From Verrucomicrobiota bacterium (GTDB lineage: Bacteria > Verrucomicrobiota > Verrucomicrobiia > JABWAM01), in contig JACQHZ010000387.1 in NCBI GenBank assembly GCA_016198745.1, positions 1-53,869 of the forward strand: 53,869 nucleotides of DNA. Reading direction: 5' to 3'. Below the pieces are notes generated by a model. It was not told the DNA's origin, searched no databases, and was given only the letters and a program-made list of their open reading frames with translations. The position numbers were made by a program, and so were the translations under genes. Below, piece after piece: positions 1 through 53,869 of this stretch; within the stretch, counting starts at the first letter, position 1; the number at the start of each line of letters is the position of its first letter.

Positions 1-12
1 CCCTCTGGGTGG

Positions 13-98
13 CCAATTCCCCTCTGGAAAATTGGCGGGACGCCAATTTAAAGCACGCGGGACGCGTGCGCTCCCCATCCCTTTATCCCATTCCTATG
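13..98 (+). repeat. REP-like palindromic element (half copy), same family as 35496-35625
   Basis: ggaaaattggcgggacgccaatttaaagcacgcgggacgcgtgcgctccccatcc..tcccattcctatg is nearly identical to the reverse complement of 35496-35580. Confidence 0.85.
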
Positions 99-117
99 GA
101 ATGCTTGTGAATCCGTT

Positions 118-2793
118 TCATGAATCAGATTGGGCAAAATTGGGTGCGTTGATGAATTTCTGCAAGAAGTCGTTGAGTTCTTTGAACGCTGCCTCCGCAC
201 GCGCCATCGCGGGATCTGCTAGCAGCAATTGTTTTTCGTTTCCGATGTTTTCCAACTCGCGAAGCGGCGCGACCATGATGACCATTCCACACATGGCGCT
301 TGAGCCAGCCGCCTTGTGCGCCAGGTTCGCAATTCCCTTTGCATCCCCCGATTGAATTGCGGAACGAAGCTCTTTGAGAAGACCTTCCGTATGCCGCAGG
401 TAATGCTGAATCAGGCTTTTCATTCTCTCTTTGGTGCCGCCCGATGCTTCATTCAGAATTTCCATATCCACATGGGACGAAGGCGGAACTTGATTTTCAG
501 CAGTCGTCCCGCCTTCATTGCCGGCAAGAGTGTCCGGCAACCAGCGTTTCATTGCCTTTTGCAATTCCGCTTCCCTCACCGGTTTGCTCAAGTAGTCGTC
601 CATGCCCGCCGCCAGGCACTTTTCGCGGTCGCCCGACATCGCATGCGCCGTCAAGGCGATTATGGGCATATGCCTGGTTTTCCCTTCGCGGCGGCGAATT
701 TCCCGAGCCACATCGTAACCGCTCATTTCGGGCATCTGACAATCCATGAAGACCAGCGAATAGTTTTTTCCAGCAAGCATTTCAAGCGATTCCCTGCCAC
801 TGCTTGCTATTTCCAGCGTGCAACCTGTTTTTTGGATCTGAAGGGACAACACCTCCTGATTGATTTCATTGTCTTCAACCAGGAGAACGTGGGCTTGAAA
901 TCTCGCCGTCCCGGCACGGGATACGCCGCTTGCGGTTGCGCCCTGAGCGGAAAGGGATTCCTCCCGCTCTTTGAGAGGGGTGTTGATGGCAGTGACCAAG
1001 CAATCGAACAAACGCGATGACGTCACCGGCTTGATCAGCCATGCCGCGATCCGCAACCGCCGCACTTCTTCGGCATTCGCGCGTTGGCCAAAGGAGGAGA
1101 GAATCACCAAGCGCGTTGGGGCAATGAGCGGATCGGCGCGAATCACTCTTGCGAGATCAAGACCGCTCATCTCAGGCATTTGCACATCGAGAATGGCAAT
1201 ATCATAAGGATCGCGCGCGGCGGCTTCCCGTCGGAGAATTTCCAGGCCCTCCGCTGCGCTGGCCGCCGTCCCGTTGCGCATTCGCCAGGAGGTGATAAAG
1301 TGATGAACAATTTTTCGATTGGTGGCGTTGTCATCCACAACCAGCACGCGCAAACCGGTCAGTTTGCTCTCAACCGTTGAGATGGTTGCGGAATCCCTGG
1401 ACTGTTTCTCGAAGGAAATCATGAACGAAAACGTGGACCCCTTGCTGGGAGCGCTTTGAATTGCCATTTGGCCGCCCATCATTTCGATCAAGCTTCGCGA
1501 AATAGCCAGCCCCAAACCCGTACCGCCATGCTTGCGGGTTGTGGATGCGTCGCCTTGCATGAAAGGTTGGGAAAGGCGCTCCAACACTTCGGGAGCGATC
1601 CCCGGTCCTGTATCTTTCACCTCGAAACGAATCGTCGCACGGTCGGGAGCATCGGTTTCGGGCCGGATTTTCAAGATCACCTCGCCATTTTCGGTAAACT
1701 TGATTGCATTGTTCAACAAGTTGGTCAACACCTGTCGGATGCGGGTGGGATCGCCGCGCAGCGCGCGGGGCGTCTCGGGTTCCATCCATAAGAGCAATTC
1801 AATCTTTTTCTGCCTGGCCTGCTCGATGAAAAGCTCCACCGCGCCTTCCGCCACTGTATTCAGATTGAAGTCAACCTTTTCAAATTCCAACATGCCGGCC
1901 TCGATTTTCGAAAAATCAAGGATGTCGTTGATGACGGTCAGGAGCGTATCGCCGCTCGTTCGAATGACCTCCACGAAGTGTCGTTGTTCTGCTGTCAAAT
2001 GCGTGTCGGAAAGGAGACCGGTCATGCCGATCACTCCGTTCATGGGTGTGCGGATTTCGTGGCTCATGTTCGCAAGGAACTCCGACTTCAGTTTTGTGGA
2101 TTCCTGCGCGGCGTCATGGGCCTTGGCCAGTTCGATCTCCATTCGTTCGCGTTTGCCGATCTCGGTAAAAAAGAAACCGGCTGCAATCAACACAATGACA
2201 CACGCGATGGCGCTTCCTCCCACAATGGTCCATTCGGTTTTGCGCAACACGTCGTTGCTTGCAACAAATCGTTCTTTGAGCAGATGATTTTCCTCCGCCT
2301 CAATTTTATCAACGAGCGCACGGATATTCTCTCTCATTTTGGAGCCCATTCCGGTCGTGATCATGTCCAACGCCGCCGCCTGTCCTTTGGTCTTCTTGAT
2401 CTCAATGGTTCTTTTCACAAAGTCCGTTCGCTGATCTGTCAGTCGTTCGAGATCAAGCAGGCGCTGTCGTTGGGCAGGATCATCGCGAACGAGATTCTTA
2501 AGCTCCTTCAAGGCTTCATCACAAGCATTGTTGCCACGGTTGTACATCTCAACGTACATCTCATTACCGGTCAGCAAGAAGCTGCGTTGGCCGATCTCAA
2601 CGTTCACCATGTTGCGCATAAACTCCTTGGAGGCTCCAAGAACATCCTTGGCATGGTGCACCCATGTTTGACTGTCCTGAAAATCACGGATGCTTTGAAA
2701 AGATGCCGCAGTGACGATGAGCAACATGATCAGTCCGCTACTCCCTCCCACCCACGCAATGGCACGCAGTCTCTTTGTCCTTGTCGTGTTCAT
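118..2793 (-). CDS. Hybrid sensor histidine kinase (TM-CHASE3-TM-HisKA-HATPase-REC-REC-Hpt)
   Basis: CHASE3-like WVHH..EIGQRSFLLTG between two TM helices; H-box EFLANMSHEIRTPMNG; N/G boxes NLLNNAIKFT, DTGPGI, GGTGLGLAI; two receivers (VLVVDDN..DVQMP, VLLVEDN..DCQMP); Hpt AHKAAGSS. Confidence 0.95.
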   Translation of the reverse strand: MNTTRTKRLRAIAWVGGSSGLIMLLIVTAASFQSIRDFQDSQTWVHHAKDVLGASKEFMRNMVNVEIGQRSFLLTGNEMYVEMYNRGNNACDEALKELKNLVRDDPAQRQRLLDLERLTDQRTDFVKRTIEIKKTKGQAAALDMITTGMGSKMRENIRALVDKIEAEENHLLKERFVASNDVLRKTEWTIVGGSAIACVIVLIAAGFFFTEIGKRERMEIELAKAHDAAQESTKLKSEFLANMSHEIRTPMNGVIGMTGLLSDTHLTAEQRHFVEVIRTSGDTLLTVINDILDFSKIEAGMLEFEKVDFNLNTVAEGAVELFIEQARQKKIELLLWMEPETPRALRGDPTRIRQVLTNLLNNAIKFTENGEVILKIRPETDAPDRATIRFEVKDTGPGIAPEVLERLSQPFMQGDASTTRKHGGTGLGLAISRSLIEMMGGQMAIQSAPSKGSTFSFMISFEKQSRDSATISTVESKLTGLRVLVVDDNATNRKIVHHFITSWRMRNGTAASAAEGLEILRREAAARDPYDIAILDVQMPEMSGLDLARVIRADPLIAPTRLVILSSFGQRANAEEVRRLRIAAWLIKPVTSSRLFDCLVTAINTPLKEREESLSAQGATASGVSRAGTARFQAHVLLVEDNEINQEVLSLQIQKTGCTLEIASSGRESLEMLAGKNYSLVFMDCQMPEMSGYDVAREIRRREGKTRHMPIIALTAHAMSGDREKCLAAGMDDYLSKPVREAELQKAMKRWLPDTLAGNEGGTTAENQVPPSSHVDMEILNEASGGTKERMKSLIQHYLRHTEGLLKELRSAIQSGDAKGIANLAHKAAGSSAMCGMVIMVAPLRELENIGNEKQLLLADPAMARAEAAFKELNDFLQKFINAPNFAQSDS

Positions 2794-2829
2794 GATTTTT
2801 CTGGGAACGCCTCGAATACTCGATGCCGG

Positions 2830-3855
2830 CTACAGCGCAAACATCCGCCACGGATCGCGATCGGGGTGGGAGAAACAAAACCCGGCCTTGCTGCCGGACG
2901 AATAAAAGATCGCGGCGAATTCGGTCTCGTACTTGAGCGGGTCGCTGTCGCCGTAACGGCTGACGGCTCCGGGCGGATCGGTGTGCGCGAGCGTCTGACG
3001 CAGCAAGGCAACGGTTGGCTCGCGCCCGCGCGTGAGACGCTCCATGGCGGCAAAGCGGTCGGTGGACTCGGCGAGCACGGGCGGGTTGTTGATGCGATAA
3101 GCAGACATTTCGGTGGTGCATGAAAAATTGGCGCAGAAGATCGGTTCGCCCTTGCTCCAACGCACGCCTTGCACGCTGCCCGCTTTTTCCACAATCGCCG
3201 CCGCACCCGCGCGGTCCACGAGGGGAATGTTCGCGCCCCATCGCGGCACGGTGAGAGTCTGCAACAACGCGACCGCCTCCCGGACGGTCGCGGCGCGGGA
3301 GAGCGCATGACGATTCACGACGTGCGGCGACAGGGCCTCCGCCGGCGCGGGCACATCCGCCGCGCAACTCGATCCGCCGATGGCCAGCCCTGCTTCATTG
3401 ACGCCGCCGCCGCACCAAACCGTGCCGGGAAAAGATGAACCAAGGAACGCCATGCCGCCTGCAGGTCGGAAGACGCGTACGCCCGAATGATGTCCCTCGT
3501 GGACGGGCAGGTCATTCGTCTTGGCAAGCAGCGGCCCGTCGGGCGTGCGCGGAAAGATGATGTTGGTGCAACCCTCCTTCGGCTCGCGCAGCACAGCGTA
3601 GAAGTTCATCAGGTAAATCCAGCGAAACGGGACGCCCGATCCGTCGGCGATGCCCTGGACCTCCTCAATCAATTCGGGGCAGTGTCGTTCCGTGCAACGG
3701 AGGTGTTGTTCGCGGGCGCGTTGGAACTTCGCTTCGTCCCAGTGGCGGAATCCCTTCGTCAGATAATCGAGCATCGAGCCGATCTGCAGCGCCGTGGCCC
3801 GTCCGAACTGGACGCCCATTTCATAGTGCGAACCGCTGGTTTCAACGTAAAACAT
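2830..3855 (-). CDS. C45 family Ntn-hydrolase (acyl-CoA:6-APA acyltransferase-like peptidase)
   Basis: GSHYEMGVQFG, EEVQGIADG, G-C-T autoproteolytic nucleophile (EGCTNII), GVNEAGLAIG; ATG at 3855 preceded by AAGGAG. Confidence 0.9.
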   Translation of the reverse strand: MFYVETSGSHYEMGVQFGRATALQIGSMLDYLTKGFRHWDEAKFQRAREQHLRCTERHCPELIEEVQGIADGSGVPFRWIYLMNFYAVLREPKEGCTNIIFPRTPDGPLLAKTNDLPVHEGHHSGVRVFRPAGGMAFLGSSFPGTVWCGGGVNEAGLAIGGSSCAADVPAPAEALSPHVVNRHALSRAATVREAVALLQTLTVPRWGANIPLVDRAGAAAIVEKAGSVQGVRWSKGEPIFCANFSCTTEMSAYRINNPPVLAESTDRFAAMERLTRGREPTVALLRQTLAHTDPPGAVSRYGDSDPLKYETEFAAIFYSSGSKAGFCFSHPDRDPWRMFAL

Positions 3856-3869
3856 GGTTTTCTCCTTTA

Positions 3870-3953
3870 ATCCGTCTCGAACCAAAACGCCAGCACCGCG
3901 GTATCATGGCTGATCTGCACTTGAATCCTGGCCTCGCGCGAGTTGTTTTGGAA
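3870..3953 (-). pseudogene. Duplicated 3' end of the GH42-like gene (14844-16910)
   Basis: 84 bp with 7 mismatches to 14853-14936; translates FQNNSREARIQVQISHDTAVLAFWFETD* versus FQNNSSEARIQVQIGHDTAALAFWFEMDMV*. Confidence 0.9.
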
Positions 3954-3954
3954 C

Positions 3955-4050
3955 GTGCTCCACGGCAATGTGGCGTCCATCAGCCAGATGAAAGATAAAA
4001 GGCCGAAACGGCTGTGCGACATATAAATTGTGAACCTCTTGAATGGTCAT
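3955..4050 (-). pseudogene. Truncated small hypothetical protein (QPFRPF..HLADGR family)
   Basis: MTIQEVHNLYVAQPFRPFIFHLADGRHIAVEH resembles the N-terminus of a small PVC protein family; cut exactly where the duplicated segment begins. Confidence 0.55.
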
Positions 4051-4188
4051 TCCGGGAAACTTACCGTCCGATTGGAAATTTGGCAAGTCCTGAGCCTGTC
4101 GAAGCGGCCTTGAGAGATCGAGCCGAACCAACCTCTGCAGGCGACGCTTTGCCGCGCTACCTGCGTCGTTCTTTTTTCCTATCAGAAG

Positions 4189-4208
4189 TTGTAATCCAGA
4201 TTGACAAC
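4189..4208 (+). promoter_or_regulatory. Putative GntR operator overlapping a TTGACA -35 element
   Basis: TTGTAA-tccag-ATTGACAAC near-palindrome; the same motif recurs at 5327-5346. Confidence 0.55.
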
Positions 4209-4243
4209 CTGGGGCGGAAGCCGCATCCTCGAGTTTCCATCGC

Positions 4244-5332
4244 ATGGACATTCCGCAACGCTCATCCCTGGTCCCTCAACTGGTGGAAATCCTCCGTCGT
4301 GCTCTGCGGGCCGGCAAGTGGACGGAACAGCTCCCGGGCGAGCACAACCTGTGCAATCAACTGCAGGTCAGTCGCCCGATCCTTCGCAAAGCCCTGGCGA
4401 TCCTCGCCCAGGAGAGGCATCTTCGCGCCGAACATGGCTCCGGCTGGAAAATCCTCACGGTTCCGCGCTTGCGCGGCGAACCGGTCAGCCCCCCCCGCAT
4501 CATCATCCTCTGCTTTGTGCCGCCTGATGAGATCTCCCACTTCAACCTTTTCGTCCTGGATCGCCTTCAGGACCGCCTGCATCAGGCGGGCTGCCAGGTC
4601 GAAATTCATGCCGGCTCCCAGTACGCCTCACAGAACCATCGCCGTTCCCTGCAGAAATTGCTGAACGAAGCGCGCGCAAGCCACTGGCTTCTTGTCGGTC
4701 CACCCCTGGAAGTTCAACAGTGGTTCCTCGATCGCAAACTTCTGGTCTTCATCACCCTCACTTCCTATCAGAGCATATCTCTGCCGTCCCTCCGCATGAA
4801 CGAACACGCCATTTACCACCACGCCGTGGGCATGCTCGTGGCAAAAGGGCATCGGCGAATCGCGTGGCTGGCCCCCCGACGGCTGAGCGAAGGCAAGGAG
4901 GACCTCACCCGGGGATTCTGGGAAGGAGTCGAACTTTTCCGAAAAAAGCCGGGCATTTCCGCCCGCGTCACCTTGCATTCCGGCACGGTTGCCAGCATCC
5001 GAGCAAGTCTGGATTCCCTCTTCAAATCTCCATCTCCCCCAACCGGCCTTCTCGTCTCCCGCCCGAACCACGTCATGGCAGCCGTCACCCACCTGATCTA
5101 TCGCGACATCCGCGTTCCCCGGGACGTCTCGGTTGTATGCATCGGGTATGAACCCTTTCTTGAAAACATGACACCCTCCATCGCGCACTACGCCATTGAT
5201 CGCCAGGCCTACGCGCGCAAGCTTTGCCGCATGGTTCTCCAATGGGTGGCGACGGGGCGCGGGTCCTTGGAGGGGGGGAGCGTAACGGCTCATTTTCACG
5301 AGGGAGAGAGCCTGGGACGGCGAAATTTGTAA
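4244..5332 (+). CDS. Transcriptional regulator, GntR wHTH fused to LacI-type sugar-binding domain
   Basis: LPGEHNLCNQLQVSRPILRKAL HTH; C-terminal GHRRIAWL..PTGLLV..RVPRDVSVVCI. Confidence 0.9.
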   Translation: MDIPQRSSLVPQLVEILRRALRAGKWTEQLPGEHNLCNQLQVSRPILRKALAILAQERHLRAEHGSGWKILTVPRLRGEPVSPPRIIILCFVPPDEISHFNLFVLDRLQDRLHQAGCQVEIHAGSQYASQNHRRSLQKLLNEARASHWLLVGPPLEVQQWFLDRKLLVFITLTSYQSISLPSLRMNEHAIYHHAVGMLVAKGHRRIAWLAPRRLSEGKEDLTRGFWEGVELFRKKPGISARVTLHSGTVASIRASLDSLFKSPSPPTGLLVSRPNHVMAAVTHLIYRDIRVPRDVSVVCIGYEPFLENMTPSIAHYAIDRQAYARKLCRMVLQWVATGRGSLEGGSVTAHFHEGESLGRRNL

Positions 5333-5346
5333 AGTCAATTGACAAC
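5327..5346 (+). promoter_or_regulatory. Second putative GntR operator/-35 upstream of prepilin operon
   Basis: TTGTAA-agtca-ATTGACAAC, same spacing as 4189-4208. Confidence 0.55.
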
Positions 5347-5420
5347 TGGTATTCCCTTTCCTTCAACGTCTTGTGATGCGAAATTACGAAGGCGGAAGGA
5401 ATCAAGGTGGAAAGAGGCAT

Positions 5421-5520
5421 GGTTCAAAGTTCAACGGTTCAGCGGTTCATCCCACCAAGGCGGGAAACTCAGGCTGAAAACTGCCAACCGTTGAACCGTG
5501 AACTTGGAACCGTTGAACCA
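5421..5520. repeat. Inverted 7-8-mer tandem arrays (GGTTCAA / TTGAACC) enclosing a short palindrome
   Basis: ggttcaa agttcaa cggttcag cggttca ... aaccgttg aaccgtg aacttgg aaccgttg aacc. Confidence 0.8.
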
Positions 5521-5536
5521 TGTCGAAAGACATCGC

Positions 5537-6310
5537 ATGCAAACCTCAGGCATCCAGAATCGTCAGGGTTTTACCCTTATCGAACTATTGGTCGTGGTGG
5601 CCATCATCAGCATCTTGGCCGCTCTGTTGTTGCCGGGACTCAAGAACGCCCGCGAACAGGCGCGTTCGATCAAATGTCTTGCCAATCTAAAGCAGATGGG
5701 GACGGCCGCCTTCCTGTACGCCGATGACAACAATGGCAAAACCATCGGGTTGGGAGGCGTCTGGTGGACCGCAGGACAGGACGGCGTGATCGTCGCGCCT
5801 GGTTCCAGACCGGCAAAATGGCTGGACCTTCTCTTTCCTTACGTCGGCAACAAGATCGAAGTCATGGAATGTCCGTCTTCGCAGGTTCTCCGCAGCACCC
5901 AGATGCCTGGCTATCCTCCCCGCAAATACGCAGTGGGCTATCTGATGAATATCCAAGCAGGAGGATATCCCGGCGGAAACGGTTACCCTCTCACCGTCAT
6001 CAATCGTCCGGAAGAGAAAGTCTGGTTTGCGGATAGTGCGTGGGGAGGAGTGGGGCAAGCGACAACCCTCTACGGTCCCTGGCAGGACGCTTGGGCGCCG
6101 GTTTCCTGCTTCTGGGAAGGGAACGCAAGCCAGATTCGACCCATCTCCAAGCGTCACCGTGGCGGAAGCAATCTGCTATTCTTCGACGGGCATGCGGCCT
6201 GGATGCTCTATTCCCAGGTGATGCCGATAGGCAATCAGTGGGACCCGCTTTATAACAAGCATTGGGATCCGGATGAAGACTACAACATCGAGACTCCCGC
6301 CAGCCCGTAG
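5537..6310 (+). CDS. Prepilin-type N-terminal cleavage/methylation protein with H-X9-DG domain (DUF1559-like)
   Basis: QG|[46 protein letters not shown]. Confidence 0.93.
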
Positions 6311-6389
6311 CTTGAATCGGTTGGCGCTCATCGCGTCTTTCGCATCGCTCCGATCACTTCTTCAATTGGATTAATTTCCGCCCTTTTTT

Positions 6390-6418
6390 GCGAGTCGCCC
6401 GGATGGAGGGCGACTTGC
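6390..6418 (+). other. Intergenic stem-loop after prepilin gene
   Basis: gcgagtcgccc-ggatgga-gggcgacttgc, 11-bp stem; no downstream U-tract. Confidence 0.5.
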
Positions 6419-6457
6419 GGCGGCGTTCTCCGAATCAGCGTGAATCACTCTTTTTCC

Positions 6458-9400
6458 ATGAACATCGGTTTGACCCATGCGATGATCGCGTTCCTGATCA
6501 CGGTCGCGGGTTGGTCAACAGCGATGGGAGCGTCCCAACCCCTGCTCCAGGAGCAGTCGTTCCTGCAACCCACCATGTCCGAGAGCGGACTGGCGCTTTG
6601 GGATGCCGCCAGCCGTGTCGAGGTGTTCGCCGACCGGCAGGTGTACTTTGCCGATGACGTGGACGGACAATTCCTTGTCGCCTTTCTCGGCAAAGTCAAA
6701 ACCGAGGACGCGGACAATCGGACCATTCAACTGGAATTGAAGGACGCAAAGTCCGGAAAGCCGCTCGAAACCAAGAGGGTGACTCCGGTGCTTGGACCGA
6801 AGCTGCCTGTGATTATCCCGACCATGGAGTTGAAGCCCGGTCAGTATGAATTGACCGCGACGCTCAAAGACGAGCTTGGCAACATCGTTGCACAGGCTTC
6901 GAGAAAGTTCGAGCGATCCACGCAAACAGTAAAAGGATCGAAGTTCCCGTCGAAAGGCATTCCGATCTTCGCCCACGCGCAGTCGCATGTTCCCGATGGC
7001 GAATGGCCGATTACAACAGGCGTGCCGATGCCGAAGGGGGCGCTCAAAAATATCGATGGCCTCGCGTTGCTTGAAAACGGCAATCCCGTGCCGTCGCAGT
7101 TCATCGTGCGCGCCACATGGTCGCCGAATGGTTGGGTCAAATGGGTGGGCGTTGATTTCATTGCGCGCTACGACAAGGGCAATCGCCCTTCCCATGGCGA
7201 TTCTGCCCTCAAACCGCGCGAGTATCGGCTGGTGAAAACCGTTGCTGCAGACGCCGCCAAGGGCGTGATAAATCACGCCCCTACGATTTTGGTCGGGGAA
7301 AGTCCGGACAAGATTGTCGTCAACACGGGCGTCATTCGGTTCGAGATCAACCCCAAACAATTCGCAGGCATCGAGAAGGCATGGATCGGCAACGATCTGA
7401 TCGTTGACGGTCTCGGCGGTTCCTTCGTGGTGGACGACAAGGGCAATCGCTTCGATTCAGCCTACAGCAAGGAGGCGCATGTGGTCGTGGAGGAAAACGG
7501 ACCTGTTCAGACCACCATCGCGGCAAAGGGTTGGTACTGCCTGCCCCGCCCTGGCGGTGGCAACGAAGCGGGCGAGCCGCTTTGCAAGTTCGTGATTCGA
7601 TTCAAGGCTTACGCGGGACAACCCTTCGTCAGCGTCTCGCACTTCACGATCAACACGATCCCCGACCAGTATGTGACCACAAAACTTGCCGATGTCGGTT
7701 TCGAGGTGGTTCCCAGCGGACGCGTTGACAAGTGGCACTTTGGTTTTGACGGGAAAAGCCAGGAGGGCGCCGCCGTCAGCAAACCCACTTCGATCTTTCT
7801 GCATCAGGATCGCGGCGACCATTTTCGGTTGATGGCCGACGACACGAAGCTCGCGGAGGGCAAACGCTCGGACGGTTGGATGACAGCGCAAGCAACCAAC
7901 GGCTCGATCACCTACTTCCTGCGCGACGTTTACCAGAAGTTTCCGAAGGAACTGGAACTCGATCTCTCACCCGACGCGGGACGCTCGAAGCTGGTGGCGC
8001 ATTTCTGGCCCAAGCACGGGCATAAGGCGTTTACCGAAGAGGAAGAACTCGCGCGCGATCAGATCTATAAAGTCCGCTACGCGCATCAAGGCAAGCTGCT
8101 GAACTTTCTGATTCCCGACAACTATCACAAGCGACTGGAACAATTCAACAGGGAGGAACCTTGGGCGGGCGACCATGAATTGATGATCGTGGATGCGGCG
8201 AAAAACCTTTCGCAGATGCAGGCTGCCTCCGGGCAGGGAACCGTCATCAGCAGCGATCTCATCATCCGCTTTGACGCCAAACCACGGGCGTCGGACGCGT
8301 TGCGCGCGCAGGCGGGTCTCATTCAACAATCACCGCATGCGTTGCCGGACCCGAAGTGGAGTTGTGCCACCGATGTTTTGGGGCCGGTCGCTCCGCGTGA
8401 TCCTGAGAAATTCGGTTCCGCGGAAAAGTTGTTGGATACGGCTTACTCGTTCTACCGCCGCGCCATCATCGAGGCAGGCGACGAATACGGCTTATGGATT
8501 TACGGCGGCGTGCATAGCAGTTGGGAGTCGAACAAAAACCAGGCCCAACTCACGCGCGTCTGGCAATCAAGCCATTATCAAAACGTCTTTCAAGCCTGGC
8601 TGCTCTATTTCCGCAGCGGGTTGCCGGAGCATTTCGAGTGGGCGCGGATGCATTCCAGCCAGTATCTTGACGTTGGCGTGTGCAACTATCTCGCCTACCC
8701 GAAAGGTGCGCACAGCTACTCGCACATCGGCGACATCGGCGGCGGCATCAACCATTGCAAAGGTTTCATGCCGTGGACAGGCCGCTCGGGCGTCTGGGGT
8801 CACTGGATTGATATTGAAAATTACTTTATCCGCTACTATCTGACGGGCGACCGCCGCGGTCTCGACATGGCGGAGACATGGATTCAGAACCACTACAAGA
8901 TGCGATCGTCGAATGCATTGAACCTGCCCACGTCGGGCGACGGCTACCAGGACCCGAAGAAGCTCGCTGAGATCAGCGTCTATCTCAAGGCGCATCCCGA
9001 TTTGAAGAAAGAACAGTATCCACCGTGGATCCGTGACGAACAGGCCAAGCCGCCACAATTCAACCCGCGCGAGGTGTTTGTCCCGCTTGGCGAGATGACG
9101 CAGTATTACCAGGCCACGTGGAATCCGCAGGCGCTGATATATCTCAACGATCTGGCGGAATATCTCAACCCGCCATTCGAGCGCACGAACAGCCCCAGCC
9201 TGTCCGCGTTCGGCAAACACTGGCAGGATTGGTATTATGACCTCACGCGTGACCCGCGCGTGATCAACCGTATCAAGGAACACCTTGAATCCGAGCGCCG
9301 CAAGAATCGGCACCGGGGTTACGACAGCTTCGCTGCGTTCCTGTACCACACCACCGGCGACACGACGTTTCTCAAGGCCGCCATTTCGGGTGTCTATAGC

Positions 9401-10420
9401 GGGACTCTGAATATTTACGAATGCGAGGGCGACCGATACGATGGTTACTGTCTGGCGCACAGCAACCCCGAGGCGATGTTGCTGGGGCGACTTCCATACT
9501 TTCTCCATGCCGTGGACGCGGCGGGACTCAAGTTCGAACGCAACGACGAGACGACCGTGGTCCCCACTCGCAACGGACGTTGCGACATCCACGACAAAGG
9601 GCTTATGCCGCCGCGCGGCTGGTCCAACACGGGCGTGACCATCCTTTCGCAGGCGAGCAAGCCCACGAAGATCGCGGTGTCCATCCAAAGCTACGGTCAG
9701 GCGCGCGGCTTTTATCAACTCTTTTACGGCTTTCCCGAACTGGATGTGTTCAAGCGTCCGAACGCCGGGAAGCTCGTGGAGGAACAGCATGCGGCGTCAC
9801 TCGTGAAATTCGAAGCGCAGAACCTGTTCAAGGACCCACCGGAGTGCCGCAACTATGGGGTCCATTTCGGCGGCCTGGACCAGACTTTCCCTTACATCGA
9901 GTGTCCGCGCCACGATCCGTCCAAGCTCGCGTATCGTCTCGAACACGGCGGCACCCACATCGAGCTGCCTGTGTTTCTGGATGCCGAAACCCAGAAGCCG
10001 CTGTCACAGGTCGCGGTGATCGCCCGGACGACTTATGCAAACGGGAAAGTCCAGGAGGCGTCCTTTTCATCGGGGGGCGTGACGGACGTGTACTTCCGTC
10101 CGCTTGACGACAAAGCGCGCATCCAACTCAACCTGAAGTCTGCCAAGGGTGGTTACACGGCGCCCACAACATTCCGAATCTGGGATGCGCGCGGCCAATC
10201 GGTCATGGATTCGAGCGTTTTCATGGCGGGCAAGCGCAGCGAGATCTCTGTCACCCTTGATCCAGGCAAAAACCCAATTCCTTGGCGGCTCATGATGGCG
10301 TCGTACGGCGACAATCAGCTTACCTTCACCGGCGCGGACGAACTCTTTTTCGCCCGCAAGCCCGACGAGTTCAACCAGATCCTTTCGCAGATTCCCATTT
10401 ATGCCGAGCCGGCAAAATAA
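6458..10420 (+). CDS. Large secreted protein, PcRGLX/YetA-like (PL26 exo-rhamnogalacturonan lyase-related fold)
   Basis: Signal peptide; WPITTGVPMPKG..W.PNGWVKW; IVVNTGVIRFEI beta-sandwich; YGLWIYGG toroid start. Start may be 6440 or 6458. Confidence 0.7.
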   Translation: MNIGLTHAMIAFLITVAGWSTAMGASQPLLQEQSFLQPTMSESGLALWDAASRVEVFADRQVYFADDVDGQFLVAFLGKVKTEDADNRTIQLELKDAKSGKPLETKRVTPVLGPKLPVIIPTMELKPGQYELTATLKDELGNIVAQASRKFERSTQTVKGSKFPSKGIPIFAHAQSHVPDGEWPITTGVPMPKGALKNIDGLALLENGNPVPSQFIVRATWSPNGWVKWVGVDFIARYDKGNRPSHGDSALKPREYRLVKTVAADAAKGVINHAPTILVGESPDKIVVNTGVIRFEINPKQFAGIEKAWIGNDLIVDGLGGSFVVDDKGNRFDSAYSKEAHVVVEENGPVQTTIAAKGWYCLPRPGGGNEAGEPLCKFVIRFKAYAGQPFVSVSHFTINTIPDQYVTTKLADVGFEVVPSGRVDKWHFGFDGKSQEGAAVSKPTSIFLHQDRGDHFRLMADDTKLAEGKRSDGWMTAQATNGSITYFLRDVYQKFPKELELDLSPDAGRSKLVAHFWPKHGHKAFTEEEELARDQIYKVRYAHQGKLLNFLIPDNYHKRLEQFNREEPWAGDHELMIVDAAKNLSQMQAASGQGTVISSDLIIRFDAKPRASDALRAQAGLIQQSPHALPDPKWSCATDVLGPVAPRDPEKFGSAEKLLDTAYSFYRRAIIEAGDEYGLWIYGGVHSSWESNKNQAQLTRVWQSSHYQNVFQAWLLYFRSGLPEHFEWARMHSSQYLDVGVCNYLAYPKGAHSYSHIGDIGGGINHCKGFMPWTGRSGVWGHWIDIENYFIRYYLTGDRRGLDMAETWIQNHYKMRSSNALNLPTSGDGYQDPKKLAEISVYLKAHPDLKKEQYPPWIRDEQAKPPQFNPREVFVPLGEMTQYYQATWNPQALIYLNDLAEYLNPPFERTNSPSLSAFGKHWQDWYYDLTRDPRVINRIKEHLESERRKNRHRGYDSFAAFLYHTTGDTTFLKAAISGVYSGTLNIYECEGDRYDGYCLAHSNPEAMLLGRLPYFLHAVDAAGLKFERNDETTVVPTRNGRCDIHDKGLMPPRGWSNTGVTILSQASKPTKIAVSIQSYGQARGFYQLFYGFPELDVFKRPNAGKLVEEQHAASLVKFEAQNLFKDPPECRNYGVHFGGLDQTFPYIECPRHDPSKLAYRLEHGGTHIELPVFLDAETQKPLSQVAVIARTTYANGKVQEASFSSGGVTDVYFRPLDDKARIQLNLKSAKGGYTAPTTFRIWDARGQSVMDSSVFMAGKRSEISVTLDPGKNPIPWRLMMASYGDNQLTFTGADELFFARKPDEFNQILSQIPIYAEPAK

Positions 10421-10428
10421 AACATTCC

Positions 10429-12873
10429 ATGAAAGCATCTTCAACACACAATCCATTTTCGACTCACGAACGCATTCGGATCGGGTTTGACGAAACGTCC
10501 AATGGGTGTCCCATCCATTTTGCTGATGCCCGCTTGCCCAAAGTGAGTCTCTTTTCCTTGATGGCGGTGCTGTACCAAACCAAGGAAGGCGGGTCCTATG
10601 CCGAGGCATGGCCCGGCGGGAAACGTCCCGATAACGGTGTTGGATTCGAGTTGGTCTCCCGGAAGCAATCAAACAAGGGCGGGATTGCGAACCTGCGCAT
10701 CCAGACCAGAACCGAACATTTTCGTGTGACGAAGGAATTTACGCTCGACGCCAAACGTCCGTGGCTGCAGGCGCGTTACACGCTGGTTTCGACCGGCGCG
10801 CCGCTCAAAGCGTTCGCCACCCAGCTTCAAGCGCCCGCTCTTTTTTATGGTCCTGACCTGGAAAATCCGCTCCATGCCGACCTCATTGACTTTTCATTTG
10901 GTCGCATCCTGCCCAACGGATTTGAAGCGCCGCCCTATCTGACCTTTTGGGTCAAGGGACGCAAATCGGGATTTCTGCTCTGGACGGAAAATCGGGAAGC
11001 CATGCGAAGAATTTTCCCCCGCGATGAGCGGGTCGAGGGAGTGCATCCCTCCCAAAGCTGTGGAAGCAGCGACACGACAAATGCCGAATGGGACGAATCT
11101 TATTTTCGAAAACCCTGCGTTTGGGAATTTTATCTTTGGCCAATCCGATCCGGCGAGTGGCGTGATGCAACCCGCCAGCTCGCGTCCATGAAGTTTTGCA
11201 GTTGGAATCCGCGCCAGATTTTTTTCAGCGGCAGCGCTGAAAAAACACCGGGCGGACCTTGCCTTTCCGCCAACGAGTTGGCGGCAGCCAATCGTCAGGC
11301 GGTTGCCAAAGGTCCTGCGCCCAAGCGTTGGTGGCACATTCGCAGCCCGTCGGGAAACTCACTGCTTTATGCGCAAGACCCCGCGGGGACTGCCCCATTG
11401 AAGGTTCGACACGGATTGAAGGGGTGGTTTCGCGTCAAAATCCGCGTCCATGGTGGTTCCGGGGTCATGTTTCAAGGCCCGGATGCGCCGTTCCCCATTC
11501 CTTTCAGTCATGATGCCACCACTCCTGGATGGGCCGGTGATCATCCATTCCATAACGCCTTGCTCCAACGCCCCAAGGAAATCGAATTGGATGCCGGCGC
11601 CTGGAATCTGCAGGAAAAAGCGTTTGAGTTACACCCTTATCCCACGATGTACGCTCAATCCATCATCAGCCAGGTGCGCTTCGAACCTGTCCATGTCGCC
11701 ACGCAGTCGGGAGTTGCTGTATCGCCGCTGGCAGCGGCTCCTACACCTGAGCAGTTACCAAAAATTGAGCTTGCGGGCATTGCGGATGCCCCGGATATCG
11801 CCTTTGCTGACAACACCCTCAGCGATCGCCCCTACCGGGCCAATGTGGCGGAGCACGCGCGCCTGGGTTTTCGGAGGCTCTATTGGCGCGCAGACGGCCA
11901 GTGCTGCGATTTTCACACCAAAGTCGGCACGGTGGGCTATGCGGATCGATGCGCCCACGCCGTTTTCACTCCGATTGCCATTTTCTTTGGTTTGGTTCTG
12001 CGTAAATACAACCTTCTCGCCGTTGCCGTCGAAGAAGCGCGCCGTTGCGGCATGGAGATTTATGGCTACATGCGGATCAACGGTTTTGGGGGCAATGTCA
12101 TCCCAAAATTTTACATGGATCACCCTGAACTGCACGACGAAAGGGAAATCGGCGGCAATTCTCCCCGCATGTGTTTTTATCTGCCTGAATTTCGAAAGTG
12201 GAAGGTCGAGATTGCCCGCGAAGTGGTCCGGCACGGGGTGGATGGACTGCTGATCGATCTGACGCGCTCACCGCCCATGATCGAATATCATCCCGCTGTG
12301 GTCAGGGCTTATGAAGGAAAGCATGGATGCCTGCCTCCTCGAAATCTGAAACGGGGTTACGTCAGTTATGGAATTCATCCGTTGGAAACGGGTGAGGAAT
12401 GGATCCGCTGGTGGAAATTTCGCGCGGAAGGTTTTACCCAATTTGGACGCGAATTGCGCGCAATGCTGGCCGAGGAAGGCAAACCGCAACTGCCCATTCA
12501 TTTGCAAGTGCGCCCCAAAATGGCGTTGTTCGACGGGCTGGATCTTCCGGTCTGGGTGAATGAAGGACTGGCGGATCTCCTCAACGTCTGGCCGACCACC
12601 GATTTTGAAGTGCCCAACGAGATCTTTGAAACGACGCGCGGCAAGATGCCCGTGCGCTGTACCGTGGTGGCCACTGGCGGTGATCGCGTTCCCGAATCCG
12701 ACGATCGGATGAGGCGGGTTCTTAAAGATCCGCGTTATCAGGGACTGACGATCTACGAAAGCAACGGGGCCGTCTGGTCGCCTCACTGGCGCAGCGCCAT
12801 CGAACGCATCGTCCACGTAACTACTCAGGTTCACGGTCCAAGGGTTCACGGTTCAGCGGTTGGAAAAGCATGA
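10429..12873 (+). CDS. Protein with C-terminal GHL10-like glycoside hydrolase TIM barrel
   Basis: LAVAVEEARRCGMEIYGYMRIN..HPE..LPEFRKWKVEIAREVVRHGVDGLLID; ATG 8 nt after upstream stop; no signal peptide. Confidence 0.7.
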   Translation: MKASSTHNPFSTHERIRIGFDETSNGCPIHFADARLPKVSLFSLMAVLYQTKEGGSYAEAWPGGKRPDNGVGFELVSRKQSNKGGIANLRIQTRTEHFRVTKEFTLDAKRPWLQARYTLVSTGAPLKAFATQLQAPALFYGPDLENPLHADLIDFSFGRILPNGFEAPPYLTFWVKGRKSGFLLWTENREAMRRIFPRDERVEGVHPSQSCGSSDTTNAEWDESYFRKPCVWEFYLWPIRSGEWRDATRQLASMKFCSWNPRQIFFSGSAEKTPGGPCLSANELAAANRQAVAKGPAPKRWWHIRSPSGNSLLYAQDPAGTAPLKVRHGLKGWFRVKIRVHGGSGVMFQGPDAPFPIPFSHDATTPGWAGDHPFHNALLQRPKEIELDAGAWNLQEKAFELHPYPTMYAQSIISQVRFEPVHVATQSGVAVSPLAAAPTPEQLPKIELAGIADAPDIAFADNTLSDRPYRANVAEHARLGFRRLYWRADGQCCDFHTKVGTVGYADRCAHAVFTPIAIFFGLVLRKYNLLAVAVEEARRCGMEIYGYMRINGFGGNVIPKFYMDHPELHDEREIGGNSPRMCFYLPEFRKWKVEIAREVVRHGVDGLLIDLTRSPPMIEYHPAVVRAYEGKHGCLPPRNLKRGYVSYGIHPLETGEEWIRWWKFRAEGFTQFGRELRAMLAEEGKPQLPIHLQVRPKMALFDGLDLPVWVNEGLADLLNVWPTTDFEVPNEIFETTRGKMPVRCTVVATGGDRVPESDDRMRRVLKDPRYQGLTIYESNGAVWSPHWRSAIERIVHVTTQVHGPRVHGSAVGKA

Positions 12874-13007
12874 AGACTCGTCTCGGCGAAGCCCATCCGA
12901 TTACGCCAAAGCTTGCGTTGCGACGGCAAGCAGGGGAGACTGGCTCGAGCGTTTTATCTTCCAACCCTTGAACCGTTGAACTGTGAACCTGACAACCTGA
13001 GCCGTTA
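12817..13007. mobile_element. MITE-like element with GTAACTACTCAG-type terminal inverted repeats and internal heptamer arrays
   Basis: Left gtaactactcag (12817-12828), right ctgagccgtta (12997-13007); ggttcac/gtgaacc arrays inside. Confidence 0.65.
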
Positions 13008-14086
13008 TGAAATTCCATCGCTACTCGCCGGAAGGAAATGTTCCGCTGTTGAGTTTTGAAGGCAGTTCCTTTGAATGCGGCCAACAACTTGGTCTCGCCT
13101 GGCAACATTCCTTGAAATTGAACGCCGCCGCAGCCAAGGGCCGCTGGATTCCCTGGTGGTGGAAAGGTCGCGGCGGCATCGCGGCGGCCATGGTCGCGCG
13201 CGTGGCGCCCCATCTCGTCGATCTCATCCGCGGCATGGCGGCGGGGGCCGGTATTGATGAATCCCTTTGCGGTTATTCCCCCATTGCCGCGCCTCTTGGG
13301 CCGGAGCACCCTGGAATGGGTGGACTGGAAAGCTGCACCTCTTTCGCCATTCATCCGGACCAAACGCTGGACGGACACGCGATCTCAGGCCAGACCAAGG
13401 ACACGGGTTTTCACCGGACTTCTTTTTATCAGGTGTTGCGTCTGAAACCAAACGACGCGCCGGGTCATCTCACCCTGACTTATCCCGGCGAACTTTTGGG
13501 TCACGGCTTCGCGCAAACGGGGATGAGCCTCTTCCGCAATTCCCTGTTTGCCACCCCTCGAAAAAAAAGCGCGGCCAAACTGTCCTTTGACGCCTTTGGC
13601 CTGCTCGCGCTTTTTTCCCGGCGATTGGACGATGTCATCGAAATGGCCCGACGTCATCGTGTGCAAACGGTGGCCCATATCACCGTGGCAGAAGCCTCCG
13701 GCCAAACCGCAGGTTTCGAGTTTTGCGACGGAAGAATGCAAATCATTCCGGCGCGAAAAGGGATTTATGCACATGCCAATCACGTGGTTGGCGGAAAACT
13801 CAAGCCCCTGGAAAACGCCGGGGATCGAAAAACATCCGCAGCAGGCGCCTCCTCTCGCCGTCAAAAGCGGTTATATGAATTGATGGAACAAAACCGTGGC
13901 CGCCTGACGCCGCAGATCATGCTTCAGAACCTGTCGGACCATGAGAATTATCCGCTCTCCATCTGCGCCCACCGCGACAAGGAATCTCACACCACGGCGT
14001 GCGTTATCGCGGAACCGACGCGTGGGCTTCTCCACGTGACGCGCGGCGCGCCCTGCCAAAACTGGCCGATCACCTACCGCCTCTGA
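13007..14086 (+). CDS. C45 family Ntn-hydrolase
   Basis: GSSFECGQQLG, IRGMAAGAG, S-C-T nucleophile (ESCTSFAI), HANH, VTRGAPC. Confidence 0.88.
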   Translation: MKFHRYSPEGNVPLLSFEGSSFECGQQLGLAWQHSLKLNAAAAKGRWIPWWWKGRGGIAAAMVARVAPHLVDLIRGMAAGAGIDESLCGYSPIAAPLGPEHPGMGGLESCTSFAIHPDQTLDGHAISGQTKDTGFHRTSFYQVLRLKPNDAPGHLTLTYPGELLGHGFAQTGMSLFRNSLFATPRKKSAAKLSFDAFGLLALFSRRLDDVIEMARRHRVQTVAHITVAEASGQTAGFEFCDGRMQIIPARKGIYAHANHVVGGKLKPLENAGDRKTSAAGASSRRQKRLYELMEQNRGRLTPQIMLQNLSDHENYPLSICAHRDKESHTTACVIAEPTRGLLHVTRGAPCQNWPITYRL

Positions 14087-14130
14087 ATCGTAAAAGTGTC
14101 CGTAAAAGTGTAAAAGAGCGTGTCCGAAAA

Positions 14131-14265
14131 TCAGGTGCGGGTTTCGTCCCAGTGGCGGAACCCCTTCGTCAGATAATCGAGCATCGAGCCGATCTGCAGC
14201 GCCGTGGCCCGTCCGAACTGGACGCCCATCTCGTAATGCGAACCGCTCGTTTCAACGTAAAACAT
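14131..14265 (-). pseudogene. Truncated duplicate of the 5' end of the C45 gene at 2830-3855
   Basis: 14143-14269 matches 3733-3859 with 5 mismatches in 127 bp; first 41 aa identical, then TRT*. Confidence 0.92.
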
Positions 14266-14274
14266 GGTTCTTCC

Positions 14275-14847
14275 GTAACTGCTCAGGTTCAAGATTCAGA
14301 GTTGTTTTCCCGCGAAAAATTCCTTTCCCTTTTCTCATATTTTTCTGTGCTGAATAGTTACAATGGGCGCCGTTGCCTCAGACGGATGGCAAGCCACTTC
14401 GGCACGCTCAGGACTTGCCCGCCAAAGGCGGGCTTGTTCCGAGTGCAATCGAGGGGCAAACCGTCAGGTCCCACTGTTGCCACTCTTTCAAATTGCGCAA
14501 TTTCCTGTGACGATCGTTACAAGAATCTGTCACTTTCAAATAACTACTTGGGTTCAGGGGGTTGCGGCGTGCGACAACTTTCCGGCCCGCGCTTCGTAGC
14601 CCGGCAATTTCGGCGGACGAAGGAGCGTCATTTTCTTTTCCATCTGGAGTTTTGGTGTGTGGCACAGCCCCGAAAGCTTTCGGGGCTGTGTTCCAACGGC
14701 AAAAGCACAGCCGGGGGCGGCTGTGCCACATCTTCTAATGCTTCAATATCCTCCAATCGTTTAATCTTCATATTTGCCCAACTTCTGAACCTTTGAACCA
14801 TGAACCGTGAACCCCCGCTTTTTCGAGGGCAGGCTCTGAGTAGTTAC
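14275..14847. mobile_element. Composite of MITE-like elements and REP palindromes
   Basis: TIR-like gtaactgctcag 14275, ctgaatagttac 14350, ataactacttgg 14540, ctgagtagttac 14836; heptamers; hairpins gcccgcc-aaa-ggcgggc and cacagccccgaaagctttcggggctgtg. Confidence 0.65.
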
Positions 14848-16910
14848 ACCATATCCATCTCGAACCAGAATGCCAGCGCCGCGGTATCATGGCCGATTTG
14901 CACTTGAATCCTGGCCTCGCTCGAGTTGTTTTGGAATGGAACATCGCTTCCCGAAAGCAACTCCGTCACCCGTTTCAGGCGTTTCCCCTTTGGAACCTGG
15001 AGCGTCATCGGAAACGCGGTCGGCTCTTTGAAATAGGAGGTCACCAAGCCCAGATAACCACCCTCGCCTTCCAGCGGAAAAAATTCGAACGTTGACACGT
15101 CCCGCTGATCGAATGGTCGCAATCGTTTCATTGGCACCTCCGGGGGCCAGTTCTCAACGCGCAACGCCGGCTTCGTTCCCGCCACCCACTCGACCAGCAG
15201 CGGCAAAAGGGTGTGCGCGCGATTCAGGACGGTCGTGTGGAAGGCCGGGCTCTCCGCCGTGCGCGTCGGAAAGCCGGCGAGCCACACCATGCGACCCCTT
15301 CCCTTTAGCGAAAGGATTGCGGGGCTGTCCTCAAACGAGGCCAAAACCTCCGCGTCGGACGGCGCGTCCGCGATCACGCAATGGCGCAGCGCGAAGATCG
15401 GCACGTGCGCGCCGCCCAGGTAGCGTTGCGCGCCTGCTTCGTCCATGGTTTCAAGCGTTGCGAGAGCGGGATGCTTGGCCGTCAATTGGAAGGGTCGTTG
15501 CTTCGGCGCTTCCTCGCGAATGCGAATGCCGAATTGTTCCTCGAGAAATGACCTTGTCCGAGGCGCGCCCGTCTCAGTCGCCGAACCGAGATTGCCCAGA
15601 ATGACCAGGTTACCGCCGCGGTCCATGTAAGCCCGCAGCGCGGCGGCCTGATGATCCGATAAACAATCGAGTTCAGGCAGGACGATGACGCGGAATTCAG
15701 ACAGTGACCGCTCATCCATGCGACGATCAGGAAGAAAAGCGTAGGGAATGCCCTTGTGACGCAACGCCTCCGCGACCGGCATGACGCGCGTGCCGTCGTA
15801 CGAGTCGGGCACGGTCGCGGGCAATGGGCGCGCGAAAATTTCCGTCTGCGCGCCGTGGACGATGGCGGCGTGCTTGAGCGGTTGGACCTGTGCAAAATAG
15901 CGGTCAAGTTTGAAACAGGCTTCGTAGGTTTCCTGCACCGGAGATGCTTTCTGAAAGTGGTAGCAGTACGGCGTAACCTGGTTGATGCCGCACGCGAGCG
16001 GTACGAGCGCCGACCAATAGCCATCCTCTCGACCCAGCGGACGCGTGAACGTCGGGTGCGAAAAGCCCTGCACGACCATCTCCGCCTCTTTCTCGTCGGG
16101 CACGATGCCGCGCAGGAAACGGCACCATTCGCTCAAATAAACCTCGGCGGGATTGAAGTGGCGCTCGTGAAACGTGTAGTACGGGTCGGTGCTGAGGCCG
16201 TCGAGGCGCTCGATCATGCCCGATAAATCCACGCCCGTGCTCCACGGGTTGAGCCACAGGTCGCTGGCGGGCGATGCTTGAAAGACCGCCTTGATGCGCG
16301 GGTTGACGGCATGAATGACCGCGGCCATCTCGCCGTGAACGCAATTCCATCGGTCCATTTTCCATTTCAGATAGGCGCGCCAACACGCGTCGCGCCAATC
16401 TTCCGCCTTTGGTTCGGTTTTGAGCGGCATCTCGCCGCCGATCTCGCGCGCATAATCCGCGCGGCAGGTCTTGCAGTAGCAGCCGGAGAGCAGGAACGCT
16501 TCGTCGTTGAGCGAGAGGCGCGTCACCCCCGGCAACCCGGCCAGGCGCTGCAGAAACGCGATGTATCGCGCTTTGAACTTCCGATTGAACGGACAACCCC
16601 AGCTCGACGCGCTCAGCCCATCCTGGTCGCGCACGTCCTCGGCGGTGACGAGCCGCTGATCGGGATGCTCGGCCAGGTACGCTTCATCGTACTTCATATA
16701 ACCCGTCATCAGCCAGACATCGAGCTTCAATGCGGCGGCGCGCCGGCAAAACGCAGCAACGAAATCCGCGTCGCGTTGGAACACGAAAATCCCAGCCGCG
16801 CGATACCCCTTCGCCGCGATCTCAGGCAGGAGATCGAACAGTTTCTCCGGCCGGCCTTCCGCATCATGCAGGAACGCGGCGCGGTGGATGAGGCGCGGGA
16901 TGGGTCGCAT
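14844..16910 (-). CDS. GH42/GHL-like glycoside hydrolase with beta-galactosidase trimerisation-type (class I GATase-like) domain
   Basis: HPDQR..WGCPFN..LNDE..GCYCKTC; C-terminal LSEFRVIVLPELDCLSD..YMDRGGNLVILG; start MRPIPRL. Confidence 0.7.
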   Translation of the reverse strand: MRPIPRLIHRAAFLHDAEGRPEKLFDLLPEIAAKGYRAAGIFVFQRDADFVAAFCRRAAALKLDVWLMTGYMKYDEAYLAEHPDQRLVTAEDVRDQDGLSASSWGCPFNRKFKARYIAFLQRLAGLPGVTRLSLNDEAFLLSGCYCKTCRADYAREIGGEMPLKTEPKAEDWRDACWRAYLKWKMDRWNCVHGEMAAVIHAVNPRIKAVFQASPASDLWLNPWSTGVDLSGMIERLDGLSTDPYYTFHERHFNPAEVYLSEWCRFLRGIVPDEKEAEMVVQGFSHPTFTRPLGREDGYWSALVPLACGINQVTPYCYHFQKASPVQETYEACFKLDRYFAQVQPLKHAAIVHGAQTEIFARPLPATVPDSYDGTRVMPVAEALRHKGIPYAFLPDRRMDERSLSEFRVIVLPELDCLSDHQAAALRAYMDRGGNLVILGNLGSATETGAPRTRSFLEEQFGIRIREEAPKQRPFQLTAKHPALATLETMDEAGAQRYLGGAHVPIFALRHCVIADAPSDAEVLASFEDSPAILSLKGRGRMVWLAGFPTRTAESPAFHTTVLNRAHTLLPLLVEWVAGTKPALRVENWPPEVPMKRLRPFDQRDVSTFEFFPLEGEGGYLGLVTSYFKEPTAFPMTLQVPKGKRLKRVTELLSGSDVPFQNNSSEARIQVQIGHDTAALAFWFEMDMV

Positions 16911-16981
16911 GGAATGGGTTGTGGTTGCTCGTTTCCGGAGGTAAAAGTGAAGTTTACCGTTGGACGGTAAGGATAGCAAAC
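16893..16981. repeat. Diverged direct repeat of 27601-27687 (duplicated gene junction)
   Basis: gcgcgggatgggtcgcatggaatgggttgtgg..gtttccggagg.aaaagtgaag.ttaccgttgg shared by both copies. Confidence 0.9.
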
Positions 16982-17197
16982 AGACCCATCCTAACCACCA
17001 ACCGAATCGCAGTTCAACAGCAAGGTGACGCAAAGAAACAACGATTCTTACGGTCGCTTCCGCGCGCCAGGTCGCGCGCAACACGCTCCAAGAATTCGCG
17101 GCCGCGGGTGATCTTTACGCAGCGGACATTCTGAAGACATGGCCCCAAGAACAACCCTGAAGCACGGATGAACACCTGATCGGTGGCCTTTCTCCCA

Positions 17198-17533
17198 TTA
17201 TCCATGCAATTCGAGACATCCCATGCCAGCATCCTTTTCAAATGCCAGAAGGGTGGAGGCGTTCTTCCGCAGCAATCTTTCGATGTCACGCACAGGACAA
17301 TTCCCGCATCTCAACCAGATCAATTTGGGCGGATGACCGCGCAACAAACTGATGTCGTAAAAGTCCGCATCCAGGGTCACCATGACAAACCCATTCGCTT
17401 TGGCATATTTCCAAATGGTGTGGTCGTCGGCTGTGCGCATGCCCAGCAGACGGATATGATTCGATTCGGGAAAAACGTCCGCCAACCGTTTGACCAATTG
17501 ATGGCTGAGGTTGTGGTCAAACAGCAGTTTCAT
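17198..17533 (-). CDS. DUF5615 PIN-like toxin (VapC45-like)
   Basis: MKLLFDHNLS..DDHTIWKYA..VTLDADF..GHPPKLIWLRCGN. Confidence 0.88.
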   Translation of the reverse strand: MKLLFDHNLSHQLVKRLADVFPESNHIRLLGMRTADDHTIWKYAKANGFVMVTLDADFYDISLLRGHPPKLIWLRCGNCPVRDIERLLRKNASTLLAFEKDAGMGCLELHG

Positions 17534-17762
17534 GCGGCGAGAAGGCAATCATGGAATGTCTCTCCTTGTCCGCCGCATATGCCAGACAAGCCTGGATGTC
17601 TTCCTCGGTCAAATCTGGATATTCCTCAATGATTTGCTGATGGCTCATGTTAGCAGCCAGCCAGCCAAGCACATCCCCAACGGTAATCCGCATCCTACGA
17701 ATGCAAGGCTTTCCGCCCCGTTTGCCAGGTTCGATGGTGATGATTTTGTGATAATCGGTCAT
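17517..17762 (-). CDS. DUF433 antitoxin
   Basis: ITIEPGKRGGKPCIRRMRITVGDVL..YPDLTEEDIQACLAYAA; overlaps the toxin start. Confidence 0.92.
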   Translation of the reverse strand: MTDYHKIITIEPGKRGGKPCIRRMRITVGDVLGWLAANMSHQQIIEEYPDLTEEDIQACLAYAADKERHSMIAFSPHETAV

Positions 17763-18257
17763 GCAAATAAATGTAACGCTTCCTCCCCCCTTTGACGAGC
17801 AAATCTTCACCCCTTCCTTTTACCATCTTTGCATAGTTTTGCCCCGCCAACTGTCCGCCGTCAACCACGAGATATTGCCGGAACTGAGGTGCGCGCCACA
17901 AGGTCGGTAACTCCAAGGACCGATCCGTTCATCAGCGATCCCCCCTTGCTGAAGAACATGGGAGAGTTCCAATCACAAAACGCGGCCTTATGTCTTCTCA
18001 GTAAGCCAGACGATTCCATCATGATTTTCATGCGGACATGGACCCCGTGCTTCCCCGACATTTGTCGGGGTCCCCTGACAAAAACAGCGGAACGCCCTCA
18101 TCAATCATGAAACCCAAACTGCCCCCGGATCAACCAACCGCCCCTGACCTGGAAAACTATTTGACGTTCGGGATAGTTCGCGATTAAATTCTGTCATGAG
18201 AAGATTGCACACAATGCATGAGCCACCCTCTGCGTCGCTGACCATAGGTGGAATGAT

Positions 18258-18497
18258 ATGAAAACCCTGAACCTGAAAGAACTCGTCAAAGATGCCCCTG
18301 CGCTTGTCGCGATGATCAAAGAGGGCGAGGAGGTGACCCTGACTGAGAACGGCCGGCGCCTGGCGAAAATCGTTCCATTCGAGCCTTCGCGGAGAATGCC
18401 GCGACCCGCCGGGCTGGCTCAGGGACAGTTCACCGTGCCGAAGGATTTCAACGATCCATTACCGGACCATGTATTGCAAGATTTTGAAGGGACATGA
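18258..18497 (+). CDS. Phd/YefM-family antitoxin
   Basis: GEEVTLTENGRRLAKIVP..RPAGLAQGQFTVPKDFNDPLP; ATGA overlap with toxin. Confidence 0.88.
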   Translation: MKTLNLKELVKDAPALVAMIKEGEEVTLTENGRRLAKIVPFEPSRRMPRPAGLAQGQFTVPKDFNDPLPDHVLQDFEGT

Positions 18498-18880
18498 GAA
18501 TCCTGCTGGATACGTGCGATTTCCTCTGGTTCATCTCAGGCGACAGGTCCCTTCCGCCCTCGACTCAACAGGCGATCCAGGACCCAAATAACGAGATCTT
18601 TCTCAGTGTCGTTTCATTGTGGGAAATCACAATCAAACACGCGCTTGGCCGGTTGCCATTGCCACAGACGCCGGACGCGTATATTCCGGCTCAGCGTGAA
18701 CGGCACGGCATCCAGTCTCTAAGCCTGCAGGAGGCCGTCGTGAAGCGGCTTGTCAAGCTGCCCGCGATCCACCGTGATCCGTTTGATCGCATACTCGTTT
18801 GCCAGGCGCAGGAACACGATTTGCATCTTGCCTCCAGCGATTCGTTGGTTGCGCAGTACCCGGTGACGTTGCTGCCGTGA
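18494..18880 (+). CDS. vapC: VapC PIN-domain toxin
   Basis: MRILLDTCDFLW..SVVSLWEITIK..HRDPFDRILVCQA. Confidence 0.92.
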   Translation: MRILLDTCDFLWFISGDRSLPPSTQQAIQDPNNEIFLSVVSLWEITIKHALGRLPLPQTPDAYIPAQRERHGIQSLSLQEAVVKRLVKLPAIHRDPFDRILVCQAQEHDLHLASSDSLVAQYPVTLLP

Positions 18881-19148
18881 TCCTTGCTCCGAGCATCCGA
18901 GGCCATCCACTAAGAAAACGGGGACTGACGAGTTTGAGGGATTGTCAGAGCCTGGCGCGATAAAAGCGCATCCGGCGAACTCGCAGACGGAATTCAGGCG
19001 CTTCCTGTGCAATCAGGATTTAGTCTTTGAAGCTTGAGCTGGCGGCGAATGTGCGCTAGGTTTCCGTCGTGACTCAAAACCCAATTTGTGATTTTCATCT
19101 CGACATCCTGAACCGCGCGCCGGTATGGGTCGGCACACAGATGAAATC

Positions 19149-19514
19149 ATGATTCAACCTTTGTTGAAGCCGGCGCCGATCCAGGAGGTGGATGAGGCGC
19201 TATTGCAAGAAATCACGACGCGCATTGTGGAACACTGCCGTCCGTTGTGGATCGTGTTATTCGGCAGCCGGGCATGGGGAACGCAGCGGCGCGACAGCGA
19301 CGTGGATTTGTTTGTGGAGATGGAGTCCAAGGAACCGCCACACGAACGGCGAATGAGGATTCGGCGGCTGTTTCAAGGGCGCCGCTGGGGGCTGGATTTG
19401 CTGGTGTATACGCCGGCTGAAACCGCCGCTGAACGTGCGATTCCGGGGACCATGGCGGCAGGCATTGAGCGGGGAGGCAGAGTGCTTTATGAGCGCGAAG
19501 ATTCCAGCGGTTGA
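19149..19514 (+). CDS. Minimal nucleotidyltransferase (MNT) antitoxin
   Basis: IVLFGSRAWG..DSDVDLFV motif; overlaps HEPN start. Confidence 0.88.
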   Translation: MIQPLLKPAPIQEVDEALLQEITTRIVEHCRPLWIVLFGSRAWGTQRRDSDVDLFVEMESKEPPHERRMRIRRLFQGRRWGLDLLVYTPAETAAERAIPGTMAAGIERGGRVLYEREDSSG

Positions 19515-19698
19515 GGCATGGGTGCGCAAGGCCGAGAATGATTTCAAGAACATTCGCGACAGCCTGCGAGGCGGCGATCCCGCTTGGGACACGGTCTGTT
19601 ACCATGCGCAACAAGGCAGCGAGAAGTATCTCAAGGCTTGCCTCATTGTTCAGGGGATTGAGCCCCCGCGCGTTCACGATCTGGAGGAATTACTGATT
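19489..19698 (+). pseudogene. Truncated HEPN-domain gene
   Basis: WVRKAENDF..VCYHAQQGSEKYLKA..HDLEELL then abrupt switch to unrelated sequence; compare the full-length paralogue at 26825-27244. Confidence 0.8.
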
Positions 19699-19988
19699 TG
19701 GCGTCAACCGCGATCACCGAACTCGGTTTTGTGCGGATCCTGGGTCAGGCCCCCCAATATGGACTGCGCGTTGAAGATGCGCAAACCTTGTTGGCGCGGC
19801 TCAAAACCCAAAAAACCATTCATTGGACTTTTCTTGCTGATGACCTCGTTGTGGAACGGCTTCCCCGCTGGGTCAGGTCGGCGAAGCACGTGACCGATGG
19901 CCACTTGGCGGAACTGGCCAAAGTTCATGGAATGATCCTCGCCACACTGGATCGTGGAATACCTGGGGCTTTCGTCCTGCCGGGATAA
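19698..19988 (+). pseudogene. 3' fragment of a VapC PIN toxin
   Basis: ITELGFVRI..VTDGHLAELA..LATLDRGIPGA; the N-terminal LLD motif is missing. Confidence 0.75.
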
Positions 19989-20047
19989 ATCCAGCGATGT
20001 CCTGGAAAGCTACTGCTCCGGAGTGGACTGCTGAGAAAGACACGGCC

Positions 20048-20140
20048 ATGATCCAGTGGATACATCCGTGATCGTTGCCTGGTTGGACCGTTCGCACCCG
20101 CAACATGGACGGTGCACGAAAGCGTTGAAATCATGGGGGA
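20048..20140 (+). pseudogene. 5' fragment of another PIN toxin
   Basis: Frameshifted MI/VDTSVIVAWLDRSHPQH, a PIN-like N-terminus. Confidence 0.55.
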
Positions 20141-20268
20141 TGTGGATTTCATTTTCCCCGGTGGCGATTAGCCTGGTTTTTGATGCGCTTTCCATTCTTC
20201 TTCCAACGCCGCAATCTCAGAAACGGCTTTTCCTTTCTCTGTTTTGGCGGAAAAATCCGGGCTGAACC

Positions 20269-20454
20269 TCAAAGCTTGATTTTGAGTTTTTGGCATGCCT
20301 GCGCCGGAGAATAGCGACGGCCATCATCGTGCGTGCGGCATTGGAGGATGGCAAGGTGGTCTTGCATGTCTTCCAATGCCTGCCGAAGGCGGGAAATCTC
20401 GCTCCAGCGTTTTTTCAGCGCGGCATCCACTTTTTTAAGGGCGGTTTTAGTCAT
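20269..20454 (-). CDS. Putative antitoxin downstream of RelE
   Basis: 61 aa, LEDMQDHLAI..RRYS..KL pattern; overlaps the RelE stop. Confidence 0.65.
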   Translation of the reverse strand: MTKTALKKVDAALKKRWSEISRLRQALEDMQDHLAILQCRTHDDGRRYSPAQACQKLKIKL

Positions 20455-20689
20455 AAATTTCCTTTCGATTTCCAATTGCGCGGATCAGAACCGTGTCGCC
20501 AATCAAATCGAAGAGGATGCGATAATCTCCCATACGCAAGCGGTAATCGCAATCATGATGTGTGAGCCGCTTGATGTCTCCGACCAAGCCAGACTGCAAC
20601 CATTGGATCTTCCGCAAAATCTGGGCGGCTTCCCTTTCCGGCAAACGAGCAAGATCCTGCAGGGCGGCGGTGGTCAATTCGACTTTCAT
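20447..20689 (-). CDS. relE: RelE/ParE-family toxin
   Basis: MKVELTTAALQDLARL..DIKRL..YRLRMGDYRILF..IGNRKEIY. Confidence 0.9.
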   Translation of the reverse strand: MKVELTTAALQDLARLPEREAAQILRKIQWLQSGLVGDIKRLTHHDCDYRLRMGDYRILFDLIGDTVLIRAIGNRKEIYD

Positions 20690-20873
20690 TTTCTTGCGAG
20701 GGTTGCTCTTTCCCCACTGAGGAATAATCCATTTCTCGACATCTCCTATCTGGCGGCAAAACGAAATACGCGCAGGTCGTGAGCGGGGGGCCATGCCGCC
20801 GGAGTAAAAGATGAAATTCCGAAGTCAAGACCCTGCATCCCACAGCGACAAGTCTGTTGGGTTCAGCGTGAAG

Positions 20874-22685
20874 TCAGAATCCGTAAACGGCCTGGAGATA
20901 AAGGGACCCGATCCCGCCTTCGGCCTTCAAACTTCTGCCGGCGTTTTCATAGCTGCCGAAGTTCACGTCGAACCCCAGGCGCGTTCCCCAGTTTTCGCTG
21001 AAATCATAGCCGGTAAAAACCTGCCCGTGCACATAATTCCACTGGTCCAGCCCAAAGGCCGCCCCATGGACGCCCAAATACCAGCTCCGCGACACGAAGC
21101 TTTTGATTTCCGCGCCAAGGAGCGGCGTGGCATAGAGGATTTCCTGGGTGCCTTTGCCGCTGAGCGTGAAACGGTTGTTGGCATCGGCAACGAAAAGTTC
21201 TTCGTCCAGAAAAGCCCACTTGGCGCCGAAAAAAGGCGTCACGATCCACGTCTTGTCTTTATAGACATCGTAGCCCAAAGTCACTGCAACCGTGTTTAGA
21301 TCGGCTGTGCCGTCCACAACAGAACCAGCAGGCAATGATGTGCCCTCGCCTCCTTTAAAAATCGCCTTGGTGGTGTGTCCGCGTTGATCATACCGGTCAT
21401 AGGTATGCTGAAAACCGATATGAAATTTTGGAAACGCCTGCCAATCAATATCTAATTGGCTGCCAGAAACAAAATTCTGGTTGAGGCTCAGGTCGTCGCC
21501 AAAATCAAAATCAGTTCCCGTCTGGCCGAGGCGCGCCGAGCCAAACACCTGGCCGAACCGCGGTCCCGCGCGCATTTCCAAGGTGCGGTTTACGGGTTCA
21601 TTCAGACCGATGTTTCCTTCGGAGGATCTTAATTTTATTGATTTGGGATTTCGGTTGCTCACAGCGGCCGGCCCAAAGTCAAATTTGTAAAAACCGCGAA
21701 CTTCGCCGCCAACATTGGCCACCTTGTAATCGAACCCGCGGTTTATGGAATTGTCGTAGGCCGTCGATCCAAATACGGCGATCTGGAGCCACGAAAGTGG
21801 TTGCCAAACCGTTTCCAAGGAGACGCTGGCAAGATGCTCTTGGCGTCCTTGGAATGAAGTGTTGCCGGAAGTTGGGGGACGGAAATCATAGATCTGCCAG
21901 TTGCCGCTTAAAACCGCCTGGGAACTCAGGGTGGGAAGCCACTCGTAGCCAACCCCCGTGAAGATCGTATGTTCGATGCGTTCGAAAACCAAAGGATTCG
22001 TGTATTTTTTGTCAAACTCATATCCGTAAAACCACGCCAGCTTGTTGTCGAGATAATGCTGCACGTTGACCAGGCTCAAATAAGGGTTGCACTCGCGATA
22101 AACCTCTATCTCTTGGTGGGGTGAAGTGATCCACAAGCCGCGAATGCCGGCGCTGATCCGCAGATCCTGAGCGAACGGCAGTTTGTAACTCGTGCCAAAG
22201 GAGGTGTTGTTTGCGTCGCTGTCAAGAAATGGGTTTTCGTCGTAGCGCGTCATGCTGAAATTGTAGTCCGCGAAAATGAGCCACTCTGGCGAAAAGCGAT
22301 AGGAAGCGTCCACCCCCTCCGTTTCCATCCACACGCTGTCACCCTTTTCACCGGGACCGCTGCTCAGAAGCGCATTGCTCGTCCAAAACCCGCGCGCGCG
22401 GACATAGGGGGTGATGGCCCCCCGCTTGTTCGGTTTCAGCGTGAGAAGTTCGCCAAATTCTTCGTCTTCGGCGCCAGCTTCGGCGACCGTTGGAGTTTCG
22501 CGGAAAGAGGGCGCCGTTTCCTTCTGGAGTTCCTGGCTCCGGCGGATCGTATCCTCCCTGTTCTGCTGAGCAAATATCGGCCATGCCATGAGTCCCACCA
22601 CCAAGAAGGGCAGGAGGCGGACCCAACTGACAAAGCGATGCTTCTTGGTGGTCATTGCGGAAAGAAATAAAATTGAGAGGTTCAT
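20874..22685 (-). CDS. Outer-membrane beta-barrel protein, apparently two barrels in tandem
   Basis: Signal peptide; alternating amphipathic strands; internal ..VRGFYKF and terminal ..LQAVYGF beta-signal-like ends. Confidence 0.7.
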   Translation of the reverse strand: MNLSILFLSAMTTKKHRFVSWVRLLPFLVVGLMAWPIFAQQNREDTIRRSQELQKETAPSFRETPTVAEAGAEDEEFGELLTLKPNKRGAITPYVRARGFWTSNALLSSGPGEKGDSVWMETEGVDASYRFSPEWLIFADYNFSMTRYDENPFLDSDANNTSFGTSYKLPFAQDLRISAGIRGLWITSPHQEIEVYRECNPYLSLVNVQHYLDNKLAWFYGYEFDKKYTNPLVFERIEHTIFTGVGYEWLPTLSSQAVLSGNWQIYDFRPPTSGNTSFQGRQEHLASVSLETVWQPLSWLQIAVFGSTAYDNSINRGFDYKVANVGGEVRGFYKFDFGPAAVSNRNPKSIKLRSSEGNIGLNEPVNRTLEMRAGPRFGQVFGSARLGQTGTDFDFGDDLSLNQNFVSGSQLDIDWQAFPKFHIGFQHTYDRYDQRGHTTKAIFKGGEGTSLPAGSVVDGTADLNTVAVTLGYDVYKDKTWIVTPFFGAKWAFLDEELFVADANNRFTLSGKGTQEILYATPLLGAEIKSFVSRSWYLGVHGAAFGLDQWNYVHGQVFTGYDFSENWGTRLGFDVNFGSYENAGRSLKAEGGIGSLYLQAVYGF

Positions 22686-22687
22686 TT

Positions 22688-23881
22688 CTAGTTTGTGCGA
22701 AAGGTTCCCCTTCTGCCGTCCTGCGCTGTATAACTCCCACTCACTCGCGATCCTGAAAGACTGAATGATCCATTGACAGACCCAAGCCCGGCGGGGTCGG
22801 TTGAGGAACCGCTTCCAGAGAAGGTCCCGCTTCCGATGTTAATTTGCCCGATGGCGTTGGCCGTGGCGCCACTGCTTGTGGTCGCCATGAGCGAAACCTG
22901 TCCGCTGCTGCCGACCGACCCGGTAAGAATGGCCGTGCCGAATCGGTTGCTGCCGGCGCCTATAATCGTGCCATCGGAAAGGATCGCGATGGCTCCAGTT
23001 CCGGCATTGATGTTTCCCGTTCGGCCGGTGGCGGTTGAAAATGTAATAATTGTCCCGGCGAGACGGCTTCCGCTCAGTGATTGCACCGTCACCTGCGTGG
23101 TCGTCTCGCTGCGCGGCACCAACTGGCCATTCTGAAATCCACCGTGGGAAATCTGGTCCCGTTGAAGCTCGCGCGTATTGTTGATCCCGTTCTTTGCGTT
23201 TTCCGGAAAATCGGTTGGAAAACCGCCCCCCTTCTTACGAGCATTGTTGAGCATTTCCTGATCGACCTTATGAGCACCGATATCTGTGTCGTTGTAGTGC
23301 GAAAGATCACCCTGGAACCGGGCTATGGCCTGCTTCACCGCATCCGCTTGTGCATAAAGCTCATTGGTTGCCATGTGGGCAAATTCCTCGCCCTTCATAA
23401 CCAGGAATACCCCACCTACGATCAAGCCGGCCACCGGCACTCCGGCACCTGTAACAGCTATGATGGCTGGTCCAGCAATAACCACCTTGCCAGCCACCAG
23501 CGTTCCCTCAACCATGGTTGCTATTGCTCCATCAATAATCATCTCCGCGCCAACCGTCGAAATAAGGCGCCCCAAGCCAAGCTCCGTCCCGGTTCTCAGG
23601 CGATCATTGGATTGGTAGAGCTTCACAGTGTCAATCACATTTCCCACTCCCTCGCAGATATGACCGAGATTTGTCCCTGTTGGGGCGTTTTTTTTGGTGA
23701 TTGCTTCCATAATCCCGCCCCACTCCGATGCGCCGCCTATAGCGCCAATAATTTTAATTGCCGTTTCTGATTCACCGCCCTCCATCTGTCCTCCATCAAC
23801 CTGCTGTGCCCGCAACGAGGTGTGAAATCCGATAAGCAGGCATGTGACAGCAACCAGTGTTCTGCGTGAAGAATGTTTCAT
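22688..23881 (-). CDS. Secreted hypothetical protein with Gly-rich hydrophobic segment and G/S/T-rich beta C-terminus
   Basis: Signal peptide (SLRA-QQ); 397-aa ORF packed in operon. Confidence 0.7.
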   Translation of the reverse strand: MKHSSRRTLVAVTCLLIGFHTSLRAQQVDGGQMEGGESETAIKIIGAIGGASEWGGIMEAITKKNAPTGTNLGHICEGVGNVIDTVKLYQSNDRLRTGTELGLGRLISTVGAEMIIDGAIATMVEGTLVAGKVVIAGPAIIAVTGAGVPVAGLIVGGVFLVMKGEEFAHMATNELYAQADAVKQAIARFQGDLSHYNDTDIGAHKVDQEMLNNARKKGGGFPTDFPENAKNGINNTRELQRDQISHGGFQNGQLVPRSETTTQVTVQSLSGSRLAGTIITFSTATGRTGNINAGTGAIAILSDGTIIGAGSNRFGTAILTGSVGSSGQVSLMATTSSGATANAIGQINIGSGTFSGSGSSTDPAGLGSVNGSFSLSGSRVSGSYTAQDGRRGTFRTN

Positions 23882-23930
23882 TGTTTTTCCCTTGTTTTTC
23901 TCGTACAGTTCAGTGATCGAGTCATTAGTT

Positions 23931-25505
23931 CTATCTACCGGTTAAATTGAGGCACACAAATTTCCTGATATTTCTGTTCGCTTTTTCAAAGCAAATTGTC
24001 GCGAAATATGTTGGAATACTTTCGACCTGCAAAAAAATGGAGATATGCGTGCCGTTTTGGAGGACATAAACAGGCTGAAAATTTTTGCGCATGATCGCCG
24101 GGATCGAAAAAATCTGCTTGACCGACATCGGGTTATCCTGGGGGATGGCCGCAGCGAGCTTATCGGATTGGCTGCCAGCGATGACGTTGAGGAAGCCCTT
24201 GAGCGGCTCTCTCCAGGAATCCTTTCCTTTTTTATCTATCGCGCCAGTCAGGTTGACGATTGCGCCGGCGAGTCTTTGTTCGATGATGCGCATTTCCGAT
24301 TCCTCATCGAGCTTCAGGACGGCGGGATTGGCCGCGCTGGAAAACGGATTCTTTGCGCCAAAGGCTTCAATAAACTTTTTGGAATTGTCCACCAGAGAGA
24401 GTTCGGGCATTTCTTCTTCAAGCCAATGCGGCCTGAGTTCGGGGACACTCCCCCTTTTGAGAAGAGATGAACCCGTAATCACTCGACAATTGATCGTCTT
24501 ATTCGTTTTCCGTTCCCAATCTTGAACAACCGCTGCATCAAGATAAGGATTGTAAAATGCAGTGCGTGAGATTTCGGCGTTAATGTGCGACACCAGCAGG
24601 GTTGAACCGCCAAAAAAATATTGCCATACTTCCGGGGCCTTCTTGAAGAGATCCCGCTCAGTTATCACATTGAAGGTGTCACGGCCGGAAGCGTATTGCC
24701 TGAAAGCCCCTTTGATATCCGAACAAGCAACTTTTCTAAATGAAGCGGCAGAACCGAAAAACTGCATGTTCTTCTCCGAAACCATCTCGTCAGACGATTC
24801 CTTCTTTTCGGGATTCTTGAGCTTTTCCTTTTCCGGTTTGCTGCCCGACTCAGGAACACTGGCGTGGCTGCCGGTATTTACCCCGCGTAACAACATGGAA
24901 GATCTGACAAACGCTTCGATGTCGATGTACACGGGTTCTGGAAGAGTCGCCGCGCTCGTGGCGACGCTTAGCATCTGACCGGCTTGTAATTGGCGCATCT
25001 CTTTTGTCCGCACATGACTGACGGTGATTTCCCCGCCATCATCGTGCGAAAGAGCAACAATCTGTGTTTTCTCGCGAGCAACGCGGATCGTCACTACGTC
25101 TCCCCCATGGATGACGCATATGCCAGACGGGGTCACGATCCTTGTTCCATCAGTTCCGGGCGGCACATAAATCAAAGCAATTCCACTGTCTAGTTTCATC
25201 TCGCGCGATTGCGGATCGAAATTGAATAAAGTGTTGGAACCAAGCCGCGTGATGGACTTGTCTAAAAACTCAATTTCGGCCCGCGATTTTTTCCCGGTCT
25301 GAATTACATCCGAGCCGGAAACCGCATCATTCACCGTCGCCTCCCGTTTTTCGCCGGTGCTTTTCGCCAAAATCACCTCGTTATGCGCATCCGTAACCCG
25401 GGCCGACTTCAATGGCGCCGCTTCCGTTGGGAGAGTGATGAGAATGGTTAAACTCAGCCAGGCGGCTGTTTGCAGTATAATGGAGCTTGTATTTGGTCGC
25501 ATCAT
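23931..25505 (-). CDS. FecR-domain secreted protein with unrelated C-terminal domain
   Basis: AGGAG RBS; signal peptide; DVIQTGKKSRAEIEFLDKSITRLGSNT FecR motif. Confidence 0.78.
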   Translation of the reverse strand: MMRPNTSSIILQTAAWLSLTILITLPTEAAPLKSARVTDAHNEVILAKSTGEKREATVNDAVSGSDVIQTGKKSRAEIEFLDKSITRLGSNTLFNFDPQSREMKLDSGIALIYVPPGTDGTRIVTPSGICVIHGGDVVTIRVAREKTQIVALSHDDGGEITVSHVRTKEMRQLQAGQMLSVATSAATLPEPVYIDIEAFVRSSMLLRGVNTGSHASVPESGSKPEKEKLKNPEKKESSDEMVSEKNMQFFGSAASFRKVACSDIKGAFRQYASGRDTFNVITERDLFKKAPEVWQYFFGGSTLLVSHINAEISRTAFYNPYLDAAVVQDWERKTNKTINCRVITGSSLLKRGSVPELRPHWLEEEMPELSLVDNSKKFIEAFGAKNPFSSAANPAVLKLDEESEMRIIEQRLAGAIVNLTGAIDKKGKDSWREPLKGFLNVIAGSQSDKLAAAIPQDNPMSVKQIFSIPAIMRKNFQPVYVLQNGTHISIFLQVESIPTYFATICFEKANRNIRKFVCLNLTGR

Positions 25506-25587
25506 AGGGGGGTCTCCTGATTTGGTTGGCGCTCTAAGGCGACAGTGGCGAAACACAATGCCGCGAAAATCTTGCTGACTCCATTGG

Positions 25588-26532
25588 TTACGATTGTCCG
25601 AATTTCGCGTTTGCTTGTCGGATTTTCACCCGGTATTGAGTGGGGCTTAATCCCGTATGTTTCCGGAAACAGTGGTTGAAGTGGGCGATGGTCTGGAAGC
25701 CTGCGGCATAAGCAACCTTCTTGATCTGGCTGGAAAAATCCCGAAGCTGCGACTTGGCTTTCTCAATGCGCACGAGAGACAGGAAGTTCTTGAAAGTCAT
25801 TCCCGTTGCCGTTCGAAACATTTTGCAGAAATGCTGGGGGCTGCAGTGGACATGATGGGCGACATCGGCCAGCCTCAATGAGCCGCGCTCCTGCGCTTGG
25901 AGGTTGCACGCATGCGCCTGAATGAACTCCTTGGCGCGCATGACCTGCTGAGGTTCTCCGTCTTGGTTGGCAAGCATCCAGGCGGGCAGGCAATCGCTTA
26001 AAAGTTTAACGAATGAGACGGCCATGCGCACGTTGGCTTCAAACTGATCCGGCGGCACCACTGGCATATTGAACCAAGCTTTGTGAAGGCGGGGCAAATC
26101 AGCTTTCAACCCCATTCGAGCCAGGTTTCTGGAAACGCGGTCGAAATCGGCTTGATTCGGCCTCCGGAGGAAAACATCGCCCGCGAGAAGAGTCGCCACC
26201 TGCTTGCCGCCGATCGCGATTGGGATGACCGCATGGGTGAAGCCCGCGAGGCATTGCGCGCGCCGATGGCGGCTTTCTTGCAAGGCGCGCCGCTGAAGTT
26301 CCAACCGGGTCTTGATGTAAAGATTGCGGCCTTCGGCAGTTTGACACAACAGCGTCCAAAACGGTGACCGGGCAACCCGTCCCACCATCTCGTTGCTTGC
26401 CACATCAACGGGAAGCAGCCTCAACGAAATGCCGGTCGCTTTGCAAAATGCAGCCATCCACTCGCGGCTGACCCGCGATTTCGCCAAGGCAAGGTATGGT
26501 GATTGCGGTTGACGAACTTTGTCTTCGGACAT
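25588..26532 (-). CDS. AraC-family regulator with PocR ligand-binding domain
   Basis: AFCKATGISLRL..CLAGFTHAVIPI; C-terminal HFCKMFRTATG..AYAAGFQTIAHFNHCFRKHTGLSPTQYR. Confidence 0.9.
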   Translation of the reverse strand: MSEDKVRQPQSPYLALAKSRVSREWMAAFCKATGISLRLLPVDVASNEMVGRVARSPFWTLLCQTAEGRNLYIKTRLELQRRALQESRHRRAQCLAGFTHAVIPIAIGGKQVATLLAGDVFLRRPNQADFDRVSRNLARMGLKADLPRLHKAWFNMPVVPPDQFEANVRMAVSFVKLLSDCLPAWMLANQDGEPQQVMRAKEFIQAHACNLQAQERGSLRLADVAHHVHCSPQHFCKMFRTATGMTFKNFLSLVRIEKAKSQLRDFSSQIKKVAYAAGFQTIAHFNHCFRKHTGLSPTQYRVKIRQANAKFGQS

Positions 26533-26824
26533 GGGCGTGATCGGGCGAGCGATTCAGCCCTGTCTGTGGGATGGCTCTCTCGAAGGTTGCCAGTGCCTGC
26601 AAAAAAAGTGGGACGCACCTACTTGCGTCCCATCACAGGCACGTGGATGCCCTTGGAAAGACACTTTCGATGCGCCCCAGTCGGGGCGCATTTCCAGTAC
26701 CGTTTCCCAATGCGAAATTTCCACGTTTCGTGACGGACAGTAGCCGAAGCTACGCGAGATGATTTATGGGTTTCTTATTCCTTAATGTTTTCCTCCGGTT
26801 TTTCAAATCTATGAAACGCCGTCT

Positions 26825-27244
26825 TTATTTTCCCTTTCGTGCAACTTTCTCGGACAATATGGCGCGAATTTCTCCGCGAATCCGCCGGGCGGTCCGCACT
26901 GCCCATCTGGCTTCGGCCAGTGGGATTTCGCTCCATCCTGGATAACGCGCGTGGGTGGCATAGTCGGTGAGCTTCCCTTGTTCTTCGACCGTGTGAGACA
27001 GCCGAACAGGCACAGGCAACAGGGAAACCAACCTTTCCAAATCGTGGGTCTTGGGAAAGTCAACGCCTTTGAACACAAGAAGAGCTTTCACATATTTCTC
27101 CACGCATTGCTGGGCGTGAAAACAGACGGTATCGGTTGGACAATCTTTCCCTAATTTGAGGGTGTGGATTGCGTTCTTGAGATCGTTTTCAGCCTTGCAG
27201 ATCCATTCGTGAACCACGGTCAGGGATTGGTCAAGAGCGGGCAT
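26825..27244 (-). CDS. HEPN-domain protein
   Basis: EWICKAENDL..VCFHAQQCVEKYVKALL..KTHDL..YATHARYPG. Confidence 0.9.
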   Translation of the reverse strand: MPALDQSLTVVHEWICKAENDLKNAIHTLKLGKDCPTDTVCFHAQQCVEKYVKALLVFKGVDFPKTHDLERLVSLLPVPVRLSHTVEEQGKLTDYATHARYPGWSEIPLAEARWAVRTARRIRGEIRAILSEKVARKGK

Positions 27245-27563
27245 ATAACACCTCTCCTTCCAACATGGCAGGCCGTTCAATGGTGCCGGGAATTTCCTTC
27301 CGCCACTCAAACTCTTCGGGGGTTGTGACAATGATATCCTTGGGGATCCGGAAGGAATGAAGCAGAGAACGAATTTCCAACTGTTTTTTGCGTTTCAACC
27401 CCGAAACCGGCATGACAACCAGAAGGTCCACATCACTATTGCGGCCGGCATTCCCGCGCGCATGGGAGCCAAATAGAATGACTTTCACGGGGCGAAATCG
27501 TCTCACGATCCGTCGTGTCATTTCCCGGATTTGCCTTCTGCACGATTTTTTCTCGGTCAACAT
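27231..27563 (-). CDS. Minimal nucleotidyltransferase (MNT)
   Basis: VILFGSHARG..SDVDLLVVM; overlaps HEPN start. Confidence 0.9.
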   Translation of the reverse strand: MLTEKKSCRRQIREMTRRIVRRFRPVKVILFGSHARGNAGRNSDVDLLVVMPVSGLKRKKQLEIRSLLHSFRIPKDIIVTTPEEFEWRKEIPGTIERPAMLEGEVLYARS

Positions 27564-27600
27564 ATTTTGCCAGTATAAGGCAGTCAGGCGGCGAGGGCAA

Positions 27601-27687
27601 GCGCGGGATGGGTCGCATGGAATGGGTTGTGGCGCTGTTTCCGGAGGCAAAAGTGAAGCTTACCGTTGGGCGGCAGGGACCGCAAAC
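27601..27687. repeat. Direct repeat of 16893-16981, containing an abortive MRPIPRL start
   Basis: 3' end of the 27660 gene, intergenic spacer and first 6-7 codons of the GH42-like gene. Confidence 0.9.
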
Positions 27688-30600
27688 TGAAAGACCCGCA
27701 GGTCGTGGGCGGGGATTTTTAGTTTCCACTTTTTTGGGACGGCGATCGCATCGCCCGTTTCCATGTTGCGGCAACTTGAAAACGATCCGAATCCGGCCGG
27801 CAGCGTCACGGCGGCATCCGTTTCCTTGTCCGACCAGTTGGCGACGGCCACAAGATAGTCGTCCGTGGCGAGTTTCTTGTAGTAACTCACCTTGATCGAG
27901 GCGGGATCGGCGCGCACATCGTTCGCCCAGTACGGATGGAAGGTTGTGTCCGCCAGGCCAAACGGAATCTCGACCTTGTTCCAGAAGTCTTCCACCGTTC
28001 CGACGGGAATGTAGGCGGGACGAAGGCGGGTGTTGTGCAGGAAGGTGAAGGCGAGGATTTCCCGCGCGTGCGCAACCGTGTTGAGTTCGGGAAGGTAGCC
28101 ATACTGGGGCAGCACGATGTTTTCGACGCCGAACTGCGCGCCAAAACAGCTCCTCCAGCCGAATGCATCGTAACTCTTGTCGCTCTCGGATTTGCCGGGC
28201 AAGGCGCTGGGGTTGCCCTCCAGGCTTTTTTGGAGCACCAGATCGCTGAACCCGAATTTCCGGTCCGGCTTGATCTCCTCGCCGTTGATGGTCATGTCCC
28301 AAAATGAAGCATAGGGCGCACACGCCGCAAAGCTGTGCCCGATGAACCACGGTTTCTTGCCCGGCCCGCGGTGGGTGTCGAAGAGCCAATAAAGGCGTTT
28401 GTAAAAATCGCGGGTGGCCAACGATTCGAAGGTTCCCTCCTGCACGCCATCCTTGGTCAGGTAGGCATGGCCTTTGTCCGGATCAAGGCTGATGGGCGGG
28501 GTCGAGATGTCGAAGAAGAAGCCTCCGAAATCGGGTTCGTGTTTCAGGATTTCCCGCACGCCTCCGGTAAAGAAATCCGTGTACGACCCGCTGGGCGTGG
28601 TGAAGACTTCTTCGCGCGTTTCCATGGGAGTGGTGGCCACCCGGGGAGGAACCGCATCCCAATCCCGCTGGTAGTAGAAATACTCGTCCGTCTTGGTTGC
28701 GTCCTTCTTGGTCTTGATGGTCGCATCGGATGGATACGAGGCGTTCAAGTCTTTGGGGAGCGGGAAATCACGGCGAATGTAATCCCATGGGCAGATGAAG
28801 AAGGCGCCGATGTAGGGGTTGAGCTGCTGTCCGCGGGATTTGGCCAGGGTGATCAGGTCCTTCAGCACCGGCCAACTCCGGGGGGAAGGCTTGCTGTCCG
28901 TCGAGTTCCAGATGGACGCGTGGGTCATCAGGACGTTGTAAGGGGGCGGCTCCGCTCCGTTGCCCGCTCGTACTTCACGCAAGCGCGGGGGCGTTGGTTT
29001 CAGGGGCGTGGCCTGCATGCCGAACTGCAGTTCGAGAGTCGCGGAAACCTCGGACGGCTCGTTGATCAGAAGGAGATTGAGGGTCTTGACCGCACCTTCC
29101 GTTTTCAGGGTGATGCGCGGCTTGGAGGAATTGATCCGCCACCCTTTATAGTTCTCGGCAAAAAAGCTGCACCCCACATCGTCGTTGCCGAGCCAGATCA
29201 GGTGGTATCGGCGGGGAATCTGGAACGTGCGGTCGAGCGCCAGGCCATGCTGCCACCAGCTCCCCTCCCGCCCTTCGGCCGCCATGGCGAGGGAATAGAC
29301 GGCGCCGTCCAAGGGAATCTCAACCCAGAGTCGCTGAACAACGCCCTTCTGCCGGGGGGTGAAGCGCAGGGTCATCAGATGCATGCCATCGAACTCGATG
29401 CGATGCCGAACGGCGAGATCGAAGTCGGGCGCGGAGGCGGACTGTTCAAGTTCCACCCGTCCGCGGGCGCTCGCGCGAACCGTCGGCGCGGAAAGGGGAA
29501 AACGGATTTCCTTTCCGTCGCGGAGATATTTCACCGCGACCGGCGCGGCCAGGAGCGGCCGCTCCTGACTGGTGATGCCTGCAAGGAGACTGCCCTTCTG
29601 CATTCGATGCGTCCGGCCCCACATCGTCACCTCGCCTTCTTTGACCTTCAGCGGCGTCCAACTCGACGGCACCCAGTCCGGGTCCAGCGCCTGAATTCCG
29701 GCCCGGTCCTTGAGCCACGCGGGATCTTCCCATTTACGGAAAGGCGTGGTGGTGGTGAAGACCGACTGCCCCTGCCGGCTCTTCAACTCGAATACGACCT
29801 GGTAATCACCCGGGGACAGGGGCGCCATGGAAAGAGGAATATTCATCTCCTTCCCGGTGATCGGCAGGTCGCGCGAAAGGACGCCCTTTTCTCCCTGTCG
29901 GAACTCGACCCGCAGCGCGCCTTTGTCCTCATCCCTCGCGCCGAGGAAGGCCACCCGCGCTTCCACCAGGTTCTTGCTCGGAATCGGCATGAGAGCGGCC
30001 ACCACTGGCGGAGAGAAGTGGAACGGGACCTTCTGATACCACACCAACTTGCCCCCCAACCGCGCCTCCGTCTCGAGAACGTAGTACCTGGGCGTTTCGA
30101 GTTGTCCGGTGCCGGACTCAGTTTTCGTTTCCCCCGGCTTGAGGGTTCCGGATGGATTCCAAAAATAAACGCTGTGGTCCCGCAACACCTGCTTCGCGCC
30201 AGCGCCCATTTGCTGGTCGAAAATCCATGTGCCCACCGCGCCCTCCACCATCCGGGGCGTGGACACCAGATAAAGCAGTTCGTAGGGCACGTCAGTCGGC
30301 CCGCCGTTGGTGAGCGTAAAGGCAGGGGCCACCACCCCCTGCACGATCTGCTCCGACAATTTCAACCGGGCAACGGCCGGATCCTTCGCCACGCGCAGTT
30401 GTCCAAAAGCCTGGTAGTGGTCGAACCAATTGGCGTGCAGTTGCCAGGCCACCCGGCGATCCTTCAAGTGGACGCCGAAGCTCAGGAGATATGTCCGCTC
30501 CTCGCCGGGCGCAGGCAGCCGAATGTCCTCCCAAGGTACCGAGGCTTCAATCGTCCAAACGCCGTTGTTGATCTTCGACGCGACCTCCCAGTTGCCGTTG

Positions 30601-31145
30601 AGGGTGGTGTCGCGTTTGCAGAAACCCTGCTTCCAATTGATGGTCTCCCAGGCATCGTACAGCATGCCGTTCGATGAGATCCCGACGTAGGCGCCCTCAT
30701 AACCCTGCTCCTCCGGATGCGCATCCGGTCTCAGCATCAGGAAGAGAGCATCCTTGGCGGCCACCAGCGCCTGATCATCGCGCGCCTTGCCACAAGTTTC
30801 CGGCGAGTAACCCGGAGGCAGCGTCATCCGCAGGGCAAAATAAATGCGCTTGGTGTCGCCCGCCAGGAGAAACTCAGCCGGATAGGCATAGAGGTCCGAG
30901 GTCTGGAGATCCATCAGTCCGGCCACTCGGGTTCCATATTCTCCCTCCTCGATGCGACCATCCACCTTTGGCGCGGGACCCGTGGGATTCAGGGTGACGA
31001 GGTTGGGCCTTACGACAGCCGGTGGCGGGGAAGCAGAGTCGGCCGCTCGGGCCGCTAATGGACCCAGCCCAAGGCCGAGGGCGAGCAGGACAAAGAGCGA
31101 ATGGAAGCTCGTTCGCATGCGTTTCATGGGATTCAATTCGTTCAT
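27660..31145 (-). CDS. Large secreted glycan-processing protein (CBM9-like N-terminus, DUF6067-like/GH-like C-terminal barrel)
   Basis: Signal peptide (ARA-AD); APKVDGRIEEGEY..WTIEASVPW; VPSSWTPLKV..WGR; FGMQATPLKP; GGFFFD; FHPYWAN; ATGA overlap with upstream gene. Confidence 0.7.
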   Translation of the reverse strand: MNELNPMKRMRTSFHSLFVLLALGLGLGPLAARAADSASPPPAVVRPNLVTLNPTGPAPKVDGRIEEGEYGTRVAGLMDLQTSDLYAYPAEFLLAGDTKRIYFALRMTLPPGYSPETCGKARDDQALVAAKDALFLMLRPDAHPEEQGYEGAYVGISSNGMLYDAWETINWKQGFCKRDTTLNGNWEVASKINNGVWTIEASVPWEDIRLPAPGEERTYLLSFGVHLKDRRVAWQLHANWFDHYQAFGQLRVAKDPAVARLKLSEQIVQGVVAPAFTLTNGGPTDVPYELLYLVSTPRMVEGAVGTWIFDQQMGAGAKQVLRDHSVYFWNPSGTLKPGETKTESGTGQLETPRYYVLETEARLGGKLVWYQKVPFHFSPPVVAALMPIPSKNLVEARVAFLGARDEDKGALRVEFRQGEKGVLSRDLPITGKEMNIPLSMAPLSPGDYQVVFELKSRQGQSVFTTTTPFRKWEDPAWLKDRAGIQALDPDWVPSSWTPLKVKEGEVTMWGRTHRMQKGSLLAGITSQERPLLAAPVAVKYLRDGKEIRFPLSAPTVRASARGRVELEQSASAPDFDLAVRHRIEFDGMHLMTLRFTPRQKGVVQRLWVEIPLDGAVYSLAMAAEGREGSWWQHGLALDRTFQIPRRYHLIWLGNDDVGCSFFAENYKGWRINSSKPRITLKTEGAVKTLNLLLINEPSEVSATLELQFGMQATPLKPTPPRLREVRAGNGAEPPPYNVLMTHASIWNSTDSKPSPRSWPVLKDLITLAKSRGQQLNPYIGAFFICPWDYIRRDFPLPKDLNASYPSDATIKTKKDATKTDEYFYYQRDWDAVPPRVATTPMETREEVFTTPSGSYTDFFTGGVREILKHEPDFGGFFFDISTPPISLDPDKGHAYLTKDGVQEGTFESLATRDFYKRLYWLFDTHRGPGKKPWFIGHSFAACAPYASFWDMTINGEEIKPDRKFGFSDLVLQKSLEGNPSALPGKSESDKSYDAFGWRSCFGAQFGVENIVLPQYGYLPELNTVAHAREILAFTFLHNTRLRPAYIPVGTVEDFWNKVEIPFGLADTTFHPYWANDVRADPASIKVSYYKKLATDDYLVAVANWSDKETDAAVTLPAGFGSFSSCRNMETGDAIAVPKKWKLKIPAHDLRVFQFAVPAAQR

Positions 31146-31756
31146 TCGGCCGGCGCGAACGCCGCGTCGTCCACCCATAGTTCGCCGTGAACTTCGATCG
31201 CGGGCCGGACCGTGACATCATCTCCCGCGGGCGCCACGCACAGAAAGCGGCATTTCTTCCAATCGGTCTCGCCTTCCAACGAGTAATGGCTGGAGCTGCC
31301 GTCCGCCTCCTCGCGGCTCACCGTCGCCAGCGAAACGGAGGACTTGAAGCCGGCCACGCCGTTCACCTTGTGATAGAAGTACACCCAAGCGCCGGCCTTG
31401 CCCCGTCCTTTCGCCCAGTAGCTGAAGTGATAGCGCGCCCCCGCTTTGACCGGGATGACGGCATCGAGATACAGGTGTCCGGGCAGCGGTTTACCGGCGT
31501 CATCAACCCGGCTCTGCACAAGGCGGACCGAGCATTCGCCGCCCCGGACGAATCGGGGATCGCCCCGAACGGCCTCAATCACCTCAAAGGGATAACCCGC
31601 CGAAGCGTTGACGCGCCACCCCCGCAACACGCCGTTCGCGGTGACATCCTCGAAACCGAAATCGGGTGACGAATCCAGCCCAGCCGTTTCTCGACAAATC
31701 ACCGCCACCGACAATAACAGAAATCCCCGGAATCCTCGTCTCAACCATGACATCAT
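31142..31756 (-). CDS. Secreted CBM4/9-like carbohydrate-binding protein
   Basis: Signal peptide; DFGFE..GW..IPVKAGARYHFSYWAKGRG..DWKK..LWVDDAAF. Confidence 0.7.
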   Translation of the reverse strand: MMSWLRRGFRGFLLLSVAVICRETAGLDSSPDFGFEDVTANGVLRGWRVNASAGYPFEVIEAVRGDPRFVRGGECSVRLVQSRVDDAGKPLPGHLYLDAVIPVKAGARYHFSYWAKGRGKAGAWVYFYHKVNGVAGFKSSVSLATVSREEADGSSSHYSLEGETDWKKCRFLCVAPAGDDVTVRPAIEVHGELWVDDAAFAPAE

Positions 31757-31778
31757 TATTTTTTCCGGTTGCTGGCAA

Positions 31779-32444
31779 TTATTTTCCCTCCCAAAAGGAC
31801 GGACCTCCTGGCGCGGTGTACAACCATTTGCTGTTGTATTCAGACTCGGTCATGCCCGCCACATGGCCATCGCAATAGGCCACATTCATCATTCCGGAGT
31901 GCCGAAAGGCTGGATACCCATAAAAAGCGGAAAGGCTCTGATCGAAGTACAGCCAGAACGCGTAGCGCGAATCGGATGTCAGCGAGTCGGCATCCAGCCA
32001 CATGCACGCCTGGGCGGGATTTGCCAGGCTTTCGGGCTTTCGCGTTGCGTCCGGCGAGGACTTTCCAAAAATAAAGATGCTGTTGTAGCCGATTGTGAAC
32101 TGATTGGCGCCGTCCTTGTAGGTGACCGGGCATATCAGGAATCGGGAATGGCCTGCTGAATCGGCATAACCGGACGAAAGATGACCCAGCGCCAACAGTC
32201 TTTCACTGATCCATTCGGAGGTTGGCGTGGTGAAAAAGGCCGGCGGATAAAATCCATCATTGTCATTTGTGTAAAAAGAAACGGCCAGTGTCAACTGCTT
32301 CAAGTTGTTCACGCAGACCATTCTCCTGGCTTTGTCTCTTGCGCTCTTCAAGGCGGGCGTGAGCAACGCCGCCAGAATGCTGATGATGGCGATCACCACC
32401 AACAGTTCAATGAGCGTGAAGGCCGGGCCATCTCTCCTTCGCAT
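31779..32444 (-). CDS. Prepilin-type H-X9-DG protein (DUF1559-like)
   Basis: PA|[47 protein letters not shown]; alternative start at 32567. Confidence 0.93.
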
Positions 32445-32465
32445 GAAACTTTTCACTTGTGGCCC

Positions 32466-32529
32466 AACGCGGCGTAACCGCAACCAAAAGATGTGTAGCG
32501 GCGCTTCTGCGAAGCGCCGTCTGCTACAT
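32466..32529. repeat. GTAG-type REP palindrome upstream of, or within, the prepilin leader
   Basis: gtag-cggcgcttc-tgc-gaagcgccg-tctgctac. Confidence 0.7.
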
Positions 32530-32728
32530 CGGGAAAATCTTGTCGAAAATACGCGATTCTTGAACATTGTAGTACAGGTTAATGCGGGCATCCGACGCAG
32601 ACAAGCATCGCTTGGTAGCACCAATCCGATGCCTGCCTCAAGATGCTACTTGCAAAAGCTGAGACGGCCTGCGAGGAACAAGACGGATTTGACCATCCGA
32701 CGCGGGCGCTAAACTTTGCAAACAACCC

Positions 32729-33571
32729 ATGAGTCGTTTCCGGAAACCCGCTGACATGCCGTTCTCGGCTCGTTCTTATTGGGCTGCCGAACATCATCCT
32801 GATGTGCGAAGCGATCTGGTGTACCTCGCCTGGGGGCTGCGCAACTACCGGCGTTCTCCCACTGTGCCGCCACCCCAGAATGCCTGGTCGTACATCGTGG
32901 TGCTCCAGGGGTCCCCCACCATCGTTTTCAAGAATCAGCCGCATCGGCTCTCGCCCAATCAAGCGGTCCTCGCCTCGGTGCATCATGGATTCGAGTGGCA
33001 GGGCGAGGCCGACGCGTATGCCGATCTGTTGGTGTGGATGTGGCGAACGTGTCCCACGGTTGCGGAACTGACGCCGCCCACGGGAGGCTGTCACGTTCAT
33101 TGTCTTCACAAAGAATCGCTTGGGCGACTGCAAGCTCTCCACGCTGTCTGCCGGCAAGAAGTGGCCCGCCCCGATTCGTTGACGCGTCGTTCCCTGCGTG
33201 CATTGCGTGGTTTATTGGATGTCGAGTTCGCCCGCGCCTTTGGGACCGTGTCGCCGAAAACGGACGATCAGGCGCGCGTTGAGCAAGCGGTCCGCCGGAT
33301 GCGCGAGCATCTCGATCTTGCCAATCCCATTTTCATGTTGCGCGACTACCTGCAAATTTCATCCGCCAGGCTCAAACGGCTTTTCGCCGATGCCTTCGCC
33401 GAATCTCCCGCCCGCTATTACCTGCGCTTGCGCATGCAGCGGGCGCAGGAGCTGCTCCAGGATGGAACCCTTTCCGTGAAAGAGATCGCCTTCAAGCTTG
33501 GCTACAAACATCCCAACGATTTCAGCCGCGCTTACAAGACCTTTCACGGCACACACGCCCGCCGTTTTTAA
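32729..33571 (+). CDS. AraC-family regulator, divergent from the prepilin operon
   Basis: Cupin-like N-terminus; LRMQRAQELL..SVKEIAFKLGYKHPNDFSRAYKTFHG. Confidence 0.92.
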   Translation: MSRFRKPADMPFSARSYWAAEHHPDVRSDLVYLAWGLRNYRRSPTVPPPQNAWSYIVVLQGSPTIVFKNQPHRLSPNQAVLASVHHGFEWQGEADAYADLLVWMWRTCPTVAELTPPTGGCHVHCLHKESLGRLQALHAVCRQEVARPDSLTRRSLRALRGLLDVEFARAFGTVSPKTDDQARVEQAVRRMREHLDLANPIFMLRDYLQISSARLKRLFADAFAESPARYYLRLRMQRAQELLQDGTLSVKEIAFKLGYKHPNDFSRAYKTFHGTHARRF

Positions 33572-33630
33572 TCCGCACGACTCGCCTGCGCGGTTGTAAT
33601 TCAATACGCACCGCCCGTGGATTTGAGACT

Positions 33631-35442
33631 TTACTCATGGTTGCTTGTTCCTTTCTTTGTTGGGATTTGCCGGGTTTTTGCATAACCGAGTTTGCGGGAG
33701 CCGTCCACGGACTTCGGCAACAAGAGCGACAAAGCCATCAGTGCATTGGCCAACGGCGTCATCCAGTATTCGCATGAAACACAATCGCAGCGCCCATCGG
33801 GGTCAATGAAGATGCCATCCGCGGCGTCTCCGCGCGGACCGAGACAGAATCCGCCGGGGATCGCGCCCAGAAACCGGCTGTACGGCATCGCGATCCGATA
33901 GCCGACTCCGCTGATCAACGAGGTGTTGAGCGGATTATTACCCATCAGCCAATGCAACTGATCCCAGGCCGCTTCGCGCCAGCGGCCTTCGCCAAGCGCC
34001 GTTCCCGCCAACGCAAGCGCGTGCGCCCAGCTTGTCCAGTGCGCCGAGATGCCGTGGTTGATCTTTTGCGGCGTTTGCGTGTGCATGAAAAATCGAAACC
34101 AACGTCCGTTGTCGAGCGGGTGATACACGTCGCCGGTGGTCGGAGGGTCCCGATACATCGCGTACGGGATGATGCCGAATGGATTCGTGTTCCGCATCGG
34201 CTCGATAAACGCGTCCCAGCACCGCCGCAAGGCGTCCGACGCCTTCGGGGCCAGGGGGTGCGAGGGACCGAGTTCGAGCAACGACGCCGCGGCAAGGAGC
34301 GGCTGCGCGGATTGGAGGATGCCCCGATAGGGTTGCCGCCGCTGCAAATCGAGATGCCAAAAGCCCAGCGTTGCATCTTGCAGATCGAGAACGCGGCGCG
34401 CGGCTTCGGCCACCTCCTCCTTGCCAACCGCGCCGGTGGCGACGAGCCGCAGCGCCGCCAGCAAACGCCACGCGAGCACCGAAGTCCATTGGTGGAATTC
34501 ATCCTGGACGCGTGAAGACATGAACCGCCAGCAGCGAAGGCCGGCATCGGAACACTGGCGCGCGAATTTCGCATCCAGCTTGCAGAACATCTCCGCCGCG
34601 CCCGCAAGAATGGCAATGTTGGTGTACTGGACAATCGGGTTGTATTGAACCCGCACCGTGCGCTCATCGCCCGAATTAGGCGCGTTGTCGGTGAAATGGT
34701 TCTCCTCGTTGTCGGCGTACACGCCCGCATGGTTCTCGTGCCACCACGTCATCTCCGTTGTGCGCCGACTGTCGCCGCCACCGCCCACGTCTTCGTAGAT
34801 CATTCCCGTGGACGGGTCCTGCATTTTTAAGACAAACCGAAGCCCCCAGATCAATTCATTCAAAAGATCATCCTGAAAAGGATCCTCGCGCCAATGATTT
34901 CCCAACGAAGCCAGGCGCGCGCGTGTGTGCATGAAGGCGAGCGCGGGCAAGGGCGTGGTCGTCATCCACTTGCGGAGATCGCCCGCGTCATGCCAGCCGC
35001 CCACGGCGTCCACGGGTTGCCCATTGTCGGAACGCAGACCGTCGTCGAGGTGACATGGTCCGCGCCATTCGTTTTCGAACGGTCCGCAGCGCTGGCTGTG
35101 GACGTAATCGAGAAAGAGCCGCGGCAGATGCGAGTGCGCGGCATCGGAAATCACAAACGGATACGAATGTCCGGCGTCGCCTGGCAAAACAACCCGATAA
35201 ATTCCCGGCGCTTGAACTTTAGAAAAATCACCAACCGAAAACGCGCCCATGGGACCCCCCCGCCGTTCGAGCCTGCCGCGAAAGATGGCGCGCCAATTTT
35301 CAAATTCGCCGATTGCGTCGCGCAAATGCTGCGACACATCCTGGATTTCAAACTCCGCGGCCTCGCAACCAGGCACGACGCATCGTTTCCGAGCGCCGCA
35401 TGGAAAACCGACCTGACTCACCAGGACGTTGGGCATGTTCAT
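33631..35442 (-). CDS. GH9-family glycoside hydrolase (Ig-like plus (alpha/alpha)6), no signal peptide
   Basis: VSQVGF CelD-N start; DAVGGWHDAGD; WLMGNNPLNTSLISGVG. Confidence 0.82.
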   Translation of the reverse strand: MNMPNVLVSQVGFPCGARKRCVVPGCEAAEFEIQDVSQHLRDAIGEFENWRAIFRGRLERRGGPMGAFSVGDFSKVQAPGIYRVVLPGDAGHSYPFVISDAAHSHLPRLFLDYVHSQRCGPFENEWRGPCHLDDGLRSDNGQPVDAVGGWHDAGDLRKWMTTTPLPALAFMHTRARLASLGNHWREDPFQDDLLNELIWGLRFVLKMQDPSTGMIYEDVGGGGDSRRTTEMTWWHENHAGVYADNEENHFTDNAPNSGDERTVRVQYNPIVQYTNIAILAGAAEMFCKLDAKFARQCSDAGLRCWRFMSSRVQDEFHQWTSVLAWRLLAALRLVATGAVGKEEVAEAARRVLDLQDATLGFWHLDLQRRQPYRGILQSAQPLLAAASLLELGPSHPLAPKASDALRRCWDAFIEPMRNTNPFGIIPYAMYRDPPTTGDVYHPLDNGRWFRFFMHTQTPQKINHGISAHWTSWAHALALAGTALGEGRWREAAWDQLHWLMGNNPLNTSLISGVGYRIAMPYSRFLGAIPGGFCLGPRGDAADGIFIDPDGRCDCVSCEYWMTPLANALMALSLLLPKSVDGSRKLGYAKTRQIPTKKGTSNHE

Positions 35443-35495
35443 GGAATGGGTTGTTGAGTCTGTACTAAGCGGTTTGTATTTAAAGACACAGGCGT

Positions 35496-35625
35496 CATAG
35501 GAATGGGAGAAATGGATGGGGAGCGCATGCGTCCCGCGTGCTTTAAATTGGCGTCCCGCCGATTTTCCACCGGGGCATTGGCTGGCGTGACGCCAGCCAA
35601 AACACGCGGGACGCGTGTGCTCCCC
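35496..35625. repeat. REP doublet (inverted pair)
   Basis: gggagcgcatgcgtcccgcgtg ... cacgcgggacgcgtgtgctccc; second copy at 13-98. Confidence 0.85.
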
Positions 35626-35666
35626 TCTAAATCTGTTGCCAATATTTCCATCTGATTGGTAAATTG

Positions 35667-38609
35667 CTATCGGATGACCAGCGCAGGCGCCGCGCCCAGG
35701 CCGAAGGGACGGAGGAGGTATTTGTTGGTTGAGTGGGCGGCATCGGACCAGGGGCGTTTGTGATGCAGCAGGCCGAGCAGGTTGCCCAGGTTGGCGAAAA
35801 GGTCCGCCTGAATCAAATTTCCGCCCGCGCGAAAATAATCGGTGCAATCGGCTTCAAAGGGTTCGTACCACAAATCCCGAACGAACCGATTGTTTACCGA
35901 CAGGCGAATTCCTTCTCCATGCGGCCTGGAAAACCTGAGGATGCAACGTCGGCTGGCCTCCATTTTCGACAAGTTCAGTCGTCGCTCGTAGCGGATCACG
36001 CCGCTGTAGAAGGGCAGTCCGGCCCTGGCCAGATCGGCGGATGGATCGTCGGGCAACGGAGCGGCGGGAACGATCCGGGGCGCGCGCGCGCCGCGCGGGA
36101 ACACCACGTTAAAATCACCGATGACATAACCATTTTCCAATTCGGTGCCATCCATGGTAAAGCGGCTGGTTCCGTCAATCGTCGGCTTGATCCATCTTAC
36201 CCGACATTCAATCGCATTGCGGCCCGCGCGCAGCGCATGACCCAGCTTGCATTTTCGAAATTGGCGGTCCAGCCACCACTGGCCGTCAAGGACCCGGAGC
36301 GCGCTTCCGTTGCATTGGAGTTCCGTCATGGCTTGCGGGTCTTCCAGAACAAACCACGCTTGAAGATTGCCTGCGGACGGAAGAACCGCATGGAATTCAA
36401 ACCGCAAAAACACGGGCCACTGGGGCAAAATACTTCCGCTGTCGAGGGCCTTCGCGATGAGGTCGTTTGCATTGGGCAGGCTGATCGGCCCCGGCCCGCC
36501 GCCCAGAATTCCCATGGGCGGAGTCCAGGGTGATTCCCAAAACTTCACTCGAACCCGATCAAGCGCCAGAACGTTCGGGTTGAGTCTTCGAATCTTCCAT
36601 GAACCCGAAAGCGGCTTGGTCCGTTCGCGAATCGAAATTTTTGGCGCCACCGATTTCTGTCCGCGATTGAGTGAGATGAGTTTCGAGCCGTGCCGGGGCA
36701 CGTCCAACTCAAAGCGGGTGCAACCGTCTTTGCTGGCGCAAGGAACGGGCGTGACGGCGCCGGTTTCCGCATCCAGGAGGTCAACACTTCCATTTCCATC
36801 GAGAGAGATGCAGGCGCGAAAGGCCTTTTCCGATTTGCCAAAGGAAAGAAAATAAATTTCGCGATCGCCGCATGATCTGTGTTGGTAAACCAGCTCCTTG
36901 ACCATGCTTCCGTCAGGACGGGTCACATGGACGTCGCGCGGGACGGATGCCAGCACCCGGTCCAGCGCGGCCGCATGAGTCCTTCGCAGATGAGTTACCG
37001 GCGGTCCGGTCAGGAAGTTGGTCAGGGCTTTCGAGGGGCGGCCGTCGAGATAGCCGGCCACCGGGGCGACGGAGATAATTTTCCCGCCCTGTGCGGCAAA
37101 TTTCTCAAGCAACGCCAACGTGTGCGCACTCCAGGTCTCCGCTGAGGGCACAACCACCGCCCTATAGCGCGCCTTCCCAACGACAAACTCTCCATCCATG
37201 ATCTTGCCGTATTTTTCGAGGAGCAGCTCATCGCCATAATCATAATCCCGCTGAATTTCCAGAAGTTGACGGCAAAACTCGCCGAAGCGCGCGTCCAGCC
37301 TGGTCACGCGCTGCGGAGCGCGAGGCGAAAACAGCGCCCAGGCGCTGGCAATTGGATGGAGGACCAGAATTCGTCGCACCGCCCTGCCACGGGTGAGGAC
37401 GTAGCTGAGCCGCGCGAAATAATCATTGAATGATTTGTAGAGCGGGTAACCGGGCTGATGATAGGAACATGAAGACGGGTAATCGCGTTTGCGACATCCG
37501 CGGATCGAGTAGTAAGCCAGATGTTGGTTCAGGACGTTGATCCCCAGCGCAAAGTCCCAGTCGCCGGACCGCTTGAGCGTGCCGATGGTCGTATCCCATC
37601 CGCAAGCGCCAAACAATTCCGACAACACCCGTTCCCGACCGAGTTGATGCGCCACGCTGACGCATTGTTTGGGCAGCAAGGGCGTATCCGGCAGGTCGTA
37701 GCCCAGGTGGTCAATACCGGGCTGCTGAAAATATTCGTAATGGGGCATGGCGGCGCCGATCGCCCGGACCTGGGCAATCAGCGTGTCTTCCTCCATCATG
37801 TGTCCCGTGGTGATGAGGCGCCGGGGAGCGCACCAATCGTTGATTTGCTTTGCAAAGCTCTCCACAAATCGTTCCGTGATGGTGCGATAGAAATCAATGC
37901 GAACACGGCGATAATTGCCCTTGTCAAAAAACAAACTGGCCAGGCGCGGACGCAGCGCATAGCCCCGTTTTGTCTTGAACAACGCCTCGATATCTTTTGT
38001 CCAGGGAACCGTTTGAAGCCGATTCGGGTCATCCCAAACGATGAAACTCGGCTCGTCCGTAAACGCGCCTGGAACGGTCCGTCCAAAATGGTTGCCGACG
38101 GCCTTGCGGTACTGCGCGTGGGTGAGGCGCAGAAAGGCGGAGACCACTTTTGGATTCAGCATGTCGGGCCAACTGGCCCCGTTGCACCAGGCGTTGGGCG
38201 CGCTGCGAACGACTGCAAACACGGGTTGCCCGTCGTTCTCCCGGCAAGCGAGCGCATGGCCCGCATAATCGAGGTTGGGCACTTCGGCGATTTTTCCTCC
38301 CGCAAATCCGCTCGGCCAACGGTCTTCATCATAAATCCACGCCTTGAGACCCGTTCGCGCGGCCTCTTCCACGCTTAACTTTACATGGCGGAACCATTCG
38401 GAACCCAAATAAGGAGTTCGCAACCCCAGCCGGGAATGGATGAAGAACCCGCCAAATCCTTGGGCGCGCATTTCGCGAATTTGCCGGCGGAGTTCGGCCG
38501 GCTCCTGACGGTCGTTCCAGACCCAAAACGGAATCGGGCGAAACTCGGCCGGTGGCGATTTCCATGTGGAAATTGAAAACGAACGGGCGGCAGAAGCGAA
38601 TGATTTCAT
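35667..38609 (-). CDS. GH106-like (alpha-L-rhamnosidase-like) glycoside hydrolase
   Basis: PPAEFRPIPFWVWN..GFGGFFIHSRLGL..YDEDRWPSGFAGG..FTDEP..GLPFYSG. Confidence 0.78.
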   Translation of the reverse strand: MKSFASAARSFSISTWKSPPAEFRPIPFWVWNDRQEPAELRRQIREMRAQGFGGFFIHSRLGLRTPYLGSEWFRHVKLSVEEAARTGLKAWIYDEDRWPSGFAGGKIAEVPNLDYAGHALACRENDGQPVFAVVRSAPNAWCNGASWPDMLNPKVVSAFLRLTHAQYRKAVGNHFGRTVPGAFTDEPSFIVWDDPNRLQTVPWTKDIEALFKTKRGYALRPRLASLFFDKGNYRRVRIDFYRTITERFVESFAKQINDWCAPRRLITTGHMMEEDTLIAQVRAIGAAMPHYEYFQQPGIDHLGYDLPDTPLLPKQCVSVAHQLGRERVLSELFGACGWDTTIGTLKRSGDWDFALGINVLNQHLAYYSIRGCRKRDYPSSCSYHQPGYPLYKSFNDYFARLSYVLTRGRAVRRILVLHPIASAWALFSPRAPQRVTRLDARFGEFCRQLLEIQRDYDYGDELLLEKYGKIMDGEFVVGKARYRAVVVPSAETWSAHTLALLEKFAAQGGKIISVAPVAGYLDGRPSKALTNFLTGPPVTHLRRTHAAALDRVLASVPRDVHVTRPDGSMVKELVYQHRSCGDREIYFLSFGKSEKAFRACISLDGNGSVDLLDAETGAVTPVPCASKDGCTRFELDVPRHGSKLISLNRGQKSVAPKISIRERTKPLSGSWKIRRLNPNVLALDRVRVKFWESPWTPPMGILGGGPGPISLPNANDLIAKALDSGSILPQWPVFLRFEFHAVLPSAGNLQAWFVLEDPQAMTELQCNGSALRVLDGQWWLDRQFRKCKLGHALRAGRNAIECRVRWIKPTIDGTSRFTMDGTELENGYVIGDFNVVFPRGARAPRIVPAAPLPDDPSADLARAGLPFYSGVIRYERRLNLSKMEASRRCILRFSRPHGEGIRLSVNNRFVRDLWYEPFEADCTDYFRAGGNLIQADLFANLGNLLGLLHHKRPWSDAAHSTNKYLLRPFGLGAAPALVIR

Positions 38610-39103
38610 GGAAAGGGACGGGAGCGGCGCGCCGTCCAATCCTTTATGCTGAACCTAAATGGTTCACTTTTTAATCTTACCGCCCATTTGGGTTGCACCC
38701 ACAAACAATAATAGTTTTGCGCGGAATCTCGCAGGCGAATCTCAAAACGGTCCGCGTCTGCGTTTTCAGGTTTGACGGTCCAACGCGCGCGGACGGCGCA
38801 GCGGAGGTGCCCCTTGCTGGTGTTCAGCCCGAAGTCTTCAAGCGAACGCGTCAACGCATGCGGCTTGCCCGCATCCATGATGCCCAAACTGACGGTGTCC
38901 TTCGCCTCGTTTGCGCGATCATTGACCTCCGCCCATTGGTTCCGCCCGGTCCAGGCCGGGTCCTTCTCCATAAATGAGTCGCTGAAGCATACGGTGTCCC
39001 CCTTTTCCGCCGCGACCCCCTCCGGGACCAGGCCATCGGACGCCGCCCATCCTGAAATTAAAAGAGCCGCCAAAATAAGCTTGTTATGAATATGTTTTTT
39101 CAT
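38606..39103 (-). CDS. Secreted hypothetical protein, possibly truncated
   Basis: Signal peptide MKKHIHNKLILAALLISGWAA; stop overlaps next start. Confidence 0.6.
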   Translation of the reverse strand: MKKHIHNKLILAALLISGWAASDGLVPEGVAAEKGDTVCFSDSFMEKDPAWTGRNQWAEVNDRANEAKDTVSLGIMDAGKPHALTRSLEDFGLNTSKGHLRCAVRARWTVKPENADADRFEIRLRDSAQNYYCLWVQPKWAVRLKSEPFRFSIKDWTARRSRPFP

Positions 39104-39147
39104 AAATTGCCTCATTGTTGTCTAAAATATTGGACAATGTTTGGGAC

Positions 39148-39326
39148 GGAGGGTCGCGCTCCGTCGCGACCGAGGGAAAAAGGGCGGCATTTCCGCAAAA
39201 AACCCTATCTCCACGGCCACGACGGAGCGTGGCCCTCCATTTCGGAATTTGGAGGCCTTCCCTGCGCGCGCGGGTTGGAGTAGCCGAAAGTCCCGCAGAT
39301 GACAGGCAAGATGCCTGTCCTACTTT
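39148..39326. repeat. REP cluster containing two families
   Basis: Inverted pair ggagggtcgcgctccgtcgcgacc / ggccacgacggagcgtggccctcc; gacaggcaagatgcctgtcctacttt identical to 49395-49420. Confidence 0.85.
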
Positions 39327-39379
39327 TTTGGGAATCCGGCAGCAAACTTCAAACATCTTTGGCGGGGATTTAACGATGG

Positions 39380-41305
39380 TCATTGAGATTTCTCCGCAGC
39401 CAGCCAATTTAAAAGTTTTCCAAGAATCGTTGGCCATTCGGATTGCTGCCAGAAAAGTTCATGGTCTTTGGTCGGCGTCCCGAGGACCGTGCCGCACACC
39501 GCCGCCACACGGCCCTGGCCATATTGACCGGTGACGGTAAACGGAAATTTGTCCACGCTCGCTTCGATTTGCGCGCCGGGTTTGAGTTCGACATCATGCA
39601 ACCAGCGAATCTGGACGGTTCCTGAAAAATCCTTTGCGTTGTACAAAGGACCGGCGCCATCCGTGATCACGCCCGGCTCCGGCGCGGGTTTCAGGTCGAA
39701 GGGGCCTTTGACGCGAATGGGAAAAAGTTCCTTTAGATCATCCAACTCATTCCAGCCCCCCGCGCCGAACCCGTAATAACCGCCCAGCAACAGCAAGCCG
39801 CCGCCCGAATGGACGTAATGCCTGAGCATGAACTGCATTTCATCATCCACCGCCGTGCCATCAATATTATTGATGATGATCACGCTGAATTTGAAAAGCT
39901 CCTTGAAGTCGAAGGGAAAGGCGCTCACGCTGTGGCCGTCCCACGAAGCGCGCGCATACCCGATACCGGCCATTTTCATCCCGACCTTTTCGGCGGCCTC
40001 CTGGCTGCGATAGAGCTTCCCGTAAAGGCCCCGCATTTCAAAAATTGTCGGCGGCTTCTCGGGTGCAAATGTCAACCCGGCCGGATCAGCAAACTTTTTT
40101 ATTTTGCGCGGCGGCGTTTTCGTGTAGCCACGCTCCGAAGAGGCAAGCAGATCAAAACCGCCGCCCTTGACGCCGCGATGGTAATAATCGTACTCCTCGG
40201 AAAAACTCTGCCCGTTCTTGCGCCCCGCCACCTGGATGGTCGCTGTCAATCCTGAATCCTCGTGAATGGTTTGCGAGGTGGTCACGGTGGATGGCTCCGC
40301 CCCGATTTGTTTCGCCTCCGCCTCCGGAAAAGCATATTCCTTGAGGGTGGCGATTTGCCGCAACCGCGTTTTCAACTTCACGCCGGTCAGCGCGCCTTCG
40401 GCGGCGCGCAAATGATGCTGGACGCTGACGACGCCTCCCGCAGCAACTGCAACCTCGGTATCGGCAATCAGATTTGCCGATGCGAACGTGATATTGGTCA
40501 GGCCGTGGAATGGGACCAACTTGACTTCGGTCTTCCAGCTTGCGCCGGGCTGGAGGCTGACGGGGGCATACAACCATTCCACGGTATTGTAAGGCAGACA
40601 GTTATAGAACCATTGCAGGTAATTATAATCCATGACAAAAGCCAGGCCTTCGCGGGTCTTGCGATTCAGCGCCGCGGTCCACCCGGAGATTGGATTTTTC
40701 AAGTAATGATCGCCGTGATCTTTCGATTCCACTTCACCGGGCCAGGCAATATCAAGCCCCTTGGCCGAGGGCCGGTAGTAATAGTTTTCCGCGCGATCGC
40801 CGGAAATAAACACGTCGAACTTCGGCATGAACGCAACCCGAAAAGCGTTGGTGGTCGTGTTGGCCAGGGTGTAACCAATGGCGACCGTATCCGTCCCCGG
40901 CGCCAGCGTGATCCGTTTGCGCAACTCAATGCCGGCGGGCACAGCGCGCGTGCCCTGCGCCGTCCTGGCCCAAAGCTCAACACCGCCGGCCTGGTAATCC
41001 GGCAGAACCCGGTGTTGGTAGGTCGCCTTGTCCAACTCACCGGGAAACCCCTGTCCCGCGAAATGATCCAGCGCCATTCCATAGGTCGGCTCCGGGTGCA
41101 CCCAATTCTTGCCGCTGAACTTGGGCGTGAACCGGATAATTCGGGCGCCGCGCTCCGGCGCGATGCGCAAAGCAATAAGGCCGTTGTCCAGATCAATATA
41201 AGTTTGCCCCGCCTCCTTCACTTCCCTTGCGCCATCCCCGGCCCGCAGACCGGTGGCGGCGATCAACAGTAGCGCAAATATAGGCGCGGGTCTCAAAAGT
41301 CCCAT
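39380..41305 (-). CDS. Secreted protein: galactose-mutarotase-like N-terminal domain plus class I GATase-like C-terminal domain
   Basis: Signal peptide; IDLDNGLIALRIAPERGARI; YVHSGGGLLLLGGYYGFG..YGQGRVAA; frame is open to 41443. Confidence 0.7.
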   Translation of the reverse strand: MGLLRPAPIFALLLIAATGLRAGDGAREVKEAGQTYIDLDNGLIALRIAPERGARIIRFTPKFSGKNWVHPEPTYGMALDHFAGQGFPGELDKATYQHRVLPDYQAGGVELWARTAQGTRAVPAGIELRKRITLAPGTDTVAIGYTLANTTTNAFRVAFMPKFDVFISGDRAENYYYRPSAKGLDIAWPGEVESKDHGDHYLKNPISGWTAALNRKTREGLAFVMDYNYLQWFYNCLPYNTVEWLYAPVSLQPGASWKTEVKLVPFHGLTNITFASANLIADTEVAVAAGGVVSVQHHLRAAEGALTGVKLKTRLRQIATLKEYAFPEAEAKQIGAEPSTVTTSQTIHEDSGLTATIQVAGRKNGQSFSEEYDYYHRGVKGGGFDLLASSERGYTKTPPRKIKKFADPAGLTFAPEKPPTIFEMRGLYGKLYRSQEAAEKVGMKMAGIGYARASWDGHSVSAFPFDFKELFKFSVIIINNIDGTAVDDEMQFMLRHYVHSGGGLLLLGGYYGFGAGGWNELDDLKELFPIRVKGPFDLKPAPEPGVITDGAGPLYNAKDFSGTVQIRWLHDVELKPGAQIEASVDKFPFTVTGQYGQGRVAAVCGTVLGTPTKDHELFWQQSEWPTILGKLLNWLAAEKSQ

Positions 41306-41445
41306 CCGCGCTGGTCGGCGAGGACGCCGTCCACGGGGTCGCCTGCCATGACGGAACAGATGGAAAAGAGACAAACAGCTTTCAAAACACGCGCCAGCAG
41401 GTTGTTGAAAAACACCCCAATTGCCGTGTGAATAGTTAATCATGA

Positions 41446-43437
41446 TTAACGGGTCTTGATGTTGAATACGACGATCCCCCAGAGCTTCAATTCCGGAACA
41501 ACCACTCCCGTTCCGCCGGATGGCGAGGCAACTTTGACCGTCTTGCCCTCCATCGGGTTATAGACGGAAACCTCCCTGCCGCTTTCCTTTCCGTCCTCCG
41601 GCGCGAGCTTCCGCTTCATCCCGTCAATTTCAGGGCTTAGGAACCATGCGGAAAGGATCTTCTCTCCGGGCTTTAATTTCGGCGACAGCCGGATATTTTT
41701 TTGAGCCTGCGGAAGGTCCTTTGCATCGGCCATTGCGCCGGCCAGTTCCCTGGCCGGTGGATTGAACAGGTCCACCATGAGTTGGCGTTCGCCTTCGCCG
41801 ACCGTGCGGCCATGAACGTAATCCTTCCACCAAACGGGTTGGGCACTGCTCACCTTGAGAAAGTTATCGGGGTCCCCGATGCGTTCCATGCCATGGCCAA
41901 AGAGAATGGAAGAATAACGCGTGGCAAAACGAGTAATGGAGCGGATGGCGTCGGAATAAGGCAGCAACTTCTTGTCCACCTGCGGTTCGTAGCCGCAGGT
42001 GAAGTGATTATAGAGAGCCGCGGCAAACCAGGGACGATTGCGGGTCGCGTAGAAAAGCGAATACTGCAGTTGGGAATAGGTGGCGGAAACGTCCCAGGGC
42101 CGATCCGGATAGGCAAAGGCATATCCGCCGTATTCCCTGGCCCGGTCGGATTCGAAGAGCAGCAGGCGGGACATCTCGGACCAACGATTATAGGGATTTC
42201 CCGCAATGTGGCTGGCGCACGACGGCTCGTTGCAGGCGGCGCCGCCATTCTCCATCATCACTGCAAATTCCTCGCTGCGCTGATCCCCGGGAATGTTGGC
42301 CGGCCACATCATGTTGGCCATGAAAAGATAATCGGGATAGGCCTTGCGCAGAGCGTCCTTGACATAACGCATGTTGGCTGCGGTCAAACGATCGCAATCC
42401 TTCAAGGGCGGAACGCCTTCGCCTTTGTAGTTGAAAAATGTGCGGCCCGAAAACACGTGGTAGAACGACGGCGAATAATGGCCATCCCAGCGCACGCCAT
42501 CGAGGCCCCAAAAGGACCGCGCCTTCTTCAGTTCGCCAATGGCCACATCCAGCGTTTCCCGACTGGTCTGATCAGGGAACCAGTTGTAAGGCATCATGAG
42601 CGCGGTGCCCGGTAAAAAATTCTTCTCATTTTCCAGCTCCTTGACATCGAATAGAGTGATGGACGGTTGGCCGCGTTCAAAACGCATCACCAGTTCCGGC
42701 CGCTGGCGCGCCAACTCAAGCGCATCCGCCGAGTCGGTGTAAGATGTGGCATACGCCGTGGTGCTGATCCCGTTCTGTTTCAGCAATTCAATCTGATGCT
42801 TGACGCCGCTGATTCGAAAAGGGAACCCGCCAAGAAAATAATCGCCCGCCAATTCCGTTTCATTGGGTGTCAGGCGCGCAAACGCATCCGCATACAACCC
42901 GTGGGCTTCCGCAATGTTAATGTAGCCTTTGCGCAGCGCTTCCGTGACGAAGAACCGATTTTTATTGCGTTCGACCTCATTCCAGTGCGCGTCCGGGCCT
43001 TCGGTTTGTTGACTGACTCGGAACTGTCCGGCCACGCCGACGCGCGCAATGTCCTTCCGCTCAATGACATTGAAATACTCCTCAGCGCGGGCGATCAATT
43101 TTTCGCCGTCAAACGCCTGGGCAACAACGCCGCAACCGAGAACGGATTTGCCGGGTTTCCACAAAAGCGGCACGACTTCTTCTTTGCCGCCCGCAACCGT
43201 CAGCTCCTTGTCCGGCAACGCCGCCCGCGACTCAACTTCATACTCCACATACGCGGACAGCTTAACCTTTTTCGCCTCGGAATCCGTGTTGTTGACATAA
43301 ACCTTGATGGCGCACGGTTCGTTTGGATCGCAGGCCAATTTATCAGGCCAGACGCGCACCTTGAGGTCCGATCGGGCGAGGGAAGGAATCAGCAATGCGA
43401 CGGCAACGAAAAAAAATCGTCGAAGGGTTTGAATCAT
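41446..43437 (-). CDS. Secreted glycoside hydrolase-like protein (GH66-like TIM barrel)
   Basis: Signal peptide (ARS-DL); Ig-like N-terminus (VWPDK); WGLDGVRWDGH putative catalytic strand. Confidence 0.55.
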   Translation of the reverse strand: MIQTLRRFFFVAVALLIPSLARSDLKVRVWPDKLACDPNEPCAIKVYVNNTDSEAKKVKLSAYVEYEVESRAALPDKELTVAGGKEEVVPLLWKPGKSVLGCGVVAQAFDGEKLIARAEEYFNVIERKDIARVGVAGQFRVSQQTEGPDAHWNEVERNKNRFFVTEALRKGYINIAEAHGLYADAFARLTPNETELAGDYFLGGFPFRISGVKHQIELLKQNGISTTAYATSYTDSADALELARQRPELVMRFERGQPSITLFDVKELENEKNFLPGTALMMPYNWFPDQTSRETLDVAIGELKKARSFWGLDGVRWDGHYSPSFYHVFSGRTFFNYKGEGVPPLKDCDRLTAANMRYVKDALRKAYPDYLFMANMMWPANIPGDQRSEEFAVMMENGGAACNEPSCASHIAGNPYNRWSEMSRLLLFESDRAREYGGYAFAYPDRPWDVSATYSQLQYSLFYATRNRPWFAAALYNHFTCGYEPQVDKKLLPYSDAIRSITRFATRYSSILFGHGMERIGDPDNFLKVSSAQPVWWKDYVHGRTVGEGERQLMVDLFNPPARELAGAMADAKDLPQAQKNIRLSPKLKPGEKILSAWFLSPEIDGMKRKLAPEDGKESGREVSVYNPMEGKTVKVASPSGGTGVVVPELKLWGIVVFNIKTR

Positions 43438-43580
43438 GATGATGTCCGTTTTTCAGTTTGATATTTTATCGTAAATCCAGCCAAAGATATTTGAAATTCA
43501 GACAGAATTAGAAACAAGACCGTGATTCCCGCGAAAGCGGGGGTTTGAGAGATCATTTTACGCATTTTCCCAAGTGGAAT

Positions 43581-45548
43581 TTATTTGGCGGGTTTGTCGG
43601 CGGCCCAGGCGAGCACGCGCCCCAGCAATTCAGGCCACGATTCCCATTCCCAGAAAGGCGTGCCCTCTCTAGCGGGCAATCCCAGGACGGTTCCGGTAAA
43701 GGCGCCAATCCGCCCTTTGCCGTACTGGCCCGTGATAAGGAATGACTGGGCGCCGGCGGAAATGTGGACTTGCGCGTTTTTACTTGGTTTTACAAAATGC
43801 TGCCAATAGCACATCGGCTTTTGCTCCCATTTCAAATTTTCGATAAAAGGAGAATCCTTTCCCATCGGCTGCAACGGAGCGCCCTGCGGCCCCGCCAATC
43901 CTGATGACGACGACGGTTTTTTTCCGGCGGTTTCGGCCGTCCCCAAGGGCTGCAGATCGAAACGCTCGCCTTTCACCGGCAAAACGGAACCGAGCCTGGT
44001 TTCATAAACACTGCTCAAGCCGTAACTGTGATATCCGCCGAGGACGACCAGTCCTCCGCCATTTTCAAGATAGGGGAGAAGCAGCTCCAGGCCTTCCTCC
44101 TGCAACGCCTCCACGTCGGCATTGGCCAAAACGATGGCGTCAAACCGCATGATTTCCTTCCGGCTGGACGGAAAATAATCCACATAAAAACCGTAGTTGG
44201 CATCCTTTCTGACATAGGCGTTTTTGACCTCCTGCATCAGCCGGGGATACTTCATCCGGACGGCGTCAATTTTATAGAGCAGGTTGTTCAATCCCTTGAC
44301 CACCAGGATCGTTCCTGTTTTGCGGGCCGGTCGTCCCAGGCGTTCCGCTTCGAAATAAAACTGGTCGTAAGCGGCCCGCAACGCGCGTTCCGCCGCCAGC
44401 GGAGCGAAGGTCCTTTCCTGGTCCCATTTTGTTTTCGCATCGAGAAACCGTTGCAAGCGCAATTGCAGCTCGCTGGAGGTCTTGCCCTTTTGCTCCCCGG
44501 CCGGTTTGAGAACCGAATCGGCCAGGCGTTGCAAGGAGTTGCTGGTGGCTTCCGTCATCTCGCGCGGGGTGGAGGTCAATCGCGCCATCCGTTCCATGAC
44601 GGCGGGAACCTTTTCCTTGAGGGTTTGATAGCCCGCCTTGTTTTCAAGCTTGCGAAACTCGCATAGGGCCAGACGGACGAGATTGGCTTCCGCCGGATAG
44701 GTGGCATGGGTTCTGACGTAAACCGGGTCAATTTCGTAACGAAGTCCCATTTGGGCCACCGGATGGAAAACCACTCCGGCCGGTCCCGTCACGCCGTTGC
44801 GCAAGGGCGCGGCGCGTTTGCTTGCGTCCGCCAGGTCCCACACCTGGTCCAAAAGCAGCGCCCAATTTTCTTTTTCGGGGTTGCCCTTCGCAGGATTGGC
44901 CTTCGCCTCGGCTTCATCCTTCTTTTCGACAAACGTCTGGGCGCTGGTCTGCGCGGCGCGCCGCGTGCCCAGGTCTTTTGCGGTCTGGCCGGTGAGCATG
45001 TTGGCCACCGCCGGAACGCAGATGACCTCCAGGTGTTTGGCCTCCGTGTTTTTTCCATCGCAGGCCCACTCGACATACAACATCTCGTCTTCGGGATACA
45101 ACAGGAAGCGGCAGCGCAGATCGCCTTCCGGACGCTGATACAAAAATTCGAGGCACCCCTGTTGTCCTTGTTCGACGATTGAAATCCGACATGGGAATTG
45201 GCCGACATCGGCATCGTCCACTTTCATCGTCATAAATCCGTTGCACCACCAGGACTGCTGGGGATTCGCGATGCCCACGAACGTATTGATCAGCTTCCCC
45301 TCTTCGTTCACTTCCGAGCCGATATTGAGATCATATTGCGTGAGGTGATTGGCCAGAATGATCGTTTGCCAGACGCGATTTTTTCCGGCGTTAAAGAGTT
45401 TCTGCCTCGATTTGAGCTGAACGCTGACGGTGTTGTTGGCGACATCCTCGGCGCGCGCCGACGTGAAAATAAGTGTCACCGCAAAAACCAGACAACGACT
45501 CAAGTGTAGAATCTGCAGACTCTGCGCGCTTTGCGTTTGACAATTCAT
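43581..45548 (-). CDS. Secreted protein with C-terminal class I GATase-like domain
   Basis: Signal peptide (ARA-ED); FDAIVLANAD..YLENGGGLVVLGGYHSYG..YGKGRIGAFTGTVLG..FWEWESWP. Confidence 0.72.
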   Translation of the reverse strand: MNCQTQSAQSLQILHLSRCLVFAVTLIFTSARAEDVANNTVSVQLKSRQKLFNAGKNRVWQTIILANHLTQYDLNIGSEVNEEGKLINTFVGIANPQQSWWCNGFMTMKVDDADVGQFPCRISIVEQGQQGCLEFLYQRPEGDLRCRFLLYPEDEMLYVEWACDGKNTEAKHLEVICVPAVANMLTGQTAKDLGTRRAAQTSAQTFVEKKDEAEAKANPAKGNPEKENWALLLDQVWDLADASKRAAPLRNGVTGPAGVVFHPVAQMGLRYEIDPVYVRTHATYPAEANLVRLALCEFRKLENKAGYQTLKEKVPAVMERMARLTSTPREMTEATSNSLQRLADSVLKPAGEQKGKTSSELQLRLQRFLDAKTKWDQERTFAPLAAERALRAAYDQFYFEAERLGRPARKTGTILVVKGLNNLLYKIDAVRMKYPRLMQEVKNAYVRKDANYGFYVDYFPSSRKEIMRFDAIVLANADVEALQEEGLELLLPYLENGGGLVVLGGYHSYGLSSVYETRLGSVLPVKGERFDLQPLGTAETAGKKPSSSSGLAGPQGAPLQPMGKDSPFIENLKWEQKPMCYWQHFVKPSKNAQVHISAGAQSFLITGQYGKGRIGAFTGTVLGLPAREGTPFWEWESWPELLGRVLAWAADKPAK

Positions 45549-45569
45549 TGACGGAAGAACTGAACAACC

Positions 45570-46562
45570 TCAATTCGACGGTTCGGCGAGCCAGAAGTGG
45601 GACTCGACCGGATCGCTCGGATTTCCCCAACCGCTTCTTGAATTTGGCATTCGCCCTTTTCGGGTTCCCGCGTGACCGTCTGCGTAGAGGATGTTGCATC
45701 TCTTATTATGCCTGGCAATGTAGGTATAATCCGGGTTGTTCGCACCGTTTGCGCCCCAGTCAACGAGTCGGTAATACTGGCCGTCGACGATCCACATCAG
45801 TTCGGAGGGGTACGTGTACTTTGAAACGCGGTTGGGCATGGCGTTTCCGTATGCATTTACTTCTCCAGTCGTACAATTGACCGTATAGTTCACGTTTTGC
45901 ACCCCTGACCCGCCATTGATGTCGTGATATCCGTCGTTGAAGGTTTGGGGCCATAATTCGCTGTCCCGCCTGGCTGGGCAGCGAAAAACGCTTCCCATCA
46001 CTCCATTTGGCGCAAAGACCTCCTGAAAACGAGTGTTAGCACCCGCGCCAGAACTGAGCGGTTGCGTTGTAAGGTAGGGCCCGATTAAAACATACCAGTA
46101 ATAATCCGCCGAGACGCCTGCGCCTGCGGGAGGAGATGAGGCCCAATACCATCCACTAATGGGTGTAGAGTCATTATTGTCATTCACGTAGCAATTGATC
46201 GCGAGGCCGATTTGCTTAAGATTTGAAAGGCAACCGGCGCTCTTGGCGCTTTCCCTGGCATTTTTCAGCGCCGGCATCAGCAGCGAGGCAAGGATCGAGA
46301 TGATGGCGATGACGACCAAAAGTTCAATGAGCGTAAATGCTGAATGCCCCCGCCTGCCAGGCGGCGGGCAGGGATTGCCGACTCCGAAAGTCTTCGCGAG
46401 CCACGATCTTTTCAGGGTTGCCGATTGCCGACTTGTCCGCCGTAGCCTTGGCGTAGGTGGATTGCTCAACACAGCCGTGCGGAGTGCCACTACAGGCAGC
46501 TCGATTAAGGCAAACGCGCCGGCCGCGTCAGACCTGGGCTTCATGGCGACCGGAGATGTCAT
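45570..46562 (-). CDS. Prepilin-type H-X9-DG protein with long repeat-derived leader
   Basis: SA|[18 protein letters not shown] at 46337, [25 protein letters not shown]; nearest in-frame ATGs at 46544/46562. Confidence 0.88.
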
Positions 46563-46760
46563 GTCATGCCTTTTGGGCGTTTTTCGAAGACTTGTCAAGC
46601 CTTTGATGGAATATGCGGACGCATCGGTACTCGGTACGGTTGGCCAATTGTCAGTAAGCAGGCCAGTCCAGGTAAATTTTAGTTGTTGCAAGACTCCACG
46701 CCAAAAAAGGCGCTTGACCATTCGGGGAAGCATGCTAATATATATAAGCAAGATAAGAAC

Positions 46761-46828
46761 AGGCTGGTTTCGATGGACCAGATTGCCCGCCTGGCGAACA
46801 TGGCCCATCTCGCCGTTTCTTGCGTAAA
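46761..46828 (+). pseudogene. Decayed duplicate of the LacI gene 5' end
   Basis: 46768-46796 matches 48256-48284 at 27/29 nt; [19 protein letters not shown] versus [19 protein letters not shown]. Confidence 0.8.
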
Positions 46829-46860
46829 CCCATTAAAAACCATCAGCCAACTTCGTTTCC

Positions 46861-48246
46861 ATGAGAAAATCGGAATTTGCCGCCAAAAAAAATCGTCCGC
46901 CAGAGGGAACGCGTCTGAAAAACGCCCCGCTGCACGCAGCTTTAGCGCAACCCGATTCCACTCCAGGCGACACCGCCTGGTTCACGCACGAACGTTTTGG
47001 CCTCTTTATTCATTGGGGCCTTTATTCGCTCGGGCGCCACGAGCGGGCGGAAAATTGCGAGCGGAACCCCGAAGGGAAATACTGCGTTTATTTTGAAATG
47101 TTCAATCCCGACCTCTACGATCCGCGCCAATGGGCGCGCGCCGCGCGCGAGGCCGGTATGCGGTATTTCGTCATCACCACCAAGCACCACGAAGGGTTCT
47201 GTCTGTGGGACAGCCAATATACCGACTACAAGGCGCCCAACACGCCTTATGGCCGCGATCTTTTGAAACCGATGGTCGAGGCCTTCCGCGCCGAGGGGTT
47301 GCGCGTTGGTTTTTACTATTCGCTCCTTGACTGGCATCATCCGGATTTCCCGATCGACCCCGCGCATCCCTGCTGTGAAGACCAGGCGGCGCTGGCCCGC
47401 AATTCCAGGCGGAAGATGAAACGCTACGCCGAATACATGCGCAATCAGGTGCGCGAACTGCTGACGAACTTCGGCCCCATCGACATTCTCTGGCTGGATT
47501 TCAGTTATCCCACGGTGAAGGCCAAACCGCCGCTGAGGCCGGGCAAAGGCCGCAAAGACTGGGAATCGGAAAAACTTTACGCGCTCATTCGGGAACTCCA
47601 GCCCCGCATCATTTTGAACGACCGCTTGGACCTCGACCACGGATGGGACATCAAGACGCCCGAACAATTTCAACCGCGCAAATGGATTCACGTGAACGGC
47701 AAACCCGTGGTGTGGGAGGCATGCCAGACGTTCAGCGGCTCGTGGGGATATCATCGCGATGAAGCCACCTGGAAAAACGAGCATCAGCTCGTCACCATGC
47801 TGATTGACACGGTGAGCAAGGGCGGGAATCTCCTGATGAACGTGGGGCCGACCGCCCGCGGCGAGTTCGATCCCCGCGCCCTGCGCGCGCTCGCGCAATA
47901 CGGCGAATGGATGCAACGGCATGAGCGCTCGATCCGCGGCTGCACCCAGGCCCCCAAAGAATTGATCGCGCCGCAGGATTGCCGACTCACTTATAACCCG
48001 AAACTGAACCGCGCCTACCTGCACATTTTAAGCTGGCCGTTCAAGCGCGTCCACCTGCCGGGTTGGACGGGCAAAATCAAGTATGCCCAGCTTTTGAACG
48101 ATGCCTCGGAAATTCGTTTCAACGAAACGGCGCCCAACGCTCAAGAACTCATGCTGGGCTTCAGCGAACCGGGTTCCGTCGTTCTCGAACTGCCCGTTCT
48201 CAAACCGCCCGTCACGGTGCCGGTGGTTGAGTTGTTTTTAAAGTAA
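46861..48246 (+). CDS. Alpha-L-fucosidase, GH29
   Basis: WF..RFGLFIHWGLYS, TTKHHEGFCLWDS, YYSLLDWHHP, ILWLD, INDR-like LNDR, VSKGGNLLMNVGP. Confidence 0.95.
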   Translation: MRKSEFAAKKNRPPEGTRLKNAPLHAALAQPDSTPGDTAWFTHERFGLFIHWGLYSLGRHERAENCERNPEGKYCVYFEMFNPDLYDPRQWARAAREAGMRYFVITTKHHEGFCLWDSQYTDYKAPNTPYGRDLLKPMVEAFRAEGLRVGFYYSLLDWHHPDFPIDPAHPCCEDQAALARNSRRKMKRYAEYMRNQVRELLTNFGPIDILWLDFSYPTVKAKPPLRPGKGRKDWESEKLYALIRELQPRIILNDRLDLDHGWDIKTPEQFQPRKWIHVNGKPVVWEACQTFSGSWGYHRDEATWKNEHQLVTMLIDTVSKGGNLLMNVGPTARGEFDPRALRALAQYGEWMQRHERSIRGCTQAPKELIAPQDCRLTYNPKLNRAYLHILSWPFKRVHLPGWTGKIKYAQLLNDASEIRFNETAPNAQELMLGFSEPGSVVLELPVLKPPVTVPVVELFLK

Positions 48247-48248
48247 CC

Positions 48249-49304
48249 ATGCCGATTTCGATGACCCAGATTGCCCGCCTGGCGGGCGTTTCGCAGCCCA
48301 CCGTTTCCCACGTGGTCAATGGGCGGTGGCGCGAGAACCGCATTTCCCCGGCCACCTGCCGCCGGGTGGCGCGGTTGCTGCGGCGGCATCACTATCGTCC
48401 GAATCATCTGGTGCAATGCCTGCGCACGGGCCGGACCAGCACGGTGGCACTCATGGTGCCCGGCCTCGATGTCTTCTTCGCGGAAGTCATCCGGGGCGCG
48501 GAAGCCGCGGCGAAAGCAGCCGGCTATCATGTCCTGCTCAGCCACGTCCGGGCCGCGGAGGACGAACCCTCCGAACTCGAGATCCTGCTGCAGCGCCGGG
48601 TGGACGGTTTCCTGATCACGCCGCGCTGGAACGTGAAGGCCAGCCGCCTAAAATACCGCCAGCTCCTGCAGGAGAAAATCCCGCTGGTTTGCGTGAATGA
48701 CTATTCCGAGGAAATGCCGTGTTCGGCCGTTGTCGCGGACGACCTGGACGGCGCTTACCAGGCCACGCGCCATCTGATCCGTTTGGGCCACCGCCGCATC
48801 GCCCACTTGGCCGGCAACCCCGGCCCGAACGTGGGCCGCCGGCGCCGGGACGGCTACTGCCAAGCGCTGGCGGAACAGGGGTTTCGCATCCGGCGCGATT
48901 ACATCCAGGGCTTCCAGTTTGGAGCGGCAAGCGCTTACGAAGGGATGCGGCGACTCCTGGCCTTGAAGGAGCCGCCCACCGCCGTTTTCGGCGCGACGGA
49001 CTACCATGCGTTGGGCGCGATCAAGGCCGCGTTCGAGGCGAACCTGCGGGTCCCGCAGGATCTGGCGGTGGTCGGTTTCAGCGACCACCTGCAGGACGTT
49101 TGGTTCGACAAGTTCGGGCTGACCACCGTCCACACCGATCCCCACCTCATGGGAAAGGAAGCCATGGCCGTTCTGCTGGAGGAAATCCGCAACCCGACCC
49201 AGCGCAAACGGGTGCGCAAGCTGCCGGTCCGGCTGATTGTCCGCGACTCGTGCGGAGCCCGGGGAGGGGCGCGGGGCCGGTTGCCTCATAGCCTGAAACG
49301 TTGA
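48249..49304 (+). CDS. LacI-family transcriptional regulator
   Basis: [23 protein letters not shown]; YRPN; GHRRIAHL; [11 protein letters not shown]. Confidence 0.95.
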
Positions 49305-49328
49305 CGAATATGATAGGCGCTTAACAAT
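49301..49328 (+). promoter_or_regulatory. Sigma70-like promoter with LacI-type operator in the spacer
   Basis: TTGACG (49301)-16 nt-AACAAT; TGATAGGC|GCTTAACA (49311-49326), 6/8 symmetric around a central CG. Confidence 0.55.
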
Positions 49329-49332
49329 TCGT

Positions 49333-50295
49333 ATGAACCAACATGTTGTCGCTAAAGTAGGACAGGCATCTTGCCTGTCATTTTCGGGCAGGGCGACAGG
49401 CAAGATGCCTGTCCTACTTTGGACTGCGCGAAGCGCCTCTTTTTTCCTGCGCGGTCTGGAAAAAAGCGTAGATTCTCCACAAGCGAGTAGGAAGAATGTT
49501 CGGCCTTCGGCGCTTTCCGTTCGCCACTCGGCACTCGCCACTCGGCACTCAGCACTCGCCTTCACCCTCGTCGAGCTGCTGGTGGTCATTGCGATCATCA
49601 GCCTGTTGGCGGCGCTGCTCACGCCGACCCTGAGAAGGGCCCGGGATCAGGCCTCCGGGATCGCCTGCATGAATAATCTCAAACAAATCGGGCTGGCTTG
49701 GGTGATGTATGCTGAGGACAACGAGGGTATTTCCGTTCCGAGCTGGTTGGCCGGGGGACCGGAAGGTTTTTCGGCGTGGTCCTTCCGGCTTTCTCCTTAT
49801 CTGCGCGCGAAGTGCATGTGGATGAGCGGTGTCAGTTGGGAGAACGTATCCAAGGTATGGTTCTGTCCGACGATATTCAGACGCTTTCCCAATACCATCT
49901 ACGCCTCCTCCGGCAGTCCTTCAAGCTACTGCTATAATCTCCAAGTGAGAACATATCCAATCGGCCGTATCCCAAGACCCGCCGGGATATGTGTTTTTGG
50001 CGAGGGGCAGATTCAAGGCATCCCCCCGAACACAGACAATGCCAGACGCGATTTTGGCTATTGGTACTGGTGGGATAGTTGGGTTTCCGTCCCACACAAC
50101 AAGCGAACCAATATCTGTTTTGTTGACGGCCATGTGGAAGCCCTCATTCCGCCCTTCAGTTACTATGAGGGTGCTTCAGTTCCGTTGTACGATGGCAGCC
50201 CGAATTTTAACGACCCCCGGGTCCCGGTCGGACAAATCCATCCAACCACTTGGCCCGAGGCCAACTCGGGAATGTTGGGCCCCGTCCCTCCGTAA
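49333..50295 (+). CDS. Prepilin-type H-X9-DG protein with repeat-derived leader
   Basis: LA|[22 protein letters not shown] at 49561, [25 protein letters not shown]. Confidence 0.9.
49354..49420. repeat. GTAG REP doublet with perfect 26-bp inverted arms
   Basis: aaagtaggacaggcatcttgcctgtc-15 nt-gacaggcaagatgcctgtcctacttt. Confidence 0.92.
49521..49560 (+). repeat. Heptamer tandem repeat TC(G/A)(C/G)CAC, about 5.7 copies
   Basis: tcgccac tcggcac tcgccac tcggcac tcagcac tcgcc. Confidence 0.88.
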
Positions 50296-50330
50296 TCCCG
50301 GACGACCATCCGCAGAAAAGGACCGCCATC

Positions 50331-52703
50331 ATGCCATCCAGCCTCATCTGCTACTTTTTCCTCCTCGCCATGCTGTCCCTGCTGCCGTTGCTTGGCATCG
50401 CGGGAAACGGCCTTCTGGAACCAGACACGCCTAAAATCGTCGCGCACAACGACGTGATCTATGAATCCCCCGCGCGCCTGGGATGGGAAGGACTGCCGTT
50501 GGGCAACGGAACGTTCGGAGCGCAAGTGTGGCAGCCCGACGGTCTGACGTTCCAGTTCAACACGCCGCTATCCGGCGTCTATGGCGGCGCCATTGCCCGG
50601 CTTCGGTTCGCCACGGCCCCGGGGATGCTCGACGGGGTGCGGTCCTACCGCCAGCGATTGTCGCTCCACGACGCAACCTTGCATACGGACATCACGGCCC
50701 CGACGGGGAAGATCAGCGCGGTTTGTTTCATTCCCGCCGACACCGACGCGCTGGTCATCCAATATGCCGACACGCGGCCGGAGGCGGGCGAAGGACTGGT
50801 GGAATTGGAGGCCTGGCGATCATCGTCGTGGCGCGCGACCGAGGCGCAGGCGCTTCTGCTCGTAGACACACTGAAGGTCCAGGGCGAGCCGGACTATCGC
50901 TTTGCCGTTGCCGTGGGCGTGGATGGCGCCACCACGGTTGCAGGAGTCGGCTGTCTTCGTATGCCTTCCAAAAGCTTCACCGTGTGGCTGGCTTTTGCGG
51001 GGACGCGGGATGGCAAGGCCGATCCTGCGGCTCAAGCGAAAGAAAAACTGGCCGCTCTGCGCAAACGCGGATGGGATGCGGTCAAAGCGGCGCATGACCA
51101 GTGGTGGGCGGATTTCTGGAAAAAGTCGTTCATCAAGCTCGCCTCCGACGATGGCGTGGCCGATTATGCGGCGAATCTCTGGTACCTGCACCTTTACGTC
51201 ATGGGATCTGGTTCGCGCGGGGAAGTGCCGCCGAAGTTCAACGGCGGGTTGTGGACCGCGAGCTATGATGTCCGCACGTGGGGAGAGTGCTACTGGCACT
51301 GGAACCAGCAGGAAGCCTCCTGGCCGCTGTTTGCCGCCAATCATATCGAGCTGCAACGGCCGTACTACGACATGTATGGGAACATGTTGCCGGCCGTGAA
51401 GAAGTGGACCAAAACATTCTGGGAAACCGACGGCGCCCAATTTCAGGAAACCATCCCGTTTAACGGCGTTCTCGAGCCGTCGGGGTTGTACACCCAGGCC
51501 CGCGGCATTCACCCCCGGCTGCCGGTTCCGCTGCATGTCCGAAACACCAATCTGATCCTGTCCTCATCGGCCGAGATCGCCATGCTGTTCTGGTGGCAAT
51601 ATCTCTATACGGGCGACGAGACGTTTCTGCGTCAACGGACCTATCCGCTGATGAAGGAGGTGGCGGCCTTTTACGTTGGTTATCTGGAGAAGGATGCGCA
51701 GGGGCGTTACAATGTGTATCCGTCGAACGCCCAGGAGCAATTCTGGAGCGTGAAGAACCCCACTCCGGATCTGGCCGCCATCCGCTATCTCTTTCCGGTG
51801 ATGATCGAGGCGAGCCAGCGGCTGAATCTGGACGCCGATTTGCGGCCCATTTGGCAGGACCGGCTCAATCATCTGGCGCCCTATTCCAGGGACTCCGCGA
51901 CCGGGGCCATCCGGGCCTACGAGACGGACGACTCCAAGGTCAACTCCAATCAGGGAGGGCAGAATCCTGAACAGTTCGCGGTGGTGTCTTTTCCAATGAT
52001 GACCCTCGGCTCGCCGGACCGCGACCTGGCCGTGAAGACGTTCCATGCCCGCAAACATGTGAATACCTACGGCTGGAACACCGACAGCCTGATCGCCGCA
52101 CGGCTGGGGCTTGCGGAGTTGGCGCCCAAGGGCGCTCCGCCGCAACAGAATGGCCTGCAATGGTTGCTGCAGGCGCACGCCCAAACGTACCAGATTCATC
52201 CTTCCGGTCTGCAATGTTACGGCGGCGGCGTGGCGGAGGCGTATCTGGAATGCAGCGGCGTGTTCGCCACGGCCGTCGGCGAGATGCTGCTGCAGAGTTG
52301 GGGTGGAGTGATTCGCCTTGGTCCGGCTTTGCCGAAAGCCTGGAGCGGCGATTTCAAGCTGTTGGCCATGGGCGGGTTTGAAGTGAGCGGCCATGCGGAA
52401 CGGGGCAAGGTCGCGCTCGCCGCCATTCTCAGTCAAAGGGGCGAGGCCGTGTCGCTGGCCAATCCGTTTGAAGGCGAAGCCGTGATTGCGCAAGGGCGCC
52501 AGGAGATCCTTCGTTCCGCCGCGCCCATTCTCAAATTCCCGACCACGGCGGGAGCGATCTATTCGATCGTCCGGGCCGGCGTGCCGCTGCAACCGCTTAC
52601 GGTGACGGCCCAGCCGAACGACGCGCCGAAGTGTCTTGTGCCGTCCAGCGGATGCTGGCTCGGCAGAAAAGAGAGCGCGAACCTGAAAGGAGGCGCCCAG
52701 TGA
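50331..52703 (+). CDS. Secreted GH95-like glycoside hydrolase
   Basis: Signal peptide; EGLPLGNG; PPKFNGGLW; YWHWNQQ; YPLMKEVAAFY; EMLLQSWGGVIRLGPALPKAW. Confidence 0.8.
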   Translation: MPSSLICYFFLLAMLSLLPLLGIAGNGLLEPDTPKIVAHNDVIYESPARLGWEGLPLGNGTFGAQVWQPDGLTFQFNTPLSGVYGGAIARLRFATAPGMLDGVRSYRQRLSLHDATLHTDITAPTGKISAVCFIPADTDALVIQYADTRPEAGEGLVELEAWRSSSWRATEAQALLLVDTLKVQGEPDYRFAVAVGVDGATTVAGVGCLRMPSKSFTVWLAFAGTRDGKADPAAQAKEKLAALRKRGWDAVKAAHDQWWADFWKKSFIKLASDDGVADYAANLWYLHLYVMGSGSRGEVPPKFNGGLWTASYDVRTWGECYWHWNQQEASWPLFAANHIELQRPYYDMYGNMLPAVKKWTKTFWETDGAQFQETIPFNGVLEPSGLYTQARGIHPRLPVPLHVRNTNLILSSSAEIAMLFWWQYLYTGDETFLRQRTYPLMKEVAAFYVGYLEKDAQGRYNVYPSNAQEQFWSVKNPTPDLAAIRYLFPVMIEASQRLNLDADLRPIWQDRLNHLAPYSRDSATGAIRAYETDDSKVNSNQGGQNPEQFAVVSFPMMTLGSPDRDLAVKTFHARKHVNTYGWNTDSLIAARLGLAELAPKGAPPQQNGLQWLLQAHAQTYQIHPSGLQCYGGGVAEAYLECSGVFATAVGEMLLQSWGGVIRLGPALPKAWSGDFKLLAMGGFEVSGHAERGKVALAAILSQRGEAVSLANPFEGEAVIAQGRQEILRSAAPILKFPTTAGAIYSIVRAGVPLQPLTVTAQPNDAPKCLVPSSGCWLGRKESANLKGGAQ

Positions 52704-52956
52704 CCGGACACGGAAAGCAGAAGCCTTGGTTTGCTATGGGGTGAGAGTCGAACGAGTCGCCCGTCCCAGCGACAAAGTCATGTTCATGGACGCGAACTAC
52801 ATGGGCTTCGAGCAGTACGACGGCAGCTTTGCGGCGCGCGGCCGTTTCCGCCATAAGAACCGGGTCAACATCGTTTTTGTGGACGGCCATTGCGGGGCGC
52901 ATGCCGTCGGGGAACTCTCGATCCCCGTCAATCTGGGAACCTACGCTGACCCATGA
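52700..52956 (+). pseudogene. Internally deleted prepilin H-X9-DG gene (C-terminal part only)
   Basis: RVERVARPSDKVMFMD..RFRHKNRVNIVFVDGH with no FTLIE pilin helix; GTG at 52700 overlaps upstream stop in another frame. Confidence 0.75.
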
Positions 52957-52984
52957 CCGGATATTCTCAAAGGATGACAACCCC

Positions 52985-53761
52985 ATGAAAACACCTGGTA
53001 ATATTTTTCTGACCGGAATCCTGATCCTCTTGCCCCTGATTTGCGCGGCGGAAAAAGGGGAAGTGATCGTCTTCAACCGCGACTTCGAGAAAGACCGGAA
53101 CCTCGAGGGTTGGCTGGACGTCTTTGGCAAGGATATCTCCGCCAGTCACTCGGGTCCCAGCCGCTACTGCGTGGTCAAGGAGGACGGCAACCACTTTTTC
53201 CGATGCACCAAACAATCCGGCATTTTCGGGGTCACGGCGCCGTTGAAACCGGCGTTGACCATTGGCGACGAGATCACCACGGTGGAACTGCGGGCGAAGG
53301 TGCGCCGGTCGGCTGCCGGCGGTCTGCTCCAGATGGCGCTGACCAGCCGCCGGCAGCCGGAAGGTCAGCAGGGCGGACCTTTCCACTGCTCCGGCGCGCC
53401 CGCGGACTCGGGTTTCCGGGTCTGCGGTTACGAGAGCGCCAATGACGCGAATCTTCTCGAGTGGCGGGTCGAGGGTCTTTCCCATGCCCACACAGAACGA
53501 AAACCTTTTCTGACGGGGGTCCGGGGAGAGTGGCATGAATGGCGGGTGGTCCTCGACCAAGCGGCGGGAACGTTGACCCTTTACACCGAGGAGGCCGGCC
53601 AGGACCCCGTGCTGGTGCAGAAAGGCGTCGCGCTGGACGGCGTGGAATTGCGCAGCCTGTGGCTGAGCGGATCGGGCGGCGCGCCGTCCCGTCCGGAAGA
53701 AAACTTTATGGACTACGACGATCTCGTGGTGGCCTACACCCGCGCCCCCAAGGGGAAGTAG
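52985..53761 (+). CDS. Secreted beta-sandwich (ConA/LamG-like) hypothetical protein
   Basis: Signal peptide MKTPGNIFLTGILILLPLICAA; GEWHEWRVVLD..YDDLVV. Confidence 0.7.
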   Translation: MKTPGNIFLTGILILLPLICAAEKGEVIVFNRDFEKDRNLEGWLDVFGKDISASHSGPSRYCVVKEDGNHFFRCTKQSGIFGVTAPLKPALTIGDEITTVELRAKVRRSAAGGLLQMALTSRRQPEGQQGGPFHCSGAPADSGFRVCGYESANDANLLEWRVEGLSHAHTERKPFLTGVRGEWHEWRVVLDQAAGTLTLYTEEAGQDPVLVQKGVALDGVELRSLWLSGSGGAPSRPEENFMDYDDLVVAYTRAPKGK

Positions 53762-53869
53762 GGAAAATCATCACAGTTTCGCAAATGCTCATACGTTGAC
53801 TTCTTATGCAATCACCACGGTTCGCGTTTATCGACCATCCCTTGGTCCCGAGGCGACGACGGAGCGTCG

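What the first reader, a model, noticed from the sequence alone, without database searches (positions are those of the whole stretch)
14131..14269. All five differences between the C45 stub and the intact C45 gene are synonymous
Seen: over 127 bp the differences are ACC/ACG, CAC/CAT, TAT/TAC, GAA/GAG and GGA/GGG, all silent third positions. A stub decaying after duplication would gain mostly non-synonymous changes. Inference: both copies were under purifying selection as full genes, so the insert arrived with a different allele from a related strain and displaced the resident one. Two strain haplotypes being co-assembled is the alternative.
Basis: partly seen in the sequence, partly recalled or inferred. 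Interest (0 to 1): 0.7.

Follow-up and report, generated by a model that had tools for sequence, protein, structure and literature searches.

The report
Gene stub beside an inserted operon
A 41-codon leftover of an enzyme gene sits 10 kb from its intact copy on the far side of an inserted sugar-degradation operon, and its purely silent differences hint that the two copies came from slightly different relatives, but this is an ordinary rearrangement scar in an uncultured groundwater bacterium.

Summary
Observation confirmed. Window 3733-3859 and 14143-14269 are a 127-bp direct repeat (4 bp upstream of the ATG plus codons 1-41 of a C45 gene). The 5 differences are all silent third-position changes.

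New here: a second repeat, 3870-3953 vs 14853-14936 (84 bp, 7 differences: 3 silent, 4 replacing). It is the 3' end of the neighbouring 688-aa GH-like gene. GH->C45 is a conserved adjacent pair in 3 other loci. So a ~221-bp piece spanning the operon junction is duplicated around a 10,189-bp cargo (regulator, DUF1559 pseudopilin, PcRGLX-like protein, unknown protein, second C45). One intact copy of each gene is left.

dS is the same in both repeats (0.22, 0.21). Five of five silent has nominal p 0.009-0.024 under post-duplication decay, and 0.04-0.07 when both repeats are pooled. Eight comparable stub pairs in this genome are 48% silent. Divergence before truncation is favoured, not proven.

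One new junction (14142|14143) is bridged by an independently assembled contig, which weakens the misassembly reading. No full-length allele matching the stub exists in any collection searched.

The earlier scan found a similar 213-bp scar elsewhere in this genome. Ordinary rearrangement scar; low interest.

The parts
118..2793 (-). Hybrid sensor histidine kinase/response regulator, downstream neighbour of the intact C45 gene
   Evidence: Pfam CHASE3, HisKA, HATPase_c, Response_reg, Hpt
2830..3855 (-). Intact C45 gene (C45-1, 341 aa)
   Evidence: Pfam PF03417 43.4 bits vs cut-off 23.2. NCBIfam NF040521 C45_proenzyme 157.4 bits vs cut-off 85. Invariant Cys96 in a 15-sequence alignment.
3733..3859 (-). 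Left copy of the 127-bp repeat: codons 1-41 of C45-1 plus 4 bp upstream
3860..3869 (-). Compact ancestral-type junction: TAA stop of the GH remnant, then an AAAGGAG ribosome-binding site for C45-1
   Evidence: Minus-strand reading. A similar TAAAGGAGG lies upstream of the 76% orthologue in L009.
3870..3953 (-). Remnant of the last 28 codons of the GH-like gene (left copy of the 84-bp repeat)
   Evidence: 92% identical to 14853-14936. The 7 differences are 3 silent and 4 replacing.
3954..14142 (.). Cargo, 10,189 bp, bracketed by the two composite repeats
   Evidence: Boundaries come from where homology ends. Composition is typical of the genome. No integrase or transposase domain was found.
4244..5332 (+). 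GntR-HTH / periplasmic-binding-domain regulator, divergent from C45-1
   Evidence: Pfam GntR and Peripla_BP_3
5498..6310 (+). DUF1559 pseudopilin-like protein
   Evidence: Pfam N_methyl and SBP_bac_10. NCBIfam prepilin and H-X9-DG domains.
6440..10420 (+). PcRGLX-like large protein (1326 aa)
   Evidence: Pfam PcRGLX_2nd. A paralogue at 43% lies on contig C75, and a 67% homologue lies in 1 of 300 other class genomes.
10282..12873 (+). Unknown protein (up to 863 aa, start uncertain)
   Evidence: No Pfam or NCBIfam family
13007..14086 (+). Second, distant C45 gene (C45-2, 359 aa), last gene of the cargo
   Evidence: PF03417, NF040521 121.9 bits. Only 26% identity over 112 aa to C45-1.
14131..14269 (-). 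C45 stub: 127-bp repeat copy (14143-14269) with its short ORF (41 shared codons + TRT + stop, 14131-14265)
   Evidence: It lacks Cys96 and the whole Pfam-matched region. Junction 14142|14143 is bridged by an X1 contig.
14270..14852 (.). 583-bp spacer that takes the place of the 10-bp compact junction. 14270-14650 is nearly unique; 14650-14850 is made of high-copy intergenic repeats.
   Evidence: No Rfam family.
14844..16910 (-). Intact GH-like gene (688 aa as called in the protein collection; longest ORF runs to 17084). Its last 28 full codons before the final three (14853-14936) are the right copy of the 84-bp repeat.
   Evidence: Weak Pfam Glyco_hydro_42M and GLMA_2nd hits below cut-off. 58 homologues. 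Lies directly upstream of the C45 orthologue in L009, L011 and L023.

Best explanation
This is a real insertion-duplication scar. The ancestral locus was a compact operon, GH-like gene then C45 gene, as in other bacteria.

A 10.2-kb glycan-utilisation module (regulator, pseudopilin, two large enzymes, a second C45) now lies inside that junction. It is bracketed by two copies of a ~221-bp piece made of C45 codons 1-41, the junction and the last 28 codons of GH. One copy continues into a whole C45 gene and the other into a whole GH gene, so both genes survive and each leaves a dead stub.

The differences between the copies are mostly inherited allelic differences. They arose while both versions were working genes in lineages about 5% apart, and recombination with a close relative brought them together. 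Two routes fit. In one, the cargo entered by a single crossover of a circular molecule, or by homology-facilitated illegitimate recombination. In the other, a later ordinary homologous import overwrote the intact gene but not the 127-bp stub.

Shown: the repeats, their coding phase, the junction geometry, the conserved synteny and one bridged junction. Inferred: the order of events, the donor and the recombination route.
For: - 5 of 5 differences in 41 codons are silent. Nominal p is 0.009-0.013 under decay and 0.024 against the genome's own stub background.
- Silent-site divergence is equal in the two repeats (dS 0.219 and 0.208). Replacement divergence is 0 in the conserved C45 N-terminus and 0.062 in the GH tail. 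That tail is poorly conserved among 58 homologues.
- GH lies directly upstream of C45, in the same direction, in L009, L011 and L023. Both repeat copies therefore carry pieces of one ancestral junction.
- The left copy keeps the TAA-AAAGGAG junction also seen in L009.
- The geometry equals that of single-crossover integrants, which gave 109-950 bp duplications in E. coli (PMC3240628, passages read).
- A 560-bp X1 contig matches 13632-14191 with no difference and ends 30 nt into the 68-bp exact core, as a k=31 graph would.
- A co-occurring relative exists. The X2 contig at 6607-6990 has 22 differences; of the 18 listed, 13 are third positions.
- The cargo has typical composition: 24th percentile of 371 genome chunks.
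Against: - Only five sites carry the argument.
- The companion repeat has 4 replacing changes of 7. Pooled, 8 of 12 silent gives p 0.04-0.07.
- The MAG holds many other gene-fragment repeats, 54 direct pairs. One all-silent case among them is not very unlikely.
- The stub copy has lost the conserved ribosome-binding site and acquired a 583-bp spacer. This suggests it has been dead for some time, yet it shows no replacing change.
- No full-length allele with the stub's letters was found.
- The genome is a 74%-complete MAG with 522 contigs from samples that hold a close relative.
- X1 and X2 showed no counted contig over 3820-3826.
Confidence: 0.45

Rival explanations
1. Ordinary decay. One event inserted the cargo and duplicated ~221 bp. 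The copies were identical at first and have drifted since. The five silent changes in the C45 part are a chance outcome, and the 583-bp spacer entered the dead copy later.
For: - The GH remnant shows the expected mix, 3 silent and 4 replacing.
- The stub copy lost its ribosome-binding site and gained repeat-rich spacer, as junk DNA would.
- Eight comparable pairs in the genome show 30 silent and 33 replacing codons, i.e. decay is the norm here.
- With about nine such pairs, one 5-of-5 case has a family-wise chance near 0.1-0.2.
- A single event explains both stubs.
Against: - Nominal p is 0.009-0.024 for 5 of 5.
- With dS about 0.2, roughly 10 replacing changes would be expected in a neutral 41-codon stub (my estimate site counts). 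None is seen.
- The four replacing changes all fall in the 84-bp repeat (about p 0.03 by site share, my arithmetic).
Confidence: 0.27
2. Assembly artefact. Two co-occurring haplotypes about 5% apart were threaded into one contig, so stub and intact gene are not in one genome. For example, one population has the left junction and the other the right junction, joined through the shared cargo.
For: - The MAG has 522 contigs, 74% completeness and 3.1% contamination.
- A relative about 94% identical that carries the cargo gene is present in run X2.
- Several other repeat pairs touch contig ends.
- X1 and X2 had no counted contig over 3820-3826, and only contigs, no read pairs, could be laid.
Against: - The non-homologous junction 14142|14143 cannot arise from a shared k-mer. 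It is present in an independently assembled 560-bp contig at depth 7.7 with no mismatch.
- An X4 contig (3630-3780) bridges 3732|3733.
- Contig depths in X1 are similar on the left flank (5.8), in unique cargo bins (about 6-10), at the junction (7.7) and on the right flank (6.3).
- X1 contigs match the window with 0 differences in 6 of the 8 listed pieces.
Confidence: 0.13
3. Reciprocal loss of paralogues. The genome once had two full GH-C45 operons flanking the module. They diverged under selection. Then two separate deletions removed most of one GH and most of the other C45.
For: Same silent-biased pattern and equal dS. The cargo looks native in composition. The genome is rich in repeated glycan modules.
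Against: - It needs a prior 3-kb dispersed duplication plus two independent deletions that both happen to abut the cargo.
- No other close paralogue of C45-1 exists in the MAG; the next best is 27-41% identical.
Confidence: 0.1
4. The stub is still under selection, for instance as a translated 44-residue peptide or as a homology arm that lets the cargo loop out and back in through the 68-bp exact core.
For: The start codon and all 41 codons are intact with no replacement. A 68-bp exact identity tract lies between the copies.
Against: The ancestral ribosome-binding site is gone. No promoter-like site was found above chance. The stub lacks the catalytic Cys96. No joined (cargo-less) form could be seen, but contigs cannot show one.
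Confidence: 0.05

Closest known systems
Insertion-duplication by single-crossover (Campbell-type) integration of a circular molecule carrying a short homologous segment
   Same: Direct repeats of the homologous segment flank the inserted DNA. Each copy adjoins chromosome on one side and insert on the other. A segment that spans a gene junction leaves both genes whole. In E. coli conjugation such events duplicated 109-950 bp of the target (PMC3240628, passages read).
   Different: No vector, circle or donor is known here. The copies differ by 4-8% and by a 573-bp length difference in the spacer. The event is inferred from one MAG contig.
Homology-facilitated illegitimate recombination (HFIR; de Vries and Wackernagel 2002, Prudhomme 2002, Meier and Wackernagel 2003)
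   Same: One homologous anchor (the C45 and kinase side) and one non-homologous join (14142|14143) would bring in foreign DNA from a related donor. I saw these three papers only as references inside PMC5361080; their content is recalled.
   Different: HFIR as tested usually deletes recipient DNA rather than duplicating it (PMC3240628). Microhomology at the join cannot be examined without the donor.
Displacement scars at T6SS effector-immunity and Rhs loci
   Same: Incoming modules enter next to a conserved gene end and push the old copy aside, leaving orphan gene fragments. HFIR is the proposed route (PMC5361080, passages read).
   Different: Those are toxin-immunity arrays with variable 3' ends. 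Here the cargo is a metabolic operon and the stub is a 5' end.
Integrative elements that insert in a gene and carry a replacement gene end (att repeats)
   Same: Imperfect direct repeats made of a gene end, with the gene kept whole. This comparison is recalled, not tested against a named element.
   Different: No integrase, excisionase, transposase or tRNA was found in the cargo ORFs scanned, 6 with Pfam and 6 with NCBIfam. The cargo composition is native.
Earlier scan note e1-1063574: 213-bp GNAT 5' repeat bracketing a 22.7-kb operon in the same genome
   Same: Same genome and same architecture: a full gene and its 5' fragment as direct repeats around a glycan operon. I re-found it at C209 18263/40945, 91% identical.
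   Different: That pair has 8 silent and 8 replacing codons, i.e. plain decay. The present pair is all silent.

Membership tests
C45 family autoproteolytic acyltransferase/hydrolase (Pfam PF03417, NCBIfam NF040521), intact gene 2830-3855 | Whole-protein score above the curated cut-offs | tested here: met
   PF03417 43.4 bits vs 23.2. NF040521 157.4 bits vs 85, profile 1-306 of 313.
C45 family autoproteolytic acyltransferase/hydrolase, intact gene | Conserved cysteine at the expected self-cleavage and nucleophile site | tested here: met
   Cys96 is invariant in 15 of 15 aligned homologues. Its role as nucleophile is recalled from the family description, not assayed.
C45 family, stub 14143-14265 | Contains the catalytic region | tested here: not met
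   Only residues 1-41 are present, then TRT-stop. Cys96 and the Pfam-matched region 104-331 are absent.
Insertion-duplication (single-crossover) scar | Direct repeats flank the insert, and homology ends sharply at chromosome/insert borders on both copies | tested here: met
   3733-3953 vs 14143-14269 plus 14853-14936. The flanks are unrelated.
Insertion-duplication (single-crossover) scar | The duplicated segment corresponds to one contiguous ancestral sequence | tested here: met
   GH stop and C45 start are 31 nt apart in L009 (ORFs) and adjacent, same direction, in L009, L011 and L023 (3 of 10 loci with at least 2.2 kb upstream).
Insertion-duplication (single-crossover) scar | Empty site, donor or circular form observed | not testable with these tools
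   No close relative was found: 0 of 60 relatives, best homologue 76%, none in JGI metagenomes. Only contigs could be laid.
Site-specific integrative element (prophage, ICE, genomic island) | Integrase or recombinase within the bracketed DNA | tested here: not met
   No such domain in the 6 cargo ORFs scanned with Pfam or the 6 scanned with NCBIfam. Two ORFs have no family at all.
Transposon or insertion sequence | Transposase, terminal inverted repeats at the insert ends, short target duplication | tested here: not met
   No transposase. No inverted repeat at 3954/14142. The duplication is about 221 bp.
Two alleles shaped by purifying selection | Excess of silent over replacing differences relative to a decay model | tested here: inconclusive
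   The 127-bp repeat has 5 silent and 0 replacing, p 0.009-0.024. The 84-bp repeat has 3 and 4. Pooled p is 0.04-0.07.
Two alleles shaped by purifying selection | A full-length allele carrying the stub's letters exists | tested here: not met
   None in the MAG, 60 relatives, the 5.8-billion-protein collection (best 76%) or JGI metagenomes. These collections barely sample this lineage.

The most novel reading that the evidence does not exclude
Glycan-utilisation modules in this Verrucomicrobiota lineage may move between close relatives without any mobile-element machinery. A module would loop out as a circle through short gene-end repeats and re-enter by a single crossover at the matching operon junction. 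Each move would leave a stub-plus-intact pair. The silent-only stub here, the 213-bp GNAT pair and the strong excess of direct over inverted same-contig repeats (54 vs 3) would be traces of one recurrent process.
Probability: 0.12. Interest if true: 0.5.

Novelty: new member of a known kind. Interest (0 to 1): 0.22.

Why it matters
If the allelic reading holds, the stub is a small fossil of recombination between closely related uncultured groundwater Verrucomicrobiota. It would show how a whole sugar-degradation module was slotted into an operon junction without breaking either flanking gene. That is useful as a worked example and as a caution for MAG annotation. It does not reveal a new mechanism or function. 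If the pattern is chance or haplotype mixing, the stub is just a pseudogene fragment.

Tried and rejected
- **Allele tree.** Not possible. 0 of 60 relatives have an orthologue at E <= 1e-30. The best non-self proteins are 76% and 74% identical. The JGI metagenome scan gave 90 pattern matches and none confirmed.
- **Cargo elsewhere.** The PcRGLX-like protein was found in only 1 of 300 other class genomes, on a 3-kb contig, so no synteny could be read.
- **Cargo genes beside C45 orthologues.** No tblastn hit for the regulator, PcRGLX, the unknown protein or C45-2 in 16 loci.
- **Rfam on 3600-15200.** One chance-level hit (E 0.83, 22.8 bits vs 63).
- **Promoter and terminator scan.** Fewer sites than in shuffles.
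- **Mobile-element reading.** Rejected: no recombinase and no terminal repeats.
- **Polarising the changes with L009.** Not attempted. At 76% protein identity, silent sites are saturated (inference).
- **Automatic classing of all repeat pairs by stub position.** It chose non-homologous frames for several stubs, including this one. I make no claim about geometry across the genome.
- **X3 contig with the stub's letters at 3820/3823/3826.** It probably is the stub's own contig laid at both copies, so I do not count it as a third allele.
- **Cover gaps.** X1 and X2 over 3820-3826, and the X1 bin 4670-5103, had no cover. The tool states that a hole proves nothing.
- **Second metagenome scan.** Allowed but not used.

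Full report
**1.

An ungapped comparison of window 3733-3859 with 14143-14269 gives 122 of 127 identical bases. Identity collapses immediately outside both ends.

- The repeat is the 4 bases before the start codon plus codons 1-41 of a minus-strand gene (2830-3855, 341 aa).
- That gene is a clear member of the C45 autoproteolytic acyltransferase/hydrolase family: PF03417 43.4 bits against a cut-off of 23.2, and NF040521 157.4 bits against 85.
- The five differences are codon 6 ACC/ACG, 10 CAC/CAT, 11 TAT/TAC, 12 GAA/GAG and 35 GGA/GGG. All are silent third positions.
- The stub frame ends after three more codons (TRT-stop). It lacks Cys96, which is invariant in 15 aligned homologues, so it cannot be an enzyme.
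- The MAG (6.43 Mb, 522 contigs, 74% complete, 3.1% contamination) holds only these two copies. The window is one whole contig.

**2.

The repeat finder and BLAST show a second direct repeat, 3870-3953 vs 14853-14936 (84 nt, 7 differences).

- The right copy is the last 28 full codons before the final three of a 688-aa GH-like gene (14844-16910, minus strand). The left copy is a remnant sitting 10 bases upstream of the intact C45 start.
- On the minus strand the left junction reads remnant-TAA-AGGAGA-AAACC-ATG. This is a compact operon junction.
- The nearest orthologous locus, L009 (a Verrucomicrobiota MAG; C45 76% and GH 54% identical), has a similar TAAAGGAGG before its ATG.
- A tblastn of nine window proteins against 16 loci that encode C45 relatives found the GH gene directly upstream and co-directional in L009, L011 and L023. 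That is 3 of the 10 loci with at least 2.2 kb of upstream flank.
- Six C45/GH homologue pairs in the protein collection share the same longest-contig length. This is an inference of co-location only.
- The ancestral state was therefore GH then C45.

In plus-strand order the window now reads:

1. kinase
2. whole C45
3. GH remnant
4. 10,189-bp cargo (3954-14142)
5. C45 stub
6. 583-bp spacer
7. whole GH

About 221 bp spanning the junction is duplicated around the cargo. One working copy of each gene remains.

**3. The cargo**

The cargo encodes:

- a GntR-HTH/sugar-binding regulator,
- a DUF1559 pseudopilin,
- a 1326-aa PcRGLX-like protein,
- an unknown protein of up to 863 aa,
- a second C45 gene, only 26% identical to the first over 112 residues.

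This is the same regulator-pseudopilin-enzyme layout as other modules in the window. Earlier scan notes describe the same layout elsewhere in this genome.

- No integrase or transposase domain was found.
- The cargo ends carry no terminal inverted repeats.
- No Rfam family was found.
- Composition is typical: tetranucleotide distance at the 24th percentile of 371 10-kb genome chunks, GC 57.1% against 58.1%.

It is not a recognisable mobile element and not distant foreign DNA.

**4. Is the contig real here?**

Eight runs from three studies hold parts of the region. The two good holders are groundwater metagenomes kept only as Logan contigs. Laying four runs on 2500-15500 gave the following.

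For the assembly:

- A 560-bp contig of X1 (depth 7.7) matches 13632-14191 without a difference. It bridges the non-homologous junction 14142|14143 by 49 bases.
- That contig stops exactly 30 bases into the 68-bp tract that is identical in both copies. A k=31 graph would stop there if both copies are in the sample.
- A 151-bp X4 contig (3630-3780) bridges 3732|3733.
- X1 contig depths are 5.8 on the left flank, about 6-10 in unique cargo bins, and 6.3 right of the stub.

Against over-reading:

- X1 may be the source sample.
- Depth per contig is coarse.
- No contig of X1 or X2 was counted over 3820-3826.
- The junctions at 3859|3860, 3953|3954 and 14269|14270 were not among the listed pieces.
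- Contigs cannot phase the two copies.
- Run X2 also holds a contig at 6607-6990 with 22 differences. Of the 18 listed, 13 are third positions, in 17 codons of which 10 are silent. A relative about 6% apart that carries the cargo gene therefore lives in the same aquifer. It is both a possible donor and a source of assembly risk.

**5. How strong is the silent-only signal?**

Site counts:

| Repeat | Silent sites | Replacement sites | Silent changes | Replacing changes | dS | dN |
|---|---|---|---|---|---|---|
| 127-bp | 26.3 | 96.7 | 5 | 0 | 0.219 | 0 |
| 84-bp | 16.5 | 67.5 | 3 | 4 (M/T, A/V, G/S, S/R) | 0.208 | 0.062 |

Probability of 5 of 5 silent:

- 0.0004-0.002 if all changes were random.
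- 0.009-0.013 if the stub is neutral and the intact copy accepts silent changes only.
- Pooling both repeats, 8 or more of 12 silent has p 0.04-0.07.

The equal dS with unequal dN fits two versions that diverged as working genes. The C45 N-terminus is conserved (4 and 6 of 41 residues differ in the 76% and 74% homologues). The GH tail is very variable among 58 homologues.

The genome gives a sobering background. A self-BLAST found 57 same-contig repeat pairs of at least 90 bp at 85% or more, 54 direct and 3 inverted. I picked the gapless pairs in which one copy lies in an open frame of at least 150 aa and the other does not.

- There are eight besides this one, and three of them touch a contig end.
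- They total 30 silent and 33 replacing codons.
- Against that 48%, 5 of 5 has p 0.024. With several such pairs, one all-silent case is not remote.

The stub copy has also lost the conserved ribosome-binding site. It gained a 583-bp spacer whose right 200 bp are high-copy intergenic repeats, with up to 78 other matches in the MAG. That looks like a sequence that has been dead for a while.

**6. Mechanism**

The geometry is that of insertion-duplication. A segment spanning a gene junction is present on both sides of the insert, so both genes stay whole.

- In E. coli conjugation experiments, single crossovers of circular molecules produced such duplications of 109-950 bp. They were more frequent than true homology-facilitated illegitimate recombination (PMC3240628, passages read).
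- Displacement of resident gene ends by incoming modules, leaving orphan fragments, has been proposed for T6SS and Rhs loci with the same mechanisms in mind (PMC5361080, passages read).
- The silent differences can then be explained in two ways. Either the donor was a relative about 5% apart at the time of insertion, or a later ordinary homologous import replaced the intact gene's allele and left the 127-bp stub untouched.
- I cannot separate these two routes, nor fully exclude plain decay (0.27), haplotype mixing (0.13) or reciprocal loss of paralogues (0.10).

**7. Verdict**

The purifying-selection inference is reasonable but rests on five sites.

The fuller picture is a junction duplication around a native-looking glycan module.

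It is a new instance of a known kind of rearrangement scar, and its interest is low. Raw-read or long-read phasing, and the locus of the co-occurring relative, would settle it.

Noticed in passing
window 5413-5522, 12800-13000, 14650-14850: High-copy intergenic repeats built of GGTTCA-like units in inverted arrays. They have up to 44, 101 and 78 other BLAST matches in the MAG. Summed contig depth in X1 is 65-145 against about 6 for unique DNA, and many contig joints run between these places. No Rfam family matched.
   Followed up: partly
window 4082-4108 and 14393-14419: A 27-nt inverted repeat (24 of 27 complementary), one arm in the cargo's left end and one in the 583-bp spacer. Its 14-nt core occurs only at these two places in the MAG. 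A 25-nt match lies on contig C216. Meaning unknown.
   Followed up: partly
window 14844-16910 with 2830-3855; L009 4512-7716; L011; L023: A GH-like protein of about 690 aa with no family above cut-off lies directly upstream of a C45 acyl-hydrolase in Verrucomicrobiota and Armatimonadota loci. The pairing suggests a shared, uncharacterised step in amino-sugar or acylated-glycan breakdown.
   Followed up: partly
whole MAG G000 (for example C209 18263/40945, C209 64940/75127, C223 1491/12389, C96 23662/25087, C88 18386/19013): There are 57 same-contig repeat pairs of at least 90 bp at 85% or more, 54 direct and 3 inverted. Many pair a long ORF with a short fragment of its 5' or 3' end, 0.6-23 kb away. 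Several touch contig ends, so some may be assembly effects.
   Followed up: partly
window 6607-6990: A contig of run X2 differs at 22 of 384 bases, mostly at third codon positions of the PcRGLX-like gene. A relative about 6% apart therefore shares the aquifer and carries this cargo gene.
   Followed up: partly
window 17085-20870, 18494-18880 and 26825-27331: A 3.8-kb stretch holds only short ORFs, among them a PIN-domain gene, and a HEPN-domain gene lies further on. These are possible toxin-antitoxin remnants between glycan operons.
   Followed up: no
window 3904-4251 (minus strand): A 115-codon ORF runs from the cargo's left end across the 3953|3954 junction into the GH remnant, in another frame. 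It has no family in Pfam or NCBIfam and is probably spurious.
   Followed up: partly
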